Made by a program: the position numbers and the translations under genes. The notes beneath the pieces were generated by a model, which saw only the letters and a list, made by a program, of their open reading frames with translations, was not told where the DNA came from and made no database searches. From the NCBI GenBank assembly GCA_965660655.1, contig CBFIAW010000002.1, positions 1 through 59,201 of the forward strand: DNA of 59,201 nucleotides, given 5' to 3'. Source of the DNA: Candidatus Thalassarchaeaceae archaeon. GTDB lineage: Archaea > Thermoplasmatota > Poseidoniia > Poseidoniales > Thalassarchaeaceae. Numbering within the stretch: the stretch's first letter is position 1; the number at the start of each line of letters is the position of its first letter. Shown here in pieces: positions 1 to 59,201 of this stretch.

Positions 1-1359
1 TTGCGGACAATAGCAAAGAGGGATTCAATTGTGAGTATGGTTGCTGAAGGCTCGATTTCACCAAGTGGATCACTGTCTACTTACCAGCCCAAAGTAGCAG
101 AGATGGGAGAGCTTCGTAGGAAGAAGAGAGAGTTATCCGATACGGATGATGTGGCCGAGCTTCTAACATCTGAGATCACTCATACGCCGATTGTAGGACT
201 AGTCGTTCTAGCGATTGTGTTGACCAGTTCAACCCTGAGTGCGGCTATGGGCTCGGGGCCATTGATTCTGGTTGCTTCGGGGGTTTTCTGCTGCATCATC
301 GTTTTCCTGATAAGGAGCCGAACTAGAGGGCTAGAGTTAGAATTGCCTCACTTTCTTGGAATGGAGATGCCGATTGCACTGACAATAGCCGGTGTATGCA
401 CGATTCTGGTATCGGGACATGTTTTCCCACCCGGTGGCAGTCCGCACAAGTTGCTAGACATGGCTGTTGCTTCTGTACTGGTGTTGGTTCTATTGATGAT
501 CTCCCTGTTGCATCAGAAGAATCTTCTAGACAGGATTTCTATCGCTATTGACTGGTTTATTCTCCCACTATTATTGGCTCGTCTGGTGGCGGTTGCTTTG
601 GGAGGGGCTCTTCCCCCTCCAATGCTGGTGGATCCATTCGACGGCGATCAATTAGAATGGACTGGTCCGTGGTTGCTTCTGGAATCTATTCTAGTCCTGT
701 GTGTTTTGGTTGGTTACTGGGTGGATGAGAAAAAGAAATCCCTGGGCAGGGAGAATAGGGACAGTGGCATTGGGATTGGATTTCGTTGTTTGGCGATTGT
801 GATGTTGTCTTTCGGGCCTGCGGGACTGCTTGCTGCTTCTAGTGCCTGTTTTCGTAGTATTAGGAATTCCCAACCATCGGGCCTCGGGGTTGCCCTTCCC
901 GCTGGAGTTCTAGCTTGTTTTACTCTCCTGGCTTGGAATGGGTCATTGCTGGATTCTTTCGGCGAACTGGTTCTGCTTCTTGGAGTGGTGGTTATGGTGG
1001 CTTGTGCGCTCTCCGTCCCGCTTAATCTGGAGAAGTGGACCATTACTCTGGCTGTTGATGGTCATTTGTTCGTAATCTCGGGGGCAATCCTGGTGGGGGT
1101 GGTGGGTGGGTTCGAACTCCCGATACTTCTGATATTGATGTCGACCACGGTATGGGTTGTCGGTATCCTGCAACTTAGGAAGGGGCTGAGGGTTTGGGGC
1201 CTTGCAGATTTAATCGCGGCTCTCCTCTGCTCGTTTGTATTTGCTTCCAAGGGGGTAGATCAGTACGATATTTTACTGGGGATGACTGCTCTGGCGCTGG
1301 AGTTAGGAATCATTGCTTGGCTCGGATTATCAAAACAGGATGAGTTGCGCGGGGACTAG
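1..1359 (+). CDS. Polytopic integral membrane protein of unknown function (ORF runs to the window edge and may be 5' truncated)
   Basis: 452-aa ORF. A charged ~60-aa N-terminal segment is followed by about a dozen hydrophobic helices (e.g. IVGLVVLAIVLTSSTL, MAVASVLVLVLLMISLL, LVLLLGVVVMVACALSV). No catalytic motif recognised. Confidence 0.5.
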   Translation: MRTIAKRDSIVSMVAEGSISPSGSLSTYQPKVAEMGELRRKKRELSDTDDVAELLTSEITHTPIVGLVVLAIVLTSSTLSAAMGSGPLILVASGVFCCIIVFLIRSRTRGLELELPHFLGMEMPIALTIAGVCTILVSGHVFPPGGSPHKLLDMAVASVLVLVLLMISLLHQKNLLDRISIAIDWFILPLLLARLVAVALGGALPPPMLVDPFDGDQLEWTGPWLLLESILVLCVLVGYWVDEKKKSLGRENRDSGIGIGFRCLAIVMLSFGPAGLLAASSACFRSIRNSQPSGLGVALPAGVLACFTLLAWNGSLLDSFGELVLLLGVVVMVACALSVPLNLEKWTITLAVDGHLFVISGAILVGVVGGFELPILLILMSTTVWVVGILQLRKGLRVWGLADLIAALLCSFVFASKGVDQYDILLGMTALALELGIIAWLGLSKQDELRGD

Positions 1360-1477
1360 TCCCGAAGTGCCAACGTTGATGACGGGCGGACAATTCTACA
1401 GTCTCGTGACGAGGTCGTGGATATCGGACACCCCTGACGAGGTTGAGCATCCCCCCATACCTCTAGGACTAAACAAG

Positions 1478-2368
1478 ATGGCCGTACCAAGGGCGGCACT
1501 AGTCCTGTCAGTAATCACTGGATTGGGCCTGTTAGTGTCCACCGTCTGGGTGGGCCTATCGGCAAAGGCATTCCTAGATGATTTAGAAGCATCTTTCGGG
1601 ACCACCGATGTCGAAATTCTGAAGGAAGACGGGCGTTGGTTATGGGAAGTTGGGCTGCTTTTTGACACGTGTTCCCCCAGAGAAGATGACTGGCAGTGGC
1701 CGGATTCCCTTGCAGAACAAGATGATGTTTTTCTTCTCCCGGGAGAGCTTCGTTGTGACTGGCAGCATCAGGGAGAAGGGGATACTGCTAGCATAGTGGT
1801 TCACAATAGGGCAAATCAGACTCTCAATCTTGTATTGGAGATTAGTGGAGGGGGAGTAGTCTTCTCTGCGAATAGTCAACCATATGTAATAATCAACGAG
1901 TTGGGGGCGAATGACAGCACCATTATGGAAATTGAGCTCATTGAGTCGGTATCTGAGCGAGAGATTAGCGTTACAGCCACTCACATTTCTGTTCTTCAAG
2001 CCCAAGTTAGATTGGATGTCAGCATCTTTCAGGGGACTGAGAGCAGGGACATCCACATCCAAGAAGGTGATTCTGTGGAAGTTCACTATACAGTATGGGA
2101 TGCAGATACAGGCGAAGAGTTAGATGACGGGGTTTGGGTGGAAACTGCTGGGGAACCAGTGGGTTCGATCGAAGGTTTTGGTTGGTCAGCGATTGGACTT
2201 GATATCGATAATGACAGGGGAGGTGGTTTTCCACTCATTGATACCGGGACATCTCACGTGACACTCCTCCCACCGCCAATAGCATATGGAAATAGCGAGG
2301 GTCACGAACTAGAGGAGACTTGGCTGAGATTCGAATTGAAGTTGGAGAGAGCGCCAATCTCTGAGTAA
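1478..2368 (+). CDS. Membrane-anchored protein with a beta-sandwich middle region and a divergent FKBP-type PPIase-like C-terminal domain
   Basis: The ORF spans 1313-2368. The ATG at 1478 (MAVPRAALVLSVITGLGLLVSTVWVGL, a TM anchor) or at 1379 avoids overlap with the upstream gene. The C-terminus reads GDSVEVHYTVWDADTGEELDDG...GFGWSAIGLDI...LLPPPIAYG...LRFELKLE, which resembles the FKBP pattern GD.V.VHY.G...G..FD / G...GM / IPP.LAYG / L.FEVEL. Confidence 0.5.
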   Translation: MAVPRAALVLSVITGLGLLVSTVWVGLSAKAFLDDLEASFGTTDVEILKEDGRWLWEVGLLFDTCSPREDDWQWPDSLAEQDDVFLLPGELRCDWQHQGEGDTASIVVHNRANQTLNLVLEISGGGVVFSANSQPYVIINELGANDSTIMEIELIESVSEREISVTATHISVLQAQVRLDVSIFQGTESRDIHIQEGDSVEVHYTVWDADTGEELDDGVWVETAGEPVGSIEGFGWSAIGLDIDNDRGGGFPLIDTGTSHVTLLPPPIAYGNSEGHELEETWLRFELKLERAPISE

Positions 2369-2404
2369 TTGTCGCGAAAGTGACTTGACTAAGTCCCAAC
2401 GGGA

Positions 2405-3712
2405 ATGGTCATGGAAGGAGAGGAGCATGTGCCCATCGTTCCATCAAAGAGGGGGGTGACCAATGCGAAAAAGAATATCAAACCAGAGGCTTCCAGAAAG
2501 GGTGAGCCCGCATTCTTCATGAACGAGGGGATGAAGAGGCTATCCACCCCGTGGTCTGTTGCCTCCATCAGGGCCGGACAGGTTGACCCTCTTTCCCTAC
2601 CTGCGGGAGTGATACTTGACGCAGCTGTTGGCTCAGGTGTTCAACTGATCGCTTTCTCCAAGATCCTGAAGAGGCCGGCACTAGGCATTGAATTGGACAA
2701 TGAGGTAGCCAAGCTGTGTGCTGCAAATATGCAACTCAACTCTGAAGGCGAAGTGCAACGCTCGTTAGATCGAGTCTTAGTGGGAGATGGACGTGCTGCT
2801 GAATCTGCAATTACAACATACTGGACCAGCCTAAGGGATTCTGGTACGCGGGCCCACCCCCCCATAGCAATGCTTCACCTTGATCCGGCTAGGCCAAGGG
2901 ATGCACAGAACCACAGCCTTGACGAGATGGAGCCAAATATCAAGGAGGTTCTGAAGGCCTGGAGCGCCCGTTTACAGGTTGGACCTAAGGGTCCGGCGGT
3001 GCTACTGGATCTATCGCCTAGACTGGATACTGTACAACGAGCCATGGTCGATGGCATCCTTGAGACGACCTTTCCCGGAGCTTCATGGACATGGGAGTGG
3101 CTTAGTAGAGGGGGTGGAAGAATTGACAGGCTCTCGGTCTGGATTGGTTCTCTTTCATCGAATAGTTCGAAAAGATGCATCAGAGTTGGGAGGAAGAATA
3201 TCATTGCAAGCATCGAAGGAGAGGGAGCGGGGGCTAACACATCTCCGTTCAATAGCGTACTGGAAATCCCTCGAGGGGCCTACTTGACGATAGTCGATCC
3301 AGTGCTAATAGAGAGTGGCCTCCAAAACTCCTGGCACAACAAGGCAGTTGCGAGTGGAACTGGGTCATCTTGGGTTAGAACAGAAGGAAGAAGGCCGATC
3401 CTAATCCATACTGATGAGATCTCGGAAGATGATGGGGTTCGGGGATTCGTTGTAGCTACCGGACGAATTGTGCAACACCGACTCTCCGCCCCGGAATTGA
3501 ACACCATTGACCAAGTTGCATCATCTGTTGCGAAGAAGGGGATTTCGAATATTACCCTTAGATGCAGTCTGGACCCAGAAAAACATCCAACCCTCCAGAG
3601 GAGGATTACTAAGGAGTTGAAGGGAGTTGAAGGTACAAAGGGTTTCATGGTTGACATGGACCTGCAAAGGCCCACTGGAACTCAGAAGCTGTATGTCGTT
3701 TGCAAGGAGTAG
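2405..3712 (+). CDS. Class I SAM-dependent methyltransferase (N-terminal MTase domain plus C-terminal THUMP-like/unknown domain)
   Basis: Motif I is VILDAAVGSGVQLIAFS (D/E-x-G-x-G-x-G type). LHLDPARP resembles the (F/I)xDPxRR motif of this MTase family. 435 aa. Confidence 0.6.
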   Translation: MVMEGEEHVPIVPSKRGVTNAKKNIKPEASRKGEPAFFMNEGMKRLSTPWSVASIRAGQVDPLSLPAGVILDAAVGSGVQLIAFSKILKRPALGIELDNEVAKLCAANMQLNSEGEVQRSLDRVLVGDGRAAESAITTYWTSLRDSGTRAHPPIAMLHLDPARPRDAQNHSLDEMEPNIKEVLKAWSARLQVGPKGPAVLLDLSPRLDTVQRAMVDGILETTFPGASWTWEWLSRGGGRIDRLSVWIGSLSSNSSKRCIRVGRKNIIASIEGEGAGANTSPFNSVLEIPRGAYLTIVDPVLIESGLQNSWHNKAVASGTGSSWVRTEGRRPILIHTDEISEDDGVRGFVVATGRIVQHRLSAPELNTIDQVASSVAKKGISNITLRCSLDPEKHPTLQRRITKELKGVEGTKGFMVDMDLQRPTGTQKLYVVCKE

Positions 3713-3772
3713 GGGCACTACAAGAAAATGAACATGTCCAATCGGTTCAAATAGGGACTGTAGTTCGCGAGG

Positions 3773-4282
3773 ATGCCCAAAAGGCCACCGAAAGGTGAAC
3801 ACGGGGGAACCGTAATGCCAAAAGTCAACGAAGCAGAACTTGGAGATGACTTCTCTTACATAGTCAGAATTGCTGACACTGACATTGATGGATTGAAACC
3901 CATTACCTATGGACTTGCATCCGTCAAGGGTGTTGGAATTAGAACTTCAATGATGATTTGCAGGTTGTCTGGCATAGATGGCAATAGACTAGGTGGCCAT
4001 CTGTCTACCGATGAACAGGATCAACTAAGGAAGGCTATCGACGATTACGCGACCAATGTTCCTTGGTGGATGGTAAATCGACAGAGGGATTTGGAATCAA
4101 ATGAAGATGCCCACATCATTGCTAACGAAGTGAGCATGACCAAGGACGATGATGTGGCGAGGCTCGCTGAGATCAAGACTTTCCGCGGAATGAGGCACAG
4201 GAGCGGCCACAAGGTCAGAGGCCAGAGACTCAGGTCAAATGGTCGAAGGGGCTCTGCACTGGGCGTCCAGAGAAAGAAGTGA
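3773..4282 (+). CDS. rps13: 30S ribosomal protein uS13 (S13P)
   Basis: FSYIVRIADTDIDGLKPITYGLASVKGVGIRT is the archaeal S13 N-terminal signature, and the C-terminus is basic (RGQRLRSNGRRG). An alternative ATG at 3815 gives a more typical N-terminus. Confidence 0.9.
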   Translation: MPKRPPKGEHGGTVMPKVNEAELGDDFSYIVRIADTDIDGLKPITYGLASVKGVGIRTSMMICRLSGIDGNRLGGHLSTDEQDQLRKAIDDYATNVPWWMVNRQRDLESNEDAHIIANEVSMTKDDDVARLAEIKTFRGMRHRSGHKVRGQRLRSNGRRGSALGVQRKK

Positions 4283-4291
4283 GGTGAGAAA

Positions 4292-4918
4292 ATGGGCGAG
4301 CCGAAATTCTCTAGGCCACGGACACAGACTCCGACACATCCTTGGAAGCAAGCAAGAATTGACGAGGAGCATGATCTCAAAGAAAGATACGGACTGAAGA
4401 AAATAGGCGGAATGAGGGAGATCTGGAAGGAAAAGTCCGCACTCAGAAGGCACCGAAATCAAGCGATGAAGCTTATCGGCAGGGTTGACTCGTCAGAGGG
4501 ACACTATGCAAAGGAGATGGAACAACTGCTGGAGTCTCTTTCTAGGAAGGGTTTGCTTCAGACGGGCGCGGACATAGGAGACGTGCTTGAGATAAATGTT
4601 GAGCACATGCTTTCCAGGAGGCTGCAATCATTAGTCTACTACAAGGGACTTGCACCTTCCATGAGGGCAGCGAGGAACCTGATCGTTCACGGACATATTT
4701 GTATTGGCGAACAGCGGATGACTGTCCCAGGGTATCACGTCCTAAAGGAAGAGGAGGATTCCCTTCAATACAGTTCAAACTCTCCCTTCGGAGATCCTGA
4801 ACACCCGTTCAGGAAAGACTTGGAGACTATGAGATATCAAGATGAAGACGAGGAGTCCGCAGAAGCCGATGAATCGGCAGATGAGTCTGAATCCTCGACT
4901 GACAAGGAGGAAAAGTAA
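4292..4918 (+). CDS. rps4: 30S ribosomal protein uS4 (S4P/eS9-type) with an acidic C-terminal extension
   Basis: MGEPKFSRPR..THPW..ARIDEEHDLKERYGLKK..REIWK plus an S4 RNA-binding domain (RRLQSLVYYKGLAPSMRAARNLIVHGHI). The tail is DEDEESAEADESADESESS. Confidence 0.9.
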   Translation: MGEPKFSRPRTQTPTHPWKQARIDEEHDLKERYGLKKIGGMREIWKEKSALRRHRNQAMKLIGRVDSSEGHYAKEMEQLLESLSRKGLLQTGADIGDVLEINVEHMLSRRLQSLVYYKGLAPSMRAARNLIVHGHICIGEQRMTVPGYHVLKEEEDSLQYSSNSPFGDPEHPFRKDLETMRYQDEDEESAEADESADESESSTDKEEK

Positions 4919-5298
4919 TGGGGCACAAAGCAATTCTGCACATTTACAGCACGTTCAACAACGTGCTGATTACAGCTACTGACCTAACCGGCGCCGAGAC
5001 AGTGTGCAAGGTTTCTGGAGGGATGGTTACCAAGGGCGGTAGTGACTCGGGGGGCCAGTTTGCTGCTACTAGAGCTGCAGAGAAGATTGCTGAGATGCTG
5101 TCTGAGAAAGATTTTGACCAAGTCATCGTGAAGTACAGGGGTGCTGGGGGGAATGGGTCGAACAGTGCTCCTGGTGCGACGGCTGCGATTAGGGCATTAA
5201 CTCGTGCAGGAGTCAGAATAACGAGGATCGAGGATGTAACTCCCATGCCGACTGATGGCACCAAGAGCAAGGGTGGGCGAAGGGGCAGAAGAGTTTGA
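4918..5298 (+). CDS. rps11: 30S ribosomal protein uS11 (S11P)
   Basis: ILHIYSTFNNVLITATDLTGAETV...RGAGGNGSNSAPGATAAIRALTRAGVRITRIEDVTP. The start overlaps the uS4 stop (TAATG). Confidence 0.9.
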   Translation: MGHKAILHIYSTFNNVLITATDLTGAETVCKVSGGMVTKGGSDSGGQFAATRAAEKIAEMLSEKDFDQVIVKYRGAGGNGSNSAPGATAAIRALTRAGVRITRIEDVTPMPTDGTKSKGGRRGRRV

Positions 5299-5312
5299 AT
5301 TGAGGTGAAAAA

Positions 5313-6200
5313 ATGGTTAAGATCAAGATACTAAAAGAGACAGAAGACAAGATACAGATACTTCTCTCGAAAACCGACAGGAGTTTTGCCAATGCGCTAA
5401 GGAGATCCTTGATCTCTGATACGCCCAAGATGGCAATTGACAGCGTCAGATTCCAACTTGGGACAAAAGAGCAAGATGAGGAGATATGGGAGACCACCGG
5501 ACCTCTTCCGGACGAAATGGTGGCCCAGAGGCTTGCCATGATTCCAATTCCCACAGTGCATGACAAGTTCCACTTCCAAGATGAGTGCCCCAATTGCAAA
5601 GATTTGGTGGAAGCAGACAGAGGGTGCTTGGAATGCCAGATGATTTACACCTGTGTGGTATTTGGTTCTGAAGGAGGTCGATGGGTGACCGCTGGAGACA
5701 TGAAGTATCTCGGAGAAGAGTCTCTGGAGATTCCAGATGAGTACAAGAGCATCCCAATTACCAAACTCCTCAAGGGACAGATGATTGAGTTCTACGCTAC
5801 TGCTATTATGGGGCGTGGTCGAGATCACACCAAGTGGTCACCGGTATGTGGTGTATCCTTCCATCCGAGAAGGATTGCTACCCTCAATAACAAGAAGAAG
5901 GCGAAGATCCTGTGGGACATGGATTTAGAGATCACAGCTAAGGACTTCGACAAGGACGGGAAGTTGAAAGATTTCGATAAGATTGCAACCCTAACCGACG
6001 AGTTGAATCATGTTGGAGATGGGACTGAGGCTTCGAGAGATTTCGGTGAAGCAGTGACACTGGAAGAAGTCGCGGGGGAGTTCATCCTGGAATTCGAGAC
6101 CGATGGATCAATGGATCCGAAATCTGCCTTCCTAAAGGCGGTTGAAGAGCTCGCAGGAAGGTTTGGTTCTCTAGAACAGGATCTTTCGGCCGCGCTATGA
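5313..6200 (+). CDS. rpoD: DNA-directed RNA polymerase subunit D (Rpo3)
   Basis: FANALRRSLISDTPKMAIDSVRF is the alpha/Rpb3/Rpo3 dimerisation-domain signature. The gene follows S13-S4-S11 as in the conserved archaeal cluster. There is a Cys cluster, CPNC...CLEC. Confidence 0.9.
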   Translation: MVKIKILKETEDKIQILLSKTDRSFANALRRSLISDTPKMAIDSVRFQLGTKEQDEEIWETTGPLPDEMVAQRLAMIPIPTVHDKFHFQDECPNCKDLVEADRGCLECQMIYTCVVFGSEGGRWVTAGDMKYLGEESLEIPDEYKSIPITKLLKGQMIEFYATAIMGRGRDHTKWSPVCGVSFHPRRIATLNNKKKAKILWDMDLEITAKDFDKDGKLKDFDKIATLTDELNHVGDGTEASRDFGEAVTLEEVAGEFILEFETDGSMDPKSAFLKAVEELAGRFGSLEQDLSAAL

Positions 6201-6233
6201 CTTCCAATAATTCATTACCTCTTCACTGGATGG

Positions 6234-7217
6234 GTGACTATGCCTACTGCACTCGGTAGGGGACAATGCGGCGGACATATTTCGCTATTCTTCACTATTG
6301 AGGATGCCTTCGATGACCCTGTTGAACAGGGCAGCAGAGGTGCCGGGCTTTGCTTGATGGATGGGGTAGAAGCGATAGCCAGAGGAGAAGACGGCGAAGG
6401 TGGATTAGCAGTCAGATTTCAAGATGAAAACTATGACTCTTCAATGTATGAAGATGTCCTGGAAGAGTTGGTAAAGGAAATTCCTGAGATAAGGTCCTTC
6501 GATTGGGAGTTAAACATCAGGATGTCTTTGCCCGCGTCACAAGGATTTGGTATGTCTGCTTCGGGTGCAATTGCATCTGCAATGTCCATTCAAAGGGCAA
6601 TTGGGATACCACACGAAGAGTGTCTTCGAAGGTCCTTCGTGATTGCCCACATTGTTGAGAGAAAGAGATCCAGTGGACTTGGGGACACAACAGCTCTTTC
6701 TTCGGGGGGTGTTGAAAGGAGAATCGTGGCGGGTTCACCATTTTCTGGCAGTTTACTCGATCGGGGGCCAGGGATATCAGAGGGGTGGGCAGCCGAAGTC
6801 CCGCTTCTTCTGACTTGGAGGGAGAGGACTGGGAAACATACCTCGAACTACATCGATAACGCTGACTGGAAACTGAAAATTAGCGATGCGGGAGCATCCG
6901 CAATGGAAATTATTGAGAGTGGTCAGTGGAATTCAGACAGATGGACCGAACTTATCGAAAGGTCACTTATCTTTGCCTCTGAAAGTGGATTAGAGGATGA
7001 TGCATCGAGATCTGAGATAATTGACTCAGCAAACAGAGCGATTATCGAGTCTGGTTTCTCTGGGAATCTTACAGCACTGCTTTGCATGTTGGGGGAGAGT
7101 GTTGCGATAGTCCCAAATGACCACCAAGACAAAGGTGAATGGGTTGAGGATCTTTCTTCGGCTCTAGAGAGTAATGGCTTCTCCACTTTCTCAAGTAGAA
7201 TCGGTTCTCTGAGGTAG
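6234..7217 (+). CDS. Pantoate kinase-like GHMP-family kinase (archaeal CoA pathway, COG1829-like)
   Basis: GGHISLFFTI...GSRGAGLCL, GHMP motif PASQGFGMSASGAIASAMS, and AHIVERKRSSGLGDTTALSSGGVERR. These parallel the PAHITAFF / GS.GAG / GFG.SAGGALG / AH.AEV...GLGDV motifs of characterised archaeal pantoate kinase. GTG at 6234 or ATG at 6240. Confidence 0.65.
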   Translation: MTMPTALGRGQCGGHISLFFTIEDAFDDPVEQGSRGAGLCLMDGVEAIARGEDGEGGLAVRFQDENYDSSMYEDVLEELVKEIPEIRSFDWELNIRMSLPASQGFGMSASGAIASAMSIQRAIGIPHEECLRRSFVIAHIVERKRSSGLGDTTALSSGGVERRIVAGSPFSGSLLDRGPGISEGWAAEVPLLLTWRERTGKHTSNYIDNADWKLKISDAGASAMEIIESGQWNSDRWTELIERSLIFASESGLEDDASRSEIIDSANRAIIESGFSGNLTALLCMLGESVAIVPNDHQDKGEWVEDLSSALESNGFSTFSSRIGSLR

Positions 7218-7222
7218 TTGTC

Positions 7223-8302
7223 TCAGGACTTCGAATTCTGGTGGAATTCCTCAAGTGGTTTCAAGTCCAAGGGACTGGAATCTAGCTTTATTGCCCCTCT
7301 CAGTCTTAGTCCATCGCAGAACCCATGCCGGTAAACAATGGCTCCCTGTCCGTATTCTGCAACATACCTGTCTACCTGCTTCTGAGTTTTCTTCTTCGGG
7401 AACTTTAAATCTGCACCAAAGAAGTGCTTTGCATCAATCCAAGCACATGGAACTCCATTGATTCTGACATCATCGAGGAGAAGGAGGTCTGGGGTAATTA
7501 TCGCCCTGCCTTCTTCCCTCTTCTGCTCTTTCAGAAGGTCTTCCTGGCGACGGAATCTGACTCCTAATGAGTCGAAATAGCCACACAGAATTTCCTCAAA
7601 GACCTCGGCCGCAGTCTGAGTCTCCGTTTGGTTTACCGAACTTACCCTGTCTACTGACTCAGCGAGTTCAAACTGTTCCATGTCCCTTTTGTTTAATTTC
7701 GAGGGGTTCTTGTTTAGTGTATCCTTGATTCGGGTCTTTGTCCATCCACGTCCCGTCAGTATAGCTCTGAATGTATTGACTGGGGGTGCATCGAACCTCT
7801 TCGAAAGAGCGATGACGCTTTCTCCGGAGTCGTACCTCCTGCTGAGTTCATTGGATCTACGCATCAACTTTGAGTGCGAATATACGCTCTTTTCCTGATT
7901 TAGTGCTGCCCTTAGTGAAAGAGCCTGCTCCAGGGTGATTGGCAGGCCGTCAAGCTTTACTGCAATCTCCTGGACTCTTTCCTCGGGAAGGAATCCGAAT
8001 TCCCCGGGGATGCAGGCTATCTTCCCTGCCTTACTCTGGACGTCCCTGGCGACTGCTTTGGTTTTCCATTTGATTTCGACTTTCTCCGGGGGTGGGTTGA
8101 TTTCTTTTGGTATCCCCATCGGTCTGGGACTTACTGTGAACCTCTCTAGGGCCCTTTCAATCTCCTCCGATCTTGCGCCCGTGCCGTTCCTCTTTGGAGG
8201 ATTATTTTCCGTCCTTGGACGGCGGCGGCGCCTCCGACGCCCTCGACGTCGCTTGGCACTCTCGTCTTCACTCAATGGCAATGCCAGATGTCGGAGCCCC
8301 AT
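7223..8302 (-). CDS. CDIN1/C15orf41-like 'TPD-motif' protein with PD-(D/E)XK nuclease fold and a poly-arginine N-terminal extension
   Basis: The C-terminus reads ITPDLLLLDDVRINGVPCAWIDAKHFFGAD...YGQGAIVYRHGF. This matches the TPD...WI(E/D)xK..FG(D)...G.G.V(I)Y..GF pattern of the TPD family (PD ... D/E-x-K). The N-terminus contains RRRGRRRRRRRPR. Confidence 0.55.
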   Translation of the reverse strand: MGLRHLALPLSEDESAKRRRGRRRRRRRPRTENNPPKRNGTGARSEEIERALERFTVSPRPMGIPKEINPPPEKVEIKWKTKAVARDVQSKAGKIACIPGEFGFLPEERVQEIAVKLDGLPITLEQALSLRAALNQEKSVYSHSKLMRRSNELSRRYDSGESVIALSKRFDAPPVNTFRAILTGRGWTKTRIKDTLNKNPSKLNKRDMEQFELAESVDRVSSVNQTETQTAAEVFEEILCGYFDSLGVRFRRQEDLLKEQKREEGRAIITPDLLLLDDVRINGVPCAWIDAKHFFGADLKFPKKKTQKQVDRYVAEYGQGAIVYRHGFCDGLRLRGAIKLDSSPLDLKPLEEFHQNSKS

Positions 8303-8321
8303 GAACCCACCGTGTCAAAGA

Positions 8322-8666
8322 CTACTTTCGCATACGGGCGTAGAAGTCATAGAAGTAATCACGGATTGGCCATGGAACCAACATCATCGCTGATGCCAAT
8401 GACCATGGAAAACTAAGTTTCCCACATGCCCTCCAGATGGCCGCACTCTTCGAATACCAATCTCCTCGTTTAGAAATGAGGAAAATAGAGTCGATGCCCT
8501 CGAGCCTCTTTGGGATCGCCCTCATGATTTCCAGACCTTCGGAACTATTCTGTCCAACCAAATTTATCCTTGATTCTGGATCCCTCCTTCGGATGAATTC
8601 GGCCCATCGGACGCATTTGCTGCATTGATCATCGAAGAGGATGACATTTGGATTACTAGAAGACAT
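8322..8666 (-). CDS. Thiol-disulfide oxidoreductase, DCC family (DUF393)
   Basis: VILFDDQCSKCVRWAEFIRRRD matches the (Y/F)DGxCxLC...RD signature. The small size (114 aa) fits. Confidence 0.65.
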   Translation of the reverse strand: MSSSNPNVILFDDQCSKCVRWAEFIRRRDPESRINLVGQNSSEGLEIMRAIPKRLEGIDSIFLISKRGDWYSKSAAIWRACGKLSFPWSLASAMMLVPWPIRDYFYDFYARMRK

Positions 8667-8673
8667 TCTTCAC

Positions 8674-11529
8674 CTAGACAAAAGCTATTCCCGGTTCTAG
8701 AGGAAATGCGAATCTGGCCTTCCCACCCACGTCCTCGGATTCTCCTACCGAGTGTACCTCGATTGAATCGACCCCAAGAGCGGAAGCAATGAAATCGGAG
8801 TTCTCCTTGATTACTTCGACCTCATTAATTTCCTCGGAAATTAGAGCCCTCTCCCCCTCTAACCAAGTGTGGATTCTACCTCGCGTCTTCTTCCCCCCAA
8901 TGGTGATAGAGTTCCATGTCTGGAATACTTCCCCTCTTGTGGATTCGTCCTTGAAAGCCTCCAGGGACTTAACATGAGATTGTCCCTTTTCTTTGAAGTC
9001 AAATCCGGCTTCGTGAAGACTGATCGCCTCTGAGGCTAAGTCGGATTTCCATGCTGGCGAGGTTTGTATCACGACTCTCGTGATTTCATTGTCTGAGTAC
9101 CTCTCTGCAAGGGCTCTGAGATTTCTTCCGCTCGAGATTATTTCTTTGATGTAATTCTCAAGTGCCAAAACTCGAACGTCATTAGAATCATGTTGAAGAA
9201 CGGGAATAACAAACTTCGCTAGGAGATCTTCTCGGCCTAATTTCTTCCAGAATTCTTCAGCGATGTGGGGTGTTGCAGGAGCTAGCATGGGGATCCACCC
9301 ATGCAAGAAACTCATAGCGGTTATTCTATCACAGCCCCCCCTTCGTAAATACCAGTTCCAATCCGATAGCATCTCGAAGTGGCTTACCATCACCCCCTCT
9401 CGAAGGCTTACATCCGACATGACTTCGATCCACTTCTTCTGATTGGCCCTCAATCTGGACATTAACCAATCGTCGATCTTGGAAGGTGAGTCTGAGAATT
9501 CTAATGCGGTATCGACTCCATCAATTAGAGAAAACATCTGACGGTTGTTTGCTTCAAGAGCGCTGTCAGACCAATCCATCCCTGCCTCTGGGTTTGCTCC
9601 AAACAGAATGAATAGTCTGACAGTGTCAGCTCCGAATCTAGATATCATCTCCTCTGGACTAACTGTGTTCCCCAATGACTTACTCATCTTTGCTGATCGA
9701 CTGGAGAGTGGTTTTCCACATGATGGGCAATCCAAATCGAAGTTGTCGACGTGATACTCGGAATTGCAATCACCGCAATATGGCGCTGGTGCGTTAAGCA
9801 TACCTTGACAGACAAGCCTACCGAATGGCTCACCAACTTCATTCATCCCTGCGTCTCTGGTGAACTTTGTAAAAAATCGAGCATAGAGGAGGTGCATTAC
9901 CGCATGCTCAATTCCTCCGATGTACAAATCTACTCCGCCCCCCATCCAGTAGTCTACTGCTGGACGGTCGAACGGAGCTGATTCGTTGTTTGCATCGCAA
10001 AACCGCATGAAGTACCAGGAAGAGTCGTAGAACGTATCCATGGTATCTGTCTCTCTCTTTGCTTCCCCGCCACAAGAAGGACAGTTTGTCTGAACAAAGG
10101 AATTGTGAGATTCTAGGGGATTACCACTTTGTTCCTCAGTGAAGACAACGTCAAGTGGGAGTTCCACTGGTAGATTTTCCCGGGGAACCGGGACGATTCC
10201 ACAAGATTCACAATGAATCATGGGGATTGGTGTCCCCCAGAATCTCTGTCTGCTCAGTAGCCAGTCCTTCAATCGGTACTCCACAGTTCCATGGCCGGAA
10301 TTTTTCTTCTCGAGAGCGGCAATAACCGAATTCTTTGCTTCGTCTCCAGAAAGTCCGTCGAATCCTTCTACAGGGGAATTTACCATTGGCCCATATCCCT
10401 CGAAGGCCTGTCTGAGTGGTGAAGAAATATCTGATTCTCCTTTTTCGGCGAGGACTTGTCTAATCTCGAGATTGTACGCTTTGGCAAAATCAAAGTCTCG
10501 CTGATCATGCCCTGGGACTGCCATAACCGCGCCGGTTCCATAAGACGACACAACGAAGTTTCCAGCATATATCGGAATCTCCTCATCATTCATTGGATTG
10601 ATTGCATGCTTACCTAGGAAAACTCCTTTCTTTTCCTTGAGCATGTTTATCCTCTCAAATTCGGACATTCGTGCGCACTCGTCTCTAAGGTTTCTCCATC
10701 CTTCTTCCCAATCGGTACCCAAGCACAACTCCTCACAAAGTGGGTGCTCGGGCGACAGTGTGACGAAGGTGACTCCAAAGATTGTGTCTGGTCTTGTCGT
10801 GAACGCCCCGATCACCGAGTCGGAACCGACTACTGGGAAGTCAATATGGGCCCCGTGTGAACGTCCGATCCAGTTTCTCTGCATCGTCTTTACATTCTCA
10901 GGGAAGGAGATGTTATCGAGTTCGTCCAGTAACTCGTCGGAGTACTCAGTCATCCTGACAAACCATTGGGCCATATCCCTCTGAACTACTTCCAATCCAC
11001 ACCTCCAGCATCTATTGTTCTTAACCTGCTCATTTGCTAGAACTGTGTCACAATCCACACACCAATTTACCGGAGCCATCCTTCTTTCGACTAGTCCCTT
11101 CTCATTGAGGGCAAGGAACATCTCCTGGTTCCAACGGTAGTAATCAACATCGGACGTTGCTAAGAATCGTCGCCAATCGTATGAGTAGCCCATCCTTTCC
11201 TGATCGGAACGGATGCTTGAGATATTGCTGTGAGTGACTTCATGGGGATGTCCGCCCTCCTTCTTGGCAGCATTCTCAGCAGGCATTCCAAAAGAGTCGT
11301 ACCCCATTGGATAGAGGACGTTCTTCCCCATTAGTCTCTGAAAGCGAGCCATTGCGTCCCCGATTGAGTAGTTTCTGACGTGACCCATGTGCATGTGGCC
11401 AGAGGGATACGGGAACATCTCCAGACAGTAGAACTTAGGTTTTGACTCATCGATTTCGGCCTCGAAAACCCCGGCATCGGACCACTCCTTCTGCCAACGC
11501 GTTTCTATCTCTTGGGCGTCGTATGCCAT
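8674..11529 (-). CDS. leuS: Leucine--tRNA ligase (archaeal/eukaryotic-type LeuRS)
   Basis: PYPSGHMHMGHVRNY (HIGH-type motif), KMSKS present (SAKMSKSLGNTV), and a CP1 editing region. The ORF extends to 11664, but MAYDAQEIETRWQKEW at 11529 is the canonical N-terminus. Confidence 0.95.
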   Translation of the reverse strand: MAYDAQEIETRWQKEWSDAGVFEAEIDESKPKFYCLEMFPYPSGHMHMGHVRNYSIGDAMARFQRLMGKNVLYPMGYDSFGMPAENAAKKEGGHPHEVTHSNISSIRSDQERMGYSYDWRRFLATSDVDYYRWNQEMFLALNEKGLVERRMAPVNWCVDCDTVLANEQVKNNRCWRCGLEVVQRDMAQWFVRMTEYSDELLDELDNISFPENVKTMQRNWIGRSHGAHIDFPVVGSDSVIGAFTTRPDTIFGVTFVTLSPEHPLCEELCLGTDWEEGWRNLRDECARMSEFERINMLKEKKGVFLGKHAINPMNDEEIPIYAGNFVVSSYGTGAVMAVPGHDQRDFDFAKAYNLEIRQVLAEKGESDISSPLRQAFEGYGPMVNSPVEGFDGLSGDEAKNSVIAALEKKNSGHGTVEYRLKDWLLSRQRFWGTPIPMIHCESCGIVPVPRENLPVELPLDVVFTEEQSGNPLESHNSFVQTNCPSCGGEAKRETDTMDTFYDSSWYFMRFCDANNESAPFDRPAVDYWMGGGVDLYIGGIEHAVMHLLYARFFTKFTRDAGMNEVGEPFGRLVCQGMLNAPAPYCGDCNSEYHVDNFDLDCPSCGKPLSSRSAKMSKSLGNTVSPEEMISRFGADTVRLFILFGANPEAGMDWSDSALEANNRQMFSLIDGVDTALEFSDSPSKIDDWLMSRLRANQKKWIEVMSDVSLREGVMVSHFEMLSDWNWYLRRGGCDRITAMSFLHGWIPMLAPATPHIAEEFWKKLGREDLLAKFVIPVLQHDSNDVRVLALENYIKEIISSGRNLRALAERYSDNEITRVVIQTSPAWKSDLASEAISLHEAGFDFKEKGQSHVKSLEAFKDESTRGEVFQTWNSITIGGKKTRGRIHTWLEGERALISEEINEVEVIKENSDFIASALGVDSIEVHSVGESEDVGGKARFAFPLEPGIAFV

Positions 11530-11602
11530 TTGCTCAATCTCACCGCTGAGTATGACTTGTATATGCATTACGACTTTGTTAGATGTCAGCCTCGGAAAAG
11601 AT

Positions 11603-12310
11603 ATGCTGGCAGACGGGGAGTTCCATTCGGTAATCTGGGAAGACGGAATGGAAGTCTGGGTCACTCAGATGGGTTCACTCATGAATATGAATACAGCCTT
11701 CGTTGACAGGGCTAATGGAGTCGTTGCAATCATTGATCCATACGATGCAAAAAGATGGAGTGCAAAACTAGAGGAGGAGGGTTTGGAGCCTACTCACCTA
11801 CTATACACTCACACACATAGAGATCACGCTGCTGGATTCCCGGGTATGGTCAAGAGGTTTCCAGATCTAGAAGTTTGGGGCCATGAGGATGCGAGAGTAC
11901 CGAACCTGTTGGGACACATAGTTTTCAGAAATGTAAACTTCACAGATACTTGGCAATGCGCCCCTGGGGAGACTGTTGATTGGTCGGCTGGTTCAATTAG
12001 TCTTTCAGTGACTCATTCTCCGGGGCATGCTCCGGGGCATGTTACATTCCATGGTCACGGAGTCTACCATGCCGGTGATCTGCTATTCGTAAGAAGCGCC
12101 GGGAGGGTTGATCTCCCGGGAGGCGATCCTCGGGCCCAACAGAGGAGCCTGATGAGGGCAAAAGAGATCCTCATGGGCCTTCCTCCGGACTGGAGGCTCA
12201 TTCCCGGGCACAGGTATGATAACTTCAAGGGGGACATTCCCGATTGGATAAGCCTAGGTGATGCATTGAAGCACAACTACTTCCTTTCAAATATCACAAT
12301 GATTGACTAA
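11603..12310 (+). CDS. MBL-fold metallo-hydrolase (glyoxalase II-like)
   Basis: THTHRDHAAG (HxHxDH), HSPGHAPGH, and GDLLF..SAGRVDLPGGD. The start is ambiguous (11552, 11603, 11648 or 11669). Divergent from leuS. Confidence 0.8.
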   Translation: MLADGEFHSVIWEDGMEVWVTQMGSLMNMNTAFVDRANGVVAIIDPYDAKRWSAKLEEEGLEPTHLLYTHTHRDHAAGFPGMVKRFPDLEVWGHEDARVPNLLGHIVFRNVNFTDTWQCAPGETVDWSAGSISLSVTHSPGHAPGHVTFHGHGVYHAGDLLFVRSAGRVDLPGGDPRAQQRSLMRAKEILMGLPPDWRLIPGHRYDNFKGDIPDWISLGDALKHNYFLSNITMID

Positions 12311-12311
12311 T

Positions 12312-12797
12312 CTACCTTCTCAGGAGTCGCCTAACCAGGCTGCTTTCTTCATCGAGCGAAGGTGTGTCTTCCTCTCGGACCTTCTTCAGTGCATTGATTG
12401 GAACCCAATCATCTGGCACCAGCCTCCATGGAGTTACTCTTGCCATTATCCCTAGTAGAACCTGACTGCCTGGAATCATGAAAACTCTGAGGGGAGGTAC
12501 GACCAAGCTCAATGCGGCTAAGTCGTCTCTGGCCTGAATCCTCTCATTCCTGCTCACCCTTCGTCCGATGAGGATGCTGGAGAGAGTTTCTGAGGTCCGC
12601 TTGAAGTGCTCAGCACCGATTTTCGAGGTATCCCAAGCCTTTTCCACGGACTCACCCCACTTGCTAGGCTCCTTTGCTACCTCCTTGATCTCATTCTGTG
12701 ATTTATCGGGGAGAGACCGAAAAGCTGTAGCCGTCCCAGTTGCTATCCATGGTAGCCATCTTGCCAAGAATCCTGCGGAGTTCCTGATCCTGCCCAT
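12312..12797 (-). CDS. Small conserved-looking protein of unknown function (weak LETM1-RBD-like motif)
   Basis: 161-aa ORF starting 4 nt after the aceE stop. RRVSRNERIQARDDLAALSLVVPPLRVFMIPGSQVLLGIMARVTPWRLVPDDW weakly resembles the LETM1 pattern. Confidence 0.45.
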   Translation of the reverse strand: MGRIRNSAGFLARWLPWIATGTATAFRSLPDKSQNEIKEVAKEPSKWGESVEKAWDTSKIGAEHFKRTSETLSSILIGRRVSRNERIQARDDLAALSLVVPPLRVFMIPGSQVLLGIMARVTPWRLVPDDWVPINALKKVREEDTPSLDEESSLVRRLLRR

Positions 12798-12801
12798 GGA
12801 A

Positions 12802-15456
12802 TCACTCGGTCTTGTCTATCCTTTGAGATGAGACGCCCCTCGTCTTCATTTCTTTCCCTACGGTTCCAGATGGCAACACCCCATCCTGCTCCAATGCAGA
12901 AAGTGCGGCAATCACAATGCTATTTGTGTCAATCTCGAAGAAGGTGCGTAGTGCCTCTCGAGAATCTGAACGCCCGAAACCGTCTGTCCCTAGAACGACG
13001 TAGCGCCCCCCCACCCATCTTTGAATCATCTCAGGGACAGAGGTGATGTAATCTGAAGTGGCGACGGTTGGTGTGTCATCCCCAAAGCATTTCGAAACGT
13101 AGGGCCTTGAAGGATGCGCTGGTTCTAGACGCTTTGCCCTCTCGTGTTCCATGCCGATTCGTCGAAGTTCCCCATAGGAAGTAACTGACCAAACTTCGGA
13201 ACTTATTCCATGATCACGTAATAGGTCAGCGGCGGCTTCTCTGACAAGGTTCAGAATTGGGCCTGAACCTAGTAATCTGACCTTAGGGCCATCCTCCCCT
13301 AACTTTTCTACTTGGTAGGCCCCTCGAATAATCCCATCATCGACACCAGCGGGTTTAGGCATCTGCTGTTGGTTCTCATTGTATAGCATGACATAGTGGA
13401 ATACGTCCAGGTTCCGACCCCACATCTCATCGATTCCATGTCTGATTATTGTGGCAAGTTCGTAGGCATAAGCTGGATCCCATGCGCGGCAGTGAGGGAC
13501 AGTGGATGCCATCAAGAGGCTATGTCCGTCTTGATGTTGCAAGCCTTCACCGTTCAATGTCGTCCGACCCGCTGTCGCTCCCATGAGAAATCCTCGAGCC
13601 CTTGCATCGGCAGCACTCCAAATCTGATCCCCTACTCTCTGAAAACCGAACATCGAGTAGAAAGTGTAGAAGGGGATTGTAGGGGTGTTGGCGTTCGAAT
13701 AAGACGTTGCACTTGAGATCCATGAAGCTATGGCTCCAGCCTCTGAGATCCCTTCTTGAAGAACCTGCCCGGATTCAGACTCCTTGTAATTAAGCAGCAT
13801 CTTGTGATCCACAGGGGTGTACTTCTGCCCTCTTGGTGCAAATATCTCGAACTCGCTGAACAGAGGATCCATGCCGAAGGTCCTCCCTTCATCTGGAATG
13901 ATCGGGACCACCTTGTGGCCGATCTCTGACTTCATTAGATTCCTCAGTAGTCTGACGAAGGCCATGGTCGTAGAAACCTTCTGACCCTCGGGGGTTCCTT
14001 GATCGAAGGCTGAGTAGGTTTCCTCACCTGGAAGGTCAGTGGTGATTTTCGAAGGTCGTCTCGAAGGAAGAGGTCCCCCGAGGTCTATTCTCCGTTGAAT
14101 CAAATACTCGATTTCATCGGACTCATCTTCCAGAGTAATGAATGGGTCGTCTTCGAGTCTTGAGTCATCCACGTTGAGCCCAAGAACATCCCGATAAGCA
14201 ACTAAATCCTCTAGGTTCATCTTCTTCTTCTGGTGGGTTGAGTTTCTTCCCTTGAAAGAGTCAATCCCCCATCCCTTTACGGTATGTGCAAGGATTACAG
14301 CGGGACCGTTTGCAGACAGTGCTGCTTGGTAAGCGGAATGAACCTTGACCGGATCATGCCCCCCTCTAGTCAAATTCTCAATATCTGAGTCGGAAATAGA
14401 GGCCCCCAATGCCTGAAGAGATTCACTACCGGAGAACAACTCATCTCGGAACTCACTGACGGGGAGAGTGCTGAGGCGTTGCCAATCTCCATCTGTAATT
14501 CCCTCCATCTTCCTCAACAGCTCACCGTTTGAATCACGCTGAAACACCCGATCCCATCCAGAACCCCAGATGACCTTGATTACTGTCCACCCCGCTCCTC
14601 GGTACAGTCCCTCCAACTCCTGGATGATGTTGGAGTTTCCTCGTACCGGCCCGTCTAGTCTCTGGAGATTACAATTCACTACGACAACCAAATTGTCCAA
14701 CTGTTCCCTACCAGCGACTGCTATTGAGGCAATGGACTCCGGTTCATCCATCTCTCCATCCCCCAGGAATGCGAAAACACGACTCTCCGAGGTGTCGGCA
14801 AGACCGCGCTGATGAAGGTACTTCCAGAATCTGGCCTGCATCACAGCACCCAGTGGCCCGAGTCCCATGGAAACTGTGGGATACTCCCAGAACTCCGGCA
14901 TTAGACGAGGATGTGGATATGAAGAAAGCCCGTCTTCGAAGGCTTCCTGCCTGAAGTTTGAGATTTGCTCTCTAGTTATCCGGCCCTCCAAAAATGCCCT
15001 AGCATAGATTCCCGGGCTAGCATGACCTTGGATATACAGTGCGTCTCCTATCCCGTTGTGATCCTTTCCTCTGAAGATATGGTGGAATCCGACCTCGTAC
15101 AAAGTGGAGCTCGAGGCGTAAGTGGAAATGTGGCCACCGATTCCGTCCATTCTCCTATTTGCATCGGAAACCATAACCGCTGCATTCCACAGAACGTGAC
15201 TCTGAATCTTCTTCTCTATGTTCAGATTTCCGGGGTACGGGATTTGCTGCTCGATTGATATTGAGTTCAGATATGGCGTCCTAGAGGGTGATATATCGAT
15301 CCCTAGGGCTGAGGCCTCGGACATTAGTTCCTGAAGTAGGAGCCGAGCCCTGGAACTCCCATGGGAGTGAGACACCGTCCTCAATGACTCCAGCCACTCA
15401 TCGGTCTCTTCTGGATCGGTATCAGGGAGAGTCTGACGAGGTTTGGTGGGGGACAT
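12802..15456 (-). CDS. aceE: Pyruvate dehydrogenase E1 component, homodimeric (bacterial AceE type)
   Basis: Alignable by eye with E. coli AceE along its length: DTDPEETDEWLESL, GGHISTYASS, GHASPGIYARAFLEGR, GDGEMDEPES, NCNLQRLDGPVRGN, RGGHDP, GRTTLNGEGLQHQDGHS, LGTDGFGRSDSREALR. The ATG at 15456 gives an AceE-like N-terminus. The longer ORF (to 15576) would overlap the GNAT gene. Confidence 0.9.
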   Translation of the reverse strand: MSPTKPRQTLPDTDPEETDEWLESLRTVSHSHGSSRARLLLQELMSEASALGIDISPSRTPYLNSISIEQQIPYPGNLNIEKKIQSHVLWNAAVMVSDANRRMDGIGGHISTYASSSTLYEVGFHHIFRGKDHNGIGDALYIQGHASPGIYARAFLEGRITREQISNFRQEAFEDGLSSYPHPRLMPEFWEYPTVSMGLGPLGAVMQARFWKYLHQRGLADTSESRVFAFLGDGEMDEPESIASIAVAGREQLDNLVVVVNCNLQRLDGPVRGNSNIIQELEGLYRGAGWTVIKVIWGSGWDRVFQRDSNGELLRKMEGITDGDWQRLSTLPVSEFRDELFSGSESLQALGASISDSDIENLTRGGHDPVKVHSAYQAALSANGPAVILAHTVKGWGIDSFKGRNSTHQKKKMNLEDLVAYRDVLGLNVDDSRLEDDPFITLEDESDEIEYLIQRRIDLGGPLPSRRPSKITTDLPGEETYSAFDQGTPEGQKVSTTMAFVRLLRNLMKSEIGHKVVPIIPDEGRTFGMDPLFSEFEIFAPRGQKYTPVDHKMLLNYKESESGQVLQEGISEAGAIASWISSATSYSNANTPTIPFYTFYSMFGFQRVGDQIWSAADARARGFLMGATAGRTTLNGEGLQHQDGHSLLMASTVPHCRAWDPAYAYELATIIRHGIDEMWGRNLDVFHYVMLYNENQQQMPKPAGVDDGIIRGAYQVEKLGEDGPKVRLLGSGPILNLVREAAADLLRDHGISSEVWSVTSYGELRRIGMEHERAKRLEPAHPSRPYVSKCFGDDTPTVATSDYITSVPEMIQRWVGGRYVVLGTDGFGRSDSREALRTFFEIDTNSIVIAALSALEQDGVLPSGTVGKEMKTRGVSSQRIDKTE

Positions 15457-15533
15457 GGGTGCACTACTGCCCCGCAGGGCAGAATCAGCAGCCAAGGCGT
15501 GTTTTTTGAATGGGTCGTCGTTCTTATCTGCTC

Positions 15534-16145
15534 TCAGAGCGGGGCTGGCCCAGGGCCGACCTCGATGAGATGGCACTCGTGCGTTGTCCTCACACCAGCC
15601 ACAGTGATTGCGGAATCACCCGACACATGCCTCTCCCCTTTCCATTTCCTGACTGTTCTTAGAACGGTCTTGGATCCGGGGGTGTTGTTGGGATCGACCT
15701 TTACCTCAACGATTAGTTCTCCAACCTGTCCCAACCAGCCCAAAGCAGCATCTATACTTCTGCGAGCATAACCATGGCGTTGCTCGGAACTGCGTACCCA
15801 ATACCCCAAGTTCCACGTGGCTCTGTCGGATCTAGTCACTCTATCGAAACCAACCAATCCAATCACATAACCATCCCAAGGACGAATCATGACCCAGTGA
15901 TGGAGGAGACCGGTTCTTCCCTTACGCTCGGTGTCACCAATGAACTCCTCTATCTGTGGCCTAATATTTTTATCTGGATTTATCCAAGGCATGGCTCTTA
16001 TGACATCTGGCCATGTTTCTTCGAATGCCTCGACTATCTCTGGGATGTGAGGCTTTGATGCTGGCCTGAGCACCAAGCCCTCGTCGACCCTGATGGATGA
16101 GGTTGCCCGCCTGTGCATTGTTTGGGGGGACGAGGCCCTACGCAT
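15534..16145 (-). CDS. GNAT family N-acetyltransferase (RimJ/RimL-like)
   Basis: LVLRPASKPHIPEIVEAFEE...MPWIN..., then W..GYVIGLVGF....W.LGYWV....RHGYARRSIDAAL, typical of RimJ/L-type GNATs. Confidence 0.7.
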   Translation of the reverse strand: MRRASSPQTMHRRATSSIRVDEGLVLRPASKPHIPEIVEAFEETWPDVIRAMPWINPDKNIRPQIEEFIGDTERKGRTGLLHHWVMIRPWDGYVIGLVGFDRVTRSDRATWNLGYWVRSSEQRHGYARRSIDAALGWLGQVGELIVEVKVDPNNTPGSKTVLRTVRKWKGERHVSGDSAITVAGVRTTHECHLIEVGPGPAPL

Positions 16146-16169
16146 CAGTTCTGCGTAAACAGAGTTGAT

Positions 16170-17294
16170 TTATGAAATCAGTTTCTCCTTTGCACGGGCC
16201 ACGTCTGGGTCTTCTGGGTTGGTCTCGTAGGCTGATTCAACCATTCTTTGTGCCTCCGTGTTCCTTCCAATTGACATCAGGAGCTTACCAATTGAGTAGA
16301 TCAACGAGGGCCTATTGCCCAAATGTGGGCCGACCTCATCTAGAAGGACAGTGGTCTGAGCCGTGTTCTGCTCTTTTGCTGATCTGAATGCTGCTTGGAG
16401 TTGTTTGATAATTTCTGGTACAGGCCATTCGTCCTGTTGTTGCCATGGCCAGAAAGAGTGGTTGACTTCCTGATCTAGAGGGTTAGTTGGCTCTCTTTCT
16501 ACAGACGTAAGGACAGGGGCTGATGGCAATTGAACGGGTGGTTCCGTCGACTCTGGCACCTCTTCTTCGAGGACGGGGGCTGCGGTAATTTTCGGGATGG
16601 GAACCGATGGGGCTGATGGAATTGAGTGGCTTATTGCTATTGCTGGGGACTCTTTCGCAAAGGCTTCCTCGAATTCGTCAATCTTCCCATCTCCATCGAA
16701 GTCATCGGCTTCAATACCTGCACCTTCGCCGATAGGAGAGCCCGTTTCGTTGGCCTCAATAATCTCGCTGGGAGGCAGTGGTTGGGTGAAATTTGGAGTC
16801 TCGGCATTGGGTTGGATCAATTCTATTGTTCGACGGTTCAAGACTTCGTCCTCTTCTTCCTCTTCTTCCGAACTTCTGGGAACTTCGAATTTTTGGACGA
16901 ATTGAGGGATATCATCTGCTGTAAGTTCGTACTCCTCGTCTACTTCATCGACGGGGGGGGTCATTGAGTCAAAATCTGGCTTTCGGTCCAGTTGGACTTC
17001 ATCGTCTTCCCCGTATTGGGAAACTTCTACGGTTAAGTCATCAAATGCAAATGAAGGGGTAGTGGGTTCTTCCTCTTCTTCTTCCTCGAACTCGCTCATC
17101 AGCTGATCCAACAGGTCTGTAGACTCGTCATCCCCCAGTCCTGAGCTCTGCTGAAAAGATGGTCGATCTATCTGGTAGTAGCATCTCGTGCAGACCTTGG
17201 TCCCCTCTTGGTTCGAATGCTGACAAGATGGGCAAATGACGCCTTTTGAGTTGGAATTACTCCATGACTTGAACTTGTCAAATACCAATCCCAT
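16170..17294 (-). CDS. Zinc-ribbon protein with a long acidic disordered linker and a TPR-like C-terminus
   Basis: CPSCQHSNQEGTKVCTRCYY (CxxC..CxxC), EEEEEE tracts, and a helical C-terminus (NRPSLIYSIGKLLMSIGRNTEAQRMVESAYETNPEDPDVARAKE). Start at MGLVFDKF (17294). The longer ORF version is Arg/Pro-rich and unlikely. Confidence 0.55.
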   Translation of the reverse strand: MGLVFDKFKSWSNSNSKGVICPSCQHSNQEGTKVCTRCYYQIDRPSFQQSSGLGDDESTDLLDQLMSEFEEEEEEEPTTPSFAFDDLTVEVSQYGEDDEVQLDRKPDFDSMTPPVDEVDEEYELTADDIPQFVQKFEVPRSSEEEEEEDEVLNRRTIELIQPNAETPNFTQPLPPSEIIEANETGSPIGEGAGIEADDFDGDGKIDEFEEAFAKESPAIAISHSIPSAPSVPIPKITAAPVLEEEVPESTEPPVQLPSAPVLTSVEREPTNPLDQEVNHSFWPWQQQDEWPVPEIIKQLQAAFRSAKEQNTAQTTVLLDEVGPHLGNRPSLIYSIGKLLMSIGRNTEAQRMVESAYETNPEDPDVARAKEKLIS

Positions 17295-17412
17295 CCCCCC
17301 AGTAGTTCCATTCGATGGTGGGGAGCGTATAATTCTCACTGGGAATGGTTTGGTTTGTTGAAACAAGCACCCGCCAAGTAACCGTGATAGGGCCCCGGGG
17401 CGACGGGAGTCC

Positions 17413-19341
17413 GTGGGCGGCTCTGAGAAAACGGTTCCCAGTCGGTTCAAGAGGAGCCAAGACCATCACGAGGCTTACCTCCGTCTGATTCGCTGGGAGC
17501 TAGATGACGAATTGGCAATGACCGAGGATAGACTCAGGAATTGGTCAGAGAAGAAATTGGAAGCAAATGGAATAGCGCTATTCGGATTGAATGCGAAGAC
17601 TGACGGTTGGTTGTTCGGTCAGCAAATCATTAGGCTTCGTCTGGGCTCTGGGAAAAACTTGGGCTCCCATAGGTTCAGACAAGGAGACATAGTGATGTTA
17701 AGCAGGGGTAGCCCATTGACCGAAAGGCCGATTGAGGCCATAGTTAGCAACAGGAGTAGAAACTCGATTCGAGTCGTTCTCCCCGAGGCTCCACAGGGAC
17801 TTCGGAAGGGAACCTGGAGGATTGACAGGGGGGCCAACAGAGTTGCATTCGATAGAATGAGGGATGCGCTCAATTCGATATTCGAAGAAGGTGGAAGTGC
17901 GCCCATGAGGGAACTTCTGCTTGGCCTGGTTCACGATCCAAAGGGGACTGCTTCTCTGATTCCAGAGATGGGTGGGGCCAAGCAAACAATAGTCCCCCTC
18001 CCAAGTGACTTGAACAGAACTCAGAGGAATGCTGCAGAGAGTGCGATAAATAGGAGACTGACTCTGATTCAGGGACCACCGGGAACTGGCAAGACTCACA
18101 CTGCGGTTAGGATACTCGAGAACTGGGCAATACAAGATACAGGGACGGTTCTGGCGGTTGCTGACTCAAATGTGGCTGTTGACAACTTACTGGAGGGTCT
18201 GCTAGAAAGGGGAGTCAGTGCAGTAAGACTGGGTCAGCCCGTGAAAGTTCGAGAAAGCCTGAGAGTAGCCACTATGGATGCTATGATGGAAAGTCACGAG
18301 TTGAATAGAGAACTGATAGAAGAGATTGAGAGGAACGAGAAATTATCCCGAAGAATAAAGGGGATGAGAGGTGGAAAAGAAAAGGGTCTAGCGCACAGGG
18401 ATTTGAGCAGAGGTTGGAAGGAAGTGAAACGACTGGAGAGAGAGATCCGAGACGACATTCTGGATAGGGCCCAGGTTCTTTGTTGCACTTGCATTGGTTC
18501 CGGACACGATTTACTCGATGGCCGTAGGTTTTCCCGAGTGCTACTTGACGAAGCCACCCAGGCAACAGAGCCGGCGGCATTGGTACCCCTGGTGAAAGGG
18601 GCTAGGCAGATTGTATTGGTGGGCGACCACAGACAATTGCCTCCGACCGTGATTTCACGACGGGCAGAGGCTGGTGGTTTGGGCAGGTCACTCTTCGAAC
18701 GATTGGTGGACATGGGGATCACCCCACTACTGCTGAACACTCAGTACAGAATGCACCCATCAATTTCTGAGTTCCCAAATTCGCAGTTCTATGGAGGGAT
18801 GCTGGAGAATGGGGTGAGTGAGTCGGAAAGAGAGGCCCCCGCTGGGATGCTTTGGCCTGATTGGGATGCACCGTTATCGTTCCTTCCGGTTGATGGTGAC
18901 GAGTTGCTATCCCCGGATGGTGCCTCAAAGGAGAACAAAGCTGAAGCAGCATGGGTAGTGAAAATACTGATGGGTTTTGTTGACGGAGGTGGACTCGAAC
19001 TAACCGACATAGGTATTGTGACCCCATACGCTGGTCAAGTTAGAGCGATTAGGGACATGCTTCCCGAGTCGATGCAAGGAGTTGAAGTTAGGACTGTTGA
19101 TGGTTATCAGGGCAGAGAGAAGGAGGTGATCATTTTCTCTTGCGTTAGATCGAACTCGGATGGCAATGTTGGTTTCCTATCAGATCGACGTAGGCTAAAC
19201 GTGGCCCTTACGAGATCTAAGCGTGGGCTTGTGGTAATTGGAAACCCGGATACACTTAGGAATGATGAGAATTGGAGAGCTTGGATTGATCATGTGAGGA
19301 GTCGTAAACTTGAGGCATGGCATCTCCTGGGTACTGCATGA
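17413..19341 (+). CDS. Superfamily 1B helicase, Upf1/IGHMBP2/DNA2-like
   Basis: IQGPPGTGKTHT (Walker A), VLLDEATQATEP (motif II), VGDHRQLPPTV, LNTQYRMHPSISEFPN, VDGYQGREKEVIIFSCVRSN, RRLNVALTRSKRGLVVIGN. GTG start at 17413. Confidence 0.85.
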   Translation: MGGSEKTVPSRFKRSQDHHEAYLRLIRWELDDELAMTEDRLRNWSEKKLEANGIALFGLNAKTDGWLFGQQIIRLRLGSGKNLGSHRFRQGDIVMLSRGSPLTERPIEAIVSNRSRNSIRVVLPEAPQGLRKGTWRIDRGANRVAFDRMRDALNSIFEEGGSAPMRELLLGLVHDPKGTASLIPEMGGAKQTIVPLPSDLNRTQRNAAESAINRRLTLIQGPPGTGKTHTAVRILENWAIQDTGTVLAVADSNVAVDNLLEGLLERGVSAVRLGQPVKVRESLRVATMDAMMESHELNRELIEEIERNEKLSRRIKGMRGGKEKGLAHRDLSRGWKEVKRLEREIRDDILDRAQVLCCTCIGSGHDLLDGRRFSRVLLDEATQATEPAALVPLVKGARQIVLVGDHRQLPPTVISRRAEAGGLGRSLFERLVDMGITPLLLNTQYRMHPSISEFPNSQFYGGMLENGVSESEREAPAGMLWPDWDAPLSFLPVDGDELLSPDGASKENKAEAAWVVKILMGFVDGGGLELTDIGIVTPYAGQVRAIRDMLPESMQGVEVRTVDGYQGREKEVIIFSCVRSNSDGNVGFLSDRRRLNVALTRSKRGLVVIGNPDTLRNDENWRAWIDHVRSRKLEAWHLLGTA

Positions 19342-19350
19342 GGTGCGTGA

Positions 19351-19923
19351 ATGGGCGATCATGACTCACCGATCTCAATTCATGGCGGGGGGACGCTGGC
19401 GAAAGCAATAGTTTCGCAAGAGCAGGATCATTGGTCAGTTCCAGAAGGTGCGATTCTTGCTTCTTGGGCGAGGAGATTGTTCTCCTTCGTAATTGATGTC
19501 ACAATCGTATACTCGGTACTGAACCTGGCAAGCGGGGGAATGGTTGCGAATGCATTGAATGTCACTCTCTGGGCCTCTTCTGAATTCCACTATTCCGTTG
19601 CATTCGCAGCTATATTGCTCACTAGTCACTGGCTATACTGGAGGGTTACTGGATTAATGTTCTCTAGATCTCTAGGCCAGAAGATGATGGGGATAGCGAT
19701 TGTGAAGGACGACGGGAGTGCGGTGACCAGTAAAATGTGGGACAGCAGGGCGACGGGGAAGCTCCTCTACCTACTCCCTGTAGTGAACCTCTACTTTGGA
19801 ATCTACGAGTTGGCTAGAATTTCACAGAGGCATACACATCAGTCAAATCTTGATCTTCGAGTGGGGACGATAGTTGCACATTCTGCGTCCCTCCCACCAG
19901 GCAGTAGAAGACACATCAAATAG
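19351..19923 (+). CDS. RDD-family membrane protein
   Basis: ASWARRLFSFVIDVTIVYSV (RDD-type first helix), three predicted TM helices and a conserved-looking ...HQSNLDLRVGTIV C-terminus. Confidence 0.55.
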   Translation: MGDHDSPISIHGGGTLAKAIVSQEQDHWSVPEGAILASWARRLFSFVIDVTIVYSVLNLASGGMVANALNVTLWASSEFHYSVAFAAILLTSHWLYWRVTGLMFSRSLGQKMMGIAIVKDDGSAVTSKMWDSRATGKLLYLLPVVNLYFGIYELARISQRHTHQSNLDLRVGTIVAHSASLPPGSRRHIK

Positions 19924-19931
19924 GTGGGAAA

Positions 19932-20534
19932 ATGGACGAGGCCGTTGAGTGGGTACTCTCTGGGAAGTGCATTGTATATCCCACCTCAACTCTGCCTGCC
20001 CTTGGGTGCATCCCTGATTCAAGAGCGCTAGATGAATTGTTCGAAATAAAGAGCAGGTCCCGATACGCCCCTGTTAGCCTTGGGGTCGCCAATCTAAATC
20101 AGGCGAGTAGCATCGTGGAAGTCCCCTCTGGTGTCCACGAAATCCTAGAGGATTTTCCAGAAGGCTCGCTAACCATAGTTCTCAATGCGAAGGAGGAAAT
20201 GGATCCTCGGCTAGGGGGCCAAAAAGTTGCGATTCGAGTGGTCTCGGACCTTACAGCAAAGGAATTACTCCTCAGGACCGGCCCTTTGACTGCCACCAGT
20301 GCGAACCAATCAGGTGAAGAAGCCCTATTGCATTGCACTGCGGCCGCGGATTCTCTGTGTACCTCGGAAAAAACTGTTGTTGGTATTGATGGAATCTGCC
20401 AAGGGGGGCTCCCCAGTACTTTGATAGCATGGCCTACAGTCTGCGATTCACCTGAGTCACGGAAGATAGAGTTACTCAGAGAAGGAAAGATAAGTTCCGA
20501 AGAGGTTTTCGCATGGTGGAAGAAGAGGATCTGA
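19932..20534 (+). CDS. tsaC: L-threonylcarbamoyladenylate synthase, short YrdC/TsaC type (no Sua5 C-domain)
   Basis: CIVYPTSTLPALGC (PTDTvYGLG equivalent), FEIKSRSRYAPVSL and LTATSANQSGEE (tSAN.SG). Confidence 0.8.
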   Translation: MDEAVEWVLSGKCIVYPTSTLPALGCIPDSRALDELFEIKSRSRYAPVSLGVANLNQASSIVEVPSGVHEILEDFPEGSLTIVLNAKEEMDPRLGGQKVAIRVVSDLTAKELLLRTGPLTATSANQSGEEALLHCTAAADSLCTSEKTVVGIDGICQGGLPSTLIAWPTVCDSPESRKIELLREGKISSEEVFAWWKKRI

Positions 20535-21526
20535 AGCAATGGCGAGATGCGGGTCACGTAGCTAGAAGGACTCTCGAGGGAATAAAGGGCGAGATTGTTG
20601 CTGGGAAGCAGTGGTCAGAAGTAATCGATTCTGCTGAGAGATTCATCAAGAGGCATGGCGGAAAGGCAGCTTTCCCCGTAACTATCTCAGTTAACGAAAT
20701 GGCTGCCCACTACACAACGAACACCGAACTCACACCCCCTGAGGGTTTCGAGGGGGAGATGATCTTCCAGAAAGGAGATCTTGTCAAGCTCGATGTTGGA
20801 GTACACATCAAAGGAGCCCTTGGAGACAATGCCCTAACAATAGAGGTCGGGAACGGGGGGGAACATACTGAACAAATTAGGGCTGCCAGGGACGCCAGGG
20901 ATGCAGCAGTAGAGAAGATGCACCCCGGGACGCCATGGCATGTTATTGGGGAGGCAGCGCAACAGGCATCGGTAGATGCAGGGTTTGAGCCGATTAGGAA
21001 TCTAAGCGGACACAAGATGGAGAGGTGGAATCTGCACTCGGGGGTTTCGATTCCGATGTACTCGTGCGGTCCGAATAATCCTAGCTACAAAGGAGAGGTG
21101 GAAGCAGGGGGCGTATATGCTGTGGAGCCATTCAACACTACTGGAAAGAGTGGTATGATCGAGAATGTTCCTCCCGCAGATTCATCCAACATTCTACGAG
21201 TGACTGGAGATGTGGCGATTAGAAAGGCCCTCTCGAAGGGAAAACTGAAGCCACTAGGGGCTACTATGGCAAGATACATCGAAGAGCGATATAGCACCCT
21301 TCCCTTCGCAGAGAGGTGGGCTTCCCCTCTACTGAGCAAACCATTCCCAGAAGAGGATGACGAATCTCTGAAGAGGAAATGGAAGGCGCTGGTGAAGAAA
21401 CTGACCTCGATTAGGTTCCTTGAACTCTACAGTGCCCTCAGAGATGTGGACAAGGGGAATGTTGGACAGTTTGAGCATACCGTTTTCATCACCGAAGGTG
21501 GTCCTGAGATTCTTACCGTAGAGTGA
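20513..21526 (+). CDS. map: Methionine aminopeptidase, type 2 (archaeal)
   Basis: AAFPVTISVNEMAAHYT, DLVKLDVGVHIKG, NLSGHKMERWNLHSGVSIP, YAVEPFNTTG, GQFEHTVFIT. Collinear with Pyrococcus MetAP2. The start overlaps the tsaC end by 22 nt. Confidence 0.9.
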   Translation: MVEEEDLKQWRDAGHVARRTLEGIKGEIVAGKQWSEVIDSAERFIKRHGGKAAFPVTISVNEMAAHYTTNTELTPPEGFEGEMIFQKGDLVKLDVGVHIKGALGDNALTIEVGNGGEHTEQIRAARDARDAAVEKMHPGTPWHVIGEAAQQASVDAGFEPIRNLSGHKMERWNLHSGVSIPMYSCGPNNPSYKGEVEAGGVYAVEPFNTTGKSGMIENVPPADSSNILRVTGDVAIRKALSKGKLKPLGATMARYIEERYSTLPFAERWASPLLSKPFPEEDDESLKRKWKALVKKLTSIRFLELYSALRDVDKGNVGQFEHTVFITEGGPEILTVE

Positions 21527-21708
21527 TTGAGAGATTTTGAAGATTTCAGCAATATTCTTCCTTATTTCTCACAACGATTAACTATTGCCGCCCATCTGGT
21601 CCAACCGTACAGGACGAAAGGTTCTCGCTGAGTGCATCCCATCCCCTCGCAATTATCTCTCTCCTGTACACCTTTCTCAGACAGCCGGATGGCTCGCTAT
21701 ACCTTGTT

Positions 21709-22638
21709 TCAATCTTGTTGAGTTTCTATTTTGGAGGTTTCCGCCGCACCAAACAAGGTTACTGCAATGATTGCGATGAAGATCAGGAGCATTCCGCCGA
21801 TTTGTTGGACTGATGGCTTCTCAGAGAGAAGAAGAACCCCCCAGAGAATTGTGAGTACAGGTTGGAGCAAGATAGCAAAAGAAGTGTGTGCAGCCGGAAG
21901 TCTGGGCAGGGCGTATGTGATGGCGACCCATCCGATTACTTGGCAAGAAACAGCGAGAAGAACGAGCCAACCGTGCCCAGGCCAATTGATCGAGAAATCA
22001 ATTGGTTCTATAGCCAGCCTCGATAGGGGTAGTATTCCAGCTAGAAGAAGACCGGTGGCAGCACCTGCAGTTGCATCAAGTTGTAGATTGACGGATGGGG
22101 CTTGGATGCGATTTGAGAATCTGTATAGGATTAGGAACGAAGAATAGAATATTGCTGCAACTATTCCCCCAATTACGCCCTTTATCGGGTCATCCCCGTA
22201 TGGCTTATCGTCCCAAATTCCTGAGATGAATGCAAGACCCAACATCACCATCGGCAGGGCGAATAGAATCATCCGATTGGGACGTTCTCCAAACATCCAC
22301 CAACTTATCAAAGTTACAATGATTACCTGAGAGTTCCCAATCAACGTTGCAATTCCACTGCCAATGTAGTCAATTGCACTGTGATAGCCGATGAAATCGA
22401 TTGCCAGTAGCAAACCGGCAGAAAATGCAAGAATCCTATTCTTTCTCCCTCTGTGATCAACCCGTTTCAAGTACCAGACTAGGAAGATTAGAATTGGAAG
22501 AGCGTATAACATTCGGAAGAATGCCCCTGTTACGGGAGGTGTGTCTGATTGAATATACAACAGGGGTGCGAATGAGAGCAGCGTCGCTCCGGCGAGGGCT
22601 ATTAGCATGATTCGCTGGTCATCTGCCGGCGCAGACAT
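21709..22638 (-). CDS. DMT-superfamily (EamA-like) transporter
   Basis: About 10 TM helices in two EamA-like halves. The ATG at 22638 lies 11 nt after the grx stop. The longer ORF N-terminus (to 22785) overlaps grx and is not membrane-like. Confidence 0.75.
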   Translation of the reverse strand: MSAPADDQRIMLIALAGATLLSFAPLLYIQSDTPPVTGAFFRMLYALPILIFLVWYLKRVDHRGRKNRILAFSAGLLLAIDFIGYHSAIDYIGSGIATLIGNSQVIIVTLISWWMFGERPNRMILFALPMVMLGLAFISGIWDDKPYGDDPIKGVIGGIVAAIFYSSFLILYRFSNRIQAPSVNLQLDATAGAATGLLLAGILPLSRLAIEPIDFSINWPGHGWLVLLAVSCQVIGWVAITYALPRLPAAHTSFAILLQPVLTILWGVLLLSEKPSVQQIGGMLLIFIAIIAVTLFGAAETSKIETQQD

Positions 22639-22649
22639 CGAACAACCAC

Positions 22650-23006
22650 TCACTCTGAAGCATTGCCGCCATTGGCAAGCATCTTCTGGAGATCGCCGGA
22701 CTGGTACATCTCCAGTACTATGTCTGAACCGCCAATCAACTCGCCATTGATGAAAACCTGCGGGATAGTTGGGAAATCTGACCATTCCTTCAATGCGGGT
22801 CTGGCCCTAGGGTCCAATAGGACATTGACACAAGCAAATGTCTCCATCCCAAGTTCAGCTATTACCGTGCTGAGGACTTGTGCGCCCCTTGCGGAGAATC
22901 CACACTGGGGCTGTTCAGGGGTCCCCTTCATGAAAATAACAATTTGGTTTTCTTCAACAACTTCTTGCAGCTCTTCGGGTGTCCAGTCAAAACTCATCTC
23001 AATCAC
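22650..23006 (-). CDS. grxD: Monothiol glutaredoxin (Grx4/5 family, CGFS)
   Basis: VIFMKGTPEQPQCGFSARG, WSDFPTIPQVFINGELIGGSDI. Confidence 0.85.
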   Translation of the reverse strand: MIEMSFDWTPEELQEVVEENQIVIFMKGTPEQPQCGFSARGAQVLSTVIAELGMETFACVNVLLDPRARPALKEWSDFPTIPQVFINGELIGGSDIVLEMYQSGDLQKMLANGGNASE

Positions 23007-23326
23007 TCCTCTCTCGGTCTTCGAATATGTACCCCATAGAACTCATGCTCTTGACCATGTGGGTCGAAGGCCGTCTGAGCGGATCCTTCGGCTTGCTTGG
23101 GAGTCATGCATTTCAGGTCTAAGGCATGTACGGTGTTGTTGGAGATGAACTCCTTGAAATGGTTCAATATTGGCTTCTGTCTCTGAAGTGGCATTATCCC
23201 CTCATAGCTTTCTGAAATCACTCTGACGTGAAAGTGGTCACCCGTTCCATGCAAATCAGAGGCCTCGACGATAGCATGTGGCACGACCTTGAGGATCTCC
23301 TGCCTCATCCACTCAACGGTTACCAT
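23003..23326 (-). CDS. bolA: BolA family protein
   Basis: GTGDHFHVRVISESYEGIMPLQRQKPILNHFKEFISNNTVHALDLKCMTP (BolA H...F.G....RH..V......I HAL pattern). There is a 4-nt overlap with grx. Confidence 0.8.
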   Translation of the reverse strand: MVTVEWMRQEILKVVPHAIVEASDLHGTGDHFHVRVISESYEGIMPLQRQKPILNHFKEFISNNTVHALDLKCMTPKQAEGSAQTAFDPHGQEHEFYGVHIRRPREE

Positions 23327-23356
23327 GGAACTCGGAAGTAGTAGTTCAGATATAAA

Positions 23357-24052
23357 CTACGTTTCGAGGGATTTAGTAATCGACTCGAGGTTCTCTTTGA
23401 TTGATCCGCTGTCGTTGATTAGCCCTGATCCTACGACGGCGATATCTATTCCCCAGTCGGCGATCATTGCAGCGTTGTGGTCTTTCACTCCACCGTCAAT
23501 CATCAGTTTGGTTGCCCTACCCCCTGTTGCAATCTGAGCATCGATGGCCATTCGGAATTCACGCACCTTATCCTCAACCTCAGGCATGAACTGCTGCCCG
23601 CCCTTGCCCGGAACGATTGACATGACCAGAACAAGATCCAGGTCCTGTAACAATGGAACAATCTCCTCGGCTGGGGTGTCTGGATTCAAAACGCAACCGA
23701 CCTGAACGCCAACTGCGTGCAAGGATCCGATTAACTCGGGAAAGTCGTCTACTGCCTCGATGTGTGCAATCACCATGTCAACTCCGGCATTTGCATACTG
23801 TTCCCAAGTCTCCTCCGCATTGGTAATCATTAGATGGCAATCGATGAAGACTTCGGGGCCGACTCTATCTCTGACCGATTTGATCAATGCCGGTCCAAAG
23901 GTGATTGTGCGATTGATAACCCAATTTCCATCCATGACATCCATGTGCAGCCAACTGATTCCAGCATCGATTGCCGCGTCAATGGTTTCACCTAGTATGC
24001 AGAAGTCTGCCGTAAGTATGCTCGGAGTAATCTCCATGTTCTCCTCGTCCAT
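23357..24052 (-). CDS. rpe: Ribulose-phosphate 3-epimerase
   Basis: ITPSILTADFCILGETI..AGISWLHMDVMDGNWV, HLM, VLVMSIVPGKGGQQF, IDGGV. Start at 24052 (MDEENMEITPSIL) or 24037. The 339-aa ORF version runs antisense through trxA. Confidence 0.9.
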   Translation of the reverse strand: MDEENMEITPSILTADFCILGETIDAAIDAGISWLHMDVMDGNWVINRTITFGPALIKSVRDRVGPEVFIDCHLMITNAEETWEQYANAGVDMVIAHIEAVDDFPELIGSLHAVGVQVGCVLNPDTPAEEIVPLLQDLDLVLVMSIVPGKGGQQFMPEVEDKVREFRMAIDAQIATGGRATKLMIDGGVKDHNAAMIADWGIDIAVVGSGLINDSGSIKENLESITKSLET

Positions 24053-24149
24053 TAGGAAGGGGTGCTGGTACTCAACACATTCTATCTGACCTAACCAAAA
24101 ACACACATGTTGATAGGATGAGAGACGATCCATTGGATTAGGTGGAATA

Positions 24150-24467
24150 ATGGGCAAGGTTGTGGATACTGGTGACACGGACTTTGATGTAACAACAAAG
24201 AGCGATGAATGGGTACTAGCGGATTTCTGGGCTCCATGGTGTGGGCCATGCAGAATGGTTGGCCCGGTCCTCTCACAGATTGCCCAGGAAAGAGAGATTA
24301 CCATTGCAAAGGTGAATACTGATGTCAATCCCCTTACTTCAGGGAGATTTGGGATCAGGGGGATTCCGGCACTCATTCTTTTCAGAAACGGAGAGATGGT
24401 TGACAGGATGACTGGGGCAATGCCAAAGCAGAGTATGGATTCCTGGCTAGACAGGCATATGTCCTAG
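24150..24467 (+). CDS. trxA: Thioredoxin
   Basis: DFWAPWCGPCRMVGP, FGIRGIPALILFRNGE. Confidence 0.9.
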   Translation: MGKVVDTGDTDFDVTTKSDEWVLADFWAPWCGPCRMVGPVLSQIAQEREITIAKVNTDVNPLTSGRFGIRGIPALILFRNGEMVDRMTGAMPKQSMDSWLDRHMS

Positions 24468-26017
24468 GTTTCAGTGCTATTCAGCTTCCCAAGCCTCTCA
24501 TCGAATGGCTTACCGACATCCCTCAGAAGTCTAGATCTGAGAGCCTCGTGTAACCACATGCCGTCTTCCAACTCGAGCATCAACCCCCTCTCAATGAGTT
24601 GTTCTGGGGGGATCCCGTCGACGCCGGCAGCCATTGCCAACTTCTCCCAAGGAACCGGTCTCTCAGAGGTGGCTAGAATGGAAAGTATCTCCCTATGAGA
24701 CTCTGGGAGGACGTTCAGAATTTCATCGTCTAAGAATCGGAGCCAGTCTTCGTGGAGTGTTTTGCCGTACATTTCGAGTAATTCGACTGCAAGAGGGTGC
24801 CCTCCTGTAACTCTGTGAATCTCTGAAGCAGGCGCGTTTTCTGGGATTTCTATCATTTCTATCCATGCTTCAATCTCTTCTGGGGAGAGGCCGGATAGCG
24901 TCATCTCCGATACCTTGTCTAGGGTGTGCACATATCTGCGGTCGTAGAAGGCTAGACTTGTTCTAGAAATCATCAATAGTCGTAGTTTAGTTTTCTCCGC
25001 AGTCTGAAGGAGGGCCCCGAACAAGTGATCGCCGCTAGTACCGATGTTGTGAACGTCGTCTAAGACTACTAGGGCTTCATCGATTTTGCTCCCTTCGGAA
25101 GGATTGATGAGTGATTTCTCATCGATCAAGTGTGCTGTTAATCGTCGCCTGAATGAGTCTATTTCCAGTCTAGCTGCAGGCTTGTATGGAAGCGTTGCCA
25201 GGATGTCGTAAGGGTCTTCTGATTCTTCAGTGATCCCAATTCGGTGAAGGAGACTGGTTGCAATTCCGAGTGGCGAATCCCATGGTTGGCAGGGATAGTA
25301 CATTGTCTTTAGTTCGGGATTTGCATTCATCATCTCTGAAATCCAGTGAGATGCTAGTGTTGTCTTGCCACAACCAGCGATTCCAGAGAGGACAAGTAAT
25401 GGTTTTCCGGAGTTGAACCAGACGTCTAGAGCTCCAATCTCATCCTTTCTTCCATGGACCGTACGAGTCTTTGGTGGCCTTGTATGGTAGGTTGAGTGAG
25501 CTCCTGTGAGGATGGAGGATGATCCTGGTGAGGGCTTGTTTTCGTTTTTTCTAACCAAGGCTCCGAATCGGATATCTCCGAAGTTGAGGACTCCCTCGTG
25601 TTGGGCGTGCATCAGGATTTGTAGTAGGCTGAGACCGGCACGCAACTTGTTCGCGGCCTCATCCGCTCTTATTTCCAGAACGTTGCCCTCATTCGATCTA
25701 ATCAAGACCATTAGGGTGCGCAACTCAGAGATTCTCTCCCTTGCTAGTTCCCTCCCTTCCTCCGTTAGTTGCCATGTCTTTTGCCTACGATTATCCCCTC
25801 TCACTGTCCTACTGTGCTGAGAAATATATCCTTGAGAAGTCAGTTGCCTCATTGCCCGGGAGACGTTCGGGGGGTGCAAGGCACAAGATTCTGCTATTCC
25901 CGAACGAGTGACGTCAGAAGTTACAATGTAGTGATCGGCTTGGAAGTCCTGTTCCCATAGATGTAGCATTATTCTATCTGAAACGGGCACATTGGGTCGT
26001 GAATCGTTGCGTGCCAC
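24464..26017 (-). CDS. wHTH + P-loop NTPase (archaeal ATPase/STAND-like) putative regulator
   Basis: The N-terminal winged helix is GIAESCALHPPNVSRAMRQLTSQGYIS...RRQKTWQLTEEG. Walker A is LVLSGIAGCGKTTLASHW and Walker B is ALVVLDDVHN. The C-terminal region is helical. Confidence 0.65.
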   Translation of the reverse strand: MARNDSRPNVPVSDRIMLHLWEQDFQADHYIVTSDVTRSGIAESCALHPPNVSRAMRQLTSQGYISQHSRTVRGDNRRQKTWQLTEEGRELARERISELRTLMVLIRSNEGNVLEIRADEAANKLRAGLSLLQILMHAQHEGVLNFGDIRFGALVRKNENKPSPGSSSILTGAHSTYHTRPPKTRTVHGRKDEIGALDVWFNSGKPLLVLSGIAGCGKTTLASHWISEMMNANPELKTMYYPCQPWDSPLGIATSLLHRIGITEESEDPYDILATLPYKPAARLEIDSFRRRLTAHLIDEKSLINPSEGSKIDEALVVLDDVHNIGTSGDHLFGALLQTAEKTKLRLLMISRTSLAFYDRRYVHTLDKVSEMTLSGLSPEEIEAWIEMIEIPENAPASEIHRVTGGHPLAVELLEMYGKTLHEDWLRFLDDEILNVLPESHREILSILATSERPVPWEKLAMAAGVDGIPPEQLIERGLMLELEDGMWLHEALRSRLLRDVGKPFDERLGKLNSTET

Positions 26018-26066
26018 AGATTAACGGTGGAGGATGATAGCATCAAGGTTCGGGAATACGAATTGA

Positions 26067-27920
26067 TCAGATTTCATCGGCACAGAAAGGGTAACTCTGT
26101 TGCATTGGAGGTAAAAACAGATCATCGCAAGTCCGAGTTACGGAAGATAGGCTGAGTACGCTCTCGGCCCCCATGCCTACTGAAACAGGCATCATCGAAA
26201 CCGGGCTGGGGATGTAGTCTTCGCCGGTCTGGGACAATATTATCTGAATTCCATCGCCTTCTGGTATGACGACATCCATTCCGAAGAACTCCATTTTGGC
26301 GAGTACGGTGGAACCCGGTGCTAGTGACTGTCCGTCCTTACCGCCTTCGTGGAACCTTAGGTCCATCACAGCATGTCCCAAATGCATTCCATTGCTGGAC
26401 TGGACCATCTCTACGAATAAGTGACCGCTTGTCGACAGCAAAGAAATTGTGGCCTCGATGTGGAAAGTTGGAGTTCCAACGATTCTTGTTTCTTGCTCGA
26501 ATTCTGGGCATTCCACAGTAAGTGTGGATGTGGCGGAAATAGTATCGCTTCCCCCAATTATTGTACAGACATCCATATCCAAATCAATCCAATATGCATC
26601 CTCTGGCGGATAGGAATCTTCAACTCTCCAACCACCTATGTTATCTTGAACTTCAGCTATCAGTCGGGGTTTTGGACCACTTTCCATTAGGTAGTAGTTG
26701 AACCACTCGAGTAGGTCGTCTGCCCAGTCCCATCTAAGTGTGTATGGGAATGCTTCTGCTCCTCTGCCGGGATCCAATCCTTCGTGGCCAGACCGCCGAT
26801 CCGGGTAGTCGTGACCCCATTGACCGTAGAGGCCCTTGACTTCGAATCCGGCACCCATCATCATGTTGTGAACAGGGAATGCCATGTGTGGGTCGACATT
26901 CCAATCTTGCAATCCATGGATGATGTATACGGAACCGTTGTAGTTCTGAATTGCTCTGGATAAGAAATGCCTCTCCTCCCAGTAATCGCTGCCAGTCCAT
27001 GCAAGATTGTCCCCCGTCAGATAGGCACCGACGCCCGCATAGTAACCCTCCATGTATCCTTCACAAGCATTCTGTGCGTCCTCTAGATTTCCATCTAAAC
27101 CAAAGCTGCCATACACGCCATTATGCATTATAGCACCCCTTGCCTCCATGCTGCCATTCCTCCACATTAGGTCGTGAACACCGATTAGGCCTGACATTGG
27201 GACAATCGTTCTGAGGTGTGATGAACCCATTGCGGCGGCCTCCCAAGGGGTTGAGCCGTCGTATGACTTACCAATGGCTCCGACATTTCCATTTGAGAAG
27301 GGTGCCTTTCCGAGATACTCAATTGCGGCATGAATTCCCAATTGTTCATCCAAACCCATCAAATCCATGCAGTGGTTTGATTCTCCTGTTCCAAAGACAC
27401 TGACTTGTGCGACCCCGAACCCATGGGGGACTAGATTCTCAATCAGAAATCTGCCAAGTCGGTCCGCTGGAGTCAGAGCATCAACATCCCCGTCATCGTA
27501 GTATGGTCCGATTTCAGTGATTATTGGGACTTGACATTCTTCAGGGACTTCTTCAGCGTCTAAATCGCAACCTTCGATTAGTGGTAGCCATAGTCCTAGG
27601 TGAACTTCTGCTCCGCCCGTGACTCCGGCTCCCCCGTCCAATGCAGTGATTTCTGGAACTGGAACAAAAATAGATCTTACAGAGTCTATATTGAATGAGC
27701 CGTTTAACGAAACTCTACTGAATACGTCATCATCTCGATAAGTCATTTCCGAACGATTCTCGACTTGAGGAAGCCAGTGATCCCCTTCTGATTCCTGGTG
27801 TTTCTCTCCACCCTCACTTAGGCATCCGGAAAGTGCGGGAGCCATCAATAACAGGGCGATTACTGAGATTTGGGGGTAGACACTTCGTCGCACTGTACAA
27901 TCGGCGGAGTTGGTCGGCAT
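26067..27920 (-). CDS. Secreted/lipid-anchored S15-family peptidase (X-Pro dipeptidyl-peptidase / CocE-NonD hydrolase)
   Basis: GAIGKSYDGSTPWEAAAMG (GxSYxG nucleophile elbow), GLQDWNV, and a PepX_C-like beta C-terminus. Lipobox-like signal IALLLMAPALSGC. Start at the MPTNSADC ATG (27920). Confidence 0.75.
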   Translation of the reverse strand: MPTNSADCTVRRSVYPQISVIALLLMAPALSGCLSEGGEKHQESEGDHWLPQVENRSEMTYRDDDVFSRVSLNGSFNIDSVRSIFVPVPEITALDGGAGVTGGAEVHLGLWLPLIEGCDLDAEEVPEECQVPIITEIGPYYDDGDVDALTPADRLGRFLIENLVPHGFGVAQVSVFGTGESNHCMDLMGLDEQLGIHAAIEYLGKAPFSNGNVGAIGKSYDGSTPWEAAAMGSSHLRTIVPMSGLIGVHDLMWRNGSMEARGAIMHNGVYGSFGLDGNLEDAQNACEGYMEGYYAGVGAYLTGDNLAWTGSDYWEERHFLSRAIQNYNGSVYIIHGLQDWNVDPHMAFPVHNMMMGAGFEVKGLYGQWGHDYPDRRSGHEGLDPGRGAEAFPYTLRWDWADDLLEWFNYYLMESGPKPRLIAEVQDNIGGWRVEDSYPPEDAYWIDLDMDVCTIIGGSDTISATSTLTVECPEFEQETRIVGTPTFHIEATISLLSTSGHLFVEMVQSSNGMHLGHAVMDLRFHEGGKDGQSLAPGSTVLAKMEFFGMDVVIPEGDGIQIILSQTGEDYIPSPVSMMPVSVGMGAESVLSLSSVTRTCDDLFLPPMQQSYPFCADEI

Positions 27921-27971
27921 CAATAGTTCGGGACTAGGGGCACAAGAATATCTTGCTCCCAAGGGGTCGTC

Positions 27972-28394
27972 CTAGTCCTTCAGCATCATCCTTAGTTCTT
28001 CGACTGAACGCTGTTCGTCGAAGTAAACCACTTCCAAGGAGTCATAGAGTTCAGTATCCCCAATTTCCTCGACTAATGGCAATATCTCACTATACGTCTC
28101 AACGGCCGTCTTTTCTGTTTCATACGCCTCAATCAGCATCTCCTTGTAATTTGATGTGTGGACAATTGGAGTAACATCGCGCTCTGTAATTGCGGTCCCA
28201 TCTAGTTTGACAATAGCGGAACGTACAGTAGCAGCATGTGTAACAGACTCGTTTACCTCGTTATTGAAATGTGCAATGAGGTGAAGCCTGTGGATCCCGG
28301 AAACATAAGCAGAGTAATGCGCATACAATGCTATGGCTCTAAGTTCCCATGCAAGTGCTCGGTTGAGTGCCTCTACGAGTTGCTGCTTCGGCAT
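27972..28394 (-). CDS. Ferritin-like / Dps-like di-iron protein
   Basis: Four-helix pattern with LNRALAWELRAIALYAHYS, HFNNEVNESVTHA, IEAYETEKTAVETY and FDEQRSVEEL (E..H / E...E ligand spacing). Confidence 0.65.
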   Translation of the reverse strand: MPKQQLVEALNRALAWELRAIALYAHYSAYVSGIHRLHLIAHFNNEVNESVTHAATVRSAIVKLDGTAITERDVTPIVHTSNYKEMLIEAYETEKTAVETYSEILPLVEEIGDTELYDSLEVVYFDEQRSVEELRMMLKD

Positions 28395-28502
28395 ACGTGT
28401 TACCTCGTTACTTGAATGATGGCGAGTCATATCAACACTCGTTTTGCATTCCAGTTCGGCTTCGGCCGGAACATATGTGTCTTAGCCCTCTTTGGGGGGG
28501 TC

Positions 28503-29965
28503 GTGGGTGCATACGGAGAACTGCTGGAGAAACTGAAAGATATTGACTTGATTCAGCAGATTGGGAGCCTGATAAGTTGGGATCAGGAGGTCCTGATGCC
28601 TCCCAAGGCTGCACCAATCAGAGCAGAGCAGCTTGCATGGATCTCTAAGACTGCTCATGAGAGGCTAACTGATTCAGAGATTGGGTCTTTGTTGGAGCAA
28701 AATGAGTCAAATGACGACCTAGATGAGGTGCGGAAAGCAAACATAAGACTCGCGAGGGAGTCTTACGACAGAGCAACCAAGTTGCCAACGGAATTCGTTG
28801 AAGAGATGGCGAAACACAGGTCGAAAGCACTTGTATCTTGGACGGAGGCTCGTGAAAAGGATGATTTCTCAATATTTCGAGATGACCTAGCCATAGCTAT
28901 CGAGCATTCTAGAATGAAGGCGGATTTCTTCGGTTATGAGAATTTGAGATATGATGCACTACTCGATTTGTATGAGAGTGGGCTTACCGTAGAGAGGCTG
29001 GATCCGCTTTTTTCGGGCCTTAGGGACCATGTTGCCCCTCTCATCAAAGCAGTAGTTGACGGCGGGAATAGCCAGCACAAGAAGAGTTGAGCCAGAGGGT
29101 TTCAGAGGCCATTGGTTTCGACTTCTCAGCAGGCAGGAGAGATTTGTCGACCCACCCTTTCTGTGGCGGACCAAATCCAGATGACGTCAGATGGACGACT
29201 CGGTATAGGGAGGACGAGCCTTTCGGATCTCTATTTGGTTCGATGCATGAAACAGGGCACGGTACGTACGAACAAGGGCGTCCCCGGGACTTCGATTTCC
29301 AGCCAGCCGGGAAGGCAAATGGACTGGGAGTGCATGAGAGTCAGAGTCGCCTCTGGGAGAACCAAGTGGGCAGATCTAGAGAGTTCTGTGAGTGGTCCCT
29401 ACCTTTGTGGAAGCAATGCTTCCCGGGGAACATGGAGGATGTTGGCGCTGAGCAATTGTGGCAAGCAGTGAACTTGGTAGAGCCAGGGCTAATTCGGGTG
29501 GATGCTGATGAGGCGACTTACAACTTGCACATAATGATTAGATACGAAATTGAAAAACAACTAATCTCGGGTGACATCGAAGTTGACGAGTTGCCCGATG
29601 CATGGGATGAGATGTATCAGGAATATCTCGGAATAAGTGCGCCGAACCGCTCTCTTGGAGTTCTGCAGGACGTTCATTGGTCAATGGGTGCAATTGGTTA
29701 CTTTCCCACTTACACACTAGGTAACCTATACGCTGCTCAACTACTAGAGGCCGCGAGGAGGGATATCCCCAAGCACGATGATCAGATTCGAGATGGAGAG
29801 TTTTCACATCTTCTGAGTTGGATGAGGGAAAATGTTCACAGCAGAGGGAGTGTGCTAGAACCGGCAGACCTGATTGAAGAGGCTACAGGATCCGCTCCAT
29901 CTCCGGATGCTTTCGTTAGGTATCTGAGTTCGAAGGTCGAAAGGCTGTATGGGGTTAGTGCTTGA
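28503..29965 (+). pseudogene. Carboxypeptidase Taq (peptidase M32), interrupted by a frameshift near 29070-29090
   Basis: The N-half is in frame 0 (YGELLEKLKDIDLI...ISWDQEVLMPPKAAP...) and ends at the TGA at 29088-29090. The C-half is in the frame 1 nt behind (…QEELSQRVSEAIGFDF..GRRDLSTHPFCGG..DVRWTTRYRE...HETGHGTYEQG...IRVDADEATYNLHIMIRYEIE...LQDVHWS.GAIGYFPTYTLG). Together the halves form one M32 enzyme. A possible GTG start lies at 28503 (the ORF opens at 28416). Confidence 0.75.
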
Positions 29966-31073
29966 GAGTCGAGCGAGGTGCTCCGTGGCTGTAGCAAGTC
30001 TGGAGAGTTATTCCTCCTTTGTGAGGGAGGTTGATGACGAATGCGCCTTTGTGAGAGCTTCAGGTGATTTTCTTTTCTCGGGCTCCAGGTCTGGTGAAGT
30101 GGCATGTTGGAATATTTCCAGTGGTGCGGAGATATGGAGGATGATTTTTGACGGACCGTGCTCCGATTCAGATTGCAATGAAGAAATTCTTTTCTTTTGT
30201 GAGTCTGGTAGCATTCATGCCATTAGAATTAGTTCGGGCGAGGTGATCTGGAGTGTCAGATTGGAAGGATCTAGTGACTTTGTACGTGTTTCAAATGGAT
30301 TTGTGTGGGTAACAACTTCTGTCTACAACTTTGAGATACAAGACTACTCCGAAGGGGCCGTCTGGCAAATCGATTTTGGTGGAGATGTTAGGAACAGGTT
30401 TGAGACCGTTGGTAGGGCTTGGTCTCTATCGGCTCAGGAAAGTCAAGTAGTGATGGGGCTAAGTCGGCCCAGATGTGGTTATGCAATTGTTACTGAAGAG
30501 GATGGTATTGAATATCTGGAGTTGGAAGAACAGCACCCGGTGACAATCGGAAACGAGGGGGGGGATTGTCCCGTAGTGCTAGGACATAGCAATGGAATGG
30601 TCACCGAGATTGTTGGTCATAAAGTGGGGACTACTGCTCATGGAGAGTCGTCGGTTCGTGCAATTGACCACTCTGATGGGTGGGTGGTTGGGTTAGATTC
30701 AGGCTTTGTTTCCTCAAGCGAATTTTTCGGATCTTGGTCGGTTAATCTACATGGTGTAATCGATATTGTTCGTTTCGGGCCTTCATTGGGTGATGAGAAG
30801 GGAGTTTGGGCCTCTTCATGGGAAAAAGAATCCAAGATTTTTCTAATTGATTCTTCGGATGGAAGTGTGGAATTGGAGATTTCACACCATTCTAGAATTG
30901 GGTGTTCTTTCAGTATTGGAAATACAATTTGCTTCGGTGATTCTTCTGGCTGCGTCTATGTAGTTGAGGAGGATGTGCTCCGGCGTCGGTTCTCTCTTCC
31001 AGCGGAAGAAATATCGGAGGAAGACCGAAATTCAGAGATGCGGAGGAAAATACGCGGACTGCGAGGAGGGTGA
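29949..31073 (+). CDS. PQQ-like/WD40-like beta-propeller repeat protein, no signal peptide
   Basis: Repeated blades GEVACWNISSGAEIWRM, GSIHAIRISSGEVIWSV, GAVWQIDFGG, NGMVTEIVG and SGCVYVVEED. The tail is basic (RRKIRGLRGG). Confidence 0.6.
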   Translation: MGLVLESRARCSVAVASLESYSSFVREVDDECAFVRASGDFLFSGSRSGEVACWNISSGAEIWRMIFDGPCSDSDCNEEILFFCESGSIHAIRISSGEVIWSVRLEGSSDFVRVSNGFVWVTTSVYNFEIQDYSEGAVWQIDFGGDVRNRFETVGRAWSLSAQESQVVMGLSRPRCGYAIVTEEDGIEYLELEEQHPVTIGNEGGDCPVVLGHSNGMVTEIVGHKVGTTAHGESSVRAIDHSDGWVVGLDSGFVSSSEFFGSWSVNLHGVIDIVRFGPSLGDEKGVWASSWEKESKIFLIDSSDGSVELEISHHSRIGCSFSIGNTICFGDSSGCVYVVEEDVLRRRFSLPAEEISEEDRNSEMRRKIRGLRGG

Positions 31074-31189
31074 TTTGCAGTGGAAAAACACTTCCAAAGA
31101 CCCTTATTTCCAGTGAACTGCGACAATATTTGCGAAACGTTTATGAGCCATCCATTACCCTGTGTTTCTTGCCGCTCCGGGGGAGTGGT

Positions 31190-31770
31190 GTGAGGGCGCT
31201 TCGGCGCGACTCGCGGGCCACAAAAACCGAGCCTCGAAACCGAGGCGGTAGAACCGAGAAACGAAAGGATCTCGGGGAAAGACTGGAGCGAATGTGAACG
31301 CGAAGGTCGCGGCGAATAAATCGGACGAACTGGAGGAAACGAAGGGGAGAGCGAGATAGGAGCTGAAGAGATACATGTGCGTAGGGGGAAGAGAATAATC
31401 CTGGGTCACATAGGTGGGGAACGAAGTGGAGAAAACCGGAGGAAACGAAGGGGAAGGAAACCGAGGGAAACATCAGGCAACAAGGGCGGGGAGACCCGTG
31501 GAGAAGCTAGTATCGAGACGTGGAAGGGAAAGCGGAGACGAAATACCAGAAGCGGATGCGGCGATTAGGAGGGAGATCTCTTGAAAGTCGGAAAATGGCA
31601 AAGGAAGAGCATGAAGTTCCGGAGTCGTCTACCCGGGGAAACCTGGGCCTTCGGGCCCAGGTGACACCCGGACCCTGCGGAGTTAACAGGGGGGGAAGCT
31701 CCCCCATGTGCGGAACCCCCTGTTGCTCCCACCTGATTCGGCCCCCATTCTTCTTCTGAGCCGAAACGTA
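31190..31770 (+). ncRNA. Candidate large structured non-coding RNA of unassigned family (boundaries approximate)
   Basis: No credible ORF in a 710-bp convergent spacer. C(UUCG)G hairpins at 31196-31207 and 31642-31661 (the latter nested inside CCGGG 31633-31637 / CCCGG 31667-31671). Hairpins at 31231-31246 (GCCUCG-AAAC-CGAGGC) and 31299-31311. A 9-bp helix pairs 31685-31693 with 31716-31724. The UUCG orientation favours the + strand. Confidence 0.3.
31332..31454 (+). repeat. Exact 17-nt direct repeat GGAGGAAACGAAGGGGA (31332-31348 and 31438-31454) within a field of degenerate GAAAC(C)GA(A/G)GG purine motifs
   Basis: Read directly from the sequence. Related copies occur at about 31236 (GAAACCGAGG), 31258 (GAAACGAAAGG), 31418 (GGAACGAAGTGG) and 31457 (GGAAACCGAGGG). 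Confidence 0.7.
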
Positions 31771-31783
31771 GTCGTGCTGACTT

Positions 31784-33385
31784 CTATGAATTCGGGCCTG
31801 TCATTTCCTTAGGTTTTACCCAGTCTGTGAACTGATCATCGTTGAGTAACTCGAGTTCGAGAGCACTCTCCCTTAAGGTCAGACCTTTCTCGAGGGCGTT
31901 CTTTGCAATCTTAGCAGCATTGTCATACCCTATGTGTGGGTTTAGTGCGGTCACTAACATTAATGAGTTCTCCAAATGGTCAGATATTTTCTCTTCGTTC
32001 GCTTTCACACCGATAACACACTTGTCGGAGAAGGTTACGCAAGTGTCGGAAAGTAGCCTTATGCTGTGCAAGAGATTGTGAATCATCATTGGCTTGAATA
32101 CATTCAACTCGAAGTTCCCCTGACTTCCACCTATAGAAATTGCAGTGTGATTACCCATTACCTGGCAGCAAACCATTGTCATCGCTTCTGATTGGGTTGG
32201 ATTCACCTTTCCAGGCATGATACTTGATCCTGGCTCATTAGCTGGAAGAGCGAGTTCTCCAAGTCCGCACCTGGGCCCAGAACCTAGCCATCGAATATCA
32301 TTGGCGATTTTCATGAGAGATGCTGAGAGGGTGTTGAGTGCCCCTGAGGCAGCGACTATGGCATCGTGTGCAGCGAGTTGGGCAAACTTGTTTTCTGCAC
32401 TAATGAAAGGAAGGCCAGTCTTCTCGGCTATCTTCTTGGAGACCAAGTCTGCGAAGTCGGGATGGGTGTTCAGCCCAGTACCAACGGCAGTTCCACCTAA
32501 TGCGAGTTCAAGTAGGTCATTCAGTGCTGTTTGGATTCTAATTAGGCCAGCATCCAACATCGAAACATATGCTCCGAACTCTTGTCCTAGAGTTAGCGGG
32601 ACGGCATCCATCAGATGAGTTCGTCCGATCTTGACGATATGCACGAACTCATCTGCCTTTTCGGCCAGAGAAGTTCGAAGTTTCTGCACAGATGGGATGA
32701 GTCGGTGCTGGATCTCCTCTGCTGCAGCGATATGCATTGCAGTGGGGAATGTGTCATTGCTCGACTGGGCACGATTAACGTGGTCATTCGGGTGGACGGG
32801 GGATTTGGTTCCCAGTTTCCCTCCTGAAGACTCTATGGATCTATTTGCAATTACCTCATTTGCATTCATGTTAGTCTGAGTTCCCGAACCAGTCTGCCAA
32901 ATCCTGAGTGGGAAATGGTCGTCAAGAGATCCAGAAATTACCTCTTCGCATGCCTCCGAAATGAGGGTTCCAACATCCTCGTCGAGAGTTCCCAGAAATA
33001 CGTTTGTCTCGGCGGCTGCCTGCTTAAGAATTCCAAACGCTCTGATGACTGAGCGGGGCATCTGGTCTTCACCAATATCGAAGTTGATTAGCGACCTAGC
33101 AGTTTGTGCACCAAAATATCTGTCTGCTGGCACCTCAATTTCTCCCATGGTGTCTAGCTCAATCCTAACCTTCCCACGGACACCCTTGGGAGACCTTGAA
33201 ACGGATGATTTGGCAGTGATCTGATGGGCATTGCCCCCGGTGAGTGAAGTCTCAATCATCTTGGAGATAGTTGCCGATCTGCCCTTCTCACGACCCTGCC
33301 CAACCCGCGCATCCAATCTTCTAGCCAAATCCTCAGGAATGCTAACAGTGATTATTCTACGATCGCCGACTCTATGCTTTGCCAT
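31784..33385 (-). CDS. fumC: Class II fumarate hydratase with an in-frame N-terminal ribbon-helix-helix (CopG/Arc-like) extension
   Basis: The core from residue ~73 reads [23 protein letters not shown]..., with [17 protein letters not shown] (the class II signature). Residues 9-48, [40 protein letters not shown], fit the RHH strand-helix-helix pattern. No stop codon lies between the two parts. Confidence 0.9.
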
Positions 33386-33390
33386 GTTGT

Positions 33391-33420
33391 CTCTATTAAT
33401 AACTTATTAATAAATTTATT
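33391..33420 (-). promoter_or_regulatory. AT-rich TATA-box-like element upstream of the RHH-fumC start
   Basis: The minus strand reads ...gaataaatttattaataagttattaatagagacaacATG. It is the only strongly AT-rich stretch in the 46-bp gap between the cyclophilin stop and the fumC ATG. The spacing is consistent with a short-leader or leaderless mRNA. Confidence 0.35.
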
Positions 33421-33431
33421 CTTCCTTGGTT

Positions 33432-33941
33432 TCAGGCTCGTTCTACCTTGATAATCCTCTGAGGTGAAGACGGCCTGTCACCAGGAAGTGTCTCTGTAGA
33501 TTCGATCGCCCTAACCACTTCCATTCCCTTGGCGACCTCTCCGAATACTGCATGTCTACCGTCGAGCCATGGAGTGACTACGGTAGTGAGGAAGAATTGT
33601 GACCCCCCTGTGTTTGGACCTGAATTTGCCATTGAGAAGATGCCTGGCTTGTCATGCTTCTTTCCCAATGCTGAAGGCTCGCAGGGAATTTTCCAACCCG
33701 GGCCCCCAGTCCCAGCCCTTCCATTGTTTGCATCACTGGAGTGAGGGCATCCCCCTTGGATCATGAAATCCTTGATGACACGGTGAAAGTGTAATCCGTC
33801 ATAGAATCCGTCGTCCACCAATTTTAGAAAATTCCCAGTTGTCTCTGGGCATTCATCAGTATACAGCTCTATGTCAATTTCTCCAGCGCTTGTAGTCATC
33901 CGCACGTAGGTCATATTGTGTTTCGGCAGTTCCAAGTTCAA
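33432..33941 (-). CDS. ppiB: Peptidyl-prolyl cis-trans isomerase, cyclophilin type
   Basis: FHRVIKDFMIQGG, GTGGPGW, SMANSGPNTGGSQFF, LDGRHAVFG. Confidence 0.9.
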   Translation of the reverse strand: MNLELPKHNMTYVRMTTSAGEIDIELYTDECPETTGNFLKLVDDGFYDGLHFHRVIKDFMIQGGCPHSSDANNGRAGTGGPGWKIPCEPSALGKKHDKPGIFSMANSGPNTGGSQFFLTTVVTPWLDGRHAVFGEVAKGMEVVRAIESTETLPGDRPSSPQRIIKVERA

Positions 33942-33959
33942 TATGGTATGGTTGCTGGC

Positions 33960-34358
33960 CTATGCTACCGTTGACCCTGGGGGCGTTCCCTCTGGAATCT
34001 CTAGAAGCTTCACGGTTCCGTCTGCATCGAGGGCTCCAAGGATTAGAAATTGGGAAACAAACCCGGTCGGAAGTGTCTTTTCTCCAAGATTTATCGCGGC
34101 GACTACCGATCTGCCGATTAGCTGAGATCGAGAATAGTTGGTGATTTGCGCAGAGCTCCATAGTTTTCCGACCACGGGTCCGAAATCCACTCTAATCTTG
34201 TAAGACGGCTTTCTCATCTCCGGGAACTCTTGAACATCATCGATAACTCCAGTCCTCATATCTATGGAGAAGAACTCCCCTATCCCGATGTACTCCTTTC
34301 GATCTAGCTTGGAGGGATGATAGGGTAGGCTCTCTGGATCAATCTCATGCTGCCCCAT
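33960..34358 (-). CDS. csaA: tRNA-binding domain protein (CsaA/Trbp111-like)
   Basis: FFSIDMRTGVIDDVQEFPEMRKPSYKIRVDFG...SSAQITNYS...LIGRSVVAAINL...SQFLILGA is collinear with B. subtilis CsaA. The ATG at 34358 lies just after the pyrE stop. Confidence 0.8.
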   Translation of the reverse strand: MGQHEIDPESLPYHPSKLDRKEYIGIGEFFSIDMRTGVIDDVQEFPEMRKPSYKIRVDFGPVVGKLWSSAQITNYSRSQLIGRSVVAAINLGEKTLPTGFVSQFLILGALDADGTVKLLEIPEGTPPGSTVA

Positions 34359-34362
34359 TTCT

Positions 34363-34947
34363 TCAACTCGCAATTTCTGACTTGAGAGTAAGTGGGATGA
34401 GGGGGATTCCTGCTTCTTGAAATGCTTCCAAGCCCCCTTCCTGCCTATCCAATATGGTGATGCAGGATGCCACATCACATCCCATCTCCATTAGCCTCTG
34501 CGCTGCCTTCAATGCGGAACCCCCAGTAGTGGTCACATCTTCCAAGAGTACTATTCTGTGGCCCCCCTCAAGACTTGAGCCCTCTATTCCGGGTGGGTTT
34601 CCTGTCTTCCTTCCACCTCTTCCCTTGGGTTCCTTCCTAACTATGAATCCCTTGAGTGAGGAGCCTCGTCCAGCCTTTGCAATTGCAATTCCAGTGAGGG
34701 GGACGGCTCCCAGTTCGAGCCCCCCTACAGCATCTACTTGGCCGATTGTCTCAATTTGGTGATGAATAAGCACCCCCAAAAGATGTGCACATTCGGGATC
34801 CATCATCACTGGTTTCATGTCGAAGAAGTGCTTGCTCTTCCTTCCACTAGCTAGGATAAAATCTTCTTTTTCTGAGTAAAGATAAGCCAATTCGCGAATC
34901 CGCACAATCAGAATTTCTCTTGCTTGCTCCACCGTAGTTGATGCCAT
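34363..34947 (-). CDS. pyrE: Orotate phosphoribosyltransferase
   Basis: SGRKSKHFFDMK and the PRPP-binding motif IVLLEDVTTTGGSALKA. Confidence 0.85.
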   Translation of the reverse strand: MASTTVEQAREILIVRIRELAYLYSEKEDFILASGRKSKHFFDMKPVMMDPECAHLLGVLIHHQIETIGQVDAVGGLELGAVPLTGIAIAKAGRGSSLKGFIVRKEPKGRGGRKTGNPPGIEGSSLEGGHRIVLLEDVTTTGGSALKAAQRLMEMGCDVASCITILDRQEGGLEAFQEAGIPLIPLTLKSEIAS

Positions 34948-35075
34948 TCTACCTGTTCTGGCCTAGACGAAATGGCATGAAGGTTGCCTTTGTTGGGATG
35001 GATATAGCCCGAGATGACGGTCAATGTTCTTGGACGGCCTTGTCCGAGTACGGAGTGCTGTAGCGAGGAAGCGCC

Positions 35076-38000
35076 ATGACCAATAGCCCCAAAATTGCGG
35101 AAATGGATATCGACAGGCTTGAGTCTGAGCGCTCGACATACTACGAAATACTGGACGAACGGATAGAGGAGGCTTATGCGATTGCTACAGAAGCAAAGAA
35201 GAAGGGTTTGGACTTTTCAGAGTCGGTTGAAATTACTAGAGCATCCGATCTAGCAAGTAGAACGGAGAAGCTTCTCGAAGACCCGTATCTATTCACCGAT
35301 CCAATAAAGCGTGAACACCCGCCACTGAAGATTGAGGATCAGTTGAGGGGTCTTCTTCGGGAGCACGATAGGGAAACGGCTGCAATCATGATTGCGATTT
35401 CTGTGACAAAGGAGATGCATGCTGCGACCGGTGATAGGAGGAGAGCGATAGACTCGGGCCTAAGAGTTGGTCTTGCAGTGCTTACCGAAGCCGTTCTAGT
35501 TGCTCCTTTGGATGGGATCGGAGAAGTCAGGATAATGAACAACGCTGACGGTTCTGAGTTTCTTTCTATCGACTTCTGTGGCCCCATAAGGGCCGCAGGA
35601 GGGACTGCACAGGCCCTAGGTGTGCTCATTGGAGATATTCTTCGTAGAGAAATAGGCGTAGGTAGGTACCTTCCCACGGTTCCTGAAGTAGAGAGGGTGA
35701 AAGAAGAGTTTGGACTATATCGTGCCAATCTCCAATACAAACCACCACCCGAAGAGACGGAGGTAATCGTCAACGAGTGCCCTGTTATGATTAACGGTGA
35801 AGAGACCGAGAAGATGGAGTGTGCTGGCTACAAAGAAGTCAGGAACATAGTGAGTGAAAATGGGGCCTTCAGAACAAGAGTGAGGGGTGGTGTGATGCTG
35901 GTAATCGGAGAGGGGCTTTGCCTCAAGGCGCCAAAAATCCAGACCCATACGGAGAGGCTGGGCGTCCCTGGTTGGGAGTTCATTTCGAAGTTCGTTGATA
36001 AGAAAAAGGGAGGGGTTTCGAATGGTTCAGAGAAGAAGCGAAGATCGATCCAAAAAGAAGGCAGGTACATGGAAGACGTGATTGCTGGGAGACCGGTCTT
36101 TGGCGAACCACGTGAACCTGGTGGATTCAGGCTCAGATACGGTAGAAGCAGGGCAACTGGACTTGCGGCTGCTGGCCTAAATCCGATTACAATGGAAGCT
36201 ATGGGCGGATTCCTTTCTGTAGGGACTCAGATGAAGATTGAGGGTCCCGGGAAAGCCTGTGCTGTCACTCCGTGCATTGAGATTGACGGTCCCACGGTGC
36301 TTCTGAAAGACGGCGAGTTCCTCAGGGTCAGGACCGAAGAAGAGTGGGGGAAGTGCGAAGGAGAGTTAGCCTCAATCTGGGATGCCGGCGAGATTCTTCT
36401 TGGGTTTGGTGAATTCCTGGAGAACAACAAATCTCTGGTACCCTCCTCCTATTCCGTTGATTGGTGGTCGGTTGACGTTGCTGATTCACTTGACACACAT
36501 GATAAGGTCGAGGAATTCGCTGTGATAATTGGGGTTCGGAGGGACAAGTTCCCCTCGGGGATGCCCTTCAACGGGGCAATAAAACGCGGAGGCGAGTCTG
36601 CTGTGAAGAGGTCTTGGAGGCGAAGAGAATGGATTTCTTATCTCAAGACCTTGGAACTTTCTTGGATTCAGATCCAGAAAATCTCCGAGCGTTTCGGCAC
36701 TGCAGTCCCCCCTCCATGGAACCATTGGTGGTCTGATCTGCCGATCCAGTTCGTTCCCCCATTAGTTGATGCAATAATAGAGAAAGGGTTCATCGAAGAT
36801 TCATCGCTTAGGATCAGAGATACGGTCAATGGCTGGCCTTTCTCGTTGGAAAGCCATTCACTTGGAATTGGTCAACCAATCTTGGGGGGGTGGCCTCGTT
36901 GGACGGAAGTATCGCGTCACGGATTGGTCAAATCCTCGCTAATGACACTTGGAATAGAGCATCGCCACGAAGGCCCCGACATTTTGATTCCAAAGCACTG
37001 GGAGAGTCTACTAGATGGGTTGGGCATAGGGACCTCACAGGGACGTGTGTCTATCAGAATCGATGTGAAGCCGATCGTTTCTGAGATTGCAGGCAGAGTG
37101 TCAAAATGCTTTGATATCATTCAGTCGTCTGGAGATGCAGAAGGAGAAAGCTCCGAAGAGTCGAGAGCACGTAGTAAGATAGACGATTATCTAGTTGAGC
37201 GGTCCCTCCAACTGGTAAGGAGAGTTTCTGATCTTCCCAGGTGGGAGGACTCGGTCCCTTGCAGAATTGGAGCGAGGATGGGCAGACCGGAGAAGTCAGG
37301 AGCTAGGGAGATGAAGCCGCTCGTCCACTCAATCTTCCCCATTGGCGAGAACGGTGGTCCACAGAGACTGATGTCAGAAGCCTCCTCAAAGGGGACTATC
37401 AGAGTCACAGTTGGTCCAAGAATATGTCAGACCTGCGGGAAGGAGACATCACAAATCACATGCCATCACAGACCTAACCCTGAGGAGCCAGTGGAATGCG
37501 GAGGGAGAACCGTCAGCTCTCCGAGAAAGCGAAGAGGCAGGAGGAAGGGAGAGAGGACTGCGATCAATCTGGGTTCGATTATCGAGGTTAAGAGGAGGAA
37601 GCTTGGTCTTGACAGGATCCCAAAGAAGATCAAAGCCGTCAAAGGATTGATCTCGGAAGAGCAGTCGCCAGAGCAGTTGGAGAAGGGAATCCTGAGAGGT
37701 CTGCACGGAGTTTCCGTTTTCAGGGACGGGACTTCCAGATTCGACATGAGCGATGTCCCAGTAACTCACTTCCGACCATCAGAGATCGGCACCCCATGGA
37801 AGAGGCTGGTGAAATTGGGGTACGCTCATGATTTCTTGGGGGAACCATTGAGAAATGATGACCAGATTCTGGAGTTGCTCCCTCAGGACTTCATTCCCTC
37901 TAGCCTGGGTTCGGAACACCTTCTGTCCACTTGCTCGTTTGTCGATGACCTGCTCGTTAGGTTCTATGGAATGGGTCCTTTCTACGAAACGAAGAGCCTA

Positions 38001-38939
38001 CAAGACCTCGTGGGCCATATCGCCATTGGGCTCGCCCCCCATACCTCAGGAGGTGTTGCATGCAGAATCATCGGATGGACAGATGCCTCTGCTGGATATG
38101 CCCATCCTCTCTTCCATGCTGCAAAGAGAAGGAACTGCGATGGTGACGAAGATAGCATTATGATGCTAATGGACGGTTTGCTAAACTTCACTCAGACGAT
38201 CCTACCTGCAAACAGGGGCGGCAGAATGGATGCCCCCCTAGTCCTCACAACTAGACTGAATCCCAGTGAAATTGACAAGGAGGCATTGAACGTCGACTGC
38301 TCATGGTGCTACACTAGAGAATTCTACGAGGCGACTCTTAGCCAGCCGCACTCAAAGGAAGTCAGGAGATTGGTGGACCTAGTTGAGAACAGACTTGGGA
38401 TGATTGGGGAGATTCGTGGTTATGGGTGGACTCACGATTCAGGACCATTGGATGCAGGCCCAGAAAACTCCTCTTACAAGACCCTCGTCACCATGAAGGA
38501 CAAGTTAGACAGTCAATTGAGCCTAGGGAGGGTCCTGCGTCCTGTTGCTGCTGAGAGAGTTGCAAAGCAAGTAATTGAGTCGCACTTCCTGCCAGACATG
38601 AGAGGAAATCTGATGGCATACACGAGACAGAAGATTCGATGCGTGAAGTGCGGCGAGTCGTATCGAAGGATGCCGCTGGCAGGGAAATGCATCAAACAGA
38701 AGTCTAGGCCTTCTGGAGGTTTCACAGGAGGGGGCATGGACTCCGGTTGTGGTGGCAATGTGGTGCTCTCAGTTTCAGAAGGAGCGGTGAGGAAATATAT
38801 CCAGATCACTGAAGAAGTCATGGAGGAATATGGCGTGGATGACTACACCAAGCATAGGGTCGGGTGGATGTCCTCGAGTGTAGACTCGTTATTCAACAAC
38901 GACAGAGTCACCGTGATGACGCTCGAGGACTTCATCTGA
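35076..38939 (+). CDS. polC: DNA polymerase II (PolD) large subunit DP2
   Basis: 1287 aa. RLRYGRSRATG, GRPEKSG.REMKP, Zn modules (CQTCGKE..C, CVKCGESYRR), HPLFHAAKRRNCDGDEDSIMMLMD and GGRMDAPLVLTT are hallmark DP2 motifs. No intein-like insertion is evident. Confidence 0.95.
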   Translation: MTNSPKIAEMDIDRLESERSTYYEILDERIEEAYAIATEAKKKGLDFSESVEITRASDLASRTEKLLEDPYLFTDPIKREHPPLKIEDQLRGLLREHDRETAAIMIAISVTKEMHAATGDRRRAIDSGLRVGLAVLTEAVLVAPLDGIGEVRIMNNADGSEFLSIDFCGPIRAAGGTAQALGVLIGDILRREIGVGRYLPTVPEVERVKEEFGLYRANLQYKPPPEETEVIVNECPVMINGEETEKMECAGYKEVRNIVSENGAFRTRVRGGVMLVIGEGLCLKAPKIQTHTERLGVPGWEFISKFVDKKKGGVSNGSEKKRRSIQKEGRYMEDVIAGRPVFGEPREPGGFRLRYGRSRATGLAAAGLNPITMEAMGGFLSVGTQMKIEGPGKACAVTPCIEIDGPTVLLKDGEFLRVRTEEEWGKCEGELASIWDAGEILLGFGEFLENNKSLVPSSYSVDWWSVDVADSLDTHDKVEEFAVIIGVRRDKFPSGMPFNGAIKRGGESAVKRSWRRREWISYLKTLELSWIQIQKISERFGTAVPPPWNHWWSDLPIQFVPPLVDAIIEKGFIEDSSLRIRDTVNGWPFSLESHSLGIGQPILGGWPRWTEVSRHGLVKSSLMTLGIEHRHEGPDILIPKHWESLLDGLGIGTSQGRVSIRIDVKPIVSEIAGRVSKCFDIIQSSGDAEGESSEESRARSKIDDYLVERSLQLVRRVSDLPRWEDSVPCRIGARMGRPEKSGAREMKPLVHSIFPIGENGGPQRLMSEASSKGTIRVTVGPRICQTCGKETSQITCHHRPNPEEPVECGGRTVSSPRKRRGRRKGERTAINLGSIIEVKRRKLGLDRIPKKIKAVKGLISEEQSPEQLEKGILRGLHGVSVFRDGTSRFDMSDVPVTHFRPSEIGTPWKRLVKLGYAHDFLGEPLRNDDQILELLPQDFIPSSLGSEHLLSTCSFVDDLLVRFYGMGPFYETKSLQDLVGHIAIGLAPHTSGGVACRIIGWTDASAGYAHPLFHAAKRRNCDGDEDSIMMLMDGLLNFTQTILPANRGGRMDAPLVLTTRLNPSEIDKEALNVDCSWCYTREFYEATLSQPHSKEVRRLVDLVENRLGMIGEIRGYGWTHDSGPLDAGPENSSYKTLVTMKDKLDSQLSLGRVLRPVAAERVAKQVIESHFLPDMRGNLMAYTRQKIRCVKCGESYRRMPLAGKCIKQKSRPSGGFTGGGMDSGCGGNVVLSVSEGAVRKYIQITEEVMEEYGVDDYTKHRVGWMSSSVDSLFNNDRVTVMTLEDFI

Positions 38940-39936
38940 TTAGATATGCCAGAGGGTCACCGAGGAGAAGCATCGGCAGAATTGCCAAGAACAGATACAC
39001 TAGGAAGGGGTGCTTCCTAGTTATCCAGACACTATCTATTCCCAATTCCTCCAGAAGTGACAGCTCTGCTTCTTTCGCCCTGTCAAAGGTCGACTTTCTT
39101 GATGGGAGTATTCGGTTCACAACGGTGTTCTCACCATTCTTCTGGATGACTTCTGTGAGTATCCATGAAGGATTATCGTCCATCTCTGAGGTTTCCCCGA
39201 GTTCTGAGATGCTCTTCTTAGTGGCGTGCCACGCCATCTTCAGATCGGAGATCGAGCCTATGTTCCCCCTTGCCGCATTGTGGACGAAAATAACTGGTGG
39301 TGCAATGAGGAAGGCGGCTGCAGCCCAAATGAACATCACCATCGACGGGGGCATCCTGAATATTGGGTCTTCGGCTAGTGGGTATATCTGCTCGGGGACG
39401 AAAGCCCACGAGGGGAAGAAGAGTGTGACTAGAATTAGTGCCTTCACATCCGCTCCCCCCTGGATAAGGCCTAGCCTCCACGAGAAGTAGAAGACGGTTG
39501 AAGTCAGCAATGCACCAACCATGCTCCACCAGAGTGTAGTGTTTTGAGCCTCATCCCCGAGGACCAAATCGACGAAGTCGGTTTCGGAGTAGGAGACAGC
39601 CCCTCCGACGAGGCCTGCCATTCCTAGGACATAGGCAATTGAGAGAAGCTTCTCTTGCCCGCTCCATTCTCTGAGATTCCTGGGGTCTGGGGGATCTGCG
39701 AAGCAAACGGAGAAAATGGAAACAATGGCCATAGCCATGCAAATGTTAGCGAAACCAGCGTCATCTGAGGCCATCTCAATAATCAGGACTAGCGCCGCTG
39801 GGATTGACCATCTAACCCAGTGGCTATCTCTGACAGAAAGTGTCTGGAAGTCCGAACGAGCCGCGGTTGCCATGCAAAGGACGAGCAATGAAATCCTGAG
39901 AGTGGAGAATAGGGGGTCGGCCATGCCAAGAGGCAA
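38932..39936 (-). CDS. flaK: Preflagellin (archaellin) signal peptidase, A24 family, FlaK/ArlK-like
   Basis: The first catalytic Asp context is AARSDFQTLSVRD and the second is LIQGGADVKALILV (GxGD-type). Polytopic, with a C-terminal soluble extension. Sits at the end of the archaellum locus. Confidence 0.75.
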   Translation of the reverse strand: MPLGMADPLFSTLRISLLVLCMATAARSDFQTLSVRDSHWVRWSIPAALVLIIEMASDDAGFANICMAMAIVSIFSVCFADPPDPRNLREWSGQEKLLSIAYVLGMAGLVGGAVSYSETDFVDLVLGDEAQNTTLWWSMVGALLTSTVFYFSWRLGLIQGGADVKALILVTLFFPSWAFVPEQIYPLAEDPIFRMPPSMVMFIWAAAAFLIAPPVIFVHNAARGNIGSISDLKMAWHATKKSISELGETSEMDDNPSWILTEVIQKNGENTVVNRILPSRKSTFDRAKEAELSLLEELGIDSVWITRKHPFLVYLFLAILPMLLLGDPLAYLIR

Positions 39937-39969
39937 CGGGCTGGCGACATCAAGGCTTCTGCGCTATCT

Positions 39970-41778
39970 CTATCCGCCGGATTGGAACAACCCGACCGAT
40001 TGGTCGAGTATCCAAGCGCTGAAGAAATTCGCTATGCCGGCTATCCACATCATCTGGATCATCTGCCCCAGAACTAGGGTTGTTCCCCCTCCTCTGATTC
40101 TCGCAGTGATTAGTCCAAGAACCAAAATTGTAATGACGATGAGTCCCGAACCCATGTAGTTGAAGACTGCAATGTTCTGGTCTATACCACCTGTCTCCGC
40201 TAGAGCTGGCAGAGCCACGTCAACCCCACCTGACGCGGTCCCTACCTCACCTGTGCTGTCCACTAGCCCCTGGGCAACCGATGCGATGGTCTCCCCCAGG
40301 CCGGAGATGATGGAGGTGGTGATGTTCAGCGCTATAATCATGGCAATCAGCAGACCGTAGGATACGCTTCTCATCACGTTGGCCGAAATCTGCCTCCTCT
40401 GGCGTAACCCGAGGAGGGTGGTCGTGCTCTGGGAGACCATGTCGCCCACCAGACCCGGCATACCAGTCGAGGAGGAGCCCTCGATGAACACTCTTGTGAA
40501 ACGCGAGACGAGCATCGAGTTGTTGTCCGCTGCGAACCAATCCCATGAGTAGTCGCTGTCGATCCTCATCGATAGCCTCTTTTCCAGATTTGAGATGGAA
40601 TCGTCGAGGGCCCCGAAGTCGATTCCCGAGAGTGCCTTCACCATTGCGCTCGGCTCCTGTGCCCTAGCCTGAGCCGTCCCTCCGAAAGCCCTGATGAACT
40701 CTGGGAATGCATCGTCCCTCCTCCTAACTCGCGTCTCCTCCTGAGAGGTGATCATAGAGGGTGCGAGGAGCGGGGACATCATTGCTGCGATAACCAGCAG
40801 ACCGTAGTATTTCCATTGGGCGAAAAGGATGTCTGTCCCGTAAAAGACGAACACTGTGATAAGTAGGAAGAACATTATGACTGCAAGAACGCCAGCGAAC
40901 ATCCACGATCGCCGCATGTCAATCGATTGATCGGTATTGAAGCCGTGCTTGGCGAACAGGTCCTCATCCGGAATCACTAGGGTGAAGAGGTACCATGCAC
41001 CTATCTGTAGCAAGCCGAATAGGGTCCCGGCCATCAAGACCCATCTGGCTCTGAAGACCACTTCGAACCAGTTGTCTGTCTCTGATCCTGTCTGGAAGAG
41101 GATAAGGTGCAGACCGGCGACCACAAGAAGGAGGAGTCCCGTGGTGGTCAGTGAGACGAAGGTCTCCCTCAGGGTGTCCAACTGCTCCAGCCTGGCGTCG
41201 TATATGGTGGTGTAGGCCTGCTCGAAGGTCTCGTTCTCGCTGGTGAAGAACTCCCCGATTGGTTGGCCGACCTCCACTGAGAATGCCATCCTGTCAAGGA
41301 AATCGCTCCAGATTTCGGATGGGCTCTGACGGCCCACTATCCTAGCAGCCTCTGGGAGGTTTGTGTGCCATTTGGTGACTAGTGTCTCAATCGCTTGTAT
41401 CTCGTGTGCGAGCGCACCGTAGTCACCCATCTCCTTGAGGACGTCGAACATCCCCTTCTCGGCTGACTCTCCCATGGAGAGGATTCCCATCCTGGTCATG
41501 AACATGTGCATGTCCTGCTCAATCTGAATTGCCTCAGCGGAGACCTGTGCCACTGGGTATGCTATCGTTCCAGCGAAGGCGAGAAGCGGGAATAACAGCA
41601 CCAATCCGACGGCGGCCGCTCCTCCGATGGAATCGCTTACCGAAAACCAAACAGATAACCCTGCTATTAGGCCGATGATTACTGCTGGCAGGGAGAAAAC
41701 CATCAGATACCTACTGAAGGGCATCCCGAGACGCAGGAGAGCGATTTCCCACAGGCTGGCCTTTTCCTCCATCTTCAC
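39970..41778 (-). CDS. flaJ: Archaellum assembly membrane platform protein FlaJ/ArlJ
   Basis: 602-aa polytopic protein with two T2SS-F-like halves, immediately downstream of flaI. Confidence 0.8.
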   Translation of the reverse strand: MKMEEKASLWEIALLRLGMPFSRYLMVFSLPAVIIGLIAGLSVWFSVSDSIGGAAAVGLVLLFPLLAFAGTIAYPVAQVSAEAIQIEQDMHMFMTRMGILSMGESAEKGMFDVLKEMGDYGALAHEIQAIETLVTKWHTNLPEAARIVGRQSPSEIWSDFLDRMAFSVEVGQPIGEFFTSENETFEQAYTTIYDARLEQLDTLRETFVSLTTTGLLLLVVAGLHLILFQTGSETDNWFEVVFRARWVLMAGTLFGLLQIGAWYLFTLVIPDEDLFAKHGFNTDQSIDMRRSWMFAGVLAVIMFFLLITVFVFYGTDILFAQWKYYGLLVIAAMMSPLLAPSMITSQEETRVRRRDDAFPEFIRAFGGTAQARAQEPSAMVKALSGIDFGALDDSISNLEKRLSMRIDSDYSWDWFAADNNSMLVSRFTRVFIEGSSSTGMPGLVGDMVSQSTTTLLGLRQRRQISANVMRSVSYGLLIAMIIALNITTSIISGLGETIASVAQGLVDSTGEVGTASGGVDVALPALAETGGIDQNIAVFNYMGSGLIVITILVLGLITARIRGGGTTLVLGQMIQMMWIAGIANFFSAWILDQSVGLFQSGG

Positions 41779-41786
41779 CCGTCCCC

Positions 41787-43535
41787 CTAGTGATTAATTC
41801 CTGTCCAAGTCTCCAATGAAGAAGCGAATCTGTCCCACCCTTCCTTGAAGTAAATGTCCAGAAGGTCGAACACATCGTCGTAGTGGGTCAGATCGCGGTC
41901 ACACATCCTCTGTATTGCCTCGGTTCGCCGCTGGAGTTCGTCGTAGATGTCCCTCTTGCTGCGGAAACCCATCCTAGGGGCTATTTTGTTCTCGAGCATG
42001 TCCGATTGGAACATCCCCCTGAAGTAGACCTCGTCTGCTACAGGATCCCACTCGAACATGTTCCTGGTCAAGATGCCGTCTGCGGTCTTGTCGAAGCCGA
42101 TGACCTCGCTGACCCCGGTAATCCTCCTGGCTATTCCCCCTCCCGGGGCCTCGACGACCTCTTGGAAGATCGCGAAATTGAGATTGTCGAAGAAACGTGC
42201 AGGGACGTTGATTGGGTCTCCGGTGAACCTCTGGATGAGCTTCACAATATTGGAAGCGTGGAAGGTCCCGACAACAGGGTGTCCAGTCTGCATAGCTTGG
42301 AAGGCGATCGCCCCCTCGACTCCTCGGATCTCCCCGATAATGATGTATCTGGGCCTGGATCTTAGTGCCGCCTTCAGCAGGTCGAACATCTCGACACGGG
42401 AATCCTCGTTCTTCGATTCCCTAGTTATCAGTCGCTGCCAGATGGTGTGGGCCACCTTGACCTCGGGTGTGTCCTCGGCGGTGTAGATCTTGACGTTGTG
42501 ATCGATGAATGGGAGAATTGCATTAAGGGTCGTGGTCTTTCCGGATGCCGTCTCTCCAGAGACAAGCATGGACATCCCCGACTCGAGGCCCAGCCAGATG
42601 TATGCGGCCATCTGGGCCGAGAGTGTCTTCCACTTGATCAGCTGGATAATCGAGATTGTCTCCTCCGCGAACTTCCTAATAGTGAATGAAGAGCCTTGGA
42701 TTGAGACATCGTCGCTGTAGATAATATTGATTCTCGAGCCATCCAGCAGGGCACCGTCGACAATGGGTTTGCTGTCGGAAACGGGCCTACCGATCCTCTC
42801 CGACATGGATCTGAGGTACTTGGTAAGGAGGTCCTGGTCCTTGAATGCGATATTGGATGTGAGCATAGGGAAGACCTTGTGGTCCATGTTGATCCTCGAA
42901 AGGCCAATGGAGTGAATGTCCTCCAGCATCTCGTCGGCTAGTAGTGTCTCAAGGGGGCCGTTGTTCACCAGATCCCTCACAACCACGTACTTCAGGCGGT
43001 CCAGCTGATCTGGCGTTACCTTCAATGGGGCCTCGCCCAGACCAATGAGTTCCCTAGCTTGGTTGATAATTGGATTCGACAGGATTGACGAGGTCGTGGT
43101 GGTGGTCATCTCATCCATCATCTCGTGAATCATTATGATGAATTCCTCGTCGTCATCGAATCTCTCCTTCTGGGGGGCGTCTCGGAGGAGGCGCTCCACG
43201 ATATTGTCCCGGATTTCCTCCTCCTCCATTGTGATGGTTGGCTCGAGACCGAACCAGAAGGTGTTGCCCGCCCCCTCGGCACCCTCCGGAGGGGAGTAAA
43301 CGTGTGCGAAGCATGGTGGCTTGGTAGCGTAAATCAGGTTCCGAGGACTGACGCTCTTTGCATCCCTATCGAGTGGCCCGTAGTATATCGGCCTAGAACC
43401 GTGCTTTGCTTCGAACTCCTCGATCCATTCTCGGATGTGTGGGAATTCTGCCATCAAGCCGCCCAAGTCTCCCGGTTGTATGTTGAAAGTCGGCTTGTCG
43501 GGTTTTTCTTCGCCTGCTTCCTGTTCCGTGACCAT
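41787..43535 (-). CDS. flaI: Archaellum ATPase FlaI/ArlI (secretion superfamily ATPase)
   Basis: Walker A is LVSGETASGKTTTLNA. Also YTAEDTPE, IIIGEIRGVEG and GHPVVGTFHAS (Asp/His boxes). Confidence 0.9.
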   Translation of the reverse strand: MVTEQEAGEEKPDKPTFNIQPGDLGGLMAEFPHIREWIEEFEAKHGSRPIYYGPLDRDAKSVSPRNLIYATKPPCFAHVYSPPEGAEGAGNTFWFGLEPTITMEEEEIRDNIVERLLRDAPQKERFDDDEEFIIMIHEMMDEMTTTTTSSILSNPIINQARELIGLGEAPLKVTPDQLDRLKYVVVRDLVNNGPLETLLADEMLEDIHSIGLSRINMDHKVFPMLTSNIAFKDQDLLTKYLRSMSERIGRPVSDSKPIVDGALLDGSRINIIYSDDVSIQGSSFTIRKFAEETISIIQLIKWKTLSAQMAAYIWLGLESGMSMLVSGETASGKTTTLNAILPFIDHNVKIYTAEDTPEVKVAHTIWQRLITRESKNEDSRVEMFDLLKAALRSRPRYIIIGEIRGVEGAIAFQAMQTGHPVVGTFHASNIVKLIQRFTGDPINVPARFFDNLNFAIFQEVVEAPGGGIARRITGVSEVIGFDKTADGILTRNMFEWDPVADEVYFRGMFQSDMLENKIAPRMGFRSKRDIYDELQRRTEAIQRMCDRDLTHYDDVFDLLDIYFKEGWDRFASSLETWTGINH

Positions 43536-43547
43536 TCAAACCCCTCC

Positions 43548-44249
43548 TCAAGCAACTGCTGTGATGTCCACGATGAAACCCATCTCAGGCATCACCTTCC
43601 AACCGATTCTCTCGGTCACTGGCCCGGCGGCCCTGAGGAACCTAGTTACCCCCACCGTCCTAACCAACTGCCCTCCGACGACTGAAGTCATCATGTCCAA
43701 GACTACCTCCGCGGAGTTCTTCATGCCCCTGAGGATGTCATTGTCCATCTCTTCTGGATCGATCGTGAGGATCAGGGTTCGTCCCTCTGATGTGAATCTC
43801 CTCAGGGACACCATTAGCTCCTTGCTGGACATCTCCTCCGGCATTAGCTCGGATGCCCTGTCGATTACGACGACCTCGGCATCCTTGGAGGCTGGGGAAT
43901 CCAGTATATCCAACAGAGTGACGTTCTCTTCGGAGGGCTCGGCAATGACTCCGAGGCTGGAAATCAAATGGAAGGAGCCCTCGTCTATTCTCTTGTCCAT
44001 GTAGTAACCGATGCTGGCAACCTGCTCGAGCCAGCCTCTGGTAGTGAGCTCCGTGGTGTACAGAGCGACCCTGACGTCATTGGCCGTCATCCCGAATGAC
44101 ATTCGCTGACCTATGATGCTCTTGCCGGATCCTATCCCACCACACACTAGCATGAGTGCCCTGTTTGGGATTGCTGTGCCCATGCTCTGGCCCAGGCTGT
44201 CCTGGATGACCCCGAACTCGAAGTTGTCCACGTTAGGCTGGCTTGACAA
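43548..44249 (-). CDS. flaH: Archaellum RecA/KaiC-like ATP-binding protein FlaH/ArlH
   Basis: LVCGGIGSGKSIIGQRM Walker A, ~230 aa, located between flaG and flaI. Confidence 0.85.
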   Translation of the reverse strand: MSSQPNVDNFEFGVIQDSLGQSMGTAIPNRALMLVCGGIGSGKSIIGQRMSFGMTANDVRVALYTTELTTRGWLEQVASIGYYMDKRIDEGSFHLISSLGVIAEPSEENVTLLDILDSPASKDAEVVVIDRASELMPEEMSSKELMVSLRRFTSEGRTLILTIDPEEMDNDILRGMKNSAEVVLDMMTSVVGGQLVRTVGVTRFLRAAGPVTERIGWKVMPEMGFIVDITAVA

Positions 44250-44733
44250 TTCGGACTTCCTCCCTAAGTGTGTCTAGTCCCGTGTAACCGGTTGCTGTCG
44301 AGGAGACGCTGACTGTCATTGTTAGGTCATTATCCCCAGAGATTAGGTCAGTATCGAGGCCGGAATTGGTGAGTGTGAACTGGACTGTCTTGCCCGGTAG
44401 CCATTCCGTAGTGACCCCATCAGTGACTGTCACGGTCATGGTTGTGCCCCCTAGTGCAGCCCCCACCGAGTTGACGTCCAAGAAGGTGTCCCCCGAGTTC
44501 TGGAGGTGTATCTTCGCATCCTCACCCCCCTCCCAAGCTATGTTGATCGGGTCGCTGACCAGTGACACGCGCGTCCTGACGTCCTCCGCGCTCTGCTTGC
44601 CCCTCTCGTCGAGGACGTCATCCATGTCATCCCATGTCCCTAGGAGGATGCCGGAGACCAGTGCTGCAACAATCAGGCCAGTGCTGAGGAGGATTATCTC
44701 TGAAGGCCCGCTTGTCATTTTCTCTCTCCTCAC
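44233..44733 (-). CDS. flaG: Archaellum protein FlaG/ArlG
   Basis: The archaellin-like N-terminal helix is SEIILLSTGLIVAALVSGILLG, followed by a beta-rich domain. The position after flaF matches the euryarchaeal order. Confidence 0.6.
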   Translation of the reverse strand: MRREKMTSGPSEIILLSTGLIVAALVSGILLGTWDDMDDVLDERGKQSAEDVRTRVSLVSDPINIAWEGGEDAKIHLQNSGDTFLDVNSVGAALGGTTMTVTVTDGVTTEWLPGKTVQFTLTNSGLDTDLISGDNDLTMTVSVSSTATGYTGLDTLREEVRIVKPA

Positions 44734-45422
44734 GTTATGGTTACGGTCTCCGCGTCGTTGTAGTCGTATATAGCAAGGAAGGCCCTGTCTGGGTCGTGGT
44801 CGATTGCGAATCCGTGGGTGTTGGAATCCAGGGGGAATGCATCCGTGGATAGCTGCTCTCCCGGGAAAAGGTACAGGTTGGTGCCCGAATAGTGGGTAAC
44901 GAAGGGGATGAATGGGGTTCCCTGGTCTTTGGCCCCCGTGTCTGAGAAGGTTACGAAGATGTGCGAGAGATCGACCGTTTCAGAGCCTGTGTTCTGGATT
45001 GTGATGGTATTCTTATCGTGGAGTGAGGAAATAGTTCCGGTGGCATCGCCATTACCACATCCGTTAATGGTGATAACGTCGCCAATTTCGTATCCTGATC
45101 CCGGTTGTTCGACAGAAATAGAATCCACTGAACCCGTTGTTTGAGTTACCGACACTACTAGGCCGGTTCCGCCTCCAGTTGTTGTGCAGCCCCCTCCAGT
45201 GACGTAATCAGAACCGCTTAAGGTAACAGAAAGAGTGTTGGCGGGCCCTGTGGACTCAACCTTGTCAGTTACAGACAAGAGGTTCACCTGTGGCTCTGGA
45301 AGTTCGTACTCGGAGTTCTTCACCGACTCGTCGATGCTCTCGACCATGGTCACGGTCGCCATTCCGAACACCATTATGAAAACGGTGCCAACGACCATCG
45401 CGCCGACGCTGGACCCAGACAA
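44730..45422 (-). CDS. flaF: Archaellum protein FlaF/ArlF (with a Gly/Thr-rich insertion)
   Basis: N-terminal TM VGAMVVGTVFIMVFGMATVTMV plus a beta-sandwich-like remainder. There is a 4-nt overlap with flaG. Confidence 0.55.
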   Translation of the reverse strand: MSGSSVGAMVVGTVFIMVFGMATVTMVESIDESVKNSEYELPEPQVNLLSVTDKVESTGPANTLSVTLSGSDYVTGGGCTTTGGGTGLVVSVTQTTGSVDSISVEQPGSGYEIGDVITINGCGNGDATGTISSLHDKNTITIQNTGSETVDLSHIFVTFSDTGAKDQGTPFIPFVTHYSGTNLYLFPGEQLSTDAFPLDSNTHGFAIDHDPDRAFLAIYDYNDAETVTIT

Positions 45423-45435
45423 TCAAATCCCCCCC

Positions 45436-46257
45436 CTAGGGAGTCCCCTGGGTCCTCCAGGCCTCGATCAGAGCGGCGAATGTCAGCAGGGTCCTGTTGT
45501 TCACGGATGGTGCTCCCTCGGACCCCTCCCCGGGCTCTGCGAGGGTCGCTATTGAGATGAGTGCCTTCTCCTCGGCTGAGGTTATGACGCCTGACTTCGA
45601 GGCGGCCTTGAGGAAGCCGAGGGCGTCTGCACCGCTCATGTGATCCAGCAGGAGGGCGACTATCTTGGTGGGGTCGACGCTCGGTCCGTGCATCAGGGCG
45701 TCGGCCTCGGAGCTCTTCAGGAACGGGTTGACCGCGAGGGACTGTGCCTCGTATAGGTCGAGGAGCCCGGGGCCCCCTGGCATCCCCCCAGCAGTGAGGT
45801 TCCCTCCTCCGGAAGGGGAGGGGTCGTCAACTGGTCGGCTTGTGACTGCCCCATCGTCTCCCACCGTGTGGATTACGTCCTGAGAATCGCCACCCCCACC
45901 ACCTGAAGCGGGTGCGATAGAAACCGACTCGGCGGCGATCTTTGCAGTCTGCTGGGCGGTCATCTTGATGTTTGCCTCCATGAGGTCCATGGCCGTCTCC
46001 AGCCTCTCGAACCTGTCCTTAACCATGTCCACTAGCTCGGGGATCATGTCCTGTCCCTTGTTGGCCTGTGGGTCACCGAGCACACCGACCCTCGTTCCCG
46101 AGGGGGCAAACAGCCAGGCCTCGAGGTCTGTAGGCCTGAACTCAGTCGGTATGTCCACGTGTTCGACGGTTAGTTTGGCAACCTTGTCTAGTCGGGAGGC
46201 CATGCCCGGGTCGGCAGAGGAGTCAGAGGAGGTCCGGAACCTGTCCATTAACCCCAT
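45436..46257 (-). CDS. Archaellum-locus protein at the FlaC/D/E position (coiled coil + Gly/Pro linker + helical C-domain)
   Basis: Located between the archaellins and flaF. No TM. The coiled segment is VKDRFERLETAMDLMEANIKMTAQQTAKIAAE. Sequence similarity to FlaC/D/E was not recognisable by eye. Confidence 0.4.
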   Translation of the reverse strand: MGLMDRFRTSSDSSADPGMASRLDKVAKLTVEHVDIPTEFRPTDLEAWLFAPSGTRVGVLGDPQANKGQDMIPELVDMVKDRFERLETAMDLMEANIKMTAQQTAKIAAESVSIAPASGGGGGDSQDVIHTVGDDGAVTSRPVDDPSPSGGGNLTAGGMPGGPGLLDLYEAQSLAVNPFLKSSEADALMHGPSVDPTKIVALLLDHMSGADALGFLKAASKSGVITSAEEKALISIATLAEPGEGSEGAPSVNNRTLLTFAALIEAWRTQGTP

Positions 46258-46312
46258 CAGAACACCTCATCTCTCCCTCTCCATTTGTTGCTTGTGCCTC
46301 GTGAGCCCCCGC

Positions 46313-46996
46313 TCACATTACCGACTTGCCAAGTGTCAGGGATTCGACCTTCAGGGTAGCGAGGGTCTCGCCACCGCCGTCGACTACTACTCGCAGATTC
46401 AGTACGGCCCCTACTCCTGCCTCAGCATCGCATCCAGGGGAGTCGCCCTTGACGGTTGGAGCAGTGAAGTCTGCTGTGGTTAGGGTGACGCTCGTGTCCG
46501 TATCAGTGGGTGTTAGATCGATGACGAACTTGAACGTGGTACCTGCTGTAATCTCATCGCCATCTGCTATGTCCGTGTCGTCAAGCTCCAAGGAGTCGGC
46601 CTCGAGGGTGTCAATCGTGGAGAAGGAACTACCATCATCGAGCGTGACTATGCACGAGATGTACCACGTGATATCGCCCTCTTGGACGTTCAGTGAGCCG
46701 GATGAGACTCTTGCGATTACGACCATGGTGTCGACGTCAGTGTCCGTCCCGGTTGCACCCATGGGCTCGCCGGTTGTCACGATGTATACGTCGGAGACCG
46801 AGACCTTACCGGATATCTGATCCCTCGTGTCCGAACTAGTGTTCTCGGCGTTCTGCTGCAGCTCCTCAGCGGTCTTGATGATGATGGTGGATGCCACAGC
46901 GGCCACTAGGATCAGGGCGATGAAGACGATCATCGCACCGATACCGATCGATCCCTCCGTGTCCCTCCTGTCCGGGGTTGTGAGTTCTGTAACCAT
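46313..46996 (-). CDS. flaB: Archaellin (FlaB/ArlB), copy 2
   Basis: The class III signal plus conserved N-terminus is ...RRDTEG/SIGIGAMIVFIALILVAAVASTIIIKTAEELQ. Confidence 0.9.
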   Translation of the reverse strand: MVTELTTPDRRDTEGSIGIGAMIVFIALILVAAVASTIIIKTAEELQQNAENTSSDTRDQISGKVSVSDVYIVTTGEPMGATGTDTDVDTMVVIARVSSGSLNVQEGDITWYISCIVTLDDGSSFSTIDTLEADSLELDDTDIADGDEITAGTTFKFVIDLTPTDTDTSVTLTTADFTAPTVKGDSPGCDAEAGVGAVLNLRVVVDGGGETLATLKVESLTLGKSVM

Positions 46997-46997
46997 C

Positions 46998-47642
46998 TCA
47001 GGTCACCTCCTTGCCAGAGACGACCGATTCGATTTGGAGCTCGGAGATGGTCGTGCCTCCTCCGTTGACGACCATCTTCATCTCGACGGTGTCGCCTACC
47101 GAGAGAGAGGTTGAGCAGGCTCCTGCGTCGTCACCATCCGGGTCGAGGTTGATGTCGAACTTGAAAGTGGTACCGGCGGTAAGCTCAGCCGTTGCTAAGT
47201 AGTCGGAGCCGTCAAGTTGGTCCGCGTTGACACCTTCAGGCGCAACGATGGTACCCCCTCCAGCATCAGTGGTCCCGAGGTTGCCAGTGACCAATCCGAA
47301 TGCAGCGCCGCCGCAAACAACCACCCAATCGATGTCCTGGACCTGTACGCCGGTGGATCCCGATGCAATCTTGGCGGTGACGATGAACGAGTCGGCATTC
47401 GCGGCGGTGGTCGTTCCAGTACCATTCACTATGATCTGGATGATGTTCACCTTTCCTGAAATCTCCTTTCTCGTATCGTCGCTCGTTGCTTCAGCGTTCT
47501 GCTGCAGCTCTTCGGCGGTCTTGATGATGATCGTCGAGGCCACCGCGGCTACTAGGATTAGTGCGATGAAGACAATCATCGCTCCAATACCGATTGAGCC
47601 TTCGTCTCGGTTTCTTTCTACTGTCTGGTATTCTTCGCTCAT
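46998..47642 (-). CDS. flaB: Archaellin (FlaB/ArlB), copy 1
   Basis: ...NRDEG/SIGIGAMIVFIALILVAAVASTIIIKTAEELQQNAE. It is a tandem paralogue of the downstream copy, with divergent variable domains. Confidence 0.9.
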   Translation of the reverse strand: MSEEYQTVERNRDEGSIGIGAMIVFIALILVAAVASTIIIKTAEELQQNAEATSDDTRKEISGKVNIIQIIVNGTGTTTAANADSFIVTAKIASGSTGVQVQDIDWVVVCGGAAFGLVTGNLGTTDAGGGTIVAPEGVNADQLDGSDYLATAELTAGTTFKFDINLDPDGDDAGACSTSLSVGDTVEMKMVVNGGGTTISELQIESVVSGKEVT

Positions 47643-47690
47643 TGCGTGTTCACCCGTGCCCCCCTGTGATTGCTAATCATTTATGATATT

Positions 47691-47717
47691 ACTGGAAAAT
47701 GAGGATGTTTTTCCAGT
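47691..47717 (-). promoter_or_regulatory. Perfect 9-bp inverted repeat (ACTGGAAAA-N9-TTTTCCAGT) next to a TATA-like box upstream of the first archaellin gene
   Basis: The arms are at 47691-47699 and 47709-47717. The AT-rich aatatcataaatga (minus strand, ~47677-47690) lies immediately promoter-proximal. A GGGTGA SD-like element sits ~8 nt before the ATG at 47642. Confidence 0.3.
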
Positions 47718-47731
47718 TCTGGATATGAAAA

Positions 47732-48814
47732 CTAACTGCCGATACCAATGGCCTCACGCAGGTTGAGTACCTCGATTGGCACGTGCACAACGTCCCCGGG
47801 CGACAGGTTCTCGACTAGTGGCAGCCTTAGAGTCTCGAAGCCGTCTGGCATCCATGGGTCTAGAAGGAGCCCCTGCATGAGGTTCGGTGTCCTGTTCTCT
47901 ACCCTGGTCTGGACCTTGAGGCTGCCATAATCGACATGGTACCCGGTAGTGATGTTCAGGCTGCTACCGAGGAGAGATGTCTGGGGGAATGAACCCGAGG
48001 GTCGTATCTCGATCCCTATCTCGATGAATCCCTCTGGGGGAATCTCGGGGATCTCGCACATCTTCGGGGTGGAGGACCACCCAAACGGGATTGGCGGTGC
48101 CAGTCTCATGGTTGAGATGTTGTTCTCGCCTGTGTTCTCGAGGGTGATAACCATGAGGGCGTGGTCCTTGCCCTCTGGCCATGATGTTCCGATCGAAAGG
48201 AAGAAACTGTTCACTAGGAAGGGGCTGGTTGCCTCGTGAACTGCGATCGGACCGAGTGCGCTTATCGCATCCTCGAAGGCCTTGGCAGCCGAGGACAGGT
48301 CGGAGTCTAGGGCCTTCTTTCCCTGGTTGACCAGAGTCAGTGCGATCTCCTCGATGTCGCTCAGCTCCCCCATCTCGTTGAGGTGCCTTCCGAGTGTGTT
48401 GAGGGATCTCTCCAAGCCATCCCTGCCCATTGATGACACCGCTCCCTCGACGCAATCCGCAGCAGCTCCCCAGTTCCCCTCCCTTAGGTGCTGGAGGCCC
48501 AGCATCGTGAGGTCCCATGCGTTGCGGTCGCCCTCGGACATCTCCTCGAGCTCCTCGAGCGAGCGCTCCAGTGAGTAAAGCGCCCTGTAGAGGTCCATGA
48601 TCTGGCCCTCGGCCTCATCGACCTCCTTTGACAGGGTCTTCAGCATCTTCTTGGCGCTCAATGGCCTGTTGGCCCAGATGGCGAACTGTACGTTCTCCGC
48701 CTCTTCCTCAATGTAGTCTATCCTCTTGAGGGTCGCCTCGGCCCCCCCTGCGGCTGGTGCTTGCTCCCTAGCCAATTCAGTTGCCCCCGCCTGGCTTGTT
48801 CCCGGCCCTTCCAA
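47732..48814 (-). CDS. Signal-less protein: helical N-half plus two CARDB/NEW3-like beta-sandwich signatures; partner of the giant surface protein
   Basis: 360 aa. ITLENTGENNISTMRLAPPIPFGW and RVENRTPNLMQGLLLDPWMPDGF. The ATG at 48814 overlaps the upstream gene by 38 nt. An alternative TTG at 48775 lies 1 nt after that gene's TGA. Confidence 0.5.
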   Translation of the reverse strand: MEGPGTSQAGATELAREQAPAAGGAEATLKRIDYIEEEAENVQFAIWANRPLSAKKMLKTLSKEVDEAEGQIMDLYRALYSLERSLEELEEMSEGDRNAWDLTMLGLQHLREGNWGAAADCVEGAVSSMGRDGLERSLNTLGRHLNEMGELSDIEEIALTLVNQGKKALDSDLSSAAKAFEDAISALGPIAVHEATSPFLVNSFFLSIGTSWPEGKDHALMVITLENTGENNISTMRLAPPIPFGWSSTPKMCEIPEIPPEGFIEIGIEIRPSGSFPQTSLLGSSLNITTGYHVDYGSLKVQTRVENRTPNLMQGLLLDPWMPDGFETLRLPLVENLSPGDVVHVPIEVLNLREAIGIGS

Positions 48815-51800
48815 GAATCTTCTTGATTCGTATGGCGCGCAATTCGATGTCTGCGAGTTGGCTGTAGAGTGTGTCGTATGACCTGTCGAGGAACCTCAGA
48901 ATCATGTGTACCAGGATGGGGGAGATCACCATTAAGGAAAGGATCGAGATGATTGAGCTCGCCCCCATGTCTATCTCGAGTGCGGGGGTGAGTAGGACGA
49001 ACGGCAGGAAGGCGTATGGGGCGCAGGAGATGATCGCCCGTAGTTCCTTTCGTGTGTTTGCCTGTGCCTCGTCGTGGTCCTCCAGGAGGGACGTGGTCCC
49101 GATCCTGGACTTCTTCCTGTCATCATGGATGGACTGAAGCTCGCTCGAGGACAGCCATGCCACAAAGGCTGCGAATACGACTGAGGCGATCGCGCAGATC
49201 AGGGTTAGCCAAGTGGAGAGGCCGGATAGGGAGAGCATGCCGAATCCCATGGCAGCCACGTAGGCAGATGCGTGGAGCCGGCTCTCTGCCTCATCCATTC
49301 CCTGGCGAAGGAGCGAGAGTGCCACGAACAGGATTGCCAATGCAGCCATGGCTGCGGTCGGGATTGCCAATCCCGAAAGCTCGATGCTCGGTGTCGTCCA
49401 TGATTTGATTGAGAGGGCGGCCGCGTAATTGTCGTTTTCTTCCAAGTTGCCGAAGACCCCCCCCTGTTGCATTATTTCCGGTGGGAATACCAGAGATACC
49501 GCACAGTCGAGTGTCTCGGAAGATGAGTACCAGGGGATGGCGTTTAGCTCGACGGCCCATGATGCCGTGGCATTGCCCCCAGGGGCAAGCGAAGGCAGGG
49601 TGATGGTGGCAAACGCATTGGCGATTGTAGCGTATGAGGTGGACGTGCAGTCTAGCCTGACTACGACTTCTGAAGGCATCATTGCATTGCCCGCGTTGAT
49701 CACCAAGACGTCTATCCAAGTGCTTTCGCCCTCTGTACCCTCGCTCCTGAAGGAGACGCCGTCGATCATGGGGTCGGTCGATTCGGACATCCTTAGCTTG
49801 ACCACTAGGTCGGTGGAGGATTCCGTGTCGGTGGTCTCGTCCGGGTTCCTTAGTTGCAGGAAGATATCCCATCCGTCATCGGGTGCTGGGAACCTCTTGT
49901 CGGGGATGATGACTTGGATGATTATCGTACCACCATGACCCTCGCGTGACCCGCCCTCGTAGGGAGTGGTTGGCTCCAGTTCCCATGCTGAGTTGCATGT
50001 CGCCAGAGTCGCCGCGGTAGCAGCTATTCCCGCTCCGCCTTGATCGGCTAGGAGGCACATTCCGCTACCGTTGTCGATGTCGTGGTCTATGCTCATCCCC
50101 CACTCAGACTCCGAGAAGAAGCTGGAGGGGACTTTCCTCTCGGGGAGATCAGCAGCCGAGTCGTACGGGTCCCTCTTTCCGTTCATGGCTAGGGTGTAGG
50201 CCCTCTCCGCGGGGGAGGGACTGCCCCAGGAGTTAACGTTGGTCCAAGGGATCGCAATCTGACGGCAGTTCGGGTCCTGGTTGCCGTCGCATGCCAGTTC
50301 GCCAGCAGAGTCGAAGCTGAGTAGGTACTCGTCGTCGGTCTGGGCCCTGACCACAATAATCGGGGTGCTGTCCTGCTGGGAATCGACGTCGATCCCTATT
50401 GGGGTTCGAGTTAGGGTGAAGGACCCGGTCTCGCCCTTGAAGTGGTCTGCTTGCAGGGTGCTGAATGTGAACATGAAGGAGCTGGTCTGCCCCACGCCCA
50501 GCGTTAGGGTGGTGGATCCGACGTTGTTGTCAACTCTGAACCTATCCATGGTCGGATCGATGTCTGTCGTCGACCACTGCACGCTCAATTGCATCTCTGC
50601 ATTGCCCTTGTTCTCCATCACGAAGTGGACCGCACGAGCCACGCCCGGGACAATTGCTATCCTCTCGGGCGCCTCTACCAACTGCACGTCGAACACCGGT
50701 AGTACTTCGATCTGAATCATCTTCGAACCAGCGGGAACCCCTCCCCCTTTGGCAACCCTATCTTGGAGGGGGACGCTCTGCTGGGTTCCATTGACCGTAA
50801 TCGTCGATGGCCAGGTTGGGTAAGGATCGGTGATGTTGACGGCCCTTAGAGTAATGTTGTGGATGACGTAGGCCTCGAGAATCTCGCCTCCATCGATCAA
50901 TTCGGGGAGTGTGATCGTCAGCATGACCTTGTGACTTGATTCCGGATCAATCGTGAATCCTGATTCGTTGACGGAGTAAGTCCAGTTCTTCGAGGCCCCG
51001 AAGTCTGCGGTAAGGTTCAGCGTCTCCATCAGGTTTCCCCTGTTTATCAGCGTCACTTCGATATCTACGAAGCCCCCAGGCGCGACCTCGAATTGGGACG
51101 ACCCGATGAAGTCTATTCGATGATCGGGTGCTACTTGCACGTTCCATTCGCAGGTAGACAAGATCGTGCCGTTATAGGACGCTGTCAGATTGAAGCTCTG
51201 GGATACGTCAGCCCTAGCAAGTAGGCTGGCCTTGGCATAGACTCTCACGATTGCCTGAGAACCAGGAGGTACCAACTGAGTAGCGTTCATCTCACAGGCC
51301 CCTTGCTCATTGAAGCAGACGTCGAGTTTGTCGGGATACGAGCTTTCTAGAGCAAGTTCGTAAGTAATGTTGGTGTTGCCGGTGTTGTTTAGCACTGTGA
51401 TAATCGTTTTCTGGCCCACCCTGTTGGTCTCAGAAAGGTCAGCGGTTTCGGAGGACTCGATTACCGCTGTCGATTTGGTGGGATAAAACTCAGCAGAGAC
51501 GACTTCGGTTAGTCTGATCAGTGCTGGCGCATAGGCCATTAGCTCTCCCGTTTCAGAGGCGTTGGCATAGACCCATACCTCATGGATCTCGTCGGCGCTG
51601 GCTGAGTCAGGAGGAATTGCTGTGACTATTACTGTGAACTGGTCTTGGAATGCCGTCCCCCCAGTCCCATTGTCCGGGAAGAGGTTTGTTCTGGATTGTA
51701 GCAGGTTCGCAGCTGAGCTTGCTAGTGAAATCGTCCATCCGGGCTTAGAAACATATCCGAGAGTGAAGTTAGCAACGTCATTGCCGGTGTTCTTCAGGGT

Positions 51801-53939
51801 TAGATTGGCGGAAATCGACGTCCCTGGGTCACCGACTGCGACGCCTGAAGATATCATCTCCGCGGACCAAATCTCCTCTATGGTCAATGAGACGGTAGCA
51901 GATGCATTGCGGGAGATAGTTCCCGGGAAAGTACCCCAATCAGAGGTTGCTTTGAATGAGAATGAGAGAGTGCCTGCAGCGGGGTAGGGGAACTCGACGG
52001 GGTTCGGGTTGAATGCTAGTGCGACTTTGCCGTATCCTATCTCCCCTGGCTCTAGTTCCATTGTAGATGGCGCTGCAGCGGCGGTCCACCTCTGTAGTTC
52101 GGCTGGACTTGAGCCAGTTAGAGGGGTGTCCTGGACAAATGACATGCCATTCCCATTGGAGGGGGAGAGGGAGACTTGGGCCAATGTATCGTTCGAACCG
52201 AGGTTATGCACGATGGTAACCTCGTAGTCGACCCATCTGTTGAAGTTCCCCCCGATGATGTCATTGACCGTGATGTCGTTGGCCCCTCCTGTGAGGATGA
52301 TGTCCAGTTCGACAATGCTGTCCACAAGAATGGTTGTCTGGTTGGTGGACGGAACTCCACCCTCCATCGGGATGGCTTGTACGATAAGAATGACCTGTTC
52401 TATCGATGATACCTTCCAAGACGGGTTCAGCGGCATCTCTAGCTCTGGGGTCGTGATCGTGACTGGGATTGCACGGGTCTCATTGGGCAATAATACATCA
52501 GTGATGGTTACTGGGGAGTGGATGGTCCAGAATGGGACCGCTTCTGTGGCTCCGACGTCGATCTGGTACTGGGCTGGGGCGGTTCCCGTGTTCTTGAGTG
52601 TGTACTCAATGGTCCTAGGGGTTCCCGGAGTGATGTTAGCGAAATTTTCACCTGATTGATGGCTGTGATTCTGGAAGATCTCCGAGGAGTAAGTGCCTCC
52701 TGCCATTACCATGGTAGTGGCCTCCAGGACATATCCCGCAGTTTGGCTTTGGATAGTTACTGTGACCAACACGGATGCTCCGTTTGAGGCGTCCGCGGGG
52801 ACGTTGACGTTGATCTGGATGGCCTCGGTGTCTCCTGCTGCTACCGTGAGTGGGGAAGAGGAGGAGAATATTGTCCCTGATGCGTTAACCCAGTAGTCAC
52901 TCGGTGCGGAGTTGTTTGACTGGAGAACCTCGAAGTCATCGCTTACCGTACCCGAGTTCTGCAGGATGAAGTTCAGAACTGTCTGGGAACCGGGGTCGAC
53001 GTTTCTGTTTATTGCTGGAAGTAGAGAGGCTCTGAGAGCGACGAAATTGACGATTCTGGATTCGATGGTGACTGATGTGGTGGATACGCCCGCGATCAAG
53101 ATGCTCCCACCCAATGTGTAGTCCCCCTCCAGGTTAGAGCCATCGAAGGAGACGGTGATGTTCTGTGGCGCGGGGGGGTTCGCAAGGCTTCCAGGCAATA
53201 GTTCCTCAGTGGAAGATGTGAGTGAAATGCTGGCACCCCCCAGAGAGGGAGTCAGGGTTAGTTGTGCGGTGACGTCTACGGGTTGGTTTCCGGTGTTCAC
53301 CGCCGTGATGCCCCCCTCCCACATAGCTCGGGCCAAGGAGGAGCCGTCTTCTGGGAGGGAGTCGGCAATGTCTGCAGCGTTTTCCACGGCAACTACGTTG
53401 ACGTTGTTGAGTGACATCACGTCGTTGCTTGCGTTGGAGTCAGAAGACGTCGAGGCCACCTCCCATGATGCGGTTAGCTGCAAACCGGAATCTATCACGG
53501 AGGATGCATCCCAGTATAGGAGATGGTTTGCGGCAACCCCTGGGTTGATTGTGACAGATCTGTTGTCAACCAACACCCCATCGACCTTCAGAGTGACATT
53601 TCCTTCCGTAGCCGAACCACCGATGTTCAGAATTCCTACCCTGATAATATGGTTCTGGGGGGCTAGGGTTGGAACCCCTGCGACGAGAACCGAGGGGGTG
53701 GTTACATGGAGGTCGGTTACTGCGACATCCGGATCTATTGATCTTCCCGAGGTCATCATCGGAACCTCTTCTACTGGTGCTGCCGGAATGCTTGCCATCA
53801 ATGGGGAGAGGAACAGCAGTGCCACCAGAATCGTGGCCTTGCTAGCCCTATTTGTGAGCCTATTGGAGTATTTGGCATGGTTTGAGATGTCTTGTGTTCC
53901 CATCGCTTCCGCTCCCCTCCTCGTAGAGGAGACTAACAA
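48777..53939 (-). CDS. Giant (1720 aa) repeat-rich surface protein with N-terminal signal/anchor and a polytopic C-terminal membrane block
   Basis: The signal-like segment is KATILVALLFLSPLMASIPAAP. At least 7 recurrences of the x-L-x-N-x-G-N/T beta-sandwich strand motif occur. Four hydrophobic C-terminal segments (one about 37 aa, so likely two helices, i.e. ~5 TM) are followed by a basic tail. An alternative ATG lies at 53903. Confidence 0.8.
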   Translation of the reverse strand: MLVSSTRRGAEAMGTQDISNHAKYSNRLTNRASKATILVALLFLSPLMASIPAAPVEEVPMMTSGRSIDPDVAVTDLHVTTPSVLVAGVPTLAPQNHIIRVGILNIGGSATEGNVTLKVDGVLVDNRSVTINPGVAANHLLYWDASSVIDSGLQLTASWEVASTSSDSNASNDVMSLNNVNVVAVENAADIADSLPEDGSSLARAMWEGGITAVNTGNQPVDVTAQLTLTPSLGGASISLTSSTEELLPGSLANPPAPQNITVSFDGSNLEGDYTLGGSILIAGVSTTSVTIESRIVNFVALRASLLPAINRNVDPGSQTVLNFILQNSGTVSDDFEVLQSNNSAPSDYWVNASGTIFSSSSPLTVAAGDTEAIQINVNVPADASNGASVLVTVTIQSQTAGYVLEATTMVMAGGTYSSEIFQNHSHQSGENFANITPGTPRTIEYTLKNTGTAPAQYQIDVGATEAVPFWTIHSPVTITDVLLPNETRAIPVTITTPELEMPLNPSWKVSSIEQVILIVQAIPMEGGVPSTNQTTILVDSIVELDIILTGGANDITVNDIIGGNFNRWVDYEVTIVHNLGSNDTLAQVSLSPSNGNGMSFVQDTPLTGSSPAELQRWTAAAAPSTMELEPGEIGYGKVALAFNPNPVEFPYPAAGTLSFSFKATSDWGTFPGTISRNASATVSLTIEEIWSAEMISSGVAVGDPGTSISANLTLKNTGNDVANFTLGYVSKPGWTISLASSAANLLQSRTNLFPDNGTGGTAFQDQFTVIVTAIPPDSASADEIHEVWVYANASETGELMAYAPALIRLTEVVSAEFYPTKSTAVIESSETADLSETNRVGQKTIITVLNNTGNTNITYELALESSYPDKLDVCFNEQGACEMNATQLVPPGSQAIVRVYAKASLLARADVSQSFNLTASYNGTILSTCEWNVQVAPDHRIDFIGSSQFEVAPGGFVDIEVTLINRGNLMETLNLTADFGASKNWTYSVNESGFTIDPESSHKVMLTITLPELIDGGEILEAYVIHNITLRAVNITDPYPTWPSTITVNGTQQSVPLQDRVAKGGGVPAGSKMIQIEVLPVFDVQLVEAPERIAIVPGVARAVHFVMENKGNAEMQLSVQWSTTDIDPTMDRFRVDNNVGSTTLTLGVGQTSSFMFTFSTLQADHFKGETGSFTLTRTPIGIDVDSQQDSTPIIVVRAQTDDEYLLSFDSAGELACDGNQDPNCRQIAIPWTNVNSWGSPSPAERAYTLAMNGKRDPYDSAADLPERKVPSSFFSESEWGMSIDHDIDNGSGMCLLADQGGAGIAATAATLATCNSAWELEPTTPYEGGSREGHGGTIIIQVIIPDKRFPAPDDGWDIFLQLRNPDETTDTESSTDLVVKLRMSESTDPMIDGVSFRSEGTEGESTWIDVLVINAGNAMMPSEVVVRLDCTSTSYATIANAFATITLPSLAPGGNATASWAVELNAIPWYSSSETLDCAVSLVFPPEIMQQGGVFGNLEENDNYAAALSIKSWTTPSIELSGLAIPTAAMAALAILFVALSLLRQGMDEAESRLHASAYVAAMGFGMLSLSGLSTWLTLICAIASVVFAAFVAWLSSSELQSIHDDRKKSRIGTTSLLEDHDEAQANTRKELRAIISCAPYAFLPFVLLTPALEIDMGASSIISILSLMVISPILVHMILRFLDRSYDTLYSQLADIELRAIRIKKILGRAGNKPGGGN

Positions 53940-53979
53940 TCATTATGAAACAACCGGAGAAAAATTGTTTCCCGGGTGA

Positions 53980-55209
53980 TTGGCTAAGTGTTACGACCGA
54001 TGTTATGAAAAGTCACTGCTCGCGTTCGGTCACGTGGCGGACGCTGTATCCCTCATTATCATCGTGCTTATTCTACTAGCGACGTTCAACGGCTTGTTCA
54101 GAATAATGCGTTCTCAGTCGAGGAGAACTATACTTCCCTCAACAAGAAGGAATGTTCCGGATTCGATACTAGCTGGAGTGGCTTCTAGGAGAAGAGGAGT
54201 AAGGGGTAGGGACCGATCGGGAAGCCCCACGGTTGCAGGCTCTCTCGGCGAGGGGTCGGAGGCTATTGGCGCGGGAGTTCAAGAGGCTGAGATTTCTTCG
54301 AAGGGAGCTTCTGCTCTCGAGAAGAGGCTGGAGAGAGAGGGTGCAAAGAGGGGTTCTGTTCAGATTAGTCTGATGTGGGACAACTGGAATGATCTCGACC
54401 TTCACGTAATTACTCCATCTGGGGAACACATCTACCACGACAACAGGAATTCTACTTGCGGAGGTGAGTTGGATATCGACATGAACTTCAAGCCCACCTC
54501 AAAGTCTCCTGTGGAGAATATCGTTTGGACCAACTCCCCTCCACCAGGGGTATACAGAGTTGGAGTAAGGCACTACAAAATTCACACAAGAGGAATCTTC
54601 TCGTGGGTTCCTTTCCTATCTAGGATTCATCGAAAGAATTCTACGGATTTCACAGTGAGCCTCACCATTGGCGATAGTAAGCGATTCTACGAGGGATCAA
54701 TGGTCAAGGGCAATGACTTGCAGTTCGTGGCTAAGTTCGCTATAGCGGGCCCTGATGGAGAGGTCCCCGAACTAACGGTGAGTGAACAAGATGAAGAGGG
54801 GGAGGAGGATTTCACTGAAGCCAGAGACGTCGATACCCTACGCAGGCGTGTTGGAACGGTGCAAGATGGCGTTTCAGTCAACCTCAGCTGGGAAGGAAAG
54901 GGTGACTTGGGCTTGTCGGTTGTTGATTCAAATGGCGACCAGTTGTCCTTCTTCAATCCCGAAGGATTGGGAGGCGGTTCCTTCGACTTAGAGGGCTTCG
55001 AGCCTAAATCTGGAAGCAGATCGATTAGTTGGGACTCGAGCCCCCCAAATGGCTCATATTCAATTGTTGTAAGGCATTTCGAGGCCGAAGAAGATACGGG
55101 AGAAATTGGTTTCAGTGTGGTCGTAAACAACCGAGGGGAATCCGAGGAGTTCTCAGGGGTGGCTCAACCCGATGGTTCCAGTGTGGAAGTTGGGTCTTTC
55201 GAAGTCTAG
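53980..55209 (+). CDS. Membrane-anchored protein with two DUF2135/YfaP-like domains
   Basis: N-terminal TM is [18 protein letters not shown], followed by an Arg-rich stretch. Domain 1 is [39 protein letters not shown]....PVENIVW...[12 protein letters not shown]. Domain 2 is [42 protein letters not shown]......[23 protein letters not shown] at 53980 or GTG at 54034. Confidence 0.55.
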
Positions 55210-56045
55210 TCCATCGACAAGCCCTGGATGCTGAGAATTCTACTCATCCACTGAAGCTTCTCTATTTTGGTCTGTTCTTGTGTCTTTCCTGACCATCGTC
55301 CAACCACGTCCGTCCTTGTTCCAAGCATCTTGATCTGGTTCTTGCTCACACCAAGGGCTGTGAGGATGCAGGCTGCACGATCCCCGTCGGTGAAACCTCC
55401 TGGGTTGTGCATTCCGACAATCCGTTCTGAGGTCTGGTGCGTGAGTACAAGTTCAGGTGGGTTGACTTGATCTTCTGCCACGCCCAGTAGAGACTCCCAA
55501 TCCTGTCTATTGTCCCCATGCGCATGGAGGAAAATTGGGATAGCCCTTCTAACCGCCTGAATTGTTCCTTCTCCGCCGTCGGCGTCGCTTACCATGCATG
55601 CCACCCTGGACCATGCCTTTTCTGAGAGCGATCCGGGTATCTCAGAAATCACTCCTGCGGCACCATCGGCAGCAACTATCAGAATCGGTTCGGAGAGTAT
55701 ATCCAATATCTCCTCTGGCTCAATTGCGGCTCCAAGAATCGCCACCCTTGCCTTTCTGATTACTAATCTTCTGAACAGTCTCGATAGCGAAACTGCTCTG
55801 TTGTGTCTGGCCCATTTTCCCACGCTCGAGCTCTCGACCCTGAGGAGCATTGCGCGTGCACTCTCTATGTCATCGGACTCGGTCCAGCCGAAATACTCCC
55901 TGACATCCCCTTGCACATCGACGAGGGTCGACAAATATGGCGTCAAGTCATCAAGGTTTTCAGAGTACGTCATGCTCTCCAGTGGAAGGGCTCGGTAAGT
56001 ATTGAAGAACCCTCGCGGAACTCTGATGAACGTGCCTATGCCCAT
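55206..56045 (-). CDS. MptE-like 6-hydroxymethylpterin diphosphokinase family protein (DUF115)
   Basis: [30 protein letters not shown] and [11 protein letters not shown] match the DUF115/MptE motif series (aaDga / tDlDG / HaHGDN / gGftdGDRa). Confidence 0.6.
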
Positions 56046-57201
56046 CAGAGCTCCGGAAATCGATGATGCGGGCCTTCTGGCTCGCTATCCTTTCCTACCA
56101 CAAGGGGGCTCATTCATCAGATCGATGCTAGAGGAGAATGGGATTACTGTTGAGGACCTAATCGATGCTCCTTGGTTGGAGGATGTCAGGACAAGGGGCA
56201 TGCTGAGGCTGGTAGATTCGGTTCTACAGCAGGAGGGGGTCGGTGCTTCTTCCAGCATAGACATCTCAACAGAGGTAGGGAGGATGACTGAAGCACTCTC
56301 TTTCCTGCATGCGATGTTGATAGTATGTGCGTCCTTCGACGAGAGGCTCCTTTCAAGGTGGATTGAGGGGGAGTCTAGTAGAGCCGACAGGCTATTGGGG
56401 ATGGATTCTGACAACTTCAAACTTATTTCCTCGTCTTTCCTTTCTGGGATGGTTGTCGATGTTGATTCGGGGGGTTCTGAGGTGTACTGGATACCAATGG
56501 TCGATTTCATTGAGCTCAGTCCCAAGATTTCTGGGAAGTACTGGAGATTGGTGAACAGGCCGTTGAAGAAGGGATGGGTATGCTTGGATTCTGGTGCAGG
56601 AGAATCTGGTCGCGAGAGGGCAGCACGATTGATCAAAGAAAGAATTCGGGAGAGCCTTAGGGAGAGCTGTGAGGGAAGAATGGCCAGGATGGATGATGAA
56701 TTCGCTGCGAAGTTCGCCGACCCAGTAGAAAGGATCGCCGGGCTACTTTCCGAGAGGGTCAAGGAGGAGATGCCGATGACGGCAGCGATAAGGGACGATT
56801 GGCCGCCATGCTTCGAATCAGCGGTTTCAGAATTGAATCAGGGGGTGAACGTCAATCACGTTGGACGCGTCTTCCTAGCGGCGTTCTCTCGTTCAATTGG
56901 TCTGCCGCAGGAACAGGCCTGCAACTTCTTCGCAAATGCCCCAGACTACAACGCTGACACGACTGCATACCAAGTGAATCAGATATACGAAAGGGAGTAC
57001 ACCCCTCATGGGTGCTCGTCTCTGAAGACCAACGCAAGATGCCCGATTCAAATTGGAGAGGATCAGCTGTGTGACCAAGAATGGCTGACTCATCCGTTGA
57101 AGTACATCAGGGCTAAGCAGAGAAGGCGATTCAATTCAGATAGAGAAGAGGCGAATGAGCCTGACGATGGTTCAATTAGCAGTTCGGCCAATTCCTCATA
57201 A
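56002..57201 (+). CDS. priL: DNA primase large subunit PriL
   Basis: The Fe-S domain reads WPPCFESAVSELNQGVNVNHVGRVFLAAFSRSIGLPQEQACNFF...YQVNQIYEREYTPHGCSSLKTNARCP. Alternative starts lie at 56026 and 56035. Confidence 0.85.
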   Translation: MKNPRGTLMNVPMPIRAPEIDDAGLLARYPFLPQGGSFIRSMLEENGITVEDLIDAPWLEDVRTRGMLRLVDSVLQQEGVGASSSIDISTEVGRMTEALSFLHAMLIVCASFDERLLSRWIEGESSRADRLLGMDSDNFKLISSSFLSGMVVDVDSGGSEVYWIPMVDFIELSPKISGKYWRLVNRPLKKGWVCLDSGAGESGRERAARLIKERIRESLRESCEGRMARMDDEFAAKFADPVERIAGLLSERVKEEMPMTAAIRDDWPPCFESAVSELNQGVNVNHVGRVFLAAFSRSIGLPQEQACNFFANAPDYNADTTAYQVNQIYEREYTPHGCSSLKTNARCPIQIGEDQLCDQEWLTHPLKYIRAKQRRRFNSDREEANEPDDGSISSSANSS

Positions 57202-57239
57202 GCAGGGGCTCGCCAACTATCTCCACAGGGGGCGGGGAG

Positions 57240-58361
57240 ATAGTACGAACACTTGTCCTGACGATTGACAGAGATAACGACCTCGGGGTCAAATCTGGCA
57301 TCAGGGGGCCAGTGGTTGGAAGGAAATCCTGCCTAACGGCTGCTCTGAGGTTGGGTATTGCCGATCCAGAGGAGTCGGACACAAACGCGATACTTGGGGC
57401 GCTTCATCATCATGATAGGTTAGCCGAAGGGGCCGGTGCAAGCGATGAGGTTCAGATAGCCATTCTCACTGGGGATGTGCGAGTTGGCCCTAGAAGTGAT
57501 CGTGCCATTGCAAGCCAATTAGACGAAGTCATTCAGGATTTTCAACCCGATGCGGCTGTTCTAGTGACCGATGGCGCAGATGACGAGGCTTCACTGCCGA
57601 TTGTGACTTCCAGGGTAAGGGTGGACACCGTGGAGAAGGTTATCGTAAGACAATCGAAGGGAATCGAAGGGACTTACTACTACATTGTGAAGGCTATCGA
57701 GGATCCTAGGTTCAGATCGAGGCTGCTTGTGCCTCTTGCGATTTTCCTAATCATAATCGGACTTGGTCTAATCCTTCCGAATGGTATCGCCCTCATTGGT
57801 TCGCTCCCATTGCTGATTGGACTATGGGTATTGGGCAAAGGACTGGGATTGGAGGCACAAATGGAACGTGTCGCGATGGAGATGAGGGACAGTGCGACGG
57901 GTGGGCTTTTCTCGTCGCTGCTATGGGGTATGTCGATAGTGAGCCTGTTTCTAGCGGTGGCAACTGTATGGTCCGGCTGGGATGAACCGGTTCCCGATCA
58001 GTCTTCTCATTTCGAGCATTTGGTTGGACTTGTGGATGAGGTTCTCCAGTGGATCGTTGGAGGCGTCCTGTCGTTCTTGCTTGCACTAGGGGTGCTAAGG
58101 TGGAAGGAGGGCTCTTTCACAGGAAGGAGCGTGCTGCTCATTGGTTTGTCCGTTGTGATCTACACCTTCATCGCGGCAACGATTGACGTCGCACTACAAA
58201 TTTCGTCTGGCGAACAGTATACCCCGACTTTCGACCAATTGGGTGATGATTGGGGGCTTCCCATCCTGACTATGGTGATGTATTATCTTCTCAGGACTAT
58301 CGTGCAGTCTTTTTCCGAGGATGACGAATTGGCCCAAGGGAATCGGTTCTGGGGAGTCTGA
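57240..58361 (+). CDS. DUF373-family archaeal membrane protein (start codon unresolved)
   Basis: VRTLVLTIDRDNDLGVKSGIRGPVVGRKSCLTAALRLGIADPEESDTNAI matches the DUF373 N-terminal pattern (LV..iDRDdDLG.K.G..gPv.Gr......A..L...DPEdSD.Na), followed by 6 TM helices. The first canonical start (GTG 57312) lies inside this conserved block. The frame is open from 57180. Confidence 0.55.
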   Translation: MVRTLVLTIDRDNDLGVKSGIRGPVVGRKSCLTAALRLGIADPEESDTNAILGALHHHDRLAEGAGASDEVQIAILTGDVRVGPRSDRAIASQLDEVIQDFQPDAAVLVTDGADDEASLPIVTSRVRVDTVEKVIVRQSKGIEGTYYYIVKAIEDPRFRSRLLVPLAIFLIIIGLGLILPNGIALIGSLPLLIGLWVLGKGLGLEAQMERVAMEMRDSATGGLFSSLLWGMSIVSLFLAVATVWSGWDEPVPDQSSHFEHLVGLVDEVLQWIVGGVLSFLLALGVLRWKEGSFTGRSVLLIGLSVVIYTFIAATIDVALQISSGEQYTPTFDQLGDDWGLPILTMVMYYLLRTIVQSFSEDDELAQGNRFWGV

Positions 58362-58600
58362 TGGGAGAGGTCACGGCCTCCATAACATGGGAGGGACCTA
58401 AGGATAGGGGCGAGGCCCTCATGGCGGCAATATGTCCAGACGACCCAGAAGACTTCAGTGTGGAATTGAAGGGAGACGAGAATCTGGTGAAGTTGAGCAT
58501 TGTCGTTTCCTCTGAAGGTCTGGGTCAGTCAAGGACGTCTGTCGATGACATCCTTGCTTGCTTGGCGGCTGCTGAGGCTGGACTGGACTCCCTGGGATGA
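58361..58600 (+). CDS. pcc1: Probable KEOPS subunit Pcc1
   Basis: 79 aa. ...ALMAAICPDDPEDFSVELKGDENLVKLSIVVSSEGLGQSRTSVDDILACLAAAE fits the Pcc1 beta-beta-beta-alpha pattern (A..i..al.pe....v.l...g..L.i.i.a.d...LRa..ns.l..l). The ATG overlaps the DUF373 stop (ATGA). Confidence 0.45.
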   Translation: MGEVTASITWEGPKDRGEALMAAICPDDPEDFSVELKGDENLVKLSIVVSSEGLGQSRTSVDDILACLAAAEAGLDSLG

Positions 58601-58708
58601 TAGTTATCGGAAACTAGGACCATTCAAGGGGGGGTTTGTATTCGAACGCGCGTGAACGGGCTGCCACACGACCGATCCCATCTGCTCATCGAGTCGGGGG
58701 TCACCGGG

Positions 58709-59201
58709 ATGCCAACCGAGTTATTCCAGAAGTCAATCAATAGATGGTTGAATGCCCATTTGTCTGACGATTTTGCTTCCGACGAAGGGACTGGTGATAT
58801 TGTTGAGTCGTTAGCATACTCCAAGAGCACGGGGGTGGTGTGTGGAAAGTACCCCATTGGCATACTCATTGGGGACTTCTTTCCCACTTGCAAAATTCAT
58901 TGGCTTGTTGAGGAGGGCGAGAGGGTTTCGGTTGGGGATAGGATTCTGTCTCTGACTGGTCCCTCTACGAGTGTTCTAAGCTGCGAGAGGACACTGCTCA
59001 ACATACTTGGGAGGATGTCGGGGATAGCCACCCTTACGTCCGAATGGGTGAAAGAAGCGGGCGGAATTGGAATTGCCTGCACTAGGAAGACTGCGTGGGG
59101 GTTGATGGACAAATGGGCGGTCCACATCGGTGGTGGCCTTACACATCGACTTAGCAGGAGCGATGCGTTGATGATCAAGGAAAACGACTTGAGCGTAATT
59201 G
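58709..59201 (+). CDS. nadC: Nicotinate-nucleotide pyrophosphorylase (quinolinate phosphoribosyltransferase), 3' truncated by the window edge
   Basis: My own translation of the frame through 59081 gives ...DEGTGDIV...CERTLLNILGRMSGIATLT...ACTRKTAWGLMDKWAVHIGGGLTHRLSRSDALMIKEND. This ORF is not in the supplied track because it has no stop within the window. ATG at 58709 (or GTG at 58652). Confidence 0.85.
   Translation, partial: MPTELFQKSINRWLNAHLSDDFASDEGTGDIVESLAYSKSTGVVCGKYPIGILIGDFFPTCKIHWLVEEGERVSVGDRILSLTGPSTSVLSCERTLLNILGRMSGIATLTSEWVKEAGGIGIACTRKTAWGLMDKWAVHIGGGLTHRLSRSDALMIKENDLSVI

Follow-up and report, generated by a model that had tools for sequence, protein, structure and literature searches.

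What occupies a gene-free stretch of 710 bp lying between two genes that converge on it? This question arose in a window of 59,201 nucleotides (the whole stretch of DNA analysed here) whose source is an archaeon of the order Poseidoniales (Marine Group II), family Thalassarchaeaceae. Marine Group II, of which we know no cultured member, ranks among the commonest planktonic archaea of the surface ocean. The initial annotation, made from the letters of this DNA alone, had proposed a structured non-coding RNA of roughly 0.4-0.6 kb, specific to the lineage and transcribed from the plus strand. We compared the spacer with its homologues, with known RNA families and with the genes around it.

Composition of and constraint on the spacer

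The spacer and its neighbours are arranged as follows.

29949-31073, plus strand: beta-propeller ORF (PQQ/WD40-like), whose stop codon is the left border of the spacer
31074-31783: spacer of 710 bp, flanked by two convergent stop codons
31784-33385, minus strand: fumC, whose stop codon is the right border of the spacer

The coordinates confirmed that the spacer is the largest non-coding gap of the window, because the next-largest apparent gaps (22786-23356 and 8303-8673) resemble, by eye, putative small minus-strand ORFs. Its composition was recounted and agreed with the initial annotation in each respect. There were 47 purines within 31441-31500, and the purine fraction over 31250-31620 was 0.74, the highest of all 370-nt windows in the 59 kb (mean 0.505, sd 0.055, about 4.4 sd). 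The exact 17-nt direct repeat GGAGGAAACGAAGGGGA was found at 31332 and 31438, a spacing of 106 nt, and reached 21 nt at 95% identity when extended. The GGAG motif occurred 14 times on the plus strand versus 3 times on the minus strand, and GGAAAC 5 times versus 0. The G+C content was 0.52-0.66 in the spacer compared with 0.39-0.50 in the flanks. The minimum free energy of the whole spacer did not differ significantly from that of shuffled sequences (z = -1.66 for the plus strand and +0.85 for the minus strand); single-sequence folding, which the initial annotation had also suggested, is uninformative here, and the case for an RNA therefore depends on comparative data.

Alignment with relatives revealed strong purifying selection over 31074-31737, where identity was 65-99% in relatives whose fumC four-fold degenerate sites were saturated (about 0.3 identity), and the proposed hairpins covaried. 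Identity was 0.65-0.95 in the promoter region (31074-31168) compared with about 0.3 at the fumC four-fold sites, and 0.65-0.97 in the central domain of the predicted RNA in relatives with saturated synonymous sites. The last 46 nt (31738-31783) evolved neutrally (identity 0.08-0.76, not tending to be higher than at the fumC four-fold sites). In one relative, L002, the spacer retained 92.7% nucleotide identity compared with 67.6% amino-acid identity of the neighbouring protein.

A protein-coding gene or pseudogene could in principle account for this constraint, since some relatives have minus-strand ORFs of up to 252 aa, and annotators may for that reason call hypothetical proteins there. These long ORFs occur because stop codons are rare on the pyrimidine-rich strand. 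The substitutions, however, showed no codon periodicity (variable columns by phase 78/72/68), indels of a single nucleotide were frequent among relatives (27 of 1 nt, 4 of 2 nt and 3 of 3 nt), and the longest ORFs in the spacer shifted frame and length even among close relatives. The coding signal that, according to the initial annotation, would speak against a non-coding RNA was thus not found in this alignment.

A divergent form of a known RNA was assessed in the same way. The Rfam 15 models gave no gathering-mode match in the window and none at E ≤ 10 on the spacer; in E-value mode, seven divergent homologues had no match at E ≤ 1, and eight look-alike loci had none either. The best E-values, at chance level (0.6-1.3), lay far under the gathering scores. 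The families without an Rfam 15 match included OLE, GOLLD, ROOL, HEARO, raiA, IMES, C/D and H/ACA sRNAs, introns and rRNA. The covariance models of archaeal RNase P RNA (RF00373) and archaeal SRP RNA (RF01857) found no match on the window, the spacer or the seven homologues, and neither the CR-I (GAGGAAAGUCC)/CR-V P4 helix motifs of RNase P nor the helix-8 motifs of SRP RNA were seen in the RNA. ARAGORN found 0 tRNA or tmRNA genes in the window, and BLAST of phage and plasmid records revealed no similarity. RNase P and SRP RNAs share stability, their own promoters and base-paired termini with the RNA predicted here, but they are about 300 nt long and canonical in Marine Group II, where RNase P RNA (292-306 nt) and SRP RNA (305-315 nt) are ordinary Rfam matches (PMC5069720), whereas the predicted RNA matches no model even at E ≤ 10. 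These results bear out the earlier view that the element is not RNase P, SRP or 5S RNA, and leave it outside the known families. The reading as a coding gene, a pseudogene or a divergent RNase P, SRP, rRNA-fragment or intron sequence is effectively refuted.

Promoter and structure of the predicted RNA

The comparison with homologues delimited the following elements, all on the plus strand.

31075-31121, plus strand: conserved upstream element, TTGCAGTGGAAA (31075-31086) with the imperfect inverted partner TTTCCAGTG(AACTGC) (31107-31121)
31133-31139, plus strand: BRE of an archaeal promoter, CGAAACG
31140-31147, plus strand: TATA box of the archaeal promoter, TTTATGAG
31171-31733, plus strand: predicted mature RNA of 563 nt, which would start at G31171 and close with the conserved GCUCCCACC
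31171-31189, plus strand: H1, the 5' terminal hairpin, GCCGCUCC-GGG-GGAGUGGU, with two conserved G-U pairs
31190-31308, plus strand: rest of the 5' domain (H2-H5), with covariation
31190-31214, plus strand: H2, which holds C(UUCG)G
31226-31249, plus strand: H3, which holds GCCUCG-AAAC-CGAGGC
31254-31275, plus strand: H4, with a GAAA loop
31281-31308, plus strand: H5, with a UGUG loop and, in its stem, a GGA/GAA internal loop
31309-31600, plus strand: central purine-rich domain, an array of irregular GNRA-capped hairpins with tandem purine-purine pairs
31330-31345 and 31436-31451, plus strand: two copies of the module CUGGAG[GAAA]CGAAGG; further G[GAAA]C units occur
31486-31499, plus strand: central domain hairpin GCGGG[GAGA]CCCGU
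31565-31584, plus strand: central domain hairpin UUAGGAGG[GAGA]UCUCUUGA
31601-31676, plus strand: first part of the 3' domain, with the next two hairpins
31603-31620, plus strand: hairpin of the 3' domain
31633-31671, plus strand: composite hairpin, CCGGG/CCCGG around CCUGGGCC-UUCG-GGCCCAGG
31677-31733, plus strand: 3' terminal element, a GCGGAG...CUCCC helix around a long hairpin, then the tail ACC
31738-31783, plus strand: non-conserved tail, which runs to the fumC stop codon

The archaeal BRE/TATA consensus is well established. At this locus, the pattern GAAA-N-R-TTTA was kept in every homologue type, and the first T of the TATA box lay 31 nt ahead of the conserved start G in 74 of 75 homologues. 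This constant distance supports the strand and the start assigned to the predicted RNA. The initial annotation had held that the spacer is not a promoter region, which needs correction: about 97 nt (31074-31170) appear to be the RNA's own promoter together with the conserved upstream inverted repeat. Within that repeat, TTNCAGTGGAAA lies at -96/-95, counted from the predicted start, in 81 of the 97 distinct homologues, and it is one mismatch away from the mini-ORB core consensus TTCCAGTGGAAA (PMC1868953). The element at 31075-31121 could bind a transcription factor or an Orc1-type protein, or it could be the 3' hairpin of the upstream mRNA.

Conservation opened at TTGCCGCUCC and ended at 31737; the start, end and abundance of the RNA are predictions. 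The tail beyond the conserved part probably holds the termination zone; 54 of 84 homologues, though not the window itself, have a run of at least four T within the 60 nt that follow the 3' motif. The structure can form on the plus strand only, because it needs conserved G-U pairs, which become C-A on the opposite strand; together with the conserved plus-strand promoter, this argues for the plus-strand transcript put forward in the initial annotation.

H1 was the most uniform part of the structure, with 99.8% of cells paired in 72 sequences and the G-U pairs retained at pair 1 (GU in 68) and pair 4 (GU in 63). It was near-invariant across the family and common to the Poseidoniaceae-like types and to the viral contig L081. 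In L026, H1 reads GCUUC/GAAGC, and one pair (C-G to U-A) was scored as a two-sided change. End-to-end pairing of the 5' GCUCC/GGAGU with the 3' GGAGU/GCUCC was considered and rejected, as L026 alters the 5' hairpin and retains the 3' GGAGU/GCUCC.

The 5' domain was tested on two alignments. The first, made with MAFFT from 27 sequences, showed two-sided changes at 19 of 44 pairs, and 89% of its cells were paired compared with 35-44% in slid controls. In an alignment of 72 sequences fitted to the model, the count rose to 38 of 44 pairs, with a covariation score of 0.375 compared with at most 0.09; this alignment is biased towards the structure, and the MAFFT alignment is the unbiased, smaller test. 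None of 500 shuffles attained the observed score in the covariation tests.

In the central domain, the number of modules varied among relatives via 20- and 85-nt insertions. The closing pair of the module was C-G in 55 cases, G-C in 43, G-U in 3 and other in 12, and the loop was GCAA, GAAA or GUAA in 88 of 113. A compensatory change from G-C to A-U was found at 31490/31495, and 6 of 8 pairs covaried in the hairpin at 31565-31584.

The 3' domain showed two-sided changes in 14 of 26 pairs overall. In its first part (31601-31676), 9 of 13 pairs changed on both sides, with compensatory variants such as GGGACC/GGUCCC, AUAAUCC/GGAUUAU, CCCGGGCC/GGCCCGGG and CUCGGGCC/GGCCCGAG. The long hairpin of the 3' terminal element is formed by AACAGGGGG/CCCCCUGUU with the invariant apical CUCCCCCA; 5 of 6 pairs of its upper stem covaried and the base helix was invariant. 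When 44 distinct family variants were folded singly, all 44 gave the same hairpin from differing stem sequences. The individual helices named in the initial annotation fared well in these comparisons: the two C(UUCG)G hairpins at 31196-31207 and 31642-31661 (the second inside CCGGG/CCCGG), GCCUCG-AAAC-CGAGGC at 31231-31246 and the helix pairing 31685-31693 with 31716-31724 were all present and carried compensatory changes in relatives. The predicted length of 563 nt, the covariation and the purifying selection are likewise in line with the structured RNA of about 0.4-0.6 kb that it had postulated.

Related loci across Poseidoniales

Metagenomes yielded about 58 further members, and all those with sufficient flanking sequence sat between the beta-propeller gene and fumC. 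Five divergent loci (L151, L161, L194, L169 and L181) had the same promoter, H1 and 3' element, again with the beta-propeller orthologue upstream; in L151, L161 and L194 the downstream gene was not fumC. Thalassarchaeaceae-type members were 559-1246 nt long and Poseidoniaceae-like members about 423-777 nt, so that the family as a whole spans about 420-1250 nt. Its members share a near-invariant 5' terminal hairpin (GCCGCUCC-NNN-GGAGUGGUG), a long 3' terminal hairpin with GGAG/CUCC closing followed by CA(A/C/U)C, and a hypervariable, expandable middle whose hairpins are capped by UUCG or GNRA loops. The 3' element has the motif GCGGAGG...CCAG(Y)UCUCCCA in common with the Poseidoniaceae-like types. 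In the lineage studied here the middle is extremely purine-rich and contains repeated copies of a small hairpin in which three purine-purine pairs stand in tandem. The window contains the BRE/TATA at 31133-31147, GCYRCUCC-NNN-GGAGUGGYG at 31171-31192 and GCGGAG-[long hairpin]-CUCCCA at 31677-31733, and it matched the family covariance model built here with 155 bits (E = 6e-41). These results make it highly probable that an RNA gene belonging to a new family occupies 31171-31733 on the plus strand. Judged by comparative sequence data, this family is a previously unclassified one that extends across Poseidoniales / Marine Group II. The initial annotation's suggestion of a lineage-specific RNA agrees with this.

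A look-alike was found on the 72-kb viral contig L081 (IMGVR_UViG_3300007514_000005), which carries the same promoter and 5' hairpin adjoining an array of about 10 iterons. A scan of viral contigs with the 14-mer GGACCCTGCGGAGT gave more than 120 matches, all attributable to chance by profile check, and a relaxed 5' hairpin pattern gave only additional promoter-less chance matches on these contigs. In Poseidonia species, the beta-propeller/fumC junction occurred without the RNA (gap of 13-36 nt), and the beta-propeller protein there keeps the same conserved C-terminal tail. The linkage of RNA and beta-propeller gene may be plain synteny.

Proposed role and alternative explanations

We propose that the locus is a stand-alone gene for a large structured non-coding RNA, expressed from its own BRE/TATA behind a conserved inverted repeat, and that this RNA would act in trans as a stable, probably abundant scaffold of a ribonucleoprotein (RNP). 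The two base-paired termini would shield the RNA from exonucleases and bind one or more conserved partners, and the modular middle would offer many copies of one motif, with which it could bind protein multivalently or make tertiary or quaternary RNA-RNA contacts. A stable trans-acting RNA is suggested because both termini are base-paired, stable tetraloops are abundant and the G+C content exceeds that of the surroundings. As a whole, this is the best explanation we have, with a probability of roughly 0.6. Taken by itself, the scaffold role is put forward tentatively, at somewhat less than even odds: the middle was not conserved between sub-lineages, which fits a scaffold and would equally fit a role carried by the termini alone. 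The upstream WD40-like beta-propeller would be the sole candidate partner suggested by the data, and a doubtful one. An exact lookup of the protein matched no record, and searches of PDB and NCBIfam returned generic WD-repeat similarity only (e.g. RACK1 repeats, E ~5e-5), which is not evidence of function.

To our knowledge, hardly any large structured RNAs have been described from Archaea beyond rRNA, RNase P RNA and SRP RNA. A conserved RNA of 0.4-1.25 kb, under constraint above that of neighbouring proteins, would point to an unrecognised ribonucleoprotein or RNA machine. The nearest likenesses are the bacterial OLE, ROOL and GOLLD RNAs, which resemble it in size class (about 0.5-0.8 kb), dense covarying hairpins, GNRA/UUCG loops and lineage restriction; the OLE gene is, moreover, tightly coupled to oapA (PMC9723947), as the RNA here is to the beta-propeller gene. 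They differ in having a conserved core throughout, whereas the archaeal RNA has an archaeal promoter and conserved termini around a hypervariable middle, and they show no homology with it in sequence or structure (no Rfam match). The 5' hairpin, the 3' element and the site after the beta-propeller gene are handles by which the annotation of metagenome-assembled genomes, which probably carry spurious minus-strand ORF calls at this locus, could be corrected, and they would allow quantification in existing metatranscriptomes as well as structural studies in vitro like the recent ones on OLE, ROOL and GOLLD.

The RNA might also account for, and widen, a signal already named. Tan1 (Thalassoarchaea ncRNA 1) is a 229-nt non-coding RNA that took fifth place in RNA-seq of Marine Group II from the Red Sea (Hou et al. 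2016, Sci Rep 6:35470, PMC5069720), where it was described as highly abundant, Thalassoarchaea-specific and of complex predicted structure, with homologues 75-79% identical. That the present RNA is or contains Tan1 is possible but not probable, and would be compatible with the explanation preferred above. Both are non-coding RNAs of the same host lineage (Thalassoarchaea / Marine Group IIb) with complex predicted structures; Tan1 is abundant in situ, and its lineage, divergence level and abundance match the lineage, divergence and strong promoter found here. The 5' stretch that is conserved best (31171 to about 31400) also has a length of about 229 nt. Against this, the 229 nt of Tan1 differ from the roughly 563 nt predicted here and from the family range of 420-1250 nt, the two were compared by description, and Tan1 was described without locus, family breadth, promoter or architecture. 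Tan1 is mentioned in no other paper. A different function for the same RNA, a sponge or decoy whose GGAG, GGAGG and AGGUG motifs titrate an RNA-binding protein or the 16S anti-Shine-Dalgarno end, is improbable. CsrB and RsmZ are sponge RNAs that titrate CsrA, and like them the RNA here is a multi-hairpin molecule repeating a short GGA/GGAG motif in variable copy number. The plus-strand excess of GGAG is in keeping with such a role, as are the repetition of the module under selection and the use of GAGGTGA-type Shine-Dalgarno sites by operon-internal genes of this genome. In CsrB and RsmZ, however, the motif is displayed in hairpin loops, a placement not seen in the modules here, where GGAGG is part of covarying stems and forms tandem G-A pairs beneath the GNRA loops; these repeats are lineage-specific within the family. 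Purine and GGAG richness is not family-wide either, Poseidoniaceae-like members being about 50-60% purine and without the module; the invariant parts are the termini, and we know of no CsrA-like protein in archaea. The purine/GGAG modules of the initial annotation are real, but they are a sub-lineage trait and form GNRA hairpins rather than unstructured Shine-Dalgarno-like sites, so that its sponge idea, which it had marked as speculative, gains no support from them.

Two further readings were weighed. The RNA locus follows the stop codon of the beta-propeller gene directly, stops some 50 nt short of that of fumC and is invariably linked with the beta-propeller gene, as would be expected of a cis-acting element, which could be a long structured 3' UTR belonging to the beta-propeller mRNA or a convergent antisense RNA that regulates fumC. 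We regard this as very unlikely, because the RNA has its own BRE/TATA at a constant distance from the conserved 5' hairpin, the segment facing fumC alone is unconstrained, the downstream gene in L194, L151 and L161 is not fumC, and the beta-propeller/fumC pair occurs without the RNA in Poseidonia species. Scarcely more likely is an element associated with a replication origin, in which the upstream TTCCAGTGGAAA-type boxes would be Orc1/Cdc6 mini-ORBs and the G-rich transcript, which is therefore prone to R-loops, would serve as an R-loop or primer like RNA II of ColE1. What recalls archaeal origins with ORB boxes and ColE1 RNA II is the upstream box, which matches the euryarchaeal ORB core GTTCCAGTGGAAAC and is followed by a G-string in some members (e.g. 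TTCCAGTGGAAAAAGGGGT in L037), the strongly purine- and G-rich non-template strand downstream of the promoter, the look-alike beside iterons on viral L081, and the PolD DP2 gene 3.3 kb away. Motif enrichment, GC skew and neighbouring genes all went against this reading: the 12-mer was not enriched in the window (11 matches compared with 6.6 expected), the skew tracked gene orientation only, genes converge on the site, and orc1/cdc6 was not found among 27 large ORFs scanned in 16-48 kb of the window, where the AAA+/HTH protein encoded at 24464-26017, 5 kb from the spacer, is atypical. Archaeal oriC typically has orc1/cdc6, an unwinding element, inverted ORBs around an A+T-rich core and a skew change, none of which was seen here; the spacer holds one good mini-ORB-like box with a degenerate inverted partner, the purine repeats all run in the same orientation as RNA hairpins rather than inverted ORBs, and the G+C content exceeds that of the flanks. 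The element is also missing from the same junction in Poseidonia species, and the covariation reflects selection on a folded RNA. Equally much of a long shot is the broader idea, drawn from the same upstream box, G-rich transcript and viral look-alike, that the RNA is the core of an order-wide system tied to genome replication or virus-host conflict; if true, it would be an origin-licensing, priming or Orc1-titrating RNA copied by viruses, a form of archaeal replication control without described precedent.

Conservation and coding potential of the spacer

The spacer and its flanking and internal features are listed by window position.

29949-31073, + strand: PQQ/WD40-like beta-propeller ORF, whose stop codon borders the spacer
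31074-31783: spacer between the stop codons of the beta-propeller ORF and fumC
31075-31121: conserved inverted repeat TTGCAGTGGAAA ... TTTCCAGTG, lying 5' of the RNA promoter (-96/-64 in homologues)
31171-31308, + strand: 5' domain, five hairpins
31601-31737, + strand: 3' domain (14/26 pairs covary; 93% pairing)
31784-33385, - strand: fumC, whose stop codon borders the spacer

The window genes include PolD DP2 and an archaellum operon; among GTDB species representatives, the 80 closest fumC loci were all Poseidoniales (Marine Group II), the nearest being Thalassarchaeaceae. The sequence details listed in the initial annotation were all found in the spacer: the purine skew (47/60 at 31441-31500; 0.74 across 31250-31620, extreme for the 59-kb window at ~4.4 sd over the mean), the exact 17-mer in two copies 106 nt apart, both C(UUCG)G hairpins, GCCUCG-AAAC-CGAGGC, and the 9-bp helix 31685-31693/31716-31724. 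Folded as a whole, the spacer reached an energy no better than that of shuffled sequence, so the sequence by itself could not decide whether it encodes a structured RNA.

Spacer nt 1-671 aligned with 16 loci at 82-98% identity and with further loci piecewise. The spacer was conserved better than the neighbouring beta-propeller protein (92.7% nucleotide versus 67.6% amino-acid identity in the related locus L002). In the related loci L007-L023, the four-fold degenerate sites of fumC were saturated (identity 0.27-0.33), whereas the promoter region, 5' domain, central tract and 3' domain stayed at 0.65-0.96, dipping only where there were insertions. Over the final 46 nt (31738-31783), identity fell to 0.08-0.76, with no tendency above the four-fold sites. 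These results place the functional unit at 31074-31737.

A protein-coding reading was effectively excluded: variable columns were spread evenly by phase (78/72/68), 1-nt indels were the majority (27/39), and the longest ORFs differed in frame and length among close relatives. The pyrimidine-rich minus strand lacks stop codons, and its long ORFs are a by-product of this. The Rfam check proposed earlier gave no match for the spacer and divergent homologues (Rfam 15, gathering threshold and E-value mode), and ARAGORN found nothing. Marine Group II RNase P RNA (292-306 nt) and SRP RNA (305-315 nt) are canonical and Rfam-detectable (metatranscriptome study, PMC5069720); the RNA is therefore neither, in line with the initial annotation, which could not fit their signatures.

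Promoter, ends and base pairing

CGAAA-N-R-TTTAT (window 31133-31147) was present in all homologues, very distant ones included, and reads as a textbook archaeal BRE/TATA. Its first TATA T lay 31 nt 5' of the conserved G in TTGCCGCUCC in 74/75 cases, a fixed spacing that predicts initiation at G31171, following a pyrimidine. Conservation stopped at GCUCCCACC(U) (31725-31734), and a T-run lay ≤60 nt downstream of this end in 54/84 homologues, the window itself having none. With both ends predicted, the RNA would be 563 nt long. On this sequence evidence, the RNA gene is independently promoted. A cis-UTR reading was effectively excluded by the BRE/TATA at fixed distance and by the restriction of unconstrained sequence to the last 46 nt.

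Upstream of the promoter, TTNCAGTGGAAA stood at -96/-95 in 81/97 distinct homologues, with an inverted partner near -64 (window copies: 31075-31086 and 31107-31115). The upstream box TTGCAGTGGAAA matches the euryarchaeal mini-ORB core GTTCCAGTGGAAAC (consensus in PMC1868953), and some relatives carry a G-string 3' of it. This inverted repeat may serve as a binding site for an Orc1/Cdc6-type protein or a transcription factor, or as the 3' hairpin of the beta-propeller mRNA.

When 27 sequences were aligned with MAFFT, 19 of the 44 pairs of the 5' domain showed two-sided changes, and 89% of cells paired versus 35-44% with slid partners. The covariance model made from this alignment recovered the 5' domain in every family type. 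Across 72 distinct sequences, 38/44 pairs covaried (score 0.375 versus ≤0.09 in slid controls), in an alignment that leans towards the structure because it was fitted to the model. Invariant G-U pairs, those at positions 1 and 4 of the 5' hairpin among them, would turn into C-A if the opposite strand were read, which puts the RNA on the + strand. The loop CUCCCCCA and GGGGGA at 31383 were likewise invariant. Covariation, invariant G-U pairs and BRE/TATA together bear out the earlier proposal of a structured + strand ncRNA.

The central tract was under selection (identity 0.77-0.97, lower only where insertions were scored as mismatches), and the purine-rich centre is not simply single-stranded. 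Each 17-mer repeat is a hairpin of the form C(U/C)GGA-x-[GNRA]-y-GAAGG. In 86 RNAs, the closing pair x-y was C-G in 55 cases and G-C in 43; 3 were G-U and 12 something else. The loop was GCAA, GAAA or GUAA in 88/113. Within the stem, GGA lies over GAA, giving three purine-purine oppositions in a row; this internal loop is seen again in hairpin H5 of the 5' domain. Module number varied via 20-nt and 85-nt insertions, and further covarying small hairpins lay at 31486-31499 and 31565-31584.

Breadth of the family

A pattern scan of metagenomes yielded ~58 true members, and those with enough flank all lay between the beta-propeller gene and fumC. Thalassarchaeaceae-type members measured 559-1246 nt. 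Scan hits that the profile search had missed gave L151/L161/L194 (~423 nt), L169 (~777 nt) and L181 (~695 nt), with upstream box, BRE/TATA and 5' hairpin as in the window. These loci had the 3' element GCGGAGG-[CUGG...CCAG]-YUCUCCCAUC in common, with unrelated middles, and matched the covariance model at E = 2e-4 to 2e-3. Their beta-propellers were nearest to those of Poseidoniaceae (40-42% identity, versus 28% to the window); protein similarity, the only basis for calling them Poseidoniaceae-like, suggests that the family spans the order. In each, the RNA gene lay directly 3' of the beta-propeller gene, a linkage kept in L194 and L151 although the gene downstream of the RNA is not fumC. All 44 distinct 3' elements folded individually into one long hairpin, with differing stem sequences. 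In Poseidonia species, the beta-propeller-fumC gap was 13-36 nt and the covariance model found no match.

In the ~1250-nt member L041, the last ~330 nt are tandemly duplicated (RNA-sense spacer positions ~730-1400), so that the 3' terminal hairpin element is present twice. L015, L016 and L017 (fumC ~80% identical to the window's) carry unrelated genes after fumC, with neither beta-propeller gene nor RNA there; this locus is rearranged. L146 (~893-1043, -) and L167 (2023-2173, +), from another marine context, have a TATA-like box and a hairpin GCUGCUCC-GCA-GGAGUGGUG resembling H1 of the 5' domain, followed 3' by sequence that looks protein-coding; the H1-like hairpin may represent a 5' module that can be reused.

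Proposed role and alternatives

The alignments show a predicted RNA that is strongly constrained and highly structured; its base-paired termini are conserved, and its modular middle can expand. Both ends in helices, many stable tetraloops and G+C above the flanks suggest a stable, trans-acting RNA, and our preferred reading is a putative RNP scaffold. Its termini would bind conserved partner(s) and shield the ends, while the repeated GA-rich GNRA hairpins would serve for multivalent protein binding or for RNA-RNA contacts. The only partner candidate from linkage, a weak one, is the beta-propeller protein, always encoded immediately upstream (29949-31073; L181:6988-8010; L194:2113-3138). It is WD40/PQQ-like (340-374 aa), cytoplasmic by the appearance of its N-terminus, with generic WD-repeat similarity only (e.g. 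RACK1 repeats) and a conserved basic C-terminal tail (...RR...(acidic)...KLRxLR). Its candidacy is weakened by its occurrence, unchanged, in Poseidonia species without the RNA at that site.

In kind, the RNA is like OLE, ROOL and GOLLD, the large 'ornate' RNAs of bacteria, though not homologous to them; it differs in that its conserved ends enclose a hypervariable centre. Among published RNAs, the one candidate for identity is Tan1, an abundant 229-nt Thalassoarchaea ncRNA (PMC5069720). Likened by description only, Tan1 is rather unlikely to be a fragment of this RNA; even if it were, the full size, gene anatomy, order-wide family and architecture would be new.

The sponge function speculated upon in the initial annotation is weakened, since richness in GGAG is confined to this lineage and the motifs are base-paired. 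The idea of a replication-origin element draws on the mini-ORB-like box and on the viral contig L081, where the same promoter and 5' hairpin stand beside ~10 iterons. Against it, the ORFs scanned (16-48 kb) contained no orc1/cdc6, the spacer had no unwinding element, there was no skew change, and the covariation is at the RNA level.

L081:1202-1875 (IMGVR_UViG_3300007514_000005, 72 kb) carries ~10 direct repeats of ATTTGTAGC(C), recurring every 15-16 bp, and a single inverted copy, resembling an iteron array. A BRE/TATA follows and, 30 nt on, GCCGCUCC-UGU-GGAGUGGUGUG, the family's 5' hairpin (covariance model E = 9e-5), then a non-coding stretch of ~300 nt, rich in hairpins, that ends in ...GCCCACCUU; more iteron copies apparently lie at 3029-3300. 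In the window, 24464-26017 (-) encodes a 517-aa protein with an N-terminal winged-helix/HTH and an AAA+ (AAA_16/AAA_22) domain, not a typical Orc1/Cdc6 architecture and the sole initiator-like ATPase among the ORFs scanned (16-48 kb).

At 28416-29965, the gene for the M32 (Taq-type) carboxypeptidase is split into two overlapping ORFs, 28416-29090 and 29087-29965, each matching one half of the Pfam model (N-terminal and C-terminal, respectively); the split marks a frameshift or pseudogene, unless it comes from a sequencing error near 29087. An N-terminal extension of fumC (~70 aa; window 33176-33385) looks like a ribbon-helix-helix DNA-binding domain, on which Pfam made no call; it was present in 80/80 GTDB loci and absent from the L181 lineage (463 aa). 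Operon-internal genes (starts e.g. 4292, 4918, 5313, 46996, 43535) have GAGGTGA-type Shine-Dalgarno sequences 8-11 nt upstream, and fumC is apparently leaderless, with a TATA-like TTTATTAATA ~25-30 nt 5' of its ATG.

What the first reader, a model, noticed from the sequence alone, without database searches (positions are those of the whole stretch)
33170..33385. Ribbon-helix-helix DNA-binding domain fused in frame to class II fumarase
Seen in sequence: the fumC ORF is about 72 residues longer at the N-terminus than the canonical enzyme, whose core begins at [23 protein letters not shown]. Residues 9-48, [40 protein letters not shown], fit the CopG/Arc/MetJ RHH pattern (beta-strand, helix, loop with G, helix). 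A Ser/Lys-rich linker follows. No stop codon separates the two parts. The only AT-rich TATA-like element (33391-33420) lies directly upstream of the RHH ATG. The codons for V69 and V73 at the junction are GTC and GTT, so neither is a start. Established knowledge: RHH domains are dimeric operator-binding modules. Class II fumarase is a tetramer and has been reported to act in the DNA-damage response in yeast, human cells and B. subtilis. Inference: this is a DNA-tethered or autoregulatory fumarase, an unusual enzyme-regulator fusion.
Basis: partly seen in the sequence, partly recalled or inferred. Interest (0 to 1): 0.6.

Follow-up and report, generated by a model that had tools for sequence, protein, structure and literature searches.

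The report
Fumarase fused to DNA-binding RHH domain
In this Marine Group II ocean archaeon the Krebs-cycle enzyme fumarase carries a small, strongly conserved ribbon-helix-helix DNA-binding domain at its front end, and its own promoter holds a unique matching two-box A/T element, so the enzyme probably also switches its own gene off; DNA binding is untested.

Summary
ORF 31784-33385 (-) encodes a 533-aa protein. Residues 73-529 are a complete class II fumarase (TIGR00979, 771.7 bits against a cut-off of 664.75). Residues 1-48 are a NikR/CopG-type ribbon-helix-helix (RHH) domain, and residues 49-72 are a disordered linker.

The fusion is not an artefact. It is present without stops in 233 species-level genomes, and all of the 80 kept loci that carry a specific name are Marine Group II (Poseidoniales). 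The RHH is under purifying selection as strong as the enzyme core (dN/dS 0.06 against 0.045). The linker evolves almost freely (about 0.6) but keeps its length (24 aa in 52 of 71). There is no conserved internal start codon.

The promoter implies a leaderless mRNA that starts at the RHH ATG. It carries a 20-bp element, TTTATTAATAA-N-TAATTAAT, with two ATTAAT boxes 11 bp apart. The element overlaps the TATA box, is unique in the genome, is conserved in 73 of 89 distinct promoters, and is missing upstream of all 19 RHH-less orthologues.

Best reading: a PutA-like "trigger enzyme" that represses its own gene (about 0.6; DNA binding untested). I found no paper describing it. This scan had already reported the same fusion on at least seven other genomes.

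The parts
33395..33414 (-). Conserved 20-bp promoter/operator element TTTATTAATAAGTTATTAAT. It contains a TATA-like TTTATTAA (33407-33414) and two ATTAAT boxes (33406-33411 and 33395-33400) 11 bp apart, and lies inside a perfect 19-bp palindrome (33394-33412).
   Evidence: The palindrome is unique in the genome at up to 3 mismatches. The 9-mer TTATTAATA occurs only here. The logo from 89 distinct promoters is, and the two-box count (73 of 89) is. The PWM scores 34.5 bits here against 18.5 for the next-best site in the genome.
33383..33385 (-). ATG start codon of the fusion. It lies 29 nt downstream of the first T of the TATA-like box and is preceded by a conserved C, so it is the likely 5' end of a leaderless mRNA.
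   Evidence: The distance is 28-32 nt in all 89 anchored promoters, and no conserved sequence lies between the element and the ATG. The transcription start site is inferred, not measured.
33242..33385 (-). RHH domain, residues 1-48: basic N-arm MAKHRVGDR, beta-strand RIITVSI (about residues 9-16), helix A (18-28), G-rich loop, helix B (36-48, [14 protein letters not shown]).
   Evidence: dN/dS is 0.06-0.07.
33170..33241 (-). Linker, residues 49-72: Ser/Ala/Pro/Lys/Glu-rich and predicted disordered. Its sequence is free but its length is constrained.
   Evidence: dN/dS is 0.55-0.67. The length is 22-27 aa, with 24 aa in 52 of 71 distinct linkers, and 88% of residues are polar or small. Mean pLDDT is 33 for residues 51-60.
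31787..33169 (-). Class II fumarate hydratase core, residues 73-533, with an intact [11 protein letters not shown] loop and HPNDHVN motif. The stop codon is at 31784-31786.
   Evidence: TIGR00979 scores 771.7 bits against a cut-off of 664.75, while aspA models fall below their cut-offs. Pfam domains are. dN/dS is 0.045.

Best explanation
This is the cell's housekeeping class II fumarase, permanently fused through a roughly 24-residue flexible linker to an N-terminal NikR/CopG-type ribbon-helix-helix domain. RHH domains work as dimers that put a two-stranded beta-ribbon into the DNA major groove. A fumarase tetramer would supply four RHH chains, which is two dimers. The gene's own promoter holds two palindromic ATTAAT boxes one helical turn (11 bp) apart. 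They overlap the TATA box and fill the space down to about -10 of a leaderless transcript. The most likely mechanism is that the enzyme binds these boxes and blocks TBP/TFB/RNA polymerase, which would give negative autoregulation of fumarase level. Fumarate or malate occupancy may tune this, as in a PutA-like trigger enzyme. What is shown: the fusion, its translation as protein (from the selection pattern), its RHH homology, the conserved gene-specific dyad, and the absence of the dyad wherever the RHH is absent. What is inferred: dimer formation, DNA binding, the operator assignment, repression rather than activation, and any effect of metabolites.
For: There is one open frame, and the enzyme is a complete fumC_II. 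No class I fumarase was found in the assembly, which is 72% complete. The extension occurs in all sampled Thalassarchaeaceae-like genera except one, and in about half of the Poseidoniaceae-like genomes. The start motif is present in 233 species-level genomes, and ORF length is 530-535 aa in 76 of the 78 complete ORFs. dN/dS is 0.06 for the RHH, 0.55-0.67 for the linker and 0.045 for the core. In 59 of 78 loci there is no ATG/GTG/TTG in the 20 codons before the DTMG Met. RHH homology rests. The promoter logo is TTTATTAATAA-N-taATTAAt at a fixed 28-32 nt from the ATG. Both ATTAAT boxes match with at most 1 mismatch in 73 of 89 distinct promoters, and at most 5 match at any other register. The element is unique in G000 and in the near-closed genomes G045 and G041, and is not found in RHH-less G020 and G073. 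All 19 RHH-less fumC upstream regions score 0.3 bits or less, against a leave-one-out median of 33.4 bits for fused loci. RHH-less genomes have no stand-alone copy of this RHH.
Against: The window's own RHH_1 score is just below Pfam's cut-off. The AF2 confidence for the domain is low (pLDDT 47-63), and Foldseek found nothing. The left half of the element is also the TATA box, so part of its conservation is explained by promoter function alone. The joint loss of RHH and element is weak evidence because the two are adjacent and one deletion removes both. The domain has been lost at least about six times, so it is dispensable in some lineages. It is unknown whether two RHH dimers of one tetramer can reach boxes 11 bp apart.
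Confidence: 0.6

Rival explanations
1. The fumarase is tethered to DNA. The RHH would anchor the enzyme on the chromosome, either non-specifically or at A/T-rich sites, so that fumarate or malate is made locally, for example for a DNA-damage response as reported for fumarases of yeast, human cells and B. subtilis. Gene regulation would not be the purpose.
For: The RHH domain and its basic N-arm (K3, H4, R5, R9, R10) are invariant. Moonlighting of fumarase in the DNA-damage response is established knowledge, but I did not verify it here.
Against: The only strong match to the conserved element in three genomes is the gene's own promoter. That points to one specific site rather than general tethering. 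No DNA-repair genes are linked: the neighbours are a cyclophilin, a tRNA-binding protein, a phosphoribosyltransferase and DNA polymerase II DP2.
Confidence: 0.1
2. The RHH-like domain does not bind DNA. It would serve assembly, stability or allosteric control of the enzyme, or bind another protein, and the A/T element would simply be a strong promoter for a leaderless, highly expressed gene.
For: The TATA box accounts for positions 0-7 of the element. No binding data exist. The domain was lost repeatedly without loss of the enzyme.
Against: The residues predicted to face DNA on the strand (I11, T/S13, S15) and the N-arm are the most conserved part of the domain. The 12 bp downstream of the TATA box are conserved as a second ATTAAT box in exact 11-bp register with a variable 3-nt spacer, which a TATA box does not need. 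Other A/T-rich promoter-like 8-mers in this genome are followed by about 50% A+T.
Confidence: 0.15
3. The protein is a transcription factor with a wider regulon. It would control other genes, for example of central metabolism, and its own promoter would be only one target; or it would act as an activator rather than a repressor.
For: Weaker PWM matches exist in G000, at 18.5 bits (C12:20418) and 15.3 bits (C3:8180).
Against: Those sites score about half the fumC site and are not followed by an ORF of 60 aa or more. G045 and G041 have no second site at up to 2 mismatches. A site that covers the TATA box down to -10 is the usual position of archaeal repressors.
Confidence: 0.1
4. The long form is an artefact. 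The true start would be internal, or two genes would have been fused by an assembly or frameshift error.
For: None was found. The Met of DTMGE exists, but it is a conserved core residue of all class II fumarases.
Against: The same open frame is present in 233 species-level genomes from many studies. The extension is under protein-level purifying selection. There is no conserved internal start. The conserved promoter sits in front of the RHH ATG. RHH-less orthologues start at M..VRIE.DTMGE, a position that holds no start codon in 59 of 78 fused genes.
Confidence: 0.02

Closest known systems
PutA (proline utilisation A) of E. coli, Salmonella and Pseudomonas putida
   Same: It has an N-terminal RHH domain fused in one polypeptide to catabolic enzyme domains. 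The RHH binds operators in the protein's own control region and represses transcription. It is the classic 'trigger enzyme' (cited in PMC5397151).
   Different: The enzyme is unrelated (proline dehydrogenase and P5C dehydrogenase, not fumarase). PutA is bacterial, its switch is membrane association driven by FAD reduction, and it has several GTTGCA sites. Here the gene is archaeal, with two ATTAAT boxes over the TATA box and an unknown signal. This protein is not a member of the PutA family.
NikR (nickel-responsive RHH repressor)
   Same: It is the closest sequence relative of the N-domain. H. pylori NikR residues 14-52 are the best PDB hit. NikR-family proteins of other Thermoplasmatota are the only non-fumarase hits of the profile, and hhalign gives 98.3%. 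NikR is a tetramer that presents two RHH dimers to a two-part operator.
   Different: There is no NikR_C nickel-binding domain. The C-terminal partner is a 460-aa enzyme.
[quoted passage not shown]
   Same: These are metabolic enzymes fused to a DNA-binding domain that regulate genes of their own pathway, often their own operon. RbkR shows that this design exists in Archaea, and it also lost its DNA-binding domain in several lineages (PMC5397151).
   Different: They carry a different DNA-binding fold (wHTH or HTH) and different enzymes from vitamin and cofactor metabolism. None is a TCA-cycle enzyme.
Canonical class II fumarase (FumC of E. coli, CitG of B. subtilis)
   Same: There is a full-length equivalog match, the catalytic motifs are intact, and the core is the same size.
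   Different: Canonical enzymes start about 6-10 residues before the DTMG/DSMG motif and have no DNA-binding domain. Their reported DNA-damage roles do not involve a dedicated DNA-binding module.

Membership tests
Class II fumarate hydratase (FumC, TIGR00979) | Full-length match above the equivalog cut-off, and a better score than aspartase models | tested here: met
   The score is 771.7 bits against a cut-off of 664.75, with model positions 1-457 of 458 on residues 73-529. aspA TIGR00839 scores 494 bits against a cut-off of 681.
Class II fumarate hydratase (FumC, TIGR00979) | Signature loop GSxxMxxKxN and the catalytic His region | tested here: met
   [11 protein letters not shown] and [22 protein letters not shown] are present and invariant in 35 orthologues.
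Class II fumarate hydratase (FumC, TIGR00979) | Fumarate/malate interconversion activity and a tetrameric state | not testable with these tools
   This needs an enzyme assay and SEC-MALS.
Ribbon-helix-helix superfamily (Pfam RHH_1; CopG/Arc/MetJ/NikR) | Sequence-profile match at the curated threshold | tested here: inconclusive
   The window protein scores 17.8-19.4 bits against a cut-off of 20.5. RHH_1 is still the top family for 19 of 19 orthologous N-termini, with a best E of 3.9e-5.
Ribbon-helix-helix superfamily (Pfam RHH_1; CopG/Arc/MetJ/NikR) | Homology to validated RHH domains | tested here: met
   The profile hits NikR-family proteins (RHH_1 plus NikR_C by Pfam) at up to 37 bits and E 8e-9 per genome. 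hhalign gives 98.3% and E 2.3e-14 over 40 columns. The best PDB hit is the NikR RHH. One caveat: the NikR set was selected from the profile's own hits.
Ribbon-helix-helix superfamily (Pfam RHH_1; CopG/Arc/MetJ/NikR) | Strand-helix-helix topology | tested here: inconclusive
   AF2 gives strand 9-13 and helices 18-25 (or 18-28) and 36-48, but at pLDDT 47-63 in a monomer model. Foldseek against the PDB returned no match.
Ribbon-helix-helix superfamily (Pfam RHH_1; CopG/Arc/MetJ/NikR) | Dimerisation and sequence-specific DNA binding through the beta-ribbon | not testable with these tools
   This needs EMSA, footprinting or a structure.
Trigger enzymes with an RHH (PutA-like design) | DNA-binding domain and active enzyme in one obligatory polypeptide | tested here: met
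   There is no stop and no conserved internal start, and both parts are under purifying selection.
Trigger enzymes with an RHH (PutA-like design) | Operator in the promoter of its own gene or pathway | tested here: inconclusive
   A conserved, gene-specific two-box dyad overlaps the TATA region. It is a candidate operator only, because binding is untested.
Trigger enzymes with an RHH (PutA-like design) | Regulatory output that responds to the enzyme's substrate or catalytic state | not testable with these tools
   This needs binding and transcription assays with and without fumarate and malate.
NikR family | C-terminal nickel-binding (NikR_C/ACT-like) domain | tested here: not met
   Pfam finds only Lyase_1 and FumaraseC_C after the RHH.

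The most novel reading that the evidence does not exclude
Fumarase in Marine Group II archaea would be a metabolite-sensing transcription factor. Occupancy of the active site or the allosteric B-site by fumarate or malate would change how the two RHH dimers of the tetramer engage the two ATTAAT boxes, so that TCA-cycle flux directly sets transcription of the enzyme. This would be a one-protein feedback loop in one of the most abundant archaeal groups of the surface ocean. The sister order MGIII carries an unrelated N-terminal module and different palindromes on its fumarase-type enzyme, which would suggest that the design arose twice or diverged beyond recognition.
Probability: 0.25. Interest if true: 0.75.

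Novelty: new variant of a known kind. Interest (0 to 1): 0.6.

Why it matters
Enzymes that also act as their own transcription factor (trigger enzymes) are few. PutA is the only well-studied one that uses an RHH domain, and I found no report of a TCA-cycle enzyme with a dedicated DNA-binding domain. Here the design is fixed across most of an uncultured, globally abundant archaeal order. The candidate operator is defined to the base pair, so a simple recombinant experiment can test it. A positive result would give the first regulator-operator pair for Marine Group II archaea. It would be a compact example of direct coupling between central metabolism and transcription in Archaea, and a caution that "class II fumarate hydratase" annotations hide a regulator.

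Tried and rejected
1. Foldseek of the 55-residue AF2 model against the PDB returned no match. The model is short and of low confidence, so this says nothing either way.

3. The apparent stand-alone 47-aa RHH paralogue in G022 is a contig-end duplicate of the same gene.

4. The search of 1.84 billion protein representatives with the RHH profile gave strong hits only to fragments of the same fusion. The weak hits are small RHH_1 proteins. No other fusion partner was found.

5. Secondary PWM sites in G000 (18.5 and 15.3 bits) are not followed by ORFs of 60 aa or more, so I dropped them as regulon candidates.

6. I tried to derive a generic TATA consensus for this genome from crude ORF starts. This gave no clear motif. 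It showed only that all-A/T stretches are rare.

7. The MGIII N-terminal extension shows no similarity to the MGII RHH (hhalign 0.2%), to Pfam or to the PDB, so I do not call it an RHH.

8. Literature searches for fumarase or fumarate hydratase together with ribbon-helix-helix, and for Marine Group II together with fumarate hydratase, returned nothing relevant.

Full report
**1. What is in the sequence**

The minus-strand ORF at 31784..33385 encodes 533 residues with no internal stop. The ATG is at 33385-33383. It lies 46 nt downstream of the stop of a cyclophilin gene (33432..33941) and directly behind an almost pure A/T block at 33391-33420.

Pfam finds Lyase_1 (residues 81-411) and FumaraseC_C (477-530). 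NCBIfam's equivalog model for class II fumarate hydratase (TIGR00979) scores 771.7 bits against a cut-off of 664.75, and its positions 1-457 fall on residues 73-529. The aspartase models stay below their cut-offs.

V69 and V73 use GTC and GTT. No class I fumarase (PF05681) was found in the assembly, which is 72% complete, so this is probably the only fumarase.

**2. The extension is a translated, selected domain**

- **Protein database.** Searching residues 1-78 found 58 clusters at 53-94% identity. Nearly all are fumarases of 530-536 aa, and those with names are Thalassarchaeaceae, Thermoplasmatota or "class II fumarate hydratase".
- **Order-wide genome sample.** Six-frame searches of 201 genomes of the order found the full-length match without stops in essentially all genera of the window's family (f1) except g13. 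It was also found in f2 and in roughly half of family f3.
- **Species-level scan.** A pattern scan of one genome per prokaryotic species found 233 genomes that encode the start motif M[AGV]KH[RN][AVT]G[DN]R. Every kept locus with a specific name is Marine Group II, Poseidoniales, Thalassarchaeaceae or Poseidonia. In 78 of the 80 fetched loci the domain is followed by the fumarase DTMG motif. ORF length is 530-535 aa in 76 of the 78 complete ORFs.
- **Selection.** Nei-Gojobori estimates on 18 orthologues give a median dN/dS of 0.06-0.07 for codons 1-48, 0.55-0.67 for codons 49-72 and 0.045 for the core. Synonymous sites are near saturation, so these are rough values. The contrast in pN is plain within the genus: 0.107, 0.483 and 0.090.
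- **Linker.** It is 22-27 aa long, with 24 aa in 52 of 71 distinct sequences. It is 88% polar or small residues and predicted disordered, with mean pLDDT 33 for residues 51-60. Free sequence with fixed length is what a tether looks like.
- **No internal start.** 59 of 78 loci have no ATG/GTG/TTG in the 20 codons before the DTMG Met. The only recurrent one is a synonymous GTG for the Val of VRIE, in 14 loci.
- **RHH-less orthologues** start at M..VRIE.DTMGE.

**3. The domain is an RHH of the NikR/CopG kind**

- RHH_1 is the top Pfam family for 19 of 19 N-termini (best E 3.9e-5). The window's own sequence is just below the gathering score, at 17.8-19.4 bits against 20.5.
- A profile of 19 N-termini finds the RHH of H. 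pylori NikR (residues 14-52, in register) as the best PDB sequence, but only at E 0.16.
- Against 1.84 billion representatives, the strong hits are only fragments of the same fusion. The weak hits are small proteins that Pfam calls RHH_1.
- Across 301 Thermoplasmatota genomes, the only hits outside Poseidoniales are 126-128-aa proteins, at up to 37 bits and E 8e-9 per genome. Pfam confirms them as NikR family, with RHH_1 plus NikR_C.
- A profile-profile comparison with these NikR RHH domains gives 98.3% probability and E 2.3e-14 over 40 columns. The set came from the profile's own hits, but its RHH identity is independently established.
- AF2 gives helices 18-28 and 36-48 for the isolated domain (pLDDT 62.6). 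In the full-length model it gives strand 9-13, helix 18-25 and helix 36-48. Confidence is low, as expected for a monomer model of an obligate intertwined dimer. Foldseek found nothing.
- The most conserved positions are the basic N-arm (K3, H4, R5, R9, R10), the strand (I11, S15), P17-E18 and the GRS cap of helix B.
- By alignment with NikR, whose DNA-contact residues R3, T5 and T7 I give from memory, the DNA-facing strand residues would be I11, T/S13 and S15. This is an inference.

**4. The promoter**

I aligned 89 distinct upstream regions on their TATA-like box. This gives TTTATTAATAA-N-taATTAAt. Information is high at positions 0-10, absent at position 11, moderate to high at 12-19, and absent from there to the ATG.

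The first T lies 28-32 nt before the ATG (29 nt in 54 cases), and a C precedes the ATG. With an archaeal TATA box centred near -26, this puts the transcription start at or within 3 nt of the A of the ATG. That means a leaderless mRNA, whose 5'-terminal AUG is the start codon. The start site is inferred from geometry, not measured.

The element contains two ATTAAT hexamers, each itself a palindrome, exactly 11 bp apart. Both match with at most 1 mismatch in 73 of 89 promoters, and at most 5 match in any other register. The 3-nt spacer varies freely.

Uniqueness in genomes:

- In this window the element sits inside a perfect 19-bp palindrome (33394-33412) that is unique in the 1.13-Mb assembly even at 3 mismatches.
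- The 9-mer TTATTAATA occurs nowhere else.
- A PWM scores 34.5 bits here, and the next-best sites elsewhere score 18.5 and 15.3 bits. Neither of those is followed by an ORF of 60 aa or more.
- In the near-closed genomes G045 and G041, the only match at up to 2 mismatches is the fumC promoter. RHH-less G020 and G073 have none.
- All 19 RHH-less fumC upstream regions score 0.3 bits or less, against a leave-one-out median of 33.4 bits for fused loci.

This co-absence is weak evidence on its own, because one deletion can remove both neighbouring features. The second box and its register are the stronger argument.

Genus g6 carries a variant, TTTAATAAC-N11-GTTATTAAA. The same half-site is spaced about one helical turn further apart.

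**5. Evolution**

I built a maximum-likelihood tree of 56 core sequences with IQ-TREE under LG+C20, using the MGIII/f50 sequences as outgroup. All early-branching MGII lineages are fused, and the RHH-less sequences are nested inside fused clades. Well-supported branches force at least 6 changes of state.

The outgroup branch is long, so the root is uncertain. Independently of the root, homologous RHH domains occur in f1, f2 and many f3 genera. The simplest history is therefore a fusion in the ancestor of Poseidoniales with repeated loss, mainly in f3. RHH-less genomes have no stand-alone copy of the domain, so these are losses and not fissions.

**6. Mechanism**

The best-supported reading is a trigger enzyme. 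Tetramerisation of the fumarase core brings the RHH chains together as dimers. The dimers bind the two ATTAAT boxes that overlap the TATA box and the region down to -10, and this represses the gene's own transcription. A site in that position is typical of archaeal repressors.

Whether substrate modulates binding, and whether one tetramer or two occupy the two boxes, is unknown. I put this reading at about 0.6.

The rivals are:

- DNA tethering for a DNA-damage role, at 0.1. The single specific site argues against it, and no repair genes are linked.
- A function that does not involve DNA, with the element being only a promoter, at 0.15.
- A wider regulon, or activation rather than repression, at 0.1.
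- An annotation artefact, at 0.02.

**7. Comparison and novelty**

The design matches PutA: an RHH plus an enzyme that represses its own gene. It also matches the archaeal RbkR, as reviewed in PMC5397151. The domain's nearest sequence relatives are NikR RHH domains.

The protein is not a member of the PutA or NikR families, because the defining C-terminal domains are absent. It is a bona fide FumC.

Public records already hold the 533-aa form under the plain name "class II fumarate hydratase". Four full-text searches found no paper that describes the fusion.

Earlier follow-ups of this same scan reported the same fusion on at least seven other genomes, with the same reading. Those are unchecked AI notes and do not count as independent evidence. 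I formed my reading before looking them up, and I re-derived every point here.

I rate this a new variant of a known kind, with interest 0.6.

Noticed in passing
L160-L162, L165-L186 (sister-order MGIII genomes, family f4): The MGIII fumarase/aspartase-family enzyme is 48% identical to this core. It matches NCBIfam NF008909 above its cut-off and fumC_II below its cut-off. It always carries a different, strongly conserved N-terminal extension of about 95 aa (M..YTSIRVTKEV..LQ.Y...CY..LS...). The extension shows no detectable similarity to the MGII RHH, to Pfam or to the PDB. Its promoter carries two tandem palindromes (TGTATGCAAAATGCATA) immediately upstream of a TTTTAATA box.
   Followed up: partly
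L058 (G089, family f3, genus g5): This is a divergent version of the fusion: 521 aa, GTG start, RHH-like MPTKGRPRTHDARIVSVSFPSELLEKMDE...NRSQWIVEAVNKRL, and a shorter linker. It sits behind a similar A/T element (TTTATTAATTATCTATTAAA).
   Followed up: partly
L023 and L145 (G024 and G124, genus g5, RHH-less fumC): The open frame upstream of the fumarase start reads ...GSGRFVFTIPQSLRGLEGKGTWMTAFAGYI-MGDVRVE in both genomes. It faintly resembles the RHH strand and helix A, and could be a decayed remnant of the lost domain.
   Followed up: no
L152 and L153 (G181 contigs C13 and C9): One genome bin holds both an RHH-fused and an RHH-less fumC on different contigs. The RHH-less copy is nearly identical to that of another genus, so this may be a mixed bin (contamination about 2%) rather than a true paralogue pair.
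   Followed up: no
Own genome G000, contig C3:26261-26644 (+), outside the window: This is the only other RHH_1 match in the assembly (27.6 bits): a protein of about 115 aa, MVSLRIPEDYLLELDRLVGFDGMRNRSDVIREAVRRML..., preceded by TTGCA/TGCAA repeats. The fumarase RHH profile does not pick it up.
   Followed up: partly
L056, L057, L059, L060 (other Thermoplasmatota): NikR-family genes (RHH_1 plus NikR_C) lie next to a gene whose product looks like a metal ABC-transporter substrate-binding protein and a cob(I)alamin adenosyltransferase-like gene. These are the nearest relatives of the fumarase RHH outside Poseidoniales.
   Followed up: partly
window 33960-34478 and 34363-34947 (-): The listed 172-aa tRNA-binding-domain ORF (GTG start) overlaps the 3' end of the phosphoribosyltransferase ORF by 116 nt. 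Its true start is probably a downstream Met. Together with the cyclophilin these three genes look like one transcription unit ending 46 nt before the fumC start.
   Followed up: no

What the first reader, a model, noticed from the sequence alone, without database searches (positions are those of the whole stretch)
47732..53939. Giant repeat-rich surface protein with a polytopic C-terminal membrane block, coupled to a cytoplasmic partner directly upstream of the archaellins
Seen in sequence: a 1720-aa ORF has an N-terminal signal/anchor and more than 1400 aa of predicted beta-rich ectodomain. At least seven copies of the strand signature occur: LQNSGTVSDDFEVL, TLKNTGTAPAQYQIDV, TLKNTGNDVANFTLGY, VLNNTGNTNITYELAL, TLINRGNLMETLNLTA, MENKGNAEMQLSVQW and VINAGNAMMPSEVVV. 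Instead of a single anchor, it ends in four hydrophobic segments: AAMAALAILFVALSLL; YVAAMGFGMLSLSGLSTWLTLICAIASVVFAAFVAWL; ISCAPYAFLPFVLLTPAL; IISILSLMVISPILVHMIL. The second is long enough for two helices, giving ~5 TM in total. A helical, basic cytoplasmic tail follows. Its TGA (48777-48779) is overlapped by, or 1 nt from, the start of a 360-aa protein with no signal peptide. That protein combines a helical N-half with two of the same N-x-G beta-sandwich signatures. It ends 90 bp upstream of the first archaellin gene, and everything is on the minus strand. Inference: this may be a co-expressed adhesion/motility locus in which a surface adhesin is wired through a multi-pass membrane module to a cytoplasmic partner next to the archaellum genes. 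That would allow a surface-sensing or attachment-to-motility switch. I know of no described function for such a pair.
Basis: partly seen in the sequence, partly recalled or inferred. Interest (0 to 1): 0.6.

Follow-up and report, generated by a model that had tools for sequence, protein, structure and literature searches.

The report
Giant membrane protein pair heading archaellum genes
A 1,708-residue surface protein with a five-helix membrane block and a tightly coupled cytoplasmic partner sit in front of the swimming-filament (archaellum) genes in every Marine Group II locus examined and in at least eight other families of the phylum, so they are probably an undescribed accessory part of that machine, though its job is untested.

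Summary
Both ORFs are real, conserved and transcribed. The giant (likely 1,708 aa, ATG 53903) has a Sec-type signal, about 1,460 aa of Ig-like repeats and five C-terminal TM helices. The partner (347 aa, TTG 48775) starts 1 nt after the giant's TGA and has no TM segment.

The pair is not a stand-alone adhesin locus. The order giant, partner, archaellins, arlF-J recurs in all nine Poseidoniales loci examined. It also recurs in six other Thermoplasmatota families. Within Poseidoniales the partner tracks ArlJ (63 genomes with both, at least 19 with neither). All nine tested genomes from other families, pair-bearing or not, have an ArlI orthologue.

In seven metatranscriptomes the pair sits at depth 0-3. 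That matches arlF-J and is 10-50 times below the archaellins, which have their own promoter. This argues against a bulk S-layer protein.

Neither protein matches a curated family beyond generic Ig-like domains. The partner coexists with bona fide ArlC/D/E, so it does not replace it.

Best reading: a membrane-spanning accessory or anchoring complex of the archaellum. The adhesin and surface-sensing-switch ideas are untested. A 2019 paper drew conserved unannotated genes in this operon, and S-layer-like Ig proteins are known in other archaellum loci, so this is a new variant of a known kind.

The parts
48777..53903 (-). Giant gene, 1,708 aa from ATG 53903. The longest ORF runs from TTG 53939 (1,720 aa), and the residue numbers used in this report follow that frame.
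   Evidence: ORF and translation. Gene callers give 1,708 aa. A Shine-Dalgarno-like GGAGGGGAG lies upstream of the ATG. Orthologues of 1,203-1,720 aa occur in nine Poseidoniales loci and in other families of the phylum.
53772..53846 (-). N-terminal hydrophobic segment (residues 32-56), a Sec-type signal peptide or anchor.
   Evidence: Kyte-Doolittle scan. An equivalent N-terminal segment is present in all 10 full-length orthologues scanned and in the outgroup giants.
49386..53771 (-). Ectodomain of about 1,460 aa built of Ig-like (CARDB/NEW3/MG-like) beta-sandwich repeats, with 29 N-glycosylation sequons.
   Evidence: Pfam Ig_VWA7 scores above its cut-off; NEW3, FixG_C, CARDB and fn3_5 score below theirs. 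The strand motif occurs 9 times against 0.58 expected. The last domain is modelled as a beta-sandwich and matches the CARDB domain of PF1109 and MG domains in Foldseek. Conservation is flat along the length.
48885..49370 (-). C-terminal five-helix membrane block (about residues 1524-1685). TM1 is 1528-1549, TM2 1552-1570, TM3 1576-1597, TM4 1622-1649, and TM5 starts at 1660.
   Evidence: Hydropathy. AlphaFold2 model m0f8faa7663cc with pLDDT 82.5. A 4-5 segment block is present in every complete orthologue, including those of other families. Foldseek and PDB sequence searches find no analogue for it.
49044..49136 (-). Conserved cytoplasmic loop and helix between TM3 and TM4 (SSSELQSIHDDRKKSRIG...DH).
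   Evidence: Alignment A3 of 19 orthologues has invariant W1595, E1600, I1604, D1607, G1614 and H1622. The loop has 6 K+R, so it is predicted to lie inside the cell.
48780..48884 (-). Cytoplasmic basic amphipathic tail helix (residues 1686-1720).
   Evidence: The TM5 helix continues to about residue 1714 in the model. The LYxxLxDxExxAxRI pattern is conserved. The tail has 7 K+R and a net charge of +4.
48773..48779 (-). Coupling junction: giant TGA (48779-48777), 1 nt, then partner TTG (48775-48773).
   Evidence: Sequence. In 12 of 13 loci from Poseidoniales and other families the two genes overlap or lie no more than 14 nt apart (coordinates). RNA contigs span the junction in runs X9, X13 and X1.
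47732..48775 (-). Partner gene ('p360'), 347 aa, acidic (net charge -26), with no signal peptide or TM segment.
   Evidence: Found in 31 of 41 relatives. The family is small: 80 hits among 1.84 billion representative proteins.
48257..48742 (-). Partner N-half: six helices, TPR-like or coiled-coil.
   Evidence: AlphaFold2 model mb764b413a502 with pLDDT 76.5. Weak TPR and coiled-coil Pfam hits appear in several orthologues.
47762..48208 (-). Partner C-half: NEW3-like beta-sandwich region of two lobes, each with an (I/V)EN strand. This is the best-conserved part of the protein.
   Evidence: NPCBM_assoc (NEW3) hits occur in 11 of 18 orthologues, best E 6e-5. Foldseek returns only generic Ig/MSP/PapD-like matches.
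47643..47731 (-). 89-nt spacer holding a 9-bp-stem hairpin (47691-47717) and an AT-rich TATA-like element. It marks the boundary between the low-level giant/partner unit and the high-level archaellin unit.
   Evidence: Sequence. Contig depth jumps from 0-3 to 14-90 at this point in seven metatranscriptomes. An adapter-joined contig end at 47648 in run X7 suggests the archaellin transcript starts there.
38932..47642 (-). Context: the archaellum locus. It comprises arlB x2 (46998-47642, 46313-46996), a 273-aa gene in the ArlC/D/E slot (45436-46257), arlF, arlG, arlH, arlI, arlJ and an A24 prepilin peptidase.
   Evidence: Pfam Arch_flagellin, KaiC-type ATPase and Peptidase_A24 hits. The gene order is conserved in relatives.

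Best explanation
The two genes encode a dedicated accessory complex of the archaellum that spans the membrane.

The giant protein is exported by a Sec-type signal. It displays roughly a dozen Ig-like domains on the cell surface and is held in the membrane by a five-helix C-terminal bundle. The loop between TM3 and TM4 and the amphipathic tail of that bundle face the cytoplasm.

The acidic 347-aa partner is made in matched amounts by translational coupling. It stays in the cytoplasm and most likely docks on those conserved cytoplasmic elements through its TPR-like or NEW3-like domains.

Together they would form an outside-to-inside scaffold next to the motor. One possibility is a local S-layer-like collar or anchoring point for the ArlF/G stator and the filament base. 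Another is a link to the cytoplasmic ArlH/I/C-D-E assembly.

Shown here: gene linkage, coupling, topology features, phyletic co-occurrence with the archaellum, and transcript level similar to the motor genes.

Inferred, not shown: a physical giant-partner complex, contact with the motor, and the anchoring role.
For: 1. Synteny. The order giant, partner, arlB ... arlJ is found in all nine Poseidoniales loci examined, from three families. It is also found in families f11, f19, f36, f45 and f46. In f21 the pair sits with arlB and arlCDE only.
2. Phyletic profile. In Poseidoniales, 63 genomes have both ArlJ and the partner, and at least 19 have neither (genera g7-g12 and g15). The four discordant genomes are explained by contig ends or fragmentation. 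Nine genomes of other families were tested, four with the pair and five with only a partner-like beta-domain protein. All nine have an ArlI orthologue at 53-57% identity.
3. The pair is single-copy and never separated. The gene gap is no more than 14 nt in 12 of 13 loci.
4. The architecture is constant across the phylum: N-terminal signal, Ig chain of 1,200-1,700 aa and 4-5 C-terminal TM segments for the giant, and no TM segment in the partner.
5. The cytoplasmic loop holds invariant residues although overall identity between families is only 23-27%.
6. Some outgroup partners carry zinc ribbons and poly-acidic tails, which are cytoplasmic features.
7. Transcript contig depth is 0-3 for the pair, like arlF-J (0-10), against 14-90 for the archaellins in seven metatranscriptomes. 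RNA contigs span the giant/partner junction.
8. The pair diverges at a rate like the peripheral parts of the machine. Identity between families is 24% for the giant and 31% for the partner. It is 24-29% for ArlF/G and 48-68% for ArlJ/I.
9. Conservation is flat along the ectodomain and orthologues align collinearly over the full length, as expected of a structural part.
10. Precedent exists: S-layer-like multi-Ig proteins occur in Methanococcales and Thermococcales archaellum loci (PMC13705601).
Against: - There is no direct evidence of any physical interaction. AF-multimer could not be run.
- In f7 and f17 the pair lies on a different contig from arlHIJ. In f8, f23 and f25 archaellum loci lack the pair. 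The archaellum therefore works without it in some lineages.
- The archaellins have their own promoter, so the pair is a separate transcription unit.
- Contig depth is a poor measure of expression.
- Ig-repeat surface proteins are also typical of adhesins.
- Gene neighbourhood alone cannot separate 'part of the machine' from 'works alongside it'.
Confidence: 0.5

Rival explanations
1. The giant is a surface adhesin that works alongside the archaellum in particle or cell attachment. This is the 'flagellum-based adhesion' proposed for MGII. The partner would be its cytoplasmic adaptor or chaperone. The pair would be co-inherited with the filament genes because both serve attachment, not because it is part of the motor.
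For: - The ectodomain is an Ig-repeat chain with 29 glycosylation sequons.
- Rinke 2018 argues for adhesion because MGII lack chemotaxis genes (PMC6461757).
- The ectodomain diverges quickly between families, at 23-27% identity.
- The pair can sit apart from arlHIJ in f7 and f17.
Against: - No adhesin-type or lectin domain was detected.
- There is no variable tip and no change in repeat number. Conservation is flat and the alignment is collinear over the full length.
- The gene is single-copy and its transcript level is low, like the motor genes.
- A simple adhesin would not need a conserved five-TM block with invariant cytoplasmic residues plus a coupled cytoplasmic partner.
Confidence: 0.22
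2. This is the first reader's idea: a surface-sensing or attachment-to-motility switch. Load or contact on the ectodomain would be transmitted through the five-TM block to the partner, which would then modulate the archaellum motor or its expression.
For: - The outside-to-inside architecture has conserved cytoplasmic elements and a dedicated cytoplasmic partner.
- MGII lack chemotaxis genes, so another input to the motor would be useful (PMC6461757, PMC6864105).
- The hairpin in the spacer could be an operator.
Against: - Neither protein has a kinase, HAMP, PAS, receiver, HTH or other signalling or output domain.
- No solved relatives exist.
- The partner coexists with bona fide ArlC/D/E, the known switch complex, in other families.
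- Nothing in the data addresses signalling.
Confidence: 0.1
3. The giant is a general envelope (S-layer-type) protein of these archaea with a cytoplasmic anchoring partner. It would sit next to the archaellum genes only through conserved gene order, without a specific role in the machine.
For: - It has the S-layer-like build of signal peptide, Ig-like domains, glycosylation sequons and a C-terminal membrane anchor.
- Large S-layer-like proteins often neighbour type IV filament loci (PMC4858521).
Against: - Transcript depth is 10-50 times below the archaellins in seven metatranscriptomes, which is unlike a bulk envelope protein.
- The partner, the marker searched for, was not detected in the non-archaellated Thalassarchaeaceae genera, which must still have an envelope.
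- It is present only in genomes that have ArlI or ArlJ.
Confidence: 0.08

Closest known systems
Unannotated 'hypothetical proteins' of the putative MGII motility operon (Tully 2019, Nat Commun 10:271, PMC6336850, Fig. 4)
   Same: The locus is the same. That paper states that the FlaAGHIJ genes lie in a syntenic region with several orthologous proteins lacking annotation, conserved between MGII families. These are very probably the genes studied here.
   Different: The paper gives no description of the proteins: no size, topology, coupling or partner. It proposes no function and reports nothing outside MGII. The figure itself could not be viewed here.
S-layer-like multi-Ig proteins in archaellum loci of Methanococcales (arCOG05057) and Thermococcales (PLoS Genet 2026, PMC13705601; Makarova 2016, PMC4858521)
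   Same: Both are large secreted proteins built of several Ig-like folds and encoded inside archaellum loci. The published proposal is that they prime or locally modify the envelope so the filament can pass.
   Different: Here the protein ends in a conserved five-TM bundle with conserved cytoplasmic elements, and it is translationally coupled to a cytoplasmic partner. Neither feature is mentioned in the passages of those papers read here. Sequence homology to arCOG05057 could not be tested. The lineage, Thermoplasmatota, is different.
ArlF/ArlG stator anchored to the S-layer (Banerjee 2015 and Tsai 2020, as summarised in PMC12448462)
   Same: The proposed role is similar: holding the motor against the envelope so that the filament turns rather than the motor. 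The domains involved are extracellular beta-sandwiches.
   Different: ArlF and ArlG are small, archaellin-like proteins with a class III signal, and both are present here as separate genes (44233-45422). The giant has a Sec-type signal and is ten times larger. No homology was found.
ArlC/D/E (Euryarchaeota) and ArlX (Thermoproteota) cytoplasmic motor ring or switch proteins
   Same: The partner is a cytoplasmic protein with a coiled-coil or helical part, encoded next to the archaellins. That is the same general position and character.
   Different: The partner has no FlaC_arch or Arch_fla_DE match, and hhalign probability is 6%. It coexists with bona fide ArlC/D/E in f21 and with proteins in the ArlC/D/E slot in every locus. 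ArlX has an N-terminal TM segment, by my own knowledge, and the partner has none.
SlaA/SlaB S-layer pair of Sulfolobales (my own knowledge)
   Same: Both are adjacent, co-transcribed genes for a very large beta-rich surface protein and a smaller protein that combines coiled-coil and beta-sandwich parts.
   Different: In SlaA/SlaB the small protein carries the signal peptide and the membrane anchor, and both proteins are very abundant. Here the giant carries the anchor, the small protein is cytoplasmic, and transcripts are low.

Membership tests
ArlC/D/E (FlaC_arch PF05377, Arch_fla_DE PF04659): for the 347-aa partner | Match to the FlaC_arch and/or Arch_fla_DE domain models | tested here: not met
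   There is no hit at E<=10 in any of 18 orthologues. hhalign against outgroup proteins in the ArlC/D/E slot gives a probability of 5.9%.
ArlC/D/E: for the 347-aa partner | Occupies the slot between the archaellins and arlF, one set per locus | tested here: not met
   The partner lies upstream of the archaellins. It coexists with a separate gene in the ArlC/D/E slot in every locus, and that gene is a bona fide FlaC plus FlaD/E fusion in L021.
S-layer-like multi-Ig proteins of archaellum loci (arCOG05057 type) | Large secreted protein made of several Ig-like folds | tested here: met
   Signal segment. Ig_VWA7 above its cut-off plus NEW3, CARDB and FixG_C hits. Nine strand motifs. The modelled last domain matches CARDB and MG domains.
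S-layer-like multi-Ig proteins of archaellum loci (arCOG05057 type) | Encoded within an archaellum locus | tested here: met
S-layer-like multi-Ig proteins of archaellum loci (arCOG05057 type) | Sequence homology to arCOG05057 members | not testable with these tools
Bulk archaeal S-layer protein | Very high expression or abundance | tested here: not met
   Contig depth is 0-3 against 14-90 for the archaellins in seven metatranscriptomes. Contig depth is a rough measure.
Bulk archaeal S-layer protein | Present in all members of the lineage regardless of motility | tested here: not met
   The coupled partner, used as the marker for the pair, was not detected in the non-archaellated Thalassarchaeaceae genera g7-g12 and g15. 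The giant itself was not searched for separately in those genomes.
CARDB / NEW3 (NPCBM_assoc) Ig-like domain families | Score above the Pfam gathering cut-off | tested here: inconclusive
   For the window giant, NEW3 scores 20.5 against a cut-off of 24.4, CARDB 14.2 against 22.7, and only Ig_VWA7 passes (29.8 against 27). The outgroup giant in L021 passes CARDB at 39.9. The partner has sub-threshold NEW3 hits in 11 of 18 orthologues.
Choice-of-anchor T (NCBIfam NF041740) | Score above the curated cut-off of 70 bits | tested here: not met
   52.7 bits over residues 352-499 only.

The most novel reading that the evidence does not exclude
Many Thermoplasmatota, including the ocean's most abundant planktonic archaea, may anchor and position their archaellum with a previously unrecognised two-protein device that crosses the envelope. 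The giant Ig-chain protein would supply the extracellular scaffold that an S-layer supplies elsewhere. Its five-TM bundle and the coupled cytoplasmic TPR/NEW3 partner would tie that scaffold to the motor. This would be a new kind of stator or anchor for a rotary type IV filament machine. It would also bear on the open question of how archaella turn in lineages without a rigid S-layer.
Probability: 0.2. Interest if true: 0.8.

Novelty: new variant of a known kind. Interest (0 to 1): 0.55.

Why it matters
Marine Group II archaea are among the most abundant microbes in surface oceans and remain uncultured. Whether their archaellum serves swimming or attachment is debated.

This pair adds two conserved, completely uncharacterised genes to that machine's locus, one of them over 5 kb long. 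The present work shows that the module is not an MGII peculiarity. It is spread over at least eight further families of Thermoplasmatota.

How the archaellum stator is anchored without a canonical S-layer was raised as an open question for Thermoplasmatales (PMC12448462). No full-length partner was detected here in most other families of the phylum, and family names are not given by the tools. The pair is therefore a concrete candidate anchor only for the lineages that carry it, and it can be tested by AF-multimer, pull-downs and cryo-ET.

If it is instead an adhesin, it would be the first specific molecular candidate for MGII particle attachment.

Tried and rejected
- Partner as a divergent ArlC/D/E or ArlX: rejected. 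There are no Pfam matches, hhalign probability is 6%, and it coexists with true ArlC/D/E.
- Giant as the bulk S-layer protein: disfavoured by low transcript depth and by absence of the pair from non-archaellated sister genera.
- Structural analogue for the partner: Foldseek against the PDB gave only generic Ig/MSP/PapD/transglutaminase-barrel matches with TM-scores of 0.2 or less.
- Structural analogue for the five-TM block: the Foldseek hits all fall on the Ig domain. PDB profile searches found nothing.
- Natural fusions of partner and giant as a Rosetta-stone test: none among 1.84 billion representative proteins.
- The search for related loci with the mixed alignment failed for lack of a conserved 7-10 column stretch. 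The cluster look-up gave only 'Candidatus Thermoplasmatota archaeon'.
- Weak partner-like hits in f8, f23 and f25 turned out to be stand-alone NEW3-type beta-domain proteins outside archaellum loci. They were not counted as the module.
- The 273-aa protein against outgroup ArlC/D/E by hhalign: no significant match. It has only a marginal FlaC_arch hit.

Full report
**Observation**

The window is a Thalassarchaeaceae (Marine Group II b, Poseidoniales) contig, judged from source names of near-identical proteins. The minus strand carries a 1,720-aa ORF (48777-53939) and a 360-aa ORF (47732-48814).

The real starts are probably shorter:
- The giant starts at ATG 53903, preceded by GGAGGGGAG. This gives 1,708 aa, as gene callers predict.
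- The partner starts at TTG 48775, preceded by GGCGGGGG and 1 nt after the giant's TGA. This gives 347 aa, the length most gene callers predict.
- A relative has ATG at the same codon, directly after its TAG.

- A CARDB/NEW3-type strand motif occurs 9 times in the giant, against 0.58 expected from shuffles.
- The partner has one strict copy (TLENTGE).
- The partner's second beta-lobe carries VENRTPN instead.
- The other N-x-G candidate in the partner lies in a predicted helix.

**Anatomy of the giant**

- The N-terminal hydrophobic segment (residues 32-56) looks like a Sec-type signal, not a class III signal.
- About 1,460 aa of ectodomain follow. Only generic Ig-like families match: Ig_VWA7 above its cut-off, and NEW3, CARDB, FixG_C and fn3_5 below theirs. 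The NCBIfam choice-of-anchor-T model scores below its cut-off.
- An AlphaFold2 model of residues 1390-1720, built on 19 orthologues, has pLDDT 82.5 and pTM 0.67. It shows a final beta-sandwich followed by five TM helices.
- A short cytoplasmic helix carries the conserved ELQxIHDDRKK motif, and the TM5 helix continues into a basic tail.
- K+R counts of 1/0/6/0/7 in the loops and tail fit an N-out/C-in topology.
- Alignment A3 has invariant W1595, E1600, I1604, D1607, G1614 and H1622 in the TM3-TM4 loop. Identity between families is only 23-27% overall.
- Foldseek and PDB profile searches match only the Ig domain (CARDB of PF1109, MG domains, TRAP, Fsx1 domain). Nothing matches the membrane block.
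- Conservation along the ectodomain is flat and there is no hypervariable tip.

**Anatomy of the partner**

- No hydrophobic segment occurs in the window protein or in any of the 12 orthologues scanned. The further homologues also have none.
- The AlphaFold2 model (pLDDT 76.5) has six helices (residues 12-173) and a beta region (190-338).
- Pfam gives sub-threshold NEW3 hits in 11 of 18 orthologues and weak TPR or coiled-coil hits. There is no FlaC or FlaD/E match.
- Foldseek and PDB searches give nothing specific.
- The protein is acidic (net -26), while the giant's tail is basic.
- Homologues in other families add poly-acidic tails and, in two cases, zinc ribbons. These are cytoplasmic features.
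- The family is tiny: 80 hits at E<=1e-3 among 1.84 billion representative proteins, with no fusion to a giant.

**Context and distribution**

Downstream on the same strand lie two archaellins, a 273-aa gene in the ArlC/D/E slot, arlF, arlG, arlH, arlI, arlJ and an A24 peptidase.

Within Poseidoniales:
- The order giant, partner, arlB ... arlJ is conserved in all nine loci fetched from three families.
- In a 151-genome sample, ArlJ and the partner co-occur in 63 genomes. They are jointly absent in at least 19 genomes, from Thalassarchaeaceae genera g7-g12 and g15.
- The four discordant genomes have contigs that end 3-4 kb beyond arlJ, or are highly fragmented.
- This patchy pattern matches the published distribution of the MGIIb archaellum (PMC6461757, PMC6336850).

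Outside Poseidoniales, a broadened profile (A6) finds full-length partners in families f7, f11, f17, f19, f21, f36, f45 and f46. These are labelled only 'same phylum', so they probably belong to other classes.
- In f11, f19, f36, f45 and f46 the same arrangement recurs: giant (N-terminal signal plus 4-5 C-terminal TM segments), partner (no TM), then arlB-CDE-F-G-H-I-J.
- In f21 the pair precedes an archaellin and a bona fide FlaC plus FlaD/E fusion.
- In f7 and f17 the pair lies on a different contig from arlHIJ.
- Nine genomes of other families were tested for ArlI. Four carry the pair and five carry only a partner-like beta-domain protein. All nine have an ArlI orthologue at 53-57% identity.
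- Families f8, f23 and f25 have archaellum loci without the pair.
- The giant-partner gene distance is no more than 14 nt in 12 of 13 loci.

**Expression**

The stretch is present in many marine metatranscriptomes. Eight runs were laid on the window, and contig depth was read in seven of them.
- The archaellins and the 273-aa gene sit at contig depth 14-90.
- Depth drops sharply at the 89-nt spacer.
- The giant and partner sit at 0-3, similar to arlF-J at 0-10.
- In the eighth run, X1 (an oligo-dT library), depth was roughly even across the whole locus, so it was left out of the depth comparison.
- Contigs from three runs (X1, X9, X13) span the giant/partner junction.
- The spacer contains a 9-bp-stem hairpin and an AT-rich TATA-like element.
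- One contig ends in adapter sequence at 47648, which suggests the archaellin transcript starts there.

The pair is therefore a separate, low-level transcription unit. Contig depth is only a rough measure of expression.

**Interpretation**

Three lines of evidence tie the pair functionally to the archaellum with good confidence, about 0.8:
- tight linkage to the archaellum genes;
- coupling of the two genes;
- the phyletic profile.

Several features favour a structural accessory or anchoring complex (confidence about 0.5 for this class of mechanism):
- transcript level like the motor genes;
- constant architecture across the phylum;
- flat conservation along the ectodomain;
- invariant cytoplasmic residues;
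- a dedicated cytoplasmic partner.

The rival readings rank lower:
- A stand-alone adhesin (0.22) is not excluded by any result, but the features above fit it less well.
- A sensor or switch (0.1) has no domain evidence.
- A bulk envelope protein (0.08) is contradicted by expression and by the phyletic pattern.

The partner is not ArlC/D/E or ArlX.

**Comparison with what is known**

- Tully 2019 noted conserved unannotated genes in the MGII operon but did not describe them.
- A 2026 survey of archaeal type IV filament systems reports S-layer-like multi-Ig proteins in Methanococcales (arCOG05057) and Thermococcales archaellum loci. It proposes that they prime the S-layer for filament passage.
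- The present module shares that theme. It adds a conserved five-TM block, conserved cytoplasmic elements and a translationally coupled cytoplasmic partner. Homology to arCOG05057 could not be tested.
- Gaines et al. 2025 raise the open question of how ArlF/G act as stators without an S-layer in Thermoplasmatales. The pair is a candidate answer only for the lineages that carry it. Full-length partners were detected only in the eight further families listed above.

**Earlier notes of this scan**

Other agents reached a similar reading for other MGII genomes. Those are AI notes and are not counted as independent evidence.

**Verdict**

This is a new variant of a known kind: an S-layer-like accessory protein of an archaellum locus. 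Interest is 0.55.

Noticed in passing
window 45436-46257 (-): The 273-aa gene in the ArlC/D/E slot is assembled with the archaellins at high depth (contigs 45460-46451 and 45524-46922). Its only family signal is a marginal FlaC_arch hit (E 0.05) at LYEAQSLAVNPFL, and hhalign finds no match to outgroup ArlC/D/E.
   Followed up: partly
window 48214-48222 (partner SPF of ATSPFLVN); 273-aa gene NPFL; outgroup ArlC NPFI: A helix-end motif (N/S/D/L)PF(L/I/P) is invariant or nearly so at the helix-to-beta junction of all partner homologues. It also occurs at the end of the FlaC-like segment of the proteins in the ArlC/D/E slot. It could be a shared docking motif or chance; the match is not significant by hhalign.
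   Followed up: partly
window 47643-47731: A 9-bp-stem hairpin (ACTGGAAAA ... TTTTCCAGT) sits directly after the partner's stop codon and before an AT-rich TATA-like element. RNA depth jumps here, and one contig ends in adapter sequence at 47648. The hairpin may be a terminator for the upstream unit or an operator of the archaellin promoter.
   Followed up: partly
window 53980-55209 (+): A divergent 409-aa membrane-anchored gene with a weak PPC-domain hit neighbours the giant. Homologues also lie next to the giant in three other Thalassarchaeaceae genera (L024-L026) and in the same-genus locus L017. In L016 a homologue lies at the opposite end of the locus, beyond arlJ. None was found in the four other non-Thalassarchaeaceae Poseidoniales loci (L013-L015, L018).
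   Followed up: partly
window 48745: One metatranscriptome contig (run X13) carries a 6-nt insertion (CCCTGA on the + strand) in the variable N-terminus of the partner. This is presumably strain variation.
   Followed up: no
L019, L021, L022 and proteins P0196, P0210, P0213, P0220: Partner homologues outside Poseidoniales are longer (369-585 aa). They carry poly-Glu/Asp tails, a conserved GF(T/S)PV motif and a basic end. Two have CxxC...CPWC zinc ribbons.
   Followed up: no
G043 (C11 vs C4), G055 (C64 vs C93), G061 (C3 vs C7): In three families the giant-partner pair lies on a different contig from arlH/I/J. In G061 it keeps arlB and arlCDE with it.
   Followed up: partly
L045 12740-16375 (-), L042 9582-12929 (+): Archaellum loci lacking an adjacent giant-partner pair still have nearby ORFs of 1,100-1,200 aa with an N-terminal signal and a single C-terminal TM segment. 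L045 is from f7, whose pair lies on another contig; L042 is from f8, which has no pair. These may be simpler S-layer-like neighbours.
   Followed up: no
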